Shown here in pieces: positions 1 through 64,000 of a stretch of 64,000 nt of DNA (positions are counted from its first letter, which is position 1; every line of letters begins with the position of its first letter). The stretch is from Schmidtea polychroa (lineage: Eukaryota). The position numbers and the translations under genes were made by a program. Location of the stretch: assembly GCA_044892525.1 (NCBI GenBank), contig CM097885.1, positions 17,114,001 to 17,178,000 of the forward strand, in the 5' to 3' direction. The notes below the pieces were generated by a model. That model worked only from the letters and a program-made list of their open reading frames with translations. It made no database searches and was not told the DNA's origin.

Positions 1-3000
1 TTATTTTAAGTTAAATTATTTAATAATTTTAGAAGTTAATTTAGATGAAAAAAATAATTTGAAAATTTAAAATGGAAATTAAGATGGTAAATTTTAAATT
101 CACTTTCAATTTATCTTGTTTGATAATATTAAATTAAATAACTGAACTTAATTGAATTTTAAATTATTTATATTTAATTATTTATGATGTTTATTTATTA
201 ATGTATTATATTAATGTATGATTTTAATAAAAAATTTGAATTTTTTAAATTGGCACTATTTATTTAAGAAAATATTTTTGGTACTTGTTGAAAATATTGT
301 GGGCATCACGTTTTTAAAGCATCATCATTTTAATCTTAAAAATTAGTATATCATGAAGCTGAAATGTAATCAACAGTTTTTTATTATCTTTTTTTCATAA
401 ATTTTGAGCCAACAAAAAGTTAGAATTTGTTTAAAAATTCAATTGAATTTTTCAGGAAACAATGTTTAACTTTTAAATAATTGATTTATGAAACAAGGAA
501 TTAATAGGCTCAGTGATATTTTCAAAAAATTGAATTAGAATCAAGAATTGCTTTTAAGAAATGCACAAGGAAATTTACTATATATGAATTTGGAAAAATT
601 CAAAGTTTGGATTAACCATTGGCAGCAGTGTGGTTCTCTTCGAGGGACACGCATCAGTTAATTTTATGATGGTCTAGGGGCGGGGACTCCAGTTTTGTTT
701 TAGACTCACTACATTAAAGGCCCAGAATTTTGATTATAGTCAAGGAATTACTGAACCAATAATTAGCAAATCAGCCGGTAGAAATGAACCTAAAAAGATT
801 TTTTGGGTCAATCAACAAAGAAATGTGACGGTTTTCTTTAAAAATATTAAAGAATCTGTCAATTGTGATAATTATTAATAATTCACCACGTAATTGAAGT
901 AATTACAGTATGTAGTATTATCTGTCAAATTTAAAACTCAAAATGTTGAGAACGAGTATAAATATGTGTTAATTGATAAAAATATATTTTCTTAATTTAA
1001 TATTTAGAGTTATTATTGTTGATGCTTAAAGATGATCTGCTTATGGTCCTATCAGTTGAATTACTTCTGGTATTTATAACATCCATAATTATACACAAAT
1101 ATTTATTAAATTCAGAACAAATTCAATTTGTTTTACAATATTCAAACACATCTCTCCACAAGGATTTTTATTTGTGAGTAAAGTAATTTGCAAACCATAG
1201 CAATCCATAACATACATTTATTTAATTTTTATTTATTTACATTCTGACTGATGCGAAGAAAAAAGTTTTATTATCATCGGTGTTTTTATTATCACCATTT
1301 ATATTTTATCATTTTCATTCTATTTTACAAAAAATATTCCTATATATTATTTTGAGATCATATAATAATAATAATAATACCTAAAAATAAAAAGGTATAA
1401 TAAATGTAATTATATTGATATATTAATAATAATTTTTGTATATGCTTTTCTAAAGTTTAATAATTATGAGGTTTTCAGTCGGGACGCCGTGAAATTAATA
1501 AGACGAAATGTTTATTAATTAACTAATTATTTTTGAAATACTTATTAATAACAATAACTTTTTAGTCCATTTTTATTTCTAAAATTAATATTGAATAATT
1601 TTTTCTCTCTCTGGTAGATTATTCCATTTATTGCTTCAGCAGATTCTATATTCAGTGAAGATTTTCTATTTTCTAATTAAAGAATTGGTCCGATATTTTA
1701 ACCAATTCTTTACTATTGTGATATTATTTTTAAATTTGTGGTTAAATTTAATTTATTGATCTATTATCATCAAACAGTAAATATATAAAAATACAAACGA
1801 TGTTATTTACTATTATTTGTGGAGGAAATGAAATTAATGATTCCATAACTATTCCATAGAAATAATGACACACACTATGTTAAAGTAAACATGGTTAACC
1901 AAAACTAAAAACATTGTATATGGGGTTATTTAAAACGGAATCAAATTGTATGAAATTTTATCTAATCACAAAAAATATTCGGTAGTAATTCAGATGCCAG
2001 TATTGAACTGGTCACACGCAAATGTTAGGTTACAATAAATAAACGAATATTTTGTAATAAAATATTTTTTAACAAGTTATATTGGTAGCAAAATATTTAC
2101 AAATTTATTATTGCTGAAATTTGAAAATAGCTGTTTAATTTAATCATCAACAATTGCTAAAAGGAACTGAATATTTAAAAACTTAAAATTAAAAAAAACA
2201 ATTGGATAGACTTCCTGATTTAAATAATTTAAATCAGTTGTACTTGATTGGATAGAAATTTGTTATACATTTAGTTATAATCTTTGCATATCGTCGTAAA
2301 ATAAACCTTCTAGTTTCTATTACTTCACATAGATATTTTGAAAACGGTTTTCATATGCTGCGAGTAAAAAGATTGAGAAAAACTGGAATGTATGGAAGTT
2401 CATAGCTGTAATATCAGTGGTACATAGGCCACATGCGGGCCTTGTCTAGCTTCTAATTTTCAATATAAAAAAGAAATTTTAAATTGAGAATTAAAGGCAT
2501 GTTTTTTGTTTTTTAGTCAGAATTTGTGTTAATATTTGATCTTAACATTATTAATATAAAATAATGTGAAATATAATTACAAACATAAATTGGCTTTATA
2601 CAATAAATCATTATATATTAAACAAGTTTATCCGTATTATTTTAATAATAATATAAATAATAACAGTGTAAAATTAAATATAATTAATAAAATAAAATAA
2701 AACATTATTATTAACCATTTATAACAATAGTGCATCATATTTTTCCTCATATTAATTCAAAAATGATACTAAGGGGTTTAAATTTCTTTGTAAGCGTTCA
2801 TAAATAGTTCTTGAAAGTGTTATTCTTTACAAGGAGTCGGATACAGAAATTTCTAATTGTTTAATCAGTTTCTGTAGTTGTAATCAATAGAGCTAAGACG
2901 AAATTGTTATTGATAATCAATAAGATCTATAACTGTTGATTTATCTATATTACTGTATATAACTGCACTTTATGATTGCTGCAAAAAAGAGCAATAGATA

Positions 3001-3996
3001 AATCTATGATTAATTGAAACTTAAAATCGACTAGCACAATAACGAAACTGTAGTAAAACGCAAAAGAATTCAAATAGTCTAGAACATTAATTAAAACTAG
3101 TTAAAAATAAGGCATTTATAACCAAATAAAAAGAGAAAGATTTATTAAGGTGTTGTCGGAGTTAGAATTAAAATGATTTAGAATTGTTATACTGATAGCG
3201 AGTCTCTCGGAAACTCCAAAATCGAAGGGTTCAAAGTTAGGGAAACACTAGGTCCTGAGAATAAGGGATCTTAAGTTCCTATACAAAATATATAGGAATT
3301 TGTTTTGTTCCAGTAAATTTGTATTTTTTTAAAAAAATATTTTTGACAACGAGTACTGTTCTTTCCATAAAATTATACATATTTCGCTTTTTTGACATTT
3401 TTTTAATTTTGAAATTTCAATTTTATTATTGTAGGATTGTGGCTAATTTAGTTTCTTTCAGGGTTGTGGATTTGGAGTTGAGAAAAATGAGCGACCCAGA
3501 AAATGTCAAATTTGCATATTAGGAATAAACAAGATATTAAAAATCTAATATTCTTAGGACGAGTAATAGAGAAATGACTTTAAAAAAAACAGATTCATCA
3601 ATTGTGATAAATATTGCATATTGAAAGATGAAGTCAAGTCTGATAGGAAATACGAAAAATCGTGATATTGATTCAAAAATGTAAAATTGGTGATAGTTTG
3701 ATTCCACTTATTTGGAAAATAAAAGATGTTTGAATAGGTTTTTTAGATGTTTTATTTGTTCGAAAAACATAATCTTTAAAATGAATAATATTCAAATAAA
3801 ATAATTAACAGGTGACGTTTAACACCTAAAAAGGGTAAAAAGCAACAATTTTTTTTAAAACAAAGTGTTGTTGTAAGAAATGCAAATAAAATACATTATT
3901 ATATCAAAGAATAAGAAAAATTATAGATGTATGGCAGTGAAATCAACATTTTTAATCGTTTAATTTGGGATTTTTTAATGTTTTTTAAATACAGAC

Positions 3997-4662
3997 TGTA
4001 GTGTAGTTTTATATTATATTATTTCTTTTTGGAATTGTAATTAAAATAATAATGTATGGTTACTTTTATTATTGTGTATTGTATATAAATAAAAAATAAA
4101 AAAAACTATAGTGAATTATCACTATAGAAAGATTTAAAATATTCTAGTAGAAAATAACCTAAGAAGAGTAAAAGAAAACAAATAGAAACCCTATTAATTC
4201 CCGAGATACAATACAATCTAGAATATTCTTATTCAAACATTATTCATTCTATTGTAACTCAAATAAGGAGAAATTTTCACATTCAGTAAAAATATCTAAA
4301 ATATCCCAAAATATTCTCTTTCAAATACCATCCATCTTATTATAATTCAAGTTAAAAGAGATTCCTCCTTTAATCTAAATATTCAAAATATCCTCATCCA
4401 AATACCATTCATCCTATTATAATTTAAACCAAAAGAGAATGCCCATTCAGTTCAATCTCCTTAAATCGAAGTTTGACATTCTTGTCCTATAAATAAATTT
4501 TTGTAAAGTTAAATTAGTTTGTTATATTTTATTGATTGTATTACATTTAACATACAAGCACCCCAACTGTCCCGAGACAGTAATTATCTACAGATGACTC
4601 TGTTGGGTTCTACAAATTTCTTTAGTACAAATACTTACAATCACAATTTACGATAAACTACA
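3997..4662 (+). mobile_element. Ty3/gypsy-type LTR (palindrome-bearing family)
   Basis: TGTAGT...ACTACA termini followed by ATTTGGT (PBS remnant). Contains a deleted copy of the U3 palindrome (~4100-4127), ~77-bp internal repeats, AATAAA (~4492) and GCACCCCAACTGTCCCG (~4558), a motif shared with the LTRs at 62768-63534 and 63535-64000. No TSD found. Confidence 0.6.
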
Positions 4663-5182
4663 ATTTGGTAAATAACACATAAGATCTTCAATAACATACC
4701 ATAATAAATATGGATTACTAATTCGAGGAATACAAAAAGTTATTGAAAAAAACTAATAACTTTGTACATACTTTCTTAGAGAGAAAAGGTCAAGTGGAGA
4801 AATGCAAAACATGTTCGAAACTGTTAAATCCACTGGTCAATCAACTAATGCACTTCATTCGCATCTAAGATCTTTAAATGCATCAAAGGGATTTTGATAG
4901 ATCTCGAAATCTTCAAATACAATTTGAAAAATCATTACAATTTACGGTCAAAATATTTACGATATAAAAGCAATCTCTCAGATTTAGTTTGCATAACTGC
5001 ATTTGATGCGTCAATGATTTAAAAAATTGGAAAACTAATTAAAACAGAACAGCTGGTCTTTTGCATACGCAATTCAATTAGTTATTTTATTTTAAGTGTG
5101 TTATACTGTAAAGATAAATATTATTGCTCGAGTCTACAATTTTCTTTTGATGATTCAACCGACAAGCGTGGAAGCAGAAATA

Positions 5183-5263
5183 GTACTGTTTACCAATAAA
5201 ATATGGTAATTCACCGCCAGATTGGCTACTACTATACATACTAATAATATCAGAATTTGCCAT
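5183..5263 (-). pseudogene. 5' fragment of a small Polinton ORF following the penton gene (QxGG-type core protein-like)
   Basis: The ATG overlaps the penton 3' end and reads MANSDIISMYSSSQSGGELPYFIGKQY, after which recognisable similarity stops. Confidence 0.45.
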
Positions 5264-6267
5264 CTACTTTACGAAAATGTAATGTCAAATGAGTTTTTGA
5301 ACCTTTTGGAAAGTTTATAAGTTTTCCACTATCATCACGAATATTTATTTCTATATTGTTTATACATGAACTTGCTATTGGTAAATACATGGGATTTTCT
5401 ACATTGATTTGTACAACTTCATCATGTTCATATTTTCCAATCCATACCGATTTCAAAAGAGGAACACTGGAATCACCAACAATTATGGGTTCGATAATGT
5501 TAGTATATATGAACATTTGTTGTTGATGTTCTAGTATTCTTGGTTTGTGTATACCAGTCGATTTTTCTCGATATTTTTGCTTATCTAATCCAAGTGAATT
5601 TGCCAAATTTTTATCAAATGTAACTTCGCAAATATCATCATTCAAACTGAAGGTAAACATCAAATCTTTCACAATCTCCAAATTTTTAAGTATGTGTGAA
5701 CAATTGAACTTTAAATATTTAAGTAATACATCAAGTTTATCAAAATATAATTCATCAGCAAAGGTAAATGATTCTTCAACTTCATCATTATATGATACAG
5801 ATATTTTGATTTCTTCTTTCACTATACTGTTTGCTTCAAATAGATTAAAACGTAATAAATACTCGGTCTCCGTAAAAATATTTTTCAACTTATTGCAACC
5901 CATTCGTTTGGCATCTTCAATAGTTTCGAATGTTATTGTAAATGGTTTAAAATCACAAGTGATATTTAATCCATCCTTGTAAAACATATAGCAATGCGAA
6001 TCTAATATTTGATTCGGAATATGTTTTATCATAATTACTGATAACAAAGATACCACTACATGTTTTCCCAATATTCCTTTTGAAATCAATCTTACATTGA
6101 CTATAAAATGGGAATGTATTGTACACGAATGTAAAATCTTGCAGTGCAACTTCCCAGTCACCATTTAAAGAAATCGGATTCTGGAGATTGACCATGAATT
6201 TACTGGCTTGATTGTCTGGATGAATTAATGGACAACTATTGCTCGGCAAAATAGTATAAAAATTCAC
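5250..6267 (-). pseudogene. Polinton/Maverick (adintovirus-like) minor capsid/penton protein, frameshifted
   Basis: N-terminal FYTILPSNS...NPISLNGDWEVAL (ORF 5953-6318) and C-terminal MFIYTNIIEPIIVGDSSVPLL...IEINIRDDSGKLINF...LTLHFRK (ORF 5250-6164) match Polinton penton motifs. Frameshift near 6000-6040. Confidence 0.8.
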
Positions 6268-6850
6268 TTTACTAGATCCTTTTCTGATATCCATAATGGG
6301 TTTTGATAACCATGCCATTTGACATAGTATTGTTTATCCTTGCCGACCTTTTTAGTTTTCAATATCTTCTGAATTCTAAATACTTTTGGGGGAGGAATGA
6401 CTTGTAATTCCTGCTCATAAAATTTCCCCTGTACAATATTATTATCATTATCTTTGATGACATACATTACAGGATTCTGTTTAGTATTTATTTTTGAAAT
6501 TACAAAAACTTCATCACTCCAATATGTATCAAAATTTTTAATAAATGGTGATGCACTAATTTTACTAATTCTAACATGGTCACCTACTTTATATTTAGGT
6601 TTTGCAATTTTTACAGATTTTTTAGAAGACAATGATGTTTGTGATGTAATATCAACCGGTCTCAATCCATTCAGTCCTCGATGTGATGAATGATTATAAC
6701 TTGTTATTATTTTCGGTAAAACATTTACCCATTTTTTATTACCTTGATTCACGAACAATTTCTTTAATCTATCTCTCAATGTTCGATTAAATCTTTCAGC
6801 ATGGGCAGCTTTGTATTGAGAATGTACCGAGTAGTGATTAGTCAAATTAA
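6264..6850 (-). pseudogene. Polinton/Maverick rve integrase C-terminal half with chromodomain (5'-truncated)
   Basis: AERFNRTL...YNHSSH, KYKVGDHVRISK, WSDEVF, GKFYEQELQ and chromodomain YYVKWHGY...WI. Confidence 0.9.
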
Positions 6851-7010
6851 ATGTATTAGTCATATTTGTTTTTCTCTTTATTAATTGCAACATAAATGCA
6901 AATGACATGCAAATTTAACAAAGAAAATTATGCCTATAACTATTGGGGAGGATGTTCTTGCTGCAGACGATGATACGCCCGAAGACTAATTCGATAAAAA
7001 TAATAATATT

Positions 7011-7068
<58 letters not shown>

Positions 7069-8661
7069 TTTATCTACGTCATTTTATAACGACTTCTATA
7101 TAGTAATATTTTATAATCATTTATTTATCAGGTTCCTTATATCCTCAATACTGTATTTCAGGAATTGAGTATAACTCCAAATGCCATACTCTAATGACAT
7201 TATATTATGGTCATTGATTCAATGGAATCGAGTATTTTTTTATGTTCCAAATGCAGGACTATTAACCCTATGACTTTTATAGAGTTTTATATTGGGCGCT
7301 CTATATATTTAAATCATTTTTCTTCAAATAAAAAACAGCTATTTAGGAAGATCTTTAATAGACAAACTCCAAATATAGTTCTTAATATCAAAAGGTCAGC
7401 TGAAAATAAAAATGATGTCGTCGCCACTGAAATTATTAAAAAGAAATTATAGTTATAAGTGATGATGAAGCTGGTGTGATAAATGTTTGTTCTCGTCGTT
7501 TACCAATTATTATTAATCAAATATTGACTTTCAATGTGATTTTTCTATAATTAAGCAAACAAAATAAAATTCATTATAATAAACATATGTATAACTAGAA
7601 ATGTATATTTATTTTTTTTTTTATTTATTTATACAAATTCATTAAAAAATTGATGATAAATTAATGATAAAGTAAAACCAGTCATTTTGGTCTGGTAGAC
7701 TGAATAATAAATTTGATTATCATTGTACTACGGTAACTTGCGCCTATACATTGATTTTGTGCCATTTTATATAACCATATAATAATATAGATTCCTACAT
7801 TAGTTCATTCTATTATTATTCTATAATTTATCTTATTATTGATTTATTCTATACATTATCCTACTCCACAATACTCAAAAATGATAATATAGAATTTTAT
7901 AATAAGATATTTATGATTATAATAATAATTAAAAAATTAAAATAGTCCACATAGAAGACATAATTATTGATTTAATAGTATGTTAAACATTTATATAATC
8001 ATCGTCAATGTTTTAAATTTGATTAATGGATAATGAAAATCAAATCTCATAATTAACACAGACGACATTTTTATCACAATTTGCAATCAAATTATATACG
8101 GTGATACGGTAACTAGTACACGGTGATACTAGTTCTGTGTTATCGAGATCTACCGCTGTTCTGGGATGACGAAAATCCACAAATGCACTTTTAGCCAATG
8201 CAGTAATTAAATCAAGTATTCCACATTAATAAAAAATCCATTTGATAGCTGATCATTGACAACTAATTTTGTTTAACGAACCTAGGGTCAACCCATAGTG
8301 AATTTTTTGGTAAAATGGTTAGGCGGGAAACGTTAATTACATTTTTAATTCGTATCGGTAAATAAATAACTTACAAGTAAATCAGTATATGAACAAAACT
8401 ATCCCTATTGCTGAGGAATCATTTACATCTTACATGATCGAATTTCAGTGTTTCGCGATCGGAACCCTGCCACACCCCTTCCAAGATAGATGCGAACAAC
8501 GTTAATAATTTTGCGTATATTAAATATATTTGAACAATATGATGTGTGATGAACGCGACAGATGAGCTGTAGTAGCGAGTTTTCGAGGGGTGAATTTGAG
8601 AGGTTAAGATGGACATTCTGATTTGGTTAAATATATATTTTCAGCATTTTTGCCATAACAA

Positions 8662-9369
8662 ATGACCGAACCAAGCCTTCCTCCGACCGGCCCGAGACCG
8701 TGCATCTCGTGCGCCGACAAAAATGTCCTTTTGAAGCAATCGGCCGACTATATAGGGTCATTGAAGCGAAAAATCGATACACTGGAGGGAACATGGTTCA
8801 CCCCTGCCAGCATGAAGGAGGCTCGAATGAAAATTCTACGGCTTTAACATTGCCGCAACAGCTTGCTGCAAGAGAGTCTGAGCCAGAGACTCACCATCAA
8901 GGCGCAATCGGCTGCCCTTCATCGCATATACTCGGCCGCTGACAAGGGAAATCTTTTTCCCACTCATCATGATTTGACTCTCCCAAAGCCTGCTCAATCT
9001 CCTTGTTGCGGTGCTCACGGCCCAACTCCGGTGTCTCCAATTCTCGCCGACATCGTCAAGGCCACTACGTCAGGAACTGCACCGCCAGTCACTAATTCAT
9101 CAAATCCTTCAACGTCGCAGTCAGTCGTTTTACCTAGTAAGCAGAAGAGGAAGAAACAGCTAACACGGGCCGAAAAGACGAAGAAACATCGAGGGGAGAT
9201 GGCAGCCCTCGAGGCGACTTTATTTGCAGCCACTCAGGCGAAGGGAGTAGCCTCAACCAATATCGCCGCATCCGTCAAAGTCGTGCCTGCCTCTGCCTCT
9301 CAACCACCTTTCGACCCTGCTTTGGAGTGTGACATCGATGCGATGTTAGCAGAGGGAGAAATGGCTTAG
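8662..9369 (+). pseudogene. Unknown coiled-coil/basic protein of the 'LEGTWF' family, one in-frame stop
   Basis: ORFs 8662-8847 and 8863-9369 are in the same frame, separated by TAA at 8845-8847. GC-rich. Homologous to 57983-58444. Putative acceptor tttcag at ~8644. Confidence 0.7.
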
Positions 9370-9960
9370 TAAATCTTCCAACTCCGAACGTCTTATCATC
9401 GCAACTCCTCCAGTAATATAACGCTCAGTATTATGGCAACCAACATTTAAATTATGTGATTCAATATAACTCCCCTGTGGAACTTGTATTTTCTCAATTG
9501 TTGTTTAATTTCTGTAACCTAAAATTGATTGTCTGACAATTATATAATTTAATTTGTTTTGCTGATTGTTAAAGTGTTGATTTGGTCGCCATAAGTACTT
9601 CGATGCAATGACATAGGTAGATGGAAGGACCTCACTTGGACCAGAGGCAGATTTTTGAATGATGTAAGTCCTTCTAAGGCCTTCCGGACCCGAACAGCGA
9701 ACAATGTGAGGAGTAGTTTTGGTAACAAAGCTCACCTTCTCACAGGTTCCAACCTCGGTGTACAGCACCAACATGACTTACCATCATGGGTACACAGGAG
9801 GGGATATTTTTCAACAAATCATTTGGGCATCTGGGATGAATAGACTACAATGGTAACCCCTAGTCGTACCAGTCGACAAATGTCCTCCCTATGTGACCAA
9901 CACATGTTAAACTGTAAATTTTGTTCGTGGCGATCATTGCTTTCTCAACTACCTCATGGA
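9345..9960 (-). pseudogene. Decayed unknown ORF convergent on the LEGTWF gene
   Basis: GC-elevated. ORF 9505-9774 continues past one stop as TTIEKIQVPQGSYIESHNLNV. Weak similarity to 57754-58000 (+). Confidence 0.35.
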
Positions 9961-10189
9961 TTATTATTTTAATTACCAAAATTTAATTTAATAAAAACTG
10001 CAAATGTAGCGCGAAGTCTATATTTCCGATTAGAAATTTCACTACCTTTCCCTTACATGGGCCTCATCGTTTCCTCATGATATTAAGTTATTTGCAATTA
10101 TTTGTTCCTATCTCGATTTTATTTCAGAAAAATATGTCTTTATCATTTAACTAATTGACTTAATCGGCCAAATTATTTATCGAAGTGAT

Positions 10190-10990
10190 GACATTATTTG
10201 TTTATATTGCAAACCGGACGTGCACTATAGTTGCATCGAAATCTCGCAAACGAGTAAACAGATTTACGTAAACCATTTAAGACTGTCCCCAGCGACTGAT
10301 GTAGTGGTATTCTAAATTCTAACTGTTTATCTGTGGATTTCATCGAAAACGTACTATGGCCGTTCGGGTAGATCCTATGGATCAAGACCAATCAATGACG
10401 TCCTGCCTGTGGATGTTTACAATAACAAATAGTGTAAATCTTTCAAACGGATGTCGTGAAATAGCGAGTATCGTCTTACTACGGAGAGCGGATGTTTCAA
10501 TACAGGCGACGAATTGATAGTCTAATATAATTCAGTGAGAATCTCGTATCGGTAGATCTAGACCGTCGAACGTGGAAAATTTGATCTGTCAGAATGAAAG
10601 AAAAATCGGACTCTTTAAGACGACAAACTCGCTATGAAGCTATCGAAAATTTCTCTTAATGTTAAGTTGTGCGGTTGCTGATGACTACGAGTTTTTAAGA
10701 TGGAATATAACGTCGTTATTTCATCCGCTAGATGGATTTTCATCACCACTGCATCGAAAGATTTGAAGTGTTTATTCTAGTTCTAGCCCTCGGATTGCGG
10801 TCTATCTCTATAACAAAAAGCTGCCACTCGATGAAAAAAATCAAATTATTAATCATGACACTTGGTCATCTCTAAATGGAAGTCGTAACTTTTGTCTCAC
10901 CATCTACGAAAATCATCTGGCGACTACTAACACAAGTGTCAGCAATCCCCAAACGACCCTCGTGAACAGGTCAACGTATATCTGTATATA
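10190..10990 (+). pseudogene. Decayed unknown coding sequence in the same GC-elevated island
   Basis: One frame is largely open with scattered stops (...DDYEFLRWNITSLFHPLDGFSSPLHRKI*SVY...). No family recognised. Confidence 0.3.
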
Positions 10991-11817
10991 GTTATGGTTG
11001 TGTATATTTGTCTATTTGAATTTTGTTTTTCATTTATTTTATTTTAGTGACTTGTTTTGTTCTATTTTATTATTTTTTCTCTCTATTATTCCTTATTCTC
11101 TCTACATTTGGTTGATTTCCTCAATTTATGTTAATACAGGGTTTTCTTTAATTAATTTATAGAAAGTTTAAATTTAAAACAATTTGATTACCACGGTTTC
11201 TAGCCCAACAATACTTAATAAAACATTAATTTTTCTTGTTTCACGGGGAACATTATTGTAAGAAAACCGTGCCGTTATTCAATATTAATTAAATACATGT
11301 TAAAACTCATTTCCTAGTGCTATGTAAACACGAGGTTGCAAAAAGTCGTAACATTAATGCATAGAAAGATTTTCCGTCAATAATTTAGAAAATCGCATAA
11401 AAATGTTTATCTTCATTATCCTTTATGCTCAATATTGTTCATTTTAGTGAAAATGATGAACGAATATTGCAAATTGTTTTTTTATTCTAAAAAATTTACA
11501 ATATAGAATTATTAAAATGTGTGAACATTTAAGAGTTTTCGAATTTCGTAAATTTTGTATTTTAATTTTAAAAATTTATTATTGTGATAGTATTTCATTT
11601 ATTGAACAAAGAAGGCTCTCCCATGATCTAGCTCATTATAAATAATTAACTGTTTAATTTTGTAAATAAATATATCACGTTGTCTCAGATACAGTAACCA
11701 TCAAATTAGCTAGCTCGCCAATGACAACGTATCAATAGTGAAAGAGCATTATCATTAAACAATTTTTCAGTCATCATATGGCTCATTCATAAACTCAATT
11801 GAAAATGTGTTAATTTT

Positions 11818-12450
11818 CCAGGGTTTGACGGTTTTCAAACCGGTTTTAAAAAATAATTTGAAGCATTCGAAAAACGGTTTAACACTTTCTATTTCAGCCT
11901 ATCAGGGGCCAAAAAAAAATTATTTTGCAGAAATATGTTGCCTAAATTAATATAAAATTTTGGTACAAATGAAACTCATTTTCCATTTTAAGTTTGGTAT
12001 ATGCATTTTTATATTTTTTAATATTTGTTATCCAATTACAAATCCAAGGACACTAAAATCTGAATTTTCATTATTTGAGGCGACGCATAAAAGAACGCCG
12101 AACTTTGATTTGTTATTTGACGCCCTAAAAACTATAAAACCAAGCTCAGAAGCCAGTGAACAAGTATTTCAATTTCAGGCAATATTGTGTGTAAAATAAG
12201 AACAAGACTTAGCGACCGTCCAGTAGATATTTTATGTTTTTTGAAATCCTATTTTCTTAGGAGAAATATTAATTAGTAAAATAAATAAAGGTTTTAATGA
12301 AAATTGTCTTTGTTGTTTAGACTTTTGTTACTTCGTTTGATAATGTGTAGATCATTTTTTGGCACTTTGATTTTGTTTTTCTTTTTATATATAATTTGAA
12401 ATAAATTATTTGTCCGTTTTCGTTTTATGGCAAAAATTCGAAAACCGGCT
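11818..12450 (+). mobile_element. hAT deletion derivative with transposase C-terminal (dimerisation) remnant
   Basis: CAGGGTTT terminus with AAACCG subterminal repeats. LKTIKPSSEASEQVF...RLSD...DILCFLKSYF. Right end unclear. Confidence 0.65.
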
Positions 12451-13556
12451 AAAATTTATTAAAAAAATAAAAAGTAGAGTAAAATTAAAATAATTAGATG
12501 AAAATGTTGTGGATTTACACAAAAATATTCATATTATTAAATATTGAAATGAAATGTACAATAGGGTGCTTTAATAGGCAGCAAAATAATAATTTTAAGC
12601 TTTTATTTCAAAACGTAACTATAACTAAATACTAGTTAAAAACTCGATTTATATTAGGATTATATTAATATCTAAAGTCGATTAAATAAAATAAAAATGT
12701 TATCTTAATTTTCAATGACAATTAGGAAAATGATTAATTAATATTAAAAACCATATTAATTTATTGTATTGGAATTACAGATATATTAATAGCAAAATCG
12801 ATGCTAAATTACTCGAAATTACTAATATCAAGTACAAAATTAATTTTTTCAATAAATATAATTTATATTACGATTATATTTCAATATTACGCATTTTAAA
12901 TGAATCTAACCTGCTCTATATTAAAAAGGTTGGAATTTAAAAGCCATTAGAATACTTTGAGAAATTAAATGACGGAAAAATTTAAACAAAGTTATAAAAT
13001 TATATATAACAAAAGTTTTCAATTTATTAATAATTTTCAAATATGACAATTTTTCATTAAAAACAATTAAGATAATATTTTTTTAATAAAATATTTTATT
13101 TTACATTTTGTTAAATTTTTAAAATTGTACTAAAAGAATTTTTTTAGAAAACTTACAAATTTGAGATATACAATTAATTTTCTCTTAAAATATATTTCAC
13201 TGTGTTATAAATTAATTATGCGTCTTAAAAATTATTTCAAATTATTCAATTCAATTACAGAGAAAAAATTTTAAACACTTTAACTTTAAAACTCTTAAAC
13301 AACGTCAAAGACAAACTGCTAATAAACTTTTATATAATAATTTGAACTCCTGTAACAAATAAAAGCCTATTATTCTTTAATATTTTTTCTCTAAGATTTT
13401 GAAATCATATCGGCAGTTAGTTGTGCAAGTGCAATAAAAAATGAGAATCTCAGTAAAAGCGAAAATATAATAACACAAAAATAAGGCCTCCTATTCTATA
13501 GTTAAATTATATTGGAAAAAAAAATTGTTGCCCTACGTAAAAGTGCGAAATACATT

Positions 13557-13656
13557 TTTTGATCGTTTGGTATAGATTCAAATAGTGTTATTTGGGGCCC
13601 CCTAAATTAAGAGGCCCATGCCAAAAGACCCTCATGACCCCTTCTTCCGGGGCCTG
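13557..13656. repeat. Dispersed ~100-bp repeat (probable hAT MITE end), second copy at ~18738-18838
   Basis: ttttgatcgtttggt...ttggggcccc...aaattaagaggcccatg occurs at both loci; this copy ends GGGCCTG. Confidence 0.6.
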
Positions 13657-13799
13657 CTTATCACTGCCTCTCTCGTCCCTTCATCGTTTTGTGATATACT
13701 CAATATCTTAGTTGTTATCGTCTACCTCGAACTTCTATGCTAAAAATTTCAACTCAAACGAGTAATAGTTCATATAATAATTTTGTTGCTTGATAATTA

Positions 13800-14445
13800 A
13801 ATTATTTTGTTTGTGAAAGGTAGTATAAAAACCAGGGAAACTAGTGGTTAATTGGCAATTAGTTGAAAAGGAAATTTAGAAGAGAATTATATATAAAATT
13901 TTCAAAAAGATAACGATGAAGTTTGTATTAGTCGATGAAATAAATTAAAGGTGTATCAGAAAAGCGGTTTACTCTTAGAAAGACCTATTTTAACACGTTT
14001 GCTTAAAATGCGGATAAAAGTAGAAAAATTCTTAACATTATTGTCAGAATTTGAGGTGAAATTAAATAACATCTATTGTATTGGGTATTATTGTTTTAAT
14101 TCAATTAAAGAGCACGTGTAGTCAGAATGTGGTACCGACTTTACAGTAATAGCCCAACAATATCAATCTGTGCACTGTATTAATTATTTTTAGTTCTCCA
14201 CTTCAATAAACACAATAAAGTTGTTGGGCTGTAAAGAAATGCATAAATAAATTTAAAATACTAAAATTCAAATGCAAAATTTTATAATTAAAAGTAAAGT
14301 TGATTAAACATTTGTTAAAATCAATAATTAATATTTTGCGGTAGGAAAGGTATGAGTGAGTTACTAATGAAATGCTAAGCATGAATATGTAGGTCCCAGT
14401 TAAAGATATTGCAAAGATAAAAACCAATTAATTAATTAATTAGTT
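13800..14445 (+). mobile_element. Two fragments of the TGTTGGG...CCCAACA gypsy LTR family
   Basis: A 3' part ends gtaccgactttaca...gCCCAACA at 14159. A 5' part starts TGTTGGGC at 14222. Both resemble the solo LTR at 31618-32463. Confidence 0.55.
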
Positions 14446-14481
14446 ATTCAAAATTATTTGTTGATAATCCCAAAAAGGTCA

Positions 14482-14899
14482 TGTGCAGTAGCATATGTTA
14501 TATTGAAACTTAATTAAATAGTTAGAATATCTTTATGGGAACCATTTTCGGTATTAGATCAAATATTACAGTTATCGGGAACCACTTGTTGCGAGATGAT
14601 CGACTTATTTGGACCAATAATCAAAATTATGTTGATTGTCTGGATTTGTCCAATAATTAGTTTCTATACTAAATGGTATTAAAGCAAAGACGAAAATGAG
14701 AAAAGACAAGGGATTTTAAAGATTCCAAGATATAGAGAAGCAAGAGAAAGAATGTAAAGGAGTCAGAGAAATTCTGAAGATGCCAGAAACTATATAAAGC
14801 CCGAAATGAGAGATCAGAAATCATGTAACGAATAGAAGAATAATTATTGTTAAATATTCAATAAAAAAATTTAGTCAGTGTAACTCAATTTATTGTACA
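14482..14899 (+). mobile_element. Possible LTR remnant
   Basis: TG...CA bounded segment with ctatataaagc TATA box and downstream AATAAA. No TSD confirmed. Confidence 0.3.
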
Positions 14900-16723
14900 A
14901 TTTTGTAATTTAGAAATTTAGAAGGTATCATAAAATGTAATTTTAAAAAAATAGTAAATTTAAAGTTAATTATTTTTAAATATTCAGAAAATGATTTAAA
15001 ATATTGATCGAAGTCACAAAAAGGAGAAAAAATTACTACAATCACATAAAATAAATTTCCCGAAATTATTTGTGAATAAAAGCATTTTAAAATATCTTAA
15101 ATATCTGTATTTAAACAGAAATTTAATAAATCATTCTGCTTTTGACAATTAATCATAAATTACCTGAAATTTATAATAAATACGAAATTTTAATTTCAAT
15201 AAAATAAATTATTTTAAACATTTAAAATAATGTATATTTAATGAAGAATATAACTTTTAATATACTATTTGCACATATGTTCTCTTGTCTAACTTTGGTG
15301 TAGATTAAAATTGTGCCAATAAATAAATTTTACTACATTGTTGGAAGATCATTATTGTCAGTAAAGCATTCATGGAATCAGATCAATAATTGTTAATATT
15401 TTTATTCTCCGAACAATTATAATTATCAGTTTTCATTTGTAAACATTGGCAATTCCGTGTCAAAATTTATTATAGCCAAATGCACAAAAATTGAACTTAT
15501 TTTATTTTTCAACAAAATTCCTTAACAATAAGTTGGATAAATCTTATTAGATTGAATAAATATATTTTATTTGAATATTGTTTGCGTGAAGTGAAGCGTA
15601 AAGCGTAAGTATCAAATGACGTTGAGAATAAAAGCACATTTAATATTTAGATTTGAGTCTTCGACTCAATATATCAATTTAGAGAGGCACTGTTCATCTA
15701 CAATTTGTTCTATGTGAGTGAATTCCGTTGAAAATTGATGTGAACGACATAAACATTGTGATTTGTTTCGCCATGTCTGCTTTCAATAAATTCCTTTAAC
15801 AATAATTTGTTTTTTTATTATGAATATGAATTATTTCCCTTTATAAATTCATCCTAATCCCGGGATACTTAAAAAATGACCACATTTTATAAATGAGTAA
15901 CAATTTGAAGATGCCTATAGTCGATCGTCGACGCGGAGAATGAATATAAATTACCACAGAAGCCAAAGTATAATTATTGATTTATTTGATTAATATATTC
16001 AATTGGAATTTTCCATAAATTTTAAGTTATAATAAATACTTAATTATTTTCATATTATAAATTATACAAACAAAGCTAAAACAATTTATATTCTAAATAA
16101 AATAAATTACATGTTGAATTTAGAAACGATATGCTAATACACAAAAAATACAATCCATCTTTATAATAAAATAATTTTAAAAAACTATTAAAATTTTTTA
16201 GTACTAAATTCAAGAATTTATTTAAGAATAAAATAACTATTTAAAAACATTTTTCAGGTGAAAAGAAGCTTATAAACTGAATGGCAAATTTAATATAAAA
16301 TCTGACATTTGGAAAATTGATTTCAAAATTTATGATATTATTTATCTAATTTTGGTATCGTTTTTATCAACCATATGCGTGAAAAGATGAAAAATATTCA
16401 GATATTTTGTACTTTTTATCAAGGTCATCAACATATACTGCTTTAAGTGGCTTAATCGTCGGGACATTTCTTACCCTAATCCAACCCTAGGTGGGAGGGG
16501 AAAGTTTTTTCATTAAAATTTGTTCTTATTTGGTTGAAATTAAATATTTGACATTTTAATAAACTATAATTGTATAATTACATTGTGTTTGAAATAAATA
16601 TATTCTTAAAAGTGTGTTTTGTATTCAAATGTATTTTAAAATCTTGCTTAAATGAATCATTATTGTATTTGAATTCGTTGGAATTAGTCGTTATAAATAA
16701 AATAAAATTTTTAATTTTTTAAA

Positions 16724-16725
<2 letters not shown>

Positions 16726-16803
<78 letters not shown>
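16726..16803. repeat. (ATT)n microsatellite
   Basis: Direct reading. Confidence 0.95.
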
Positions 16804-17671
16804 TACATATATCTTCCAAATTTTACCTGGTAAATACCATAAAATCTCAGAATATTAAATGAGCGAGCTGCAAAATTAATTCATGGATGAATGATTCGTA
16901 ATTAAGTGTAGAAAATAGAATTCTTGCCTTCTTACACGCACTATTCCAGCATCAGCCGAAGTTTTAACGCAATGAAATATTTTAAGTTTTTCATTTAAAA
17001 TTTGATTGCTGGATAAAATATCCGTTTGAATTATTCAGATGAGAAAATTAATATTTCTATTAAAGAAATTATTTTTTTTTAAATTTTCAAATACCAAATA
17101 TTCCAGTATCCCAACGTTGGGGCGATTTCCGGGCGATAAAGAAATGAATTTCGAAATGTTTATTAAGAATTATGTATAATTTTAATTCATAAAAATAATC
17201 ATGCAAATCGCCAACCTGCGGATTGGTGGCGCAAGCAGAGTATTAAAAAGAAAATCAGCTCGACTAAATTCTACATTTTTTGTCAAAGATAAATTTTTCT
17301 ACCTAATTGTGACTTTGAAATTTAGTCAGATATTATCAATCTGATTTGCAAATGTTTTCCTATACAAAATATAGTTTGAGGTGGACTTCCGTTGGATTAG
17401 TAGTTGGATTGCTTACAAGTTGTATCAAAATACATTATAGAATTCGAATTGAACACGTAAATTATCAAATGGAACCATATGGTTGGTCGTTAAACTGAAC
17501 AAGCGAATTTGTATTGTGAAAAGCTACTTTGTTGAAATTAAAACTTAATTGTTCTGGATATTGTTATCAAAACGAACACTTGGACTCAGATTATTATCAG
17601 ATTTCTACAGAAATGGTTTTTAAACCCAACAATATCAATCTGATAATGAAGAAAATATTTTTTTTAGTGTT

Positions 17672-17718
<47 letters not shown>

Positions 17719-17790
17719 CCTGTTAGAGCCACTTGGAGGACAAGGTCTGACATCATATGTGGTCCCTATATAATGAAAAATATAACAAAA

Positions 17791-17856
<66 letters not shown>

Positions 17857-18347
17857 GAATTGTGAGAAAATTTTAAAAACAAAATTTTAATTTATTTTAA
17901 AATTATATCATTATTCATATAGAAATTATTGTTAGTTTTTTAAAAAAAAATGAATATTTAAAATTTAAAATTTAACAGTTTTTATAAATGATGAATTATT
18001 ATTGTCAATATTAAATATTTAGTAATTGTCTCCAAAAAATATGGTTTTAATAATAAATATTTAAAAGATTATTATTATTTTACAACTTGTACTGAAATAA
18101 ATTTAGAAATTATGAGTGAAGAGTTTAAGATGTTCATTTTATATTACATTTAAATAATGAGATAATGAAAAATAAAACATTATATGGAAATTGTGAAAAA
18201 TGACAAGAATCAAGATGCTTAAACAAAGTTTCAATTTTTCGGAACGATATTCTTAAATGAATAAACAATCAAAAGGATGAGTGCATTCGTGTCGTTAGCA
18301 ATCTCTTTGAGATATTAAAAATCTCTACAACCAAGAAATCACCACTT

Positions 18348-18532
<185 letters not shown>

Positions 18533-19927
18533 CATTGAAATTTCATCTAAATTTATCTTTAAAATTTATTTCATTAAAATTTTCATTAAAAATTTAATTT
18601 CTCAAAAGTTCGTGATTATTCGAACTTTTTGATAATAAATTTAAAATTATTACTTTAATTTACTTATTCTAGACCGTTCATTACTTAATTTTTAAATTTA
18701 CCCTTAATTTACTTAACTCTAAAATTTACCCCTAAACTTTTTGATCGTTTGGTGTAATATCAAAATAGTGTTGTTTGGGGCCCCCATAAATTAAGAGGCC
18801 CATGTCAAAAGACTTCCCTGACCACCCTCTTCTGGGCTTATATATGTATGGAGATCAGCTATAAAACAGGACAGATAATTTTCATTTGTGGACTAAATTT
18901 AAATTAACTTTTAAATAGCCATTGTAATTTTTCATAAAAATAAAAGAACATAATTTTGAAAAATGTATTTTTGCAATATATTTTTTCTAATAAAATCTTT
19001 GGTTCTAAATTTGTATTAGTGTTTATTTTTGAGGAATGTCTTATTTGTCATATAAAATAAAACATTTATTCAAATCATTCATATCATCTTCTTCTGGAAC
19101 ATCATCATAACTCATCAAACATCGAACTCCACCTTGAATTTCTTACTTCGCTATTTCCTGTAATGATTATGTAATGATTAATAAACTTATCAGTATAATT
19201 ATTTCTGTTGAATTTGTTTATTACTTGATGCTGACAGTTAGCTGGCAAAATATATAGAAAAAAATATATTTTCAAAAATGATGTTTTTTATTTATACTTG
19301 GTAATTTTGTTTTACTATTCAAATAGTTTTCTGTGGAATTCTATTGAAATATTTCACATCAACTCAAAAAGAAATGAAATAAAAGAATTTCATCATCAAT
19401 GCAAGTAAACAAATATCACAATTCACCATATATTTCTCAATTGAATATACATATGGGTAAAGAATTTAAATTCATTAATTTAAACAAAAATCCCAATAAG
19501 TTAATTAAGAAATATTCAAATCACTATTGTTTTTTTATGTTCATTTACACTGCAATCATATGAATGAATTTCATTTGAAAAGAATTAAAATTTCAACAAA
19601 TAACTTGAAGGGAAAATGTAATTGATATATTTGTTTGAGTAGAAAGTGTCTAAATATTTTCAAGCGAATGACGTCGAAGCATTCCTAGGCAAATTAGCCA
19701 CTTTATGCGATTCTGACAAATTAAAAGCCTATCATAATTTATATATAAAATAAAGACCTTTTCCATATGTTAATTATTTATTAATTTCTAAAACATTTTT
19801 ATTTTATTTCTTTTTGTTTATAATTAAAAACAATGTTTTCAAAACAATAATCCAAGGGCAAATAAAATGTAAGTTTTTTTGTTTGATAATTTTATTTTAA
19901 GAGTTTTATCCGTTGACTATTTTATTA

Positions 19928-20072
<145 letters not shown>

Positions 20073-21904
20073 TTCACTTAGTTTTATATATTTAAGAAAG
20101 CGCACAAATAACCAATTTAATTTAAAAGAACGTTAAGAAATTATTGATTTGAAAATTTTTAATTATTGATTATAATAAAATATATTTTTAATTTGAAATT
20201 AATTTATATATAATTTTATTAAATAAGTTTTTAAAGTTATTAGAATTTTGTTTTCATTTTTTTAAATTTTGTTTAAATCGTTAATTTATTTATTATGCAT
20301 TTAATAATTTGTATTGCTATTCTTTATAATGGGGGTTTTGAAACTGCATTACGTGTATGTGTAACTAAAGAAAGGTTAAAACCCCTTGATTGAATCAGTA
20401 TTATTTATGTTTTAATGTGGTGAGATTTAGACTTCTTAAGCTTCAAACCTCAAGCTTTATATTATTGTCCTTTCACATTCCAATATAAATAGAGTGTCTA
20501 AGTACACTATCAACCTCTTCCTACCACGAAATGATTCATCTGTTAATTTTATATTTACGCTTTTATTACCTTGAATTAAAGAAAGTTAAAGAAAAAGTTA
20601 AAAAAAGTTTAACGTTTATTAAAATTTTATTTTCAAAGATTTTATCTGATTTATTTGATTATTCTAATATTATTTTCATAAATTTGTTGAGGATATATAA
20701 ATAATAAAATATAAATAAAAATAAAAATAAAAATTAATAAAATAATTGGGGGTAAACGAATGACAATGAAAGAGGATATTGTAGCAGACCTCGAGAAAAC
20801 TGAAAAAAAGAAAAAATCGAAAAATAAAAAGACATAGTAGAAAAAAATAATATAAAACGAAGTCACTAATTAATTGATAAGCGCACATGAAAATGAAAAT
20901 TAAAATGAAAAGATAATTTTCTTATTTCAATAGCTTGTCCGAGATAGTGAAAGAGAAATTAAGGAATCCTCAAAGAAGAAACCAGATGATAAAATTTATG
21001 AAAGAAAAATTGTAAAATTTTATTACAGACACAAATTTGAAAATTAAGTAAAGAAAACAATTAGTTAAATGATATTGATAAATTGAAATTGGGACAAGTG
21101 ATTAGCAGTGGTGAATTTTACGTTTCCATCGATGACTTGCTATTCCTCTCGCAGTGTGGCAATAAGCACTCAATAAAAACTGTTAAATTATTTTATCATT
21201 CTGTGAAGTTGTAATTGGTAAAGTGAAAATTAGACTGTAACTGTGCTGATCAATTTAAGTTCTTATTATTAGTAATCATTATTGTAATTTATTAAAACAG
21301 GTTTTGACGTCAGATATAGGGTTTGCACTAATCCCAGAAATCTTAAATTCCGTGATTCTGGATTGAAAGCTTTAATCCTGGGATTGTTATAAAATCAACG
21401 AGAGAATAAAAAACTATTTATTTAAAATTATATGATTATACCAACCTGGGGTTTGTATGAGCAAAAATACGGTATCTCATTTGAAAAGGAAAATTTACAA
21501 TCTAATAATATATCATAATATGTCATAATATTTCATGACTAAGTGGACTCCGAATTTTGGAATTTATCAAACTACTTATCAAACTACTCTGTTTGAGGTT
21601 TTTCTAACTGATTTGGAACCTTTTCCTGTGGTTTGGTTTAATTGCACACTCTTAACCTTTTCATTTTGATTACAAAAATATCTTCTTCACAATATATGTT
21701 CCAAATCTCATCAAAGGAGTAGCTACTCTAATAAGTCCACTTGTTAGATCGGTTGCATTTAATCGTTTAACATCCTCATCTTATCGATGCTTATTTGTTT
21801 CTTTTCATTCAATATATACTTTGCAGCGAAGGGTTTATATTATCATTTACTTGTTTAACAATTATAATAATAATAAATAATTATAGTAATAATAATAAAT
21901 AATA

Positions 21905-21910
21905 ATAATT

Positions 21911-21957
<47 letters not shown>

Positions 21958-22033
21958 AATAAGCAGAAGAAGAAGAAGAAGAAGAAGAAGAAGAAGAAGA
22001 AGAAGAAGAAGAAGAAGAAGAAGAAGAAGAAGA
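21905..22033. repeat. Compound (AAT)n-(GAA)n microsatellite
   Basis: Direct reading. Confidence 0.9.
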
Positions 22034-23013
22034 ATATTGAATGAGAACGGAATACTAGATAATAACTATAATTTTTTCATTATTGTTGTCCCTCTTTTAT
22101 TGCATTCTTCGTTCGCCTTTTTTGGATCGTTGAATAAAGAATATATTTAAACAAAAATATAAAATATATAAGTAAGTTTTAAGTTTATTTTTAATATTTT
22201 AAAACATTTTATTAAAAACCTTAAAAAAACAATTTTGAATAATGATTTTTAACAAATTTATTTAAAACAACAAAATAAAAACTCAAAATGTTTACAAATG
22301 TGTCGAAAGTAATCATTTATTTAATTTTCTTATTACCACTTGTTTTTTTACAAAGTCAAGGAGGTTAATTTTTTTATATTTAAAAATTCATTTTAAATTG
22401 CATTTTTGAAAAAGTGAAATGAAAGTCGATTATCATATATGAAGTAAGAAGCGATTAAAAAGTCAGTGAAATTTAAACAAAAAATTTAGTATTATATGAG
22501 TGACAAAGTGAAAGATTCAGTGTCTGCGGAGAAATGAGATCTTGACAGAATTTCAGCACATTGACAGAACAATCAGCGATTCTAGTATGAAACCGTCTCA
22601 TATATATACATTATAATTGTCGTAACAAATTACATAATAATTTAAAAGTATAAAGAGAAAATAATTAGTTTGTCACAAATTAATATAGATATGTTATGTT
22701 GCTGCTATTTTCTCCATAAAACACTTCCCAGATGTTGAAAATACGTCTTTCAAACTATTAAGTTTTCCAATCAATTAAAACAAAATAATAAAATATTTTG
22801 ATTAAATATATTTTTAGAGAAAGTGAATTCTAACAGTCTCTTATTAAAATAATAACATTAAAACTGTTAAATGTAAATTTCCCCATTTTCTTTTTATATA
22901 ATGTTTATATCGGTTTAATTTTTCATTTATTTGTTGATTAAATAATGGACAAATTACAAAGTTTAATTCAACCAATGACGGAGCAGTCAGTACGCAAAAT
23001 GTCCTAAAGTAAC

Positions 23014-23572
23014 TCATTCACGTATTTGCATATGTTTAATACCTGGACGGCGTGATTCCCTAAACGTTACAAAACTTTCGTGATTTTTTTTTTGTTCAAT
23101 TAATTGTTCAAATTGGTTTGTACTAATTTCCGTAATTCTGTTTTTCACAGTGTCGTTTGATAGCGATATGCAACTCAATTCTTCTGCAAACTTTTTGCCA
23201 TAAATAATTTCAGAAATTTTACAAGAGAATGGCAAAACAAGTTCCTCGCCTATCGTAAAAAGTTTACTACATTTGGCAATAAGATAACTTGCTTAATACG
23301 AAGCTCTGAGAACATTTTCATTTAATTTTAAGTGGCCTTTGAAAACTCGGTTTAAACTCTTACTTACTAAAGTTTCGTTGCAAGTCAAACACAGTGGTCT
23401 TTCTTCTCCATTGGTATTGCTAAATGTAAATCCAAAATTAAAAAAACGTTTCATTGTATTTCATTTTTCTTGTTTTTTTTGATGATTTTGTTTTATTTTT
23501 AGCATCCTTGCTTTGAGTTTTGTCTTGCGCTTCCTTATTACTGTCTCCGGATTGAATTAGCCACCTCTTCAT
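23014..23572 (-). pseudogene. hAT Buster/Charlie (ZBED5-like) transposase N-terminal remnant
   Basis: GFTFSNTNGEERPLCLTC and ASYLIAK...FTIGEELVLP...ISLSNDTVKNRI, with frameshifts and stops. Confidence 0.85.
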
Positions 23573-24039
23573 ATTAATTTCTAAAATTTAAATTTATATT
23601 AATAAGTTAAATTGAATTTCTTATTTTGATCAACAGCAAACATATTACCAGCACATAAAAATTAGCAAACATCTATTGTGAGGTGTTTTCAGCTGAGAGT
23701 TAAATATTTCAATGATTTATTAAGATAATTTAAAATGATAAATAAGGGACTATTAAAATAACTTTTAAAATAATTTTTAAATTGAATTTTTTAAATTGAA
23801 TTTTTTAAATTGAAAAATTGAAAAATTAAACAAGCTTTTTAAAAGAAGTTTTAATAGTAAATAATTTTTAAATAAATATATTTTAAATATCGAAATTTTA
23901 ATAAATGATTTTGAAATATTTTATTCAACGCTGAAAATTGGTTTGGAAATTATAGAATATTTCATTAAATAAATACTTGGAATTATGACATTAAGTTTTA
24001 AACCTGATTTAAAAAATAATTTAGAATATGTATTAGCAG

Positions 24040-27240
<3,201 letters not shown>

Positions 27241-27244
27241 GTTA

Positions 27245-27735
27245 CATTTATTAAGAATTGTAATTTTAAAATTTTATTAAAAATTTCGATAATTATTGGG
27301 AACGTGTGATTTGTGAGGCGTTATTGATAAAGTCATTGAATCCGAAAATTAATGTGCAGAACGCAGTGAATACTTGTGTTTTAGATGTTTTTAAAAAATT
27401 TTTGTATATTGTATGTATTGATTGTTGTTTGTTAAATTAATTAATTAATAAAAATTTTTAAAATTATTAATTTAAATTATTAATGTTAAAAAAATTTAGG
27501 AAATATAATATTGTATTATGTAATTTTAATTATGATTTTTAAAGAATGAAATGTTTTTTTAAATAATAAAAATTTCTTATATCATTAATAAAATTAATAA
27601 ATTTGGTTAAAATCCTTAATTTATATAGTTATTTTATTCCACCTGATGATGACAGGAAATCTCTGGAAATATATCGTGAAAAGAATATTTAATTGGCGTT
27701 TTCTTATAATTAAATCATTGCCATTTATGTTTAAC
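27245..27735 (+). mobile_element. Penelope-like element 3' end: GIY-YIG endonuclease C-terminus and pseudo-LTR
   Basis: Manual translation NFDNYWERVICEALLIKSLNPKINVQ...LDVF is typical of PLE endonuclease ends. It is followed by an AT-rich tail with a hammerhead-like motif. Confidence 0.8.
27636..27684 (+). ncRNA. Degenerate minimal type I hammerhead ribozyme
   Basis: CAC-CTGATGA-TGACAGGAAATCTCTG-GAAA-TATATC-GTG; stem II damaged. Confidence 0.55.
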
Positions 27736-27743
27736 TAGTTATT

Positions 27744-28043
<300 letters not shown>

Positions 28044-29674
28044 AGTCTTAGTAGTAAAGATTTTTTAAATAATATTCATTCTTATATATCCAATCAATCT
28101 AAAGCATCTCCAAAATCCAATTTATAAATGATTTACACCCTTTCACCTTCATTTCCGTCTTCGACAAGTTAAGGTTGATAGACCAAGAATCGACAAATGT
28201 TTTTCTCTTGTTTACAAAAGTTATATTATTCAATAAATGGTGAAATTAAAATTAAATAAACATTTTAAAATTATTAAATTATAAAAATTATTGGAATTGT
28301 TTATTAAAAAAAAGCGTAAATATTTATCAATCGAGTCGTTTTTAATATAATTTCAAAGTGATAAAAGCATATTGAAAATTACGTAACAAACAAATTAATA
28401 CTAATTAACAATAAACAATAACAATAACAACAACAGCAACAACTACAACAACAACATAACACGGAAAATGGACGTTCAGTTGTTTATATCAACGAATACT
28501 ATAAATTATAAAATTATTTAATTTCCTATTCATTAATGTTCCTAAAACAGAAAGACCCTCGCATTGATGATGCAGCTAAATCGAATGCAAAGGCCGTAAT
28601 TAATACAGTTCCCATCATCTGATCAAGCTGGTTGTTCACAGGCCACTAATAAAGTTAATAATTCATTTATTATAGGTACATACGACACGGCAGCAACATT
28701 TCCATTGCCTCTCCACCTAATTAATAGCTAATTCCCATATCCACATATCCTCCTGACATAATAAGACTCACTCAGTCTTTGTTGAGTTAACACTTGGTTA
28801 GTTCTGACACGAGTAGGGAAAGTTCTAAATTGTCTTTCAAAAAAAAATTTCATTTGTTGATAATAACTTTGTGTTTTTTTTATTCGTATTTTGATTGCTG
28901 TTGAAACATGAAATGTATAATTGTGAATTTGTTTGAAATCTTTCTGTTCTGATTGATCAAGGCGCGTTTTAACCGACTTTGATTTTGTTTAATTTTTGTT
29001 TAATTGATTTCATTTTTTGCGAAAATGCAGTTTTAATTCTTCTCCAAAACCATTTTCTAATTAATCGAGTTGTGGTTAAATAGTGAAATAATTGTCGGAA
29101 AAAATTTCGACTCTTCCGAAATTTTTTTTAAATTTTTTTAAAATTTTTTTTAAATTTTTTATTCAATTTTTATTATTGCTTTTTTAATTTTTTTTTTCAT
29201 ATATATTTTTCATATATATTTTTCATATATATTTTTCATATATATTTTTCATATATTTGTAGAAAGATTTGAAAATGAAATTCATGAAACATAATTATTT
29301 TAAAATTTTTAGAACATTAACAGTTTCATAACATTGCTTTGTAAAATTTTTATAAATTTTAAATGAATAAAATTTCATAGCATAAATATAATATTTCATA
29401 ATTTTTAATCAATAATTAACTGCAGTATGAATGAGAAAGTTGTTTGTTTGAATTAATTGAATTTTTAATTTTGCTAAGTTTAGGAATATATTTTAAAAAG
29501 ATCTCCCTGATCATTTTATATTGAAGATGAATTGTTTTTAGGAAATATATCTTCAAACGTGTTTAATTATGAATTTTATTAATACCCGAAATACCATGAA
29601 AGAAGTTTCTAATATCATGCAATTAAAAATTACAATATACAAAAAATGTGCATATTAATTTGTATTAAATTAAA

Positions 29675-29930
29675 TAATTAATAAAAAATTTTTAAATTAT
29701 TAAATTAAATTTTAAATGTTAAAATTTAAAAAAAATAATATCTTAATTTAAGTATAATTTTTTTAAAAATAATTATTGTTTTTATAAAATAAAAATTTTT
29801 TTTATATATGATTAATAAATTTGTTTAAAATCCAAAATTTAATAAGTTATTATATCCCCCTGATGATGACAGGAAAACTGTCAAAATATATTGTGAAAAG
29901 AATGTTTGATTGGCGTTATCTTATAATATT
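29675..29930 (+). mobile_element. Second diverged copy of the Penelope-like pseudo-LTR, with degenerate hammerhead at ~29857-29900
   Basis: Direct repeat of 27440-27715. CTGATGA-T-GACAG-GAAAA-CTGTC-aAAA-TATATtGTG: stem II intact, GAAA and cleavage base mutated. Confidence 0.7.
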
Positions 29931-30686
29931 AATTTAAATTAGAAAAATTAATTTAAAAAATCGAAAAATTATTATGGGCAGGTAGAGAACGATAAGTGAA
30001 TGACGAATATAGAAATTTTAAATTGACTGCAGCTTTCAGATGATAAAATTACGTAAATACAAATTAAATAGTTATTGGTGACATTAATTATTTTAATAGG
30101 AAAAAAGATCACCAAGTTTAATAGATAGTATGTTGTCAAACTGCGGTTTCGTAATTAAATATGGTACTCATTTTATTGATACGAATTGTCAAATTGGGTT
30201 TAATTATGATTAACCAATTAAGATCCAGATTTTTTTAAAATTTTTTTTTGCAGAAATAGATTCATTTGGTCATCTCGGTATATCCCCTTACATATGAGGT
30301 AATATCTTACAATAATATTTTTGTGTATGCAATATATTTCAATTCAATGATTGCGATAGGAAATTTCATCATTAGAAATACATAGTAACAAATAAAAAAT
30401 ATAAGCAATAGAGTCGTCATTTGACTACCATGGGTGCTAATGGGTTAATGTAAATTGCAGCATACAAAAAGGTAAACTTACTCAACTAAATTTGCCATTG
30501 TGTCGAAGATAAAATTCATCAAGCAAATTGCGAAATACATCGAGAATTAAAAATATTGTCTTTAAGATTAAGAAAAATTAAGCGTCTAAGTCTTGCCATT
30601 TTAATAGTAACATGCAGAGTCACATTATTATCATATTCTTAATTTCATTAATTTTCTAATTAATTGTTATTTATTTAAATGATTAT

Positions 30687-30913
30687 CCACTTGCCGGGCG
30701 CGCGCTCAAATATGAGTGCAAAAAATGTGTACCATTTCGGGTGAGCGTTCACATGTGAGCGCAAACTCATATAGAAAAAATAGTGAAAACAAACTCGGAA
30801 AATTAAAAAATATATATTTACGTTATATTTTGATTATATACTATTAATTAATGATTTAAAAAAATAGTTTTTTTTTGACCGAAAACATGAAAAAAAAATC
30901 GCTCGGCAAGTGG
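30687..30913. mobile_element. piggyBac-like MITE
   Basis: TIRs CCACTTGCCGGGCG / CGCTCGGCAAGTGG, flanked by degenerate TTAA (ttat / ctaa). Confidence 0.65.
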
Positions 30914-31617
30914 CTAATAAGTTTATAAAAGTTTCCGTTAAGGTCAAAACTATTTCAAAAAATTATTTCAATAAATTATTTATTCTAAAATTAAATAATT
31001 TATTATAATTTATTTGAATAGATTTACAAATTAATTTATTAATTTAATTTAAATATTTAAATTTACCATATTTATTAAAATCAACATTAAAATAACACTA
31101 AATAATTATTTATTTCACATTAATGGTAAATATATTTATCTATTGTATAACTTTCGCAAATAACACTGTTAATATTTCATTTAATATAATAAATTATATA
31201 TTTATAATTACAGTTTAGATCAGTGTTTCCCACAGTGGAGCATCACGCCTTAGAGGTGGGGCACCGCTCTTCAGAAGTTGGACACTTCAGCAATTATCAA
31301 CTATTCCACATATATTTTTTAATATAATATGCTCATTAACTACTAAATGTAACAATGTGCTTACAGCAATTTCATCGACCGCTATTTTTGCATACTGGTA
31401 ATAATGATTATCGACGTTTGAAGGCTATTTCAAAGGGCCGGTGGGGTATATAATAATTGAATAAATAATTATGTTTTATAAACACGATGACCAGTAATCT
31501 TATTTCAGTTGAGAATTGTTTAAACCAGATTATTAAAAAAAAGACAAACATGTAATTTTTTTGTTTGAATGCTGTTTGAAATAAATTGATTTTACATTTT
31601 TTACACTACATTAAAAT

Positions 31618-32463
31618 TGTTGGGTTTTTAATGTAAGTCGGTACTATGGTCTGACTCCTTTGTGTTCTTTTTCAAAATAGATAAATAACCCCACACAAAA
31701 TCTTTATTAACACTGATGCAATCACACTTTTACACTTTTATTAGTTTACTCACGCTGGACACAATCAGGTTTTGTCTGCACCTTTCAAATTGCCAACAAA
31801 TCTCAACTTTAATATTTCCTTTTCGCTCTCGTTACTTCGACTTTCTTTTGTTCGACCAACTGGCCGTTTTGTTTTCTTGCCAGTTGCTTTTATACCCACT
31901 TGGTAATTGACTTTATTTTTGCCAATTATTTTTGGTCTTACTTCCCCCCGGGCTTCCTCTTGGAGGTCTAATTCAATTTAAGGGAATTGGCTCATTTTCT
32001 TTGACGGCTATTATTACTCTTATTTTATCCGGCTAAATTAATTGCCTTCCCAAAATTGAATTTCTCCTGCTGAATTAATTGCCTTCCCAAAATTGGATTT
32101 CTCAATTCGCTCGGGTTTTCCATTGTATCGGGTTTCCCATTAGCTCGGGTTCTCCATTAGCTCGGGTTCTCCATTAGCTCGGGTTTCCCATTAGCTCGGG
32201 TTTTCCATTAGTTAATTAATTTTAAATTAATTTTTGTTTTTTGTAATTTATTCCTTTTAGGGACCCCCCATTGATTTTATTTTATTATAGCTGAACTCGT
32301 CTCATTATTTAGCATCCGCCCATACCAGTTTCCCCCAGAAAATATTCATTTTTTAAAATTTTTGATTTTTAATTAATATTTTGTACTTTAAATTTTTATT
32401 TTGAATTTGGTGTTTTTGTCAATTTTCACCTCATTTTTGTGCCTCTCTTGTTGAATCCCAACA
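31618..32463 (-). mobile_element. Ty3/gypsy solo LTR with 4-bp TSD
   Basis: TGTTGGG...CCCAACA termini with AAAT on both sides. Internal 17-bp (cattagctcgggttYYc) and ~38-bp tandem repeats; TATAAAA and AATAAA on the minus strand. Confidence 0.85.
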
Positions 32464-32480
32464 AAATAGCTAAAAATATT

Positions 32481-32565
<85 letters not shown>

Positions 32566-32784
32566 TTAGAAATAAAACGAGGAAGATATTTCCAAAGAAT
32601 AAATTGCAAAAATGTATATATTAAAACAAAAGGACTTTATCAAATTACTGTATAAAGCAGACATTCTACGAGTCATGAAAGAAACCTTGCGGTATTTATA
32701 ATTTAGATTGATCACTTCTGTGAAATAAAATATCGTGGTTAATTTCTTTCATTTTCATTTTTGATAAAAAGCATAAATTGATGA

Positions 32785-33651
<867 letters not shown>

Positions 33652-33806
33652 ATTTGTTTTGAATGCTTCTTATGTCTATAGAAACAAACAAATAATTATG
33701 TTTTGTATTCTATGAAATTTTGCGATATTGTTTATGAATATGCTAATAGGTTTTGCTGTTGGATTTTTATTTTTTATTAGTATATTTAGATTTGATTCGA
33801 TATTAA

Positions 33807-33951
33807 CCGTTTGCGGAGGGTATGTCAGCATTACTGGCCACGAATTTTGTTCCAGACGTTCTACAATGTATAACGATACCAGGCATTTGTATACTAAAAG
33901 GTTTTGTGGTAAAAAAAAATATTTATTAAAATTAATTCCGTCCGCAAACGG
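33807..33951. mobile_element. piggyBac MITE in the probable KLF 3' UTR
   Basis: Perfect 11-bp TIRs CCGTTTGCGGA / TCCGCAAACGG with TTAA on both sides. Confidence 0.9.
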
Positions 33952-34490
33952 TTAAAACCTTTAAATGAACAGGGATGCTATTTAGCCATGAAAAGAAAAG
34001 TAAAAAGAATATTGAAAAAACTTTAGATATATTAAGAAGGACAAAGAGAACTAACTGAAAAAAAACTTTGTATGATTTATTATTTGGAAAAGTTTACTGA
34101 AATAAAAAATTGACTATTAAAACTTGTTAAGGCTGAGTAAGTGTGTCAGGCACACCATTTCCATTTTGAATTTGCTATAAGCTAACAATTTGCACGTCAT
34201 ACTAGTGTGGCAGGTTTGGTGATTGATCACACAAAAAAAATTTCCCAGTCTTTCTGACTGTATATAAATAATAAATGTGTAAATGATTCGAATGCCATAA
34301 AAGTTTATCTATTTATAATAGAATTAATTTATAAATGGTGTATTCGACGATGTATAAATGTAAAAGTTTATATCAAAGTAAAGTACTTTGTAAAACATAT
34401 ATTTGCATTCATGACTTTGTTAAAAAAAATACGGTAGAAAAATTGAAAAATTCTCATTAAAACCCAACATTCAATTACATCTATTTACAA

Positions 34491-35244
34491 CAGTGTTGCC
34501 TACTTTGGAAAATTCTTGATCCGGACATTGAGTTAAAAAATATTTTGGAACATGAGAAAAAGAAAATCATTGGAACACGAAAAGAAGTTTTTATTATTAC
34601 AATTAAATAATATACAAAATGGATTGCTTCTTAAAAAGCAGGAAAATGTAATAAAATGTAAATTTTATTTTTAAAAATGTATTTTATATTGCTCAGTGCT
34701 GCTTCTAAAAGCTTTTTATTTCCTGCTAACATAGCCAGAAATTTGCCACATTTTATTTTTAAATTGTTACAAATTAATATTTCGGCTTTAACATGATTAG
34801 GCGTTAAACGGTTCCTTTTATCCTACCGCAACGAACCCATTACTGAAAAAAATCGTCCGACGAAGGAATTACTGGTGTTAATGCTGAATAAAAATTCCAT
34901 TAACTTCCTCAGTATTTGCGCCCACAATTGTCTATTGCTTTTTTCGTTCTTTTTCTTTTCGGTGAAATATACGTGTTGTACAGAACAAAATTAAGAAGAA
35001 GAGATTTGGTAATACCTACAATAATTTCGCTGTTAATTTGAAATGATTTTAAATTAATCGCGAAATAAATTAATATAGTTAACCCAATTTAAAATATCTT
35101 GTGACAAATAAATTATTTAGTTGACGACAAAGTGTCAGTCCAATCCAGATAAAATACGGACATTTTTGGGTTTCGCCTGGACACCCGGACGCACGTTTCA
35201 AAACCCGAAATGTCCCGGTGAAACCCAGAGAGGTGGCAAAACTG
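34491..35244 (-). mobile_element. Non-autonomous hAT element
   Basis: Ends CAGTGTTGCC...GGCAAAACTG with 8-bp TSD ATTTACAA on both sides. Transposase remnant SNSFVGRFFSVM...DKRNRL...VKAEILI on the minus strand. Confidence 0.88.
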
Positions 35245-36081
35245 ATTTACAACTATCTATTACATTTAATTATTATTAATTTAAAATTTGAAAAAAGTTA
35301 AAGTGATCATAGTAGCAAATTTTCTTCAAATTCTAAAAACGTCTATAAACGGAGAGTAATGGCGTTTAGTTAAATAATGTAGCTCAATCATAAAGACTGT
35401 ATTAGACGAAATCATATTGATCAAGAATTTTGTGCTAGATTTTCAAGTCCATGGTATCGAAATGCTTTATTTTTTGGATGATTAAAATTAAATTTATGTA
35501 AGCAAGGAAATTTATTTGCTTAAATTTTAATTCATTCATCATTGGAGCAAATAAAATTATATTAAAAATTAATAAAGAAAAAATTTTTGGTTAATTTTTA
35601 AAATTAAGCCCGAGCCCTACCCGAACCCGAATGAAATGACAAAATATCGGCCCGGTCCGATCTCGCGCAGGTCTCTGGTGTACACTACCTGAAGCAAGCA
35701 CACATACATGCTAGTGGTATGCTGTCAGATTCACTGAACAATACACCCGGATTAAATTGCATCTATTAAAATAAAACAAAAATATATTAATAACATTTTG
35801 TATTAAAAATGATTTTCTATCATATTAATTAAAATTCTGTAAGAACTAAAATAGTGAAATTTAGATAACTCCTTAATTTTACATTTAATTTTAATTAACA
35901 TAAAAATTATTATAATTAAATATTAAATTTATTGAAAGAATCTTATTACATTAAGATCATTAATAGTTATGATCATTACATTATGATCATTACCACTATA
36001 ATGTAAATATTAACTCATTATATTAATTATAGTAATAATATTTATAATCATAATACAGAATAAATTATATTATTTTACTAG

Positions 36082-36268
36082 TTAAAACAATAAAGTGATA
36101 ATTAAAGCTTTTTGCTGCGCATAATGTATTATAATGAAAAGATTTTCGACTATAAGATAATCCTTGTCAATCGATTGAGATTGACAAGGTCTATTTTATA
36201 GTCGAAATTTTTTTCATTAAACACATTATTCGCAGCAAAAAGCTTAAATTATCATTTTTTGTTTTAAA
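36082..36268. repeat. Foldback (long imperfect palindrome), MITE-like
   Basis: Arms of ~90 bp (...aagctttttgctgcg...ccttgtcaatc / gattgacaagg...cgcagcaaaaagctt...) around a 6-nt spacer. Confidence 0.8.
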
Positions 36269-36269
36269 T

Positions 36270-36959
36270 CAGTGTTTCCCAAACCGGGGTACGCGATGGA
36301 TTTTTTTGGGGTACGCAGGCCTTTTCAATCTTCTATTTTCTAAATATTAAAAAATAAATAAAAAAAATTTAATTAGATTAAAATGTCTTATTAAAATTTT
36401 ATTAATACAGAAAAATATAAATATAATCTTGTTTTTTATTTATTGTTTATATTTTCTTCAGATGTTTCTTGAAAAATAAGCATATGAAATGCTGTTTGCC
36501 ATCATTATGGTTACACCTACAATCAACATATCCTTCTTTATCAGAAAAGTCCCTGAAATGTATCTTTCCTTTTCCAACAACATATTTATGTGAAGTTGCT
36601 TTTTCTACATATGTAGATATTAAATCGAAAAAAAGAAATAGGCTTTTAGATGTTGAATCTCATCTAAGATTAAAATTAACCAACAGAGAACCAAATTATG
36701 ATGAATTATTATCTCAGCATAAGCAATTTCATCCTTCTCATTAATTACAATAAATTAAGTATAGTATTTTTTATTTTACAATATTTCAGTTATAAAAGTA
36801 TTTAATTTTTCATTAATGCTATTAATTTAAAGGTCGTATATTTTAAAAAAGATATAATAAAAAAATTTAATCATTAAATAAAATTTTAAAGCAAAGTGGT
36901 ACATTATATAATGAAAATGATCAAGTTGGTAAGCAGTACCAAAATTTTGGGAAACAATG
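36270..36959 (+). mobile_element. Non-autonomous hAT Buster element
   Basis: TIRs CAGTGTTTCCCAAA / TTTGGGAAACAATG; 8-bp TSD TTTTAAAT (central TA); internal FPTTYLCEVAFS...KKRNRL...QFHPSH (36469-36744). Confidence 0.93.
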
Positions 36960-37536
36960 TTTTAAATAATAAATGCTGCTACCAAGAAATCATCACTTTA
37001 TATTGTACTAGTTAATTTCTAAAATATTGTTTTTTACACTCCTTCAAGTAGCAATATTTTAAAAAATATATTCAATTTTAAAGGAAATAAACTTAAGGTA
37101 ATTGAAAAATAACTTATTAAAAAAGAGTTTTTCATCTTCTCAAATTAATTTATTTTGAACAGTAAATTTTTAAATAATTACATTAATTACGAAAAAATGA
37201 ATTTTTAGATTTAAATTAAATATAAAAGTTTATTATCAAAATGAATAACTTATAATTACTGAGAGATGTAAAATAAAATCTAAATTAATAATAATAATTT
37301 TTTTTCAGTTTTATTATTAGTTATTGTTATTAAATATTTGTAGCCGTATTTAATTCAATTTTGAAATTAATCAAATTGACTGAAGAAAAATTTAGAACTT
37401 ATTGTTTTAAAATGCAATAATTTAAATGGAAAATATTTTTGTTAAATAAAGTTTATTTAAAAGTATTCATTTATTTTTATTTTATAGGGTTTTTTTTACA
37501 GTTGTGAAATTGAATACGATATAATCGTGGCTAACA

Positions 37537-37628
<92 letters not shown>

Positions 37629-37629
<1 letters not shown>

Positions 37630-38441
37630 TTTTCGTCTAAAACAAATCAGAAGAATCTTTTTGTAATTGATCGTATCGCACGCTTTATTTTTACACAACC
37701 ATTGTTTATCAAACCATTTAATGTGTCCAATAACTTGAGATAGAGCCATGATTGAATTGGAAACATTGGATAATTGTTCAACACTTTGGCGAATAAACAT
37801 TTGAATTGAGTTGATCTTTTTAAGAGCGCGATTAAATAGAATATCATATTCATAAGTTAGCAAGTTTATCTTTTTATCGCTAATGTCATAAATGATTTCA
37901 GATAATTCACGAATATCTTTAAATTTTTGGGGAATTTTCATAAAAATATCTTGGAGTTCCTCTTCTGTCATTTCATGATTTACAGAAATTAAATCGTTGA
38001 TTTTCAATCGTTTTGATAAACTTCCATTAATAATCTTCGCTATATTGCTCATTGAAATATAACATATCAAACATTCACTATCTTCCCTATTTCATTTCAG
38101 AATACAAAAAATCTAAATCCGCAAGTTCGTTTAAAACAATTTCTCTTTCAGCAGAGAACAAATCAATTCATTTTTCCAGAATTCAAATCTGGCATAAAAA
38201 CTAATCTTTTAAACAAAGACTTCTTCGAACCAAAATAATAATCCATTTTAATCTACCATTCTAAAACTCAAATCAAAATTAAAACCTATCATATCAAAAA
38301 AACAACCTACTTCTCGCGTCTGTGTGCGCACATCAACAAGAAGCGTTTTAACCATACCGCGCACACAGACGCGATACAAAAACCACCAAACAAGCTGCCA
38401 GTCAGAGGTAAATGACATTCCCCCTCTGACTGGTCGAAACA
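37629..38441 (-). mobile_element. BEL/Pao-related LTR fragment plus unknown ORF, embedded in an (ATT)n array
   Basis: Starts TGTTTC at 38441 and carries the same 16-bp hairpin arms as the BEL LTRs at 55.5 and 56.6 kb. (ATT)n on both sides (37537-37628, 38442-38705). Confidence 0.6.
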
Positions 38442-38705
<264 letters not shown>

Positions 38706-39869
38706 GCCATTCGTACATCTTTTTCACTATATATTTCGATAGCATCACTATCATCATCAGGTTACCTACATTCACGACGGATGAATATATATATACTATA
38801 TTGATAATATATAAACAAATTATAAAATATATAAATTTTTAAATTATAAATAACAATTTTAAACAATTATTTTTAAAAATATTTTTTAACAATAAATTAT
38901 TTTAAACTTTTAAAATTATTTAAGAATATTATTTTTTTTTAATTATTTAACATAACTATTATTAATATACATCAACATACAAAAACTTAATTAACAAAAA
39001 GATCAAGCTTCTACATGTTTGAATGATGGCAAACTAATACGAAGTCACTAGGACAAAAGAATAAAATGTAACATTTGGACTTTTCATTTAAAACAAACTA
39101 TTCCAATTTTCCTTATCTGGTGAAGACCTTCAGGTTAAAGGTCTCATGAGAAATTTCATGTTATTAAAATTATTCTTAGTGATATAATTATCCATTTTAC
39201 CTCACATTCTCTAGAAATTCAACATATTAATTTCAAAAAAGATCATTGCTATATCCTTTCTGAATATGAATGATCTGAATTATTTATATAGACATTATGA
39301 AGGCGAACGTAACAAAACAAAAATTATATTTTACATTAGATATTGGAAAAGAAAAGTGAAATATAAATCGGACGATTCAAACAAAAATTAATTCCGATAA
39401 TTTTCTTTCTCACTAAAAGTGTTTAATAGATCACTTTGACCGAATCAAATAACAAAAACTTTAAAATTGTCCAAATTATTTAGAAGCCGTGGAAAATATT
39501 CATTCACAATTGGAGGAGTTTGGAAATTCTGAAAATCTGAGGATTGCGATAATTAATTCATTGAATTACGAAACTTTCCGGTTTCAGCTTTCTCTAGCAA
39601 CCTTTGCCAAACGTCGCACTGCGTTGTGAAATATTCATTTAATCCCAGTTAAGCTAGAAATTTGCAAAAAAATAATATATTTGACACCTCATTACCAGAT
39701 TGGGAATCTTTATGGAGAATAGTTTAATATTTAGCTAGATTATTTTTTTCAATTATTTAGAGTAATATTTTACTTAAAATAATATCTTTTATAGCGTAAA
39801 CGAAATATCAAAATTAAACCAATAAACAAGAAGCAGTTTTTGTTATTAAAACAAATTGGTAGAAATTTA

Positions 39870-40018
<149 letters not shown>

Positions 40019-40373
40019 AATATAATTATTATTATTATGAAGAAGATTTGAATATTTTTGAGTGTTTGCATTACTTTTATTATAGGAATATTTATTTGGA
40101 GAATTGGAGAATTTATATTCTATAACTAATTGAGGGGCAATACCAAAATCATAGAATTTTGACGATTTCCTTGCGTGTTGTGATGATAGAAAATTGACAA
40201 TCATCATGTTTGATAGTGAAACCCATTGCTAATTGAGCTCTGCAAAGTTTCTAAATCTTCTTATTCATCTTTATTATTAATAGATTCCACTGAGAATATA
40301 TGTATGGCAGTCATATTCTTGGTTAGGACTTAATTTTTGATGATTAAAATTTAAAGCAGAATAAGGCTTTAAT

Positions 40374-40475
40374 TAGGCTTGCCAGCTTCCTGTTTTTGCC
40401 AGGAGTCTCCCGGAATCGGCTTTTGTCACCCGTCTCCCGGCTAACTATGACCCGGGAGATGTAAATCTCCGGCCT
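40374..40475. mobile_element. hAT-like terminus
   Basis: TAGGCTTGCCA start with CCCGG subterminal repeats; no partner end seen. Confidence 0.4.
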
Positions 40476-40518
40476 TTCCTTTTAACAATATTTTACAATT
40501 TTTCAAGAAAAAAGTGCA

Positions 40519-40594
<76 letters not shown>

Positions 40595-41220
40595 GATACT
40601 GAAAAATCTGCAAATGATTTAGGAGGTAAAATGATCATTTTCCAGATTTGTGGGATTTTTGACAGATATCATTTTGTGAACATATATTGCTGATGAAAAG
40701 ATTTATTGATATATTCGACAATTAATTTTTGAAATCAATTCGTAACTTTAACAATAACATTTCATCTAATTGACTGTTTATTTTGAAATTTTATCTTGAT
40801 GCCAATATTTTTGTGTATATTTATCGTTTTAATGATAATTTATAATGATTATATTATTTATTCTGCCCATTTTAGGTAATGGAAAATTTGTTGATTTTGA
40901 TGAACAGTAGATATTATTGTTTATGCTCTTCCCATAACTCTACATACAAGTGCAGTTTTCCAATTTAAAGTATGCATTTAAAAATAGAATTATAAACATA
41001 ATCGAACCTCCGGTGTTACGCTGTTATATAAATTAGCAAGTTGTGGACAACCGGTAATTTACACGGAGTCGATGGTGTTAATCTTAAAATCTTTTTATTT
41101 TCATATATTTTACCATTAAATGCATTTTATAATTTTTTACGAATGAAATTTGAATAAATTTACAAATAAATTTTGTTATATTAATTTAAATATAGAATAA
41201 ATATAAAGTGATTACTTAAT

Positions 41221-41449
41221 CCTTTTCCTGGTTTAAACATATATACTCGCACCTGATTATGGTAAACATATTGCGCATTCAAATCTTAAGGATGGATTTT
41301 TAAATTTTAAAAAAATGCTAACTGCTCTACACGAACAAGCTCGTTGCATCGAAATTCGTCAAACTATTCAACACGAATAAACAAGCAACCACTGAAATAT
41401 GAGCGCACAGCGAGCACAAAATCTTAAAATATGTTGCGCAGCGAAAAGG
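41221..41449. mobile_element. Degenerate piggyBac-like MITE
   Basis: CCTTTTC...GAAAAGG followed by TTAA. Confidence 0.45.
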
Positions 41450-41454
41450 TTAAA

Positions 41455-42000
41455 AAGTGTTCCTTGAAACTTCTAGAAAAATTAAATACATCATCAACAT
41501 TAACGAAGCAAAATGTTTGTGATTCTCTGAGGATGCTGTGGATTTAAAGTTTTATCTTAGAAATATATGGGAAACGTTTTGTAGCTCAAAAGGCATCATA
41601 TTGTACTGAAATAGTTCAAATGGAGTGATTATTCCTTTGTCTATGCCTTGACCATATCAAGTTTTTTAAAATATTTGCTTCCTTATGAATTCTCGGATGT
41701 GAGTATTTGTCTGGTATTGTATTATTGTTGTGGAGTCTGTAATCGCCACACGGTCTCCAGTAATCGCTTTCCAAATTTGTTGTCCTCCTGTAATTATTTG
41801 TTGGATATCGAGTACAATTTCTATGTTAAAATATTGTCGATTTCGGGATCCTTGTCAGTGCTTTGAGCGAATTTAAAATACTCTTGTTTTTTCAGTTGAC
41901 TAGTAGGTAGTAGTGAGATAAGAAATCCGTACCGATAATGGGTTTATTGATATTTGCAACCTTTAATTTCAAGTGTGAATTTTTGTCTCCATAATAATTT
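41455..42000 (-). pseudogene. Heavily deleted Ty3/gypsy pol remnant (protease end and RT)
   Basis: Manual translation: KPIIGTDFLSHYYLLV, WRPCGDYR, IPDKY, ITPFELFQYNMMPF, VNVDDV. Confidence 0.75.
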
Positions 42001-42439
42001 ATAATTGAATTATTGACTCTGATAATTTTTAATGATTTTAATAATTTCAGAAATTAATAATTGTAATATTATTGAAAACCGATAAATGAAAAGAAAACAC
42101 TGTGAAAACATTTATTTTTTCGATAAATATAGACATAAGTCAATATTACATATAAAAATCAACTAAATTCTATCGACATTTACACCTTGAGAAAATAATA
42201 TAAATTTATTTTTTCGGTACCAGAAATATTTACATAAACAAGAACGGATAAGAAATGCCAAAATAGATCTGCCTCCCTAGAAATAATTGATAATAATAAT
42301 AATTGACAAACAAATATTGGCCTAAAATAAAATCTCCTTATAAAGAAATAAAGTTCCCAGATAATATATAAAGATATGTATTGATATAGATCACAAAATA
42401 CTGATTGATCCGAGTGATAGGAAAGCTTCAAAATGCCCA

Positions 42440-50390
<7,951 letters not shown>

Positions 50391-51209
50391 TTTAAAATCT
50401 GCGGGTGACTATAAATAAAAACTGTTGTTAAGTTGTATTACTTTAAGAATAGATAAACAAATAACACTAAAATATTTAAATTTTAATTTCTACATATATA
50501 TAACAAATGACATAAAATTCAATTAGAGTTATCAAAGTGTTATATTGAATACGTTTGTAAATTTTTAGAAATTAAATTGAATTAAATTGAAAAAATTAAA
50601 TTTAATATAAAATTTCTATTTCAAATGCAAAATGTTGTTATTAGATTCATTTGTTATTTTGAGATTTAACTTATTTTGAAAATTAAATATAAATAATTTG
50701 GGATAACTATTATAATAATAAGCAAAAATTAAATGTGAAAAAGTAAGCATTTCTACTATGTGTTTACAGTACAATGACATATTCTGAAGACAAGAGATTT
50801 CAAAATTAATCAGTCTTCATCAGTAACTTTTTTTAGATTAAATGGTTTCAGTCATTCATTTTTTAATACATTTAGAATCAAAATTACTCTTTAAATAACC
50901 ATTTTGTGAACATTGTATTTACTTCTCCACAGCATCTATTGTCTTATATATTTCTGAAATTTTTCTTGACAATTTCTAATTCAGTGAAAATTAAAGATTT
51001 TTGTATTTTATATTTTTGATGATAATTATTGGTACAATATTCGGATTTAACATTTATTAGTATTTTATTATTTGATGTTACTATCTGAAGCAACAATCAA
51101 ATAGTCTATGTACAATTTACTACATCTCGAAACTACATCTGAAAATGTTTTCGTTAAATCATCCAATGAGGCGTTTCTTAGCTTCTTTTGGAAAGTTTGG
51201 GAAAAGAAC

Positions 51210-51310
51210 TCTTCGCGTCTTCTGCATTGTACTGATGTAAGCCAAAAGCTCGAAACTAGTCTACTATTGGGATATACACTTGGTATCACAAAGCGTGTGC
51301 TGTTTACATT
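51210..51310 (+). ncRNA. Degenerate copy of the 43.5-kb hammerhead region
   Basis: tcttcgcgtc...CTGATGt-aAGCCAAAAGCTC-GAAACTAGTC-TACTATTGG...ggtatcacaaagc; core mutated. Confidence 0.7.
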
Positions 51311-51321
51311 AAACAACTACA

Positions 51322-51543
<222 letters not shown>

Positions 51544-54500
51544 TTATTCATAAATGCCAATTGTATTGTAATTATAAGTGATATTTATTATTCATACTCA
51601 AATATTTGTAAAATTAAACAGACTCAAAGTTCAAATTTCCAGTAGTTGAAATGACTGAAACCCCCTATTAAGCTCACTAAATATGGTAAGAAATGTGTTT
51701 GAATATTAATTGTGAATATATTGTGATCAAAGTTCAAATGAAAATGTTATTTAATGAAAAATAATTTATTTTATTTTCAATTTTAATTTAATAATAATTT
51801 AGATTTACGAAATTTGCGTAGTCTAAAACGAATATTACAATGAGATTTCAGGCTTATATGATTTCTGCAATTGTGGTATTTGCTGGATTACTTTTCCGTG
51901 TCTCTTTCAGTGCTCCTTTGACAAATAATGCAAGAATACTAAATAACTATCATATCCGGTTGAGGAAGTCCATTTCAAGTTGGTCATTATTTAAGATATT
52001 TAATTTAAAATATCAAAAAACCAGAAATCTTTCAAAGGGTTTTGAATCAAATTTGTCAGTGATGAGATTTGGGTAATAAAGAAAGAACGATATCCAGGAA
52101 TCTTATTTACAAATAAAATTATTTTTTCTGAATATAATTTTTTTTAAATTTTTAATTTCTTATGTCTCATATTTATTAAAATATATAATGATTTATATTA
52201 TATTTATAGTACGTAACAGATTAAGAGAGGCCTCTTGAAGTACAATTGAAAAGTTTTAAAGTAGAGATTCCATCTTAGCTTGATTATATTAGAAAGGATT
52301 GAGAAATAAAGCTCTTATTTATTAAGTGGCTCATGTTATGAGAGATATTAATGCCAAGTGCGTCTGAAAATTGAAGTTTTATTTTAATTAAAATAAATTT
52401 AAAGAAGCAAGAGTTTAATTTAGCACCTGTCATTAATTCAAGTCCACTTGATTATCAAAATTTATTCAAAGCACTAATTGCTAAATAATTCGCATTATTC
52501 GAACAACCGATTTAAATGGCGAATTCATTAATTTAATAATAATGATAATTATGCGTACCAGCTTCATTCTCATAATATTTTTAACATATAATAATATTTT
52601 CTACTTATAATACAATATATATTTTATTTATAAATTAGTAATTTAAATATCCCTAACAGTACCTACTTCAGTTTTAAAGTTTTACAATATAAAATTATTT
52701 ATTAGCTGAATTATTTATTAAACAGTCTCGATTCTGCATTATTTACTTGCATTTTAGGGTTTCATGATAAAACGAAACACCTAAGTCTTCGAGAGTCATT
52801 TTGGGAGGTCCGGCATTTTACTTTTATGACCCGATGCAAGTTGTAACTCACTAGTTGATGCTGAATTATCTAATTACTTTAGCTTTTAGGTACCCGTTCG
52901 CACTTAGTATTATTTAAATGTTCTAAGGTTTCTGATAAATTTGCCATCAGCTCTTCTTTAAACAATCAATAAAATCAGGTGAGATTCATTGCTAGAATTA
53001 CTCTTTATTGCATTTTACTTTTGGATAAATGACTGTCAATGTATTACGAATGTATTACGTCGCTTTATCATTATGGAATCTTTCTTGTTCAGTTAGATAG
53101 ATATAATTGTTTAATGTTATTCAATGTTACTTCCAAAAAAATTTGGTAATCGCTTTGCTCTTAGTTAAGAATATTAGATGATGTTTACAGTTGATAAACA
53201 ATTAAAAAATTATAGAAAATAATAAACATTTTACTGCTAAATTTTTGCAGATGCTCATCTCAAAGCTGGATAACATAAACCCTTTCTCCCACAGCTCTTT
53301 CTTAGAAAAACTAAAATGCGTTTAACATTCCAATACATGCAATGTTCATAGTCAACGAGCACTGTCTAATCTCAATTTCCAAGGTGGTTCTAGAATTGAA
53401 CATTTAGTTTCAAAGTAGGTTTCAGCAAGTCTTTTCAGTAATTTCCTTAAATACATCAGTCTTGGGTTATATTTCTGGCAGTAAAAAAAATTAAAAATCA
53501 TACGTGAAAAAATAAAAAAAGTAAAAGCAAATCTGAAAATTTAATGGCATAAGATTAATTTGTCTCCCATAAGATTTTATTCGTCCACGTTAATTGGAAA
53601 ACTGGTTTTATTAACTTTAATGTTGTTGACCTGGCATGAATTATGATGATATTTAAATTTATGAATAGTACAATCATGCAATTTAAAAATATAATACGAG
53701 TATTTATTAGGATTATAGGATTTACATAGCGTTTTTTTAAATATTAATTTTTTCTTAAATTTTTTTCTATGCATACTGTTCGAAAGCTCTGGATTTGTAA
53801 TACTAAAGTAATAAAAATTATAAGTGAAAAAATCCGGATGAAATATGAAAATTTGTTAAGGAATAGAATTGATAGCAAAGTAAAATAAAAATATAAAAGA
53901 AGTGCGTAATTTAAAGTAGCAAGCATCAAAATGTGAATTTTCCACTTATTTCAGTTTTATGTATAAATAAATTAGAACTAATTAAGGATTTCAAAACTAT
54001 GGTATTTACTAAATTAAATGAAACCACAAATTGTTTTAATTTTGAACAACAATGAAAAATAAATAGACTCTGAAATGAACCATTTTTAAAACTTGCTATA
54101 ATATATATGTAAATATTGCAGTTATGAAAGTCATTTTTTGGTAACTGCTCTGTTTTACAACATATAAAGTAAGGGTTAATTATATTATTTATTTATTTGA
54201 ATTTAGTAACTTTTATTTAAAAGGAATTTTTAAATTTATATGCTTTGATTGCTTCAAAGAAATTTAACAGCTTTCGGGCAAATATATATAATTGTTAATA
54301 TTGATTTTTTTTAATTTCTTGCGAAAAAAGTTTTGTTGATAATTAGAATTTGCGGTATAGTTGAAACGTTTAATATTTATATTGAAACTTTTGAATGACT
54401 GGAATTAAGCAAGTTTTAATTGTTATATTTGCTAAAATAACAGGGAATCTCTGCCCAATTGTTTCAAAGACTCAAATAACCTTAAGGATTACGAGTTATC

Positions 54501-55329
54501 CACTCTTCATCAGTCGAATTTAGTAATAGCAGTACATAGAAATTGTTTATGTGTATACTTAATACGAATTTCCTTATAACAAACTGTACCTTAGATCAGT
54601 TCAACTTATATGTAAAAGTTCAGTTATAAGACACGAATCAGTTTACTTATAATACATAAATTTTAATCAGTCTCACATATTAACCTTGTACACAAAATTT
54701 AGTAAATTGTGTTATTGAACTGTAGTTATTACTATTTAAGAGATTGTTGTGCTTGGAATTACTAAGTTTGTTACCCCTGTTAATATTATTTTATTAAAAT
54801 TAGAGAAATCACTAGACTTCTCAATATATTGTTATTATTCTTCCCATTATCATAGTAAAGTTTCAGATCCATTTTTCCCTCATTAATAAATAAATTATTA
54901 TTATACATTTCATCATCATTATTGTTTCCATTAAATATGTGATTTGTTACTGATTTTTATTATGTAATTATTGAGTTATCCGTCATGCCGGTTAATATTT
55001 TGTTATTAGCTTTCTCATTATCCTAGTAAAAATTTTATATTCCTTTATTCCTCATATTAATTGATAAATTATTATCGTACATTTCATTACCATTATTGTT
55101 GCACTTAAACCTGTGAATCGTTGATAATTTATAAGCCCTCTTATCACTTCAAAATTTTAAACTATAATTTTATCATATAGCACCTTAATAACCAAGTTTG
55201 AGAAGGATCTGATACCGTTATGTTTTTAGATTACATCTTACTATAATGAATATGAAAGGATTAATTTTAAGCCTATATTACAGATTTACATGCTAATGTG
55301 GGGAATATTGGGCTAATAAATATTAATTT

Positions 55330-57080
55330 TTAATCAATACTATCTAAAAATGTTTTATAAATTTATATATTAACGACTATATTAATTAATTAAAGAATTT
55401 TAATTTTTAAACCTGTACTACATAAAATATGTTTTATACATTTATTTATTAGTGTCTATACTATTTGATTATTTTATAAATTTATTCTTAGAAACAACCG
55501 AGCTTCCATTGCTCGCGTCTGTGTGCGCAAACCAACAATATTCGGTCTAACCAGACCGCGCACACAGACGCGATAGAAAAACTATGCCCAATCGGCTGAA
55601 ACATTTCCCCCCTCCTTGATCCCTTCCAGCGGATCAACAACCTCATTTAACTCTAGGGGGCAAACCTTGGTTATAGGTCTCAATAACTCTTTCCCCTTGC
55701 TGAGTATTTTCAATACTCGGATGTGTCCATCGTCGCCCGGACAGACGTCCACGACTCGCCCAAGCTTCCACACCTTACACAATCCATCCTCCAATAGCCA
55801 TATCAAATCTCCGGCCTTTAAATCTTTCCCATCCTTTGTCCATCTTTTCCGACCCCTCCACCCGATTACAATCTCTTGTCTCCATCGTCGCCAAAATTTC
55901 TCGCTTAGGTCTTGAATCAGCCTCCATCTCTTTTTCATCCCCGTTCCCATTAGTTCTGTCTCCTCCTTGATAAAACTCTTGTAGCCTGGCTTGATGAAAT
56001 GGTTTGGTGTCAACACTTCCTCTTCCTCTGGATCTTCACTAACCGTTGTCAACGGCCTACTGTTCACCATATCTTCCGCCTCCACAATGACAGTTTGTAA
56101 CTCCTCATCCGTCAATTCAGCAGCTCCAGCAACTGCTAATAACGCCTTATTTGCTTCTTTTACCAATATCTCGAAAACTCCTCCGAAGTGGGGTGCACTA
56201 GGCGGGTTGAAGATCCACTTTATCCTGTCATCCTTGAGACCACTTTGGATTGAATACGTATCAATCTCCACCTTCCCAATTTCGCTCGCTGCCCCAACAA
56301 AATTCGTCCCATTGTCCGACAATATTAACAAGGGGGTTCCGCGACGTGCAATGAATCTTTTGCATGCGCTAATAAAGCTCTCGGTATCCAGATGGTACGA
56401 CATCTCTAAATGCACCGAACTTTATCTAAAACCGAAAGCTGTTTAAAACTCTACCAAAAAATCCAATTTAAAACAAATCTAATTTAATAATCTAAATTTT
56501 CTACAATAAAACATTTTGGGTTTTGTTTGTTTAAAATGAGAACACAAATCAAACCTCTTACAAACAACCGAGCTTCCATTGCTCGCGTCTGTGTGCGCAC
56601 ACCAACAATATTCGGTCTAACCAGACCGCGCACACAGACGCGATAGAAAAACTATGCCCAATCGGCTGAAACATTTATATATTAGTGTCTATATTAATTG
56701 ATTAAAAATATTAATTATTAAACCTGCAACATCTAAAAAGACGTTTATAAATTTATATATATGTGTCTATTTGATTAATATTTGATAAATAAATATTAAA
56801 CCTGTACTGTCTAAAATTACGTTTTATGAATTTATATATTGACGTCTATATTAATTTGAATAATGCCGGTTAATTTGAAACCTATACTCACTAAAATTAT
56901 GTTTTATAAATTCGTGTATTAGTACCTGTACTATTTGGTTTAAAAACATTAATTGTTAAGACAGTAATATCTAAAAATGTTTTACAAAGTTATATATTAA
57001 TGCCTAGATTATTTGATTAATAAGTGTTAATTTTAAATCTGTGCTATCTGAAATACAGGGTTATATACATGTATATTAAT
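55330..57080. repeat. ~80-bp degenerate satellite split by the BEL element
   Basis: Units ttataaatttatatattag..tctat...aaacctgtact..ctaaaa..gtttt at 55330-55490 and 56674-57080. Confidence 0.7.
55492..56673 (-). mobile_element. Internally deleted BEL/Pao LTR retrotransposon
   Basis: Integrase ORF 55582-56415 (VHLE, FIARRG, SDNGTNFVGA, PPSAPHFGGVFE, VNSRPL, LTPNHF, FWRRW, WKLGRV, RPITKVCPL). PPT AAGGAGGGGGGAAA, then LTR TGTTTCAG at 55603. The same LTR start occurs at 56673. Confidence 0.93.
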
Positions 57081-57119
57081 AATAAACAATAATAACTCCT
57101 ATTAAAATCTAAATAAAAA

Positions 57120-57362
57120 AACCTTAGTATTCTTCTTTAAAACAATTTAATCCAACTTTTCGATATAATAGTTCATTCATCTAGATTCTAGTTTTTTCTT
57201 GTTCATATAATCTAGATTCGTAATGTTAATTTTGTTATTTTAAATATTTTCCAATGTTTTATTGATTTTTTTTCTTACTATAGCGATAGTTTACTATAGT
57301 AAACTATCACTATATAGTTTTTTTATACTTTTTATTTCCACCAATTAAAAAATGTAAAATGT
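57120..57362 (-). mobile_element. Gypsy LTR fragment with 36-bp palindrome
   Basis: Inverted copy of 57520-57590; palindrome at 57279-57314. Confidence 0.65.
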
Positions 57363-57500
57363 TGTAAAAAAAACAGAAACAAAATACATACAAAACACAA
57401 AAAAACATACAAAACATACAAAAAAATAAAAAAAAGTGTTGCAGAATGTTACCGTTCATGTAATTTTTATTTTTTATCGTTCATGTTAACCTCCGGTTTT

Positions 57501-57725
<225 letters not shown>

Positions 57726-57982
57726 TATATATAGCGGACTAAGAGCACTATAATTGTCGAGTACTCTATGGGTTCACGGACTACCGTTAGAAGGCATGTG
57801 TCCGATTTACTTCGGCCCCTTATCAAAATTGCCTTCCCAAACACTCCTATGTCAATCACATTATTATCAACAATCACAAGATTCAACCTCATACACATCA
57901 GATGGTGGTGATTATTTATTTAGTCAGCACAATTTTACAATATATGTTCTACCCCAGGAGGGTTCGCACACTCAATCACACC

Positions 57983-58444
57983 TCAAGATCGTGGAGCTGC
58001 CTCGGACTCTTTCAGCTTTTCGTGTTCGGCCAGCCAGGCCCTTTTCAATTTCTCTCGGGTATTCCGCCCTAGCCGTTTGCGTTTCGGCTTGCTTGCCTGG
58101 GCCGGTGGATATATCTTGGCCAGCTCCACGGGTAATGGGCGAATCTGCTCTTGGAGAGTGTCCTGAATGAACCTTTCGTTCAGCTTGACGTCGAGCGTGC
58201 GCACTTGTAACTTCAGTGCTCGTATTTCAATTTGATCCTGCTCCGCCTGGGTCTGGAGTTGCAAGATGTGTGCTGTTCGTTTTTTCATCTCGGCCGGGCT
58301 GAACCAAGTGCCCTCGAGTTCTCGGCACTTCACTTTGAGTTTCTCAACTCGGCCTCGGAGATCTTCGGCCTGCTCGCGGTCCTTGCGTAGATTTTCGAAT
58401 AATTTGAACACTGGAACATAAAGAAATTTATTATCCGCATCCAT
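57983..58444 (-). CDS. Unknown coiled-coil/basic protein of the 'LEGTWF' family (possibly a last exon)
   Basis: GC-rich open ORF; ELEGTWFSPAEMK..ILQLQ and SKPKRKRLGR match 8662-9369; acceptor-like ttccag at ~58411. Confidence 0.65.
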   Translation of the reverse strand: MDADNKFLYVPVFKLFENLRKDREQAEDLRGRVEKLKVKCRELEGTWFSPAEMKKRTAHILQLQTQAEQDQIEIRALKLQVRTLDVKLNERFIQDTLQEQIRPLPVELAKIYPPAQASKPKRKRLGRNTREKLKRAWLAEHEKLKESEAAPRS

Positions 58445-58689
58445 AAAAAAGGAAATTCATTTAATCGTATAGCAAGATCATTACTTAATGTCGGTCGCCT
58501 GACCACTAAGGTGTACTATAATCGCTAAAACCCACAACTTGACAACAAAATAATTTATTAGATGAGGTACAAAAGGAAAATTAAAACTAGCTAATTTATT
58601 GTATGAGATACAAAAGAAAAACTGGTTAAAACAAGTCAAATATCATTCGTCATAATACAAAGTGTAACTGAAAAAGGATCGTCAATAGT

Positions 58690-59051
58690 TCACACTGGGT
58701 ACTTGCGGGGCCTTACTCTCTTTCGCGGGGGCGCCTCGGCATCTTCCAACTCTTTCAAGGGCATTCCTTCCTTTTCGGTCCGGAGCTGGAGCTCAATCTT
58801 CTTCAGCCGCATTTGGACAGCTTCCACTTCGATGGCCGCTCGATCGTGGGCCTCCCGCAACAAGTCGTTTGTGAGTTCCGTCTTCACCCACGCCGGGCGT
58901 CGGGCTCTGGGCCACTACAGATAACCGGGCCGTAATTATCCAAGTCCAACCCTCGGTTCCAATCATGAATGCGGTACCAGATGTACCGGGTACGGAGCCG
59001 TGTGATCATCTGCCTGTATTCTTCTTCGTTGGAACCGCTTGCTTGAGACAT
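58690..59051 (-). pseudogene. Unknown GC-rich coiled-coil ORF with basic C-terminus, frameshifted
   Basis: MSQASGSNEEEYRQMITRLRTRYIWYRIHDW... then, in another frame, WVKTELTNDLLREAHDRAAIEVEAVQMRLKKIELQL...PPRKRVRPRKYPV*. Confidence 0.5.
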
Positions 59052-60299
59052 TCTGTTATTAAATGAGTATGGTTAATGATAATGGTCTTTTTAAAATTTC
59101 ATCTTTCCTATTGTTCGGCTAGGTCGTAAAACAGTGGTTCGAATAAATAGTTATCCTCTGATGGTGAGAGTGTTCCGTGTCGTAAGTTAGACAACAAATT
59201 TATAGCAAAAAGTTAGATAGTAATTTAATTATAATTACCCTATAACTTCAACCTGTAAACGTCAAAGGGAATCTTCCTAATACTACTTTTATTACAAATT
59301 TAGCAAACAAAAAATTTTTTGACCCTAAAATTTATATTTTGTTCGTGGTTGTCTTATCCAAATCGCTCGGATCTTTTAGTTTAACTTTTATTGAAAAACA
59401 TGAATTTGGTTGTTTTATTAATCCAAAATTATTATGTAATTATTTGTGTCATGGCGCATAATTTAATTACAATTGTATTTAAGATGAATTGTTATAATTC
59501 AACTTATATTATTTTAATATCATTAGCCTTAGAGAAAGATTTCGCTGGCGAACCGGTTTATTGTTTGAACTGTGTTCCAATACTCCTTAGTCGGCGAAGT
59601 CGTTCAAAGGGGCGTATTCTACTATTATATCTATAAAAATCTCTTTTTAAGCTTTCAGGTGTATGCCCTTTTAGTCAAGTTTCGGTATGAAAGTTGGTCA
59701 TATTTACAACCTGGCTCATATGAAAATTTTTATTTATGACGCCATCCTGCTTCTAATTCTTATCGGTATTTATGGTATTTTACTTTATGGAAATTTGGTA
59801 AGTTATTTATTAAATTATAAACCATACCAACTCATGTTTTGTATCGTCACCGTTAATTCTATAAGGAGCTTAGGGTATCATTTATCATTACATCTTCGAT
59901 GTAATTTTATAATTTATGTTTGAACGACATTATGTTTGGAATTCCTATTCCTGGGATCGATCATACTTTATGTTTTACAGAAAATCAGAGTCTCAAGTAA
60001 CTTTAAAAGCAGGCCACCGCTGGATCATCTTCTTCTGATGTAGTTATCTTCGAAATAATTTAACAATTGACTTTAATTTCCACAATCATTTTTGATAATT
60101 TAATAGTTGATATTATAAATATCTAAAACATTGTCGTATATTGAAATCTTAATATAAACTTATAATTTATAGTTTTATATTGTAATCCATGATTTAGGGG
60201 TAGTATAAATTTTGACGGCATTTTATGATGTACCTGCAGTTTTCAGGTTTATAATTTGCATTCCTATACATTATAATTTTGATATAGCTATTTATAATT

Positions 60300-60810
60300 T
60301 ATATTACGATAATCCAAGTCCATTCATAATTTATATATAACATTTTATAATTTATATTTTTATAACCAAAATTGATATATAACTATTTATAACCTGTATT
60401 TTTATAACCCACCTACATTTACAATTTATATATAACTAGTTACAACTTATATTTTATAATCAAATTAAGTTGATAATTTATATATAACTATCTATGATTT
60501 ATATTTTTATAATCAAAATTTATATATAACTATTTATAATTTGTATTTTTAGAATCAAGGTACATTTTATATAACTATTTATAATTTATATTTTTATAAT
60601 CAAAATTTATATATAACTATTTATAATTTGTATTTTTAGAATCAAGATACATTTATATATAACTATTTATAATTCATATTTTTGTAGTCAAAATTTGTCT
60701 ATAACTATTTATAGTTTATATTTTTATAACCAAAATTTTATATATAACTATTTATAGTTTGTATTTTATAATCCAGATACATTTATAATTTATATATAAC
60801 TATTTATAAT
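60300..60810. repeat. ~40-bp AT-rich tandem repeat
   Basis: tttatatataactatttataatttRtatttttataatcaa units. Confidence 0.85.
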
Positions 60811-61399
60811 TAATATTTTGATAATTCCGTTTGTTAATTCCGTTTGTCAGTATTGTGTGTTCAGTAGTGTGATTTGAATTTCCATAGAAAGTTACAGGTT
60901 CGCAGAGTTTATCGTATTTTGCCAGTAGTGTGGCTATTTCTGGTACGTGTTCAATAGTTTTGATAGTTGGTGTACTTGTTTGAATCACGCCGATGTCTAC
61001 TTTCGACAAGTTTGATGTTGTGTTCTTGGCTGTTTCTTTGTCTGTTTTGTTGTTTTCGACTATTTTCTTGTTTCGGCAGTCCACTATTAGGTTGTACTTT
61101 GCTAGGAAGTCGGCCCCGATTATTGACTGTTGTACTTCTGCGATTGTGAATGGCCAATTGTATTTTTTTGAATTTATTGTGAGTGTTATTGTATGTTGGC
61201 CAAATGTTTTAATTTTGGAGCCATTGGCAGCGGTTAGTGACTTTTCTGTAGTTTTTGCATTTTTGTATAAGTAGTGTGGTAATAGGGAGATCACGGAACC
61301 TGTGTCGATTAGAAAATCTGTATTGTTTGAATGCACCGTGAAAGTATTATTATTGTCACCAAATGTGGGTGCTATCAATGGTGACATTTTTAGTTTTCC
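60800..61399 (-). CDS. Ty3/gypsy pol N-terminus (aspartic protease), truncated before RT
   Basis: FLIDTGSVIS, LTAANGSKIKTFG, IIGADFL; in the -1 frame relative to gag. Confidence 0.9.
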   Translation of the reverse strand, partial: GKLKMSPLIAPTFGDNNNTFTVHSNNTDFLIDTGSVISLLPHYLYKNAKTTEKSLTAANGSKIKTFGQHTITLTINSKKYNWPFTIAEVQQSIIGADFLAKYNLIVDCRNKKIVENNKTDKETAKNTTSNLSKVDIGVIQTSTPTIKTIEHVPEIATLLAKYDKLCEPVTFYGNSNHTTEHTILTNGINKRNYQNINYK

Positions 61400-62664
61400 T
61401 GCTCTGTTTTGTGGAATTCGCAGGGTTTTATGCATTTATATGCTTTGTCGCCGAATTTGTTGTGAAAGTAGCAGTGGTTTTTTTTTAGGAAATCATTTCT
61501 TGAATTCCTTTCTGGGCTGCTGTTTCGGTAGTTGTTATATCGGTTTGGTGAGTTTGACCGGTTTCTGTAGTGGCCGTTTTGGGATTGTCTGTGGCTGTAG
61601 TTCTGTCTGTTGTTTCCGTTTGGTGGTCGGTCATAGTTTTGTCTGTTGTGATTATATGATAGTTGGTCTGTGTTGAAATTGTTTCTGTTGAATAGGTCTC
61701 TGTTTTCGTTTGGATTGAAATTTTGTCTGTTGTATTTCTCTTTTATTTCGGCTAGTTCCGCTTTTATTTGTCTGTTTTCGACAAATATTTCGTCGAATTT
61801 GTTGATCAGGGTGTTTATTAATCGGTTTGTTGTTTCATTTGTTTCGGTGTTTTTGTTGGTTGGTTGGTTGTTGTGATTAGTTTTATTTCTGTTGTAGTTT
61901 TGGGTACTGCAGATTGTGGGGTAGATTTCTTCGTTTATTTTATCCGCTATGTCAGCGATTGTTTCGACGTCAGCGTTACTGCTAGCGGCTAGGATTCGTC
62001 TAATTTCCGGTGGCATAGCGCGCATGAAGAATTCTTTCACCAATTCGTTGGAACCGGAGTTTGTTATGTTTGGTTGCAGATACTCCAGTTTTTGTTTCAA
62101 TTGTCGTAGGAAATCTATGGGCTTGTTGTCCCCTAACTGTGTATTGTTGAGGCATGGCTCAAGCATTTGCCTCCTGTTGACCTTGTCTTTGTTGGTCAAT
62201 ATGTTACAAAGTTTGGTAAAAGGGTCTTCGTCTTTTGATATTTCATCGATTTGATCGGCGATTTCGTTTAATTTGTTGCTTGGTAGTGCCGCTATTATGT
62301 TGGAGCATAGGGATTTTGTTGACTTGACTCCCGAAAGCGTTAGGGTTAGTTTCGCGAATTCTAACCATTTTTGCGGTGTTCCGTTGTCATCTGTGAAATA
62401 GTTGGGGATATTTGTTTTTGGGTTGATTATTGAATTAATGGTATGTGTGTTTTCTGGGTTGGTGTTTGGGTTGTAGTAGTAATTGGTGCTTTCAGGTGTT
62501 TGGGTATTATCGTAGTTGTTGGGTATTTGTGGAATGTTTGTTGGATTCGTTTGATTTGATGCCATTAATTGTTTTGTTGCTGTTTTTTTATTGCTTGTTG
62601 TGCAAAAAAAGGATATTTGTTTGTTTGAAGGATATGGCCCACTGTGTTCGGCCAACAGTGTCAC
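61390..62664 (-). CDS. Ty3/gypsy gag (DUF7041-like N-terminus, C-terminal CYFHxxFGxxAxxCxxPC knuckle)
   Basis: Open 424-codon ORF; LGDNKPIDFLRQL, FMRAMPPEIRRILA, IADKI. Likely start is MASNQ near 62564. Confidence 0.9.
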   Translation of the reverse strand: MTLLAEHSGPYPSNKQISFFCTTSNKKTATKQLMASNQTNPTNIPQIPNNYDNTQTPESTNYYYNPNTNPENTHTINSIINPKTNIPNYFTDDNGTPQKWLEFAKLTLTLSGVKSTKSLCSNIIAALPSNKLNEIADQIDEISKDEDPFTKLCNILTNKDKVNRRQMLEPCLNNTQLGDNKPIDFLRQLKQKLEYLQPNITNSGSNELVKEFFMRAMPPEIRRILAASSNADVETIADIADKINEEIYPTICSTQNYNRNKTNHNNQPTNKNTETNETTNRLINTLINKFDEIFVENRQIKAELAEIKEKYNRQNFNPNENRDLFNRNNFNTDQLSYNHNRQNYDRPPNGNNRQNYSHRQSQNGHYRNRSNSPNRYNNYRNSSPERNSRNDFLKKNHCYFHNKFGDKAYKCIKPCEFHKTEQEN

Positions 62665-62753
62665 TAGCCTTTATAGTTCTATAATAACTATACTGAAAGG
62701 TTTCGTGATTGAAAGAAAACGTCGAATGCGAGAGTCGTGTTGTGTTTGCTTTG

Positions 62754-62765
62754 CTTCTGACACCA
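62754..62765 (-). promoter_or_regulatory. Primer-binding site (tRNA-Leu-type)
   Basis: TGGTGTCAGAAG lies 2 nt after the LTR end ...TATAACA and is complementary to the 3' end of tRNA-Leu(CAA). Confidence 0.8.
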
Positions 62766-62767
62766 AT

Positions 62768-63534
62768 TGTTATATTAGTATGTTATTTGTTAGTTTCGTA
62801 GTTTTGTTATGTAATAAGAAAATTGATGTGCCCGAAAGAGTCTCCGTTAAAACTTGTGGCGGGATAATCGGGGTGCAGGCTGAGTTTTGTAATGTGACAA
62901 TAATAAGTAAAAAAAATAGAAATAATATGCAACAATAGTAATTATAGTATCACAACTTTTATTAAACAAAACAGAAATTAATACTACTTGGATCAACTAG
63001 TTATAGTAGGTACTAGGTAAAAGAATTTTCGGTTTATATTGAAACTTATATTTTCTGTATTAGGACTTCGATCTTTCGAACCTTCTTAATTAGAGAAATC
63101 TGAAATTTTATATTAGAACCTGAATCTCTCGAATCTTCTTAATTTGTGGCGAAATCTGGTTTTTCTATATTAGAATAAGAATCTTTTGAATCTTCTTAAT
63201 TGGAGTTGAAATCTGAATTTATATATTAGAATCAGAATCTTCTGTATCTTCCTAAATAGAGTTGGGATCCGAATTTTCTATATAAAAATCAGAATCTTTT
63301 GTATCTTCTTAGAGCGGAAATCCGAGGTTATCAAATTTTTTATTTAGCTTAATTCCTTAATTCAATTTCTTAATTCAATTTCTTTTTTCAATTTCTTTAT
63401 TCAATTACTTTCGATTTTTTTTATTTACTATAGCGATAATTTACTATAGTAAATTATCGCTATATAGTTTTTTTGTAAATCTGGATTCCTAATTGTGAAC
63501 ACTAAAATATTAATAAAAATAGCTGTACATTACA
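62768..63534 (-). mobile_element. Gypsy 5' LTR with 36-bp perfect palindrome and ~57-bp tandem repeats
   Basis: 3' end fixed by the PBS; 5' end tentatively TGTAATG at 63534. Palindrome 63429-63464, five repeats 63058-63328, AATAAAAG and GCACCCCGATTATCCCGCCAC. Confidence 0.75.
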
Positions 63535-64000
63535 ACTATATTATATTTGTGTTGGGGGGTGTGTGAGAGAGAAAATCTGTAGAGCTCGATAGTCACCGTT
63601 AAAAAATGTGGCGGGACAATCGGGGTGCGTGTTGTGTAGAGATTTTATGACAATGAAATGACAAAAGTAATATTAAAATAATATTAATTGAACAAACCTA
63701 CGAACAATTAAAATTCCAACTTTTATTTAAATAAAATTCAAAAACATTAGAGATGGTGCGAAGTTAGAATGTCAAACTTTTCAATTTCGGCGAATTTACT
63801 TTTATAAATCTATTCAAAAATCTTTTCTGCTTGAGGGAAATCTCCGATGATTGGTATCAAATTTCAGAATATAGTAGAATAAATTTCTTTTTGATTGTCG
63901 AATTGTGATAAGTTTTTAACTTTCAGTTTTATTATTGATTTTTTATTTGTGGTCAATATTTGTATAGCGATAATTTACCATAGTATAGCGCTCAACGAAA
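63535..64000 (-). mobile_element. Second, diverged LTR of the same family
   Basis: GCACCCCGATTGTCCCGCCAC (~63608-63628), AATAAAAGTTG and a palindrome remnant at 63963-63983. Confidence 0.6.

What the first reader, a model, noticed from the sequence alone, without database searches (positions are those of the whole stretch)
8662..9369. Unrecognised protein family (LEGTWF[ST]PAxMK) present twice, 49 kb apart, in GC-rich islands
Seen: 8662-9369 (+) reads LKRKIDTLEGTWFTPASMKEARMKILRL*...SKQKRKKQLTRAEKTK, and 57983-58444 (-) reads LKVKCRELEGTWFSPAEMKKRTAHILQLQ...SKPKRKRLGRNTREK. Both have a coiled coil broken by the same W-F-x-P motif, a Pro/Ser linker and a basic NLS-like patch. The TAA in copy A aligns with Gln in copy B. 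Similarity is at protein level only, so this is an old diversified family rather than a recent duplication. Inference: cargo of an undescribed large mobile element or endogenous virus. Copy A lies ~1.8 kb from the Polinton fragment.
Basis: partly seen in the sequence, partly recalled or inferred. Interest (0 to 1): 0.78.

Follow-up and report, generated by a model that had tools for sequence, protein, structure and literature searches.

The report
Unknown gene on abundant flatworm repeat
The two look-alike genes are decaying copies of an undescribed small protein carried by a very abundant repeated element in this flatworm-like genome, most likely an accessory regulator of a jumping gene, although which kind of jumping gene could not be shown.

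Summary
A (8662-9369, +, one stop at codon 62) and B (57983-58444, -, intact) share a 31-residue block around W-F-x-P (16/31 identical; 0 of 5000 shuffles). Two distinct outside relatives exist, and a profile built without A or B finds both. B is not one of two copies: 1267-1418 diverged contigs per DNA-type run lay on it, with depth peaks over B, over a second upstream ORF and over a short non-coding block. That block recurs at the colinear place behind A and forms a hairpin of like shape from different letters. B models as a parallel coiled-coil dimer with a basic tail. No known family matched. A Polinton link is not supported (GC3 0.53-0.71 against 0.23; Maverick promoter box in 0 of 3 ORFs). 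No transposase, RT, capsid or terminal repeat could be tied to the cassette, so the carrier's class is open. An LTR retrotransposon with Retand-like accessory genes is most likely (about 0.5).

The parts
8662..9369 (+). ORF A, 235 codons, broken by one in-frame stop at 8845-8847; diverged subfamily member
8752..8844 (+). Shared 31-residue block of A (coil end, W-F-x-P break, start of second coil)
9610..9758 (+). Non-coding block behind A: small hairpin loop near 9670 and a long hairpin at 9690-9758 with a 1x3 U/CAC internal loop
   Evidence: 9640-9760 folds at z -2.78 (1 of 200 shuffles), opposite strand z -0.25; family motif matches at 9730-9754; fold
57983..58444 (-). ORF B, 153 aa, intact: coil (4-46), W-F-S-P break, coil (50-101), linker, basic tail and helix (121-148)
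57915..57920 (-). AATAAA 63 nt behind the stop of B (candidate poly(A) signal; inference)
57734..57853 (-). Non-coding block behind B; most deeply covered part of the family (57722-57805); bulged hairpin 57777-57804 and the 5' arm of the long hairpin; cut off in this copy by the TA array
57586..57733 (.). (TA)73 microsatellite at which this copy ends; 33, 39, 43 and 11 contigs of the four runs go on with element sequence instead
58690..59051 (-). Second ORF of the cassette (about 120 codons; helical stretch plus C-terminal PPRKRVRPRK), broken by a frameshift near 58.9 kb in this copy; two AATAAA behind it; not shown to be a paralogue of B
59052..60240 (-). AT-rich upstream region, still repeated (depth 69-1554 in the three DNA-type runs from 59066 on), probably part of the same element
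60275..60824 (.). Degenerate 42-bp tandem array adjoining the upstream region; membership in the element not tested
10900..10980 (-). Very stable strand-specific hairpin (11 G-U among 35 pairs) 1.5 kb behind A; membership in the element unknown
   Evidence: 10885-10990 folds at z -6.87 (0 of 200), opposite strand z 0.58; pair counts

Best explanation
A and B are decaying insertions of two distant subfamilies of one abundant mobile element. The element carries a cassette of small, separately ended genes (in B: upstream ORF, then the W-F-x-P ORF, each followed by AATAAA) and, behind them, a conserved hairpin block. Shown: the family, its many diverged copies, conservation confined to the ORFs and the block, and the same block in the same orientation behind A and B. 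Modelled: a parallel in-register coiled-coil dimer over residues 15-95, interrupted at W-F-x-P, that presents two basic tails. Inferred: the carrier is an LTR retrotransposon (Gypsy-type, possibly Burro-like) and the cassette lies between pol and the 3' LTR, probably antisense to pol as in plant Retand elements. The protein would be a nuclear, non-enzymatic regulator of the element: it dimerises through the coil, binds nucleic acid through the paired basic tails and uses the invariant W-F-x-P surface to dock a partner. My ranking of its job, given an LTR carrier: binding the element's own hairpin RNA to export, stabilise or translate it (Rev/CERV-like) about 0.35; transcriptional control (HBZ/TRP28-like) about 0.3; decoy against host silencing about 0.25; other about 0.1.
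For: Family: 2 of 1.84 billion representatives pass E 0.001; P0003 is 39% identical to B over 142 aa and the C-terminal part of P0004 33% over 110 aa; a profile lacking both window ORFs ranks B (E 1.6e-29) and A (E 3.9e-4) first and second, next hit E 0.06. Repeat nature: 1267, 1388 and 1418 contigs laid in runs X1, X4, X5, in X1 908 of 1267 under 95% alike; X1 summed depth 5408-15749 over B, 4813-7711 over most of the upstream ORF and 43550 over the block, against 81-923 in spacer bins and 16-37 for contigs identical to this locus; single contigs fit block and B (57807/58097) and B and upstream ORF (58325/58895, 58412/58877). Block: a 25-nt family motif that lies beyond B's truncation, so was not used to find the similarity, matches A at 9730-9754 (16/25; 7 of about 128,000 positions reach 16), 1 nt from the colinear prediction. 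The two B-family arms pair at -17.8 kcal/mol (0 of 2000 shuffles; 13 of 18280 window 24-mers); both hairpins carry U-AGU...GCU-CAC at the same place with otherwise different stems; read by eye, the length variants among the loose ends fall in the apical loop. Dimer: score 0.54, best of 3 controls 0.00; that mark was reached by 21 of 30 proteins solved as pairs of one chain and 0 of 23 solved as single chains; runs agree in at least 81% of contacts, pLDDT at least 70. Basic tails: 8-9 K/R in 15 residues and net charge +10 to +16 in A, B, P0003 and the whole P0004. For an LTR carrier: on the strand opposite to the ORFs both subfamilies end a frame at a TGA at the same place, A's ending in G-K-x7-R-L-E-P, which recalls an integrase C-end (2 hits of that pattern in six frames of the window; pattern recalled and chosen after seeing the site); a tandem array adjoins; antisense ORFs plus tandem arrays mark the pol-3'LTR region of Retand (PMC11963269, passages); Burro elements have thousands of copies and accessory ORFs (PMC6431247, section 7).
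Against: No hallmark gene or terminal repeat is tied to either island: Pfam gave nothing significant on 18 six-frame read-throughs of the flanks or on 14 and 5 shorter pieces, nor did PDB sequences; the self-comparison of the window shows no LTR pair around A or B. The integrase-end reading rests on a recalled motif. The neighbouring CHCC-type Gypsy differs in composition (GC3 0.33-0.36, GC skew about -0.3, against GC3 0.58-0.71 and skew 0.03-0.10), and its LTR region does not match the block (68 and 140 of 300 shuffles). Most hairpin evidence favours the ORF-sense strand (one loose-end variant favours the other), which fits an antisense-to-pol model only if the hairpin acts in the cassette's own RNA. 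A has no AATAAA in the 400 nt behind its stop. The direct A-vs-B DNA alignment is marginal. The dimer mark was calibrated on microbes; in animals 7 of 16 known pairs reached it and only 1 of 7 eukaryotic pairs without an older solved relative, so a generic coiled-coil pass is possible; trimers were not tested. Depth of contigs is no copy number (tool's own warning), and only B was laid. Expression, localisation and binding are untested.
Confidence: 0.5

Rival explanations
1. The cassette belongs to a non-LTR, Penelope-like or tyrosine-recombinase (DIRS/Ngaro) retroelement; the protein is an ORF1-like coiled-coil RNA chaperone and the hairpin block is the signal read by the element's RT or recombinase.
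For: Coiled coil plus basic tail is the usual ORF1 build (recalled); the block is the most repeated part and ends at a TA array in this copy; coiled-coil ORFs are shared between LTR and Penelope-like elements in rotifers (PMC5408684, passages).
Against: No RT, endonuclease or YR in the flanks; no Rfam ribozyme at gathering score in the window or at E up to 10 in either island; other copies run on past the TA array; a YR-like end seen by eye behind B is interrupted by stops in loose-end variants (read by eye).
Confidence: 0.17
2. The ORFs are accessory genes of a Maverick/Polinton or of another integrated DNA virus; the hairpins are terminators or terminal structures.
For: Small monocistronic ORFs with their own AATAAA; a Maverick fragment lies 1.75 kb from A; Mavericks are abundant in planarian genomes (10.64898/2025.12.11.693146, passages).
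Against: Maverick genes in the window have GC 0.29 and GC3 0.23, against 0.52-0.60 and 0.53-0.71; the ATAAAC box is at -19 of the Maverick ORF that precedes the capsid-like frame but in 0 of 3 cassette ORFs; an (AAT)n tract and 1.1 kb of 13-27% GC DNA separate A's island from the fragment; no relative in viral contigs, PHROGs or BFVD.
Confidence: 0.14
3. An amplified host gene family, or a domesticated exon: P0004 joins the domain to a parvin-like calponin-homology half.
For: P0004 carries CH (E 1e-9) N-terminal to the domain; Atlas look-alikes of P0003 are eukaryotic coiled-coil proteins (best 0.95, 157 of 256 features).
Against: No intron is seen in either ORF; both loci are broken (stop in A, frameshift in B's neighbour) and sit among TE debris; hundreds of diverged contigs; P0004 is a singleton and may be a gene model that spliced an intronic insertion; the Atlas hits share fewer than 170 features and gave nothing above 0.90 for B itself.
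Confidence: 0.08
4. Cargo of a DNA transposon of another kind (Helitron-like or a two-gene cut-and-paste element), the hairpin block being its end.
For: Conserved hairpin at one side and high copy number.
Against: No transposase or Rep/helicase in the flanks; the CTATAG-type inverted repeats nearby (57292-57592, 63428-63474) pair among themselves as separate MITE-like elements.
Confidence: 0.08

Closest known systems
Retand/Grande plant Gypsy elements: antisense accessory ORFs (TRP28) and tandem arrays between pol and the 3' LTR (PMC11963269, passages)
   Same: Small conserved ORFs of unknown function, probably nucleic-acid binding, in a high-copy element, beside a tandem array.
   Different: Animal host; no TRP28 (PF04195) match; position relative to pol not shown; a conserved hairpin block accompanies the ORF.
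Burro/GYPSM1 giant Gypsy-like elements of planarians (PMC6431247, section 7 read whole)
   Same: Host group (by earlier notes), very many copies, accessory ORFs and tandem repeats.
   Different: None of the domains named for Burro was matched here; no Burro sequence was available for comparison; the review names no W-F-x-P protein in that section.
CERV of C. elegans Cer1 and retroviral Rev-type export proteins (PMC10309623, abstract and passages)
   Same: Element-encoded oligomeric protein with coiled coils, proposed nuclear; Rev binds a structured region of its own RNA.
   Different: CERV is made from a spliced mRNA and has a Rossmann-type G domain; B is 153 aa and all-helical; no sequence match was tested or found; function here is inferred only.
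Coiled-coil (CC) ORF3 of bdelloid LTR retrotransposons and Terminons (PMC5408684, passages)
   Same: Short coiled-coil accessory ORFs in invertebrate retroelements.
   Different: Those ORF3s lie sense and downstream of pol and are described as spliced; no sequence comparison was possible.

Membership tests
Dispersed mobile-element repeat (any class) | Many diverged copies in the genome | tested here: met
   1267-1418 contigs per DNA-type run on B's 2.5 kb, most under 95% alike; two subfamilies in one window
Dispersed mobile-element repeat (any class) | Defined ends and target-site duplication | tested here: inconclusive
   B is cut by a TA array at one side and runs into a tandem array at the other; no genome held
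Gypsy/Burro LTR retrotransposon | Linked gag-pol (RT, RNase H, integrase) | tested here: inconclusive
   No Pfam or PDB hit in flanks; integrase-like C-end by recalled motif only; adjacent gag-pro at 60800-62670 differs in composition
Gypsy/Burro LTR retrotransposon | Pair of LTRs with PBS and PPT around the cassette | tested here: inconclusive
   No direct repeat pair around A or B; both copies are fragments
Retand-type antisense accessory ORF | TRP28 domain | tested here: not met
Retand-type antisense accessory ORF | Antisense to pol in the pol-3'LTR interval | tested here: inconclusive
   Opposite-strand frames end at the same place in both subfamilies, but pol is not identified
Maverick/Polinton of this genome | Composition like the element's genes and ATAAAC box before the ORF | tested here: not met
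   GC3 0.53-0.71 vs 0.23; box in 0 of 3 cassette ORFs, 1 of 1 Maverick ORF
Maverick/Polinton of this genome | Linkage to pPolB, integrase, capsids between TIRs | not testable with these tools
   No whole genome; proximity holds for A only
Penelope-like or R2/NeSL-like retroelement | Hammerhead or HDV-like ribozyme in the flanks | tested here: not met
   Rfam
DIRS/Ngaro | Tyrosine recombinase and split or inverted terminal repeats | tested here: inconclusive
   No Pfam hit in the flanks scanned; fragments only
Rev/CERV-like export factor | Binds the element's structured RNA and is needed for its export | not testable with these tools
   Only anatomy: basic tail, dimer model, adjacent hairpins

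The most novel reading that the evidence does not exclude
A planarian retrotransposon lineage carries its own two-part RNA control module: a new dimeric coiled-coil protein with paired basic tails, and a hairpin with a fixed U/CAC internal loop whose shape has been kept between subfamilies whose proteins now align only over 31 residues. This would be an independently evolved Rev/RRE-like switch in one of the most abundant repeats of the genome.
Probability: 0.18. Interest if true: 0.75.

Novelty: new variant of a known kind. Interest (0 to 1): 0.45.

Why it matters
Accessory genes of animal retrotransposons are seldom characterised, and few have an assigned partner RNA. Here a protein family unknown to the libraries searched comes with a conserved neighbouring RNA structure, in a repeat abundant enough for many natural variants, so selection, covariation and binding can be tested directly in a host open to RNAi. 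It also warns annotators: the ORF is probably being spliced into host gene models (P0004). If the carrier turns out to be an ordinary catalogued Gypsy family, the result is a useful annotation of its unexplained ORFs rather than a new system.

Full report
Setting. The window is AT-rich animal DNA with a KLF-type zinc-finger gene and fragments of Maverick, Gypsy, BEL/Pao and DNA transposons. Earlier notes on the same genome call it planarian-like (unchecked). No whole genome was held, so copy number and linkage rest on public contigs laid on one island.

Observation. A (8662-9369, +) has one stop at codon 62 and B (57983-58444, -) is an intact 153-aa ORF. They align over 31 residues (16 identical, E 4e-7; score 77, 0 of 5000 shuffles). 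Both are GC-rich (0.53, 0.52; GC3 0.53, 0.58) in a background near 0.25.

The family. A profile of B and A's N-terminal part found 2 proteins among 1.84 billion representatives: P0003 (157 aa, ENA, with one close variant P0005 on contigs of 638 and 549 nt) and residues 264-387 of P0004, a singleton gene model whose N-half is a parvin-like CH domain. B is 39% identical to P0003 over 142 aa and 33% to P0004 over 110 aa. A profile made from the outside proteins alone ranks B and A first and second in the six frames of the window. E44, W47, F48, P50, M53, I60 and L63 of B are invariant in the five rows. No known family, solved sequence or fold matched, and no relative appeared in viral, metagenome or prokaryote contigs.

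Copy number and cassette. Laying four runs on 57722-60240 placed 1267, 1388, 1418 and 277 contigs, mostly under 95% alike. In run X1, summed depth is 5408-15749 over B, 4813-7711 over most of an upstream ORF (58690-59051) and 43550 over 57722-57805, but 81-923 in spacer bins; contigs identical to this locus have depth 16-37. Depth is not a copy number, but the pattern means hundreds of diverged copies or more, with similarity confined to two ORFs and one short non-coding block. Single contigs fit block and B, or B and the upstream ORF, so the order is shared by other copies. The upstream ORF is broken here by a frameshift near 58.9 kb; a gap-free identical contig shows that the break is in the organism's DNA, and most related copies differ at that place. 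Both B-side ORFs are followed by AATAAA. This copy ends at a (TA)73 array, where other copies continue.

The block behind both ORFs. A plain DNA alignment of the regions behind A and B is marginal. A stronger test used 25 nt that other copies carry beyond B's truncation: they match A at 9730-9754 with 16 of 25 letters, a level reached by 7 of about 128,000 window positions, 1 nt from the place predicted from a shared 8-nt anchor. There A folds into a long hairpin on the ORF-sense strand (z -2.78, 1 of 200; opposite strand z -0.25). The two arms of the B family pair as well (-17.8 kcal/mol, 0 of 2000 shuffles on the ORF-sense strand; -17.1, 5 of 2000 on the other). The stems differ in letters but both have a U/CAC internal loop closed by AGU:GCU, and the length variants among loose ends fall in the apical loop (by eye). 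A smaller hairpin with a UUCUAA loop precedes it (z -1.85 in B; not stable on its own in A). Rfam knows none of this. So A and B are homologous segments of one kind of element, not merely two genes.

The protein. AlphaFold2 on four sequences gives helix 4-46, a break at W-F-S-P, helix 50-101 and a basic helix 127-148 (pLDDT 75.9, pTM 0.32). Two copies of B model as a parallel in-register coiled coil over residues 15-95 (score 0.54, best of 3 controls 0.00; mark reached by 21 of 30 known pairs and 0 of 23 single chains, but by 7 of 16 animal pairs and 1 of 7 eukaryotic pairs without an older relative; at least 81% contact agreement, pLDDT at least 70). All members have a tail with 8-9 K/R in 15 residues. 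This is the build of a non-enzymatic dimer with two nucleic-acid-binding or nuclear-import tails (inference).

Which element. Not settled. Against the Polinton: GC3 0.23 in the Maverick genes, and the ATAAAC box present before a Maverick ORF but before 0 of 3 cassette ORFs. For an LTR retrotransposon: on the opposite strand both subfamilies end a frame at the same TGA just beyond the block, and A's ends like an integrase C-terminus (recalled pattern, post hoc); a tandem array adjoins B's upstream region; plant Retand elements have this layout (PMC11963269, passages) and planarian Burro elements have thousands of copies and accessory ORFs (PMC6431247, section 7). Against: no RT, integrase, LTR or other hallmark is detectable in the flanks, and the adjacent CHCC-type Gypsy (label recalled from its gag motif) differs in composition.

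Mechanism. Most likely an accessory regulator of the element. The nearest working model is a dimeric basic protein that binds the element's own structured RNA, as Rev does and as CERV serves Cer1 export (PMC10309623, abstract and passages); transcriptional control or a decoy against host silencing are close rivals. None of these steps was tested.

Novelty. The searches named under Tried and rejected showed no description of this protein family, but Repbase, planarian repeat libraries, the Burro primary paper and all supplements were unseen, so the element's DNA may be catalogued. Papers seen: PMC6431247 (passages and section 7), PMC11410931, PMC8532177, PMC11963269, PMC5408684 and 10.64898/2025.12.11.693146 (passages), PMC10309623 (abstract, passages); the rest as search listings only. 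Verdict: real, a new variant of a known kind (accessory genes of a mobile element), interest 0.45.

Noticed in passing
window 10900-10980 (-): Very stable hairpin of 35 pairs, 11 of them G-U, that folds on one strand only (z -6.87 vs 0.58); no Rfam match. Could be a pre-miRNA, a retroelement leader structure or an edited inverted repeat.
   Followed up: partly
window 10323-10988 (+): Decayed frame with few stops; ankyrin-like and USP-like stretches by eye, no Pfam hit, best PDB hit USP39 at E 1.
   Followed up: partly
window 60800-62955 (-): Gypsy element with PBS near 62765, gag ending in a C-x2-H-x9-C-x3-C knuckle (DUF7041 weak hit), protease, cut off near the start of RT by a 42-bp tandem array; a 38-nt piece of its upstream region is repeated at 63591-63628.
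   Followed up: partly
window 55486-56676 (-): Internally deleted BEL/Pao element with 121-bp direct repeats (98% alike) and an integrase/DUF5641 remnant, inserted in an AT-rich 78-bp tandem array; a related 71-bp piece at 38313-38383.
   Followed up: partly
window 57292-57592, 63428-63474, 4106: MITE-like elements with CTATAG-based palindromic ends.
   Followed up: no
window 5250-6914 (-): Maverick fragment: integrase end with chromodomain, followed by a frameshifted capsid-like gene (label by recall; no Pfam hit) with ATAAAC at -19.
   Followed up: partly
window 32785-33651 (+): KLF/Sp-type three-finger C2H2 gene exon, probably a host gene.
   Followed up: no
window 24562-27050 (+): Decayed Gypsy element: CCHC gag, protease-like frame and RT pieces, no integrase seen up to 27720.
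   Followed up: partly
P0004: Public gene model that joins a parvin-like CH half to this family's domain; probably an intronic insertion spliced in by prediction, but a real fusion is not excluded.
   Followed up: partly
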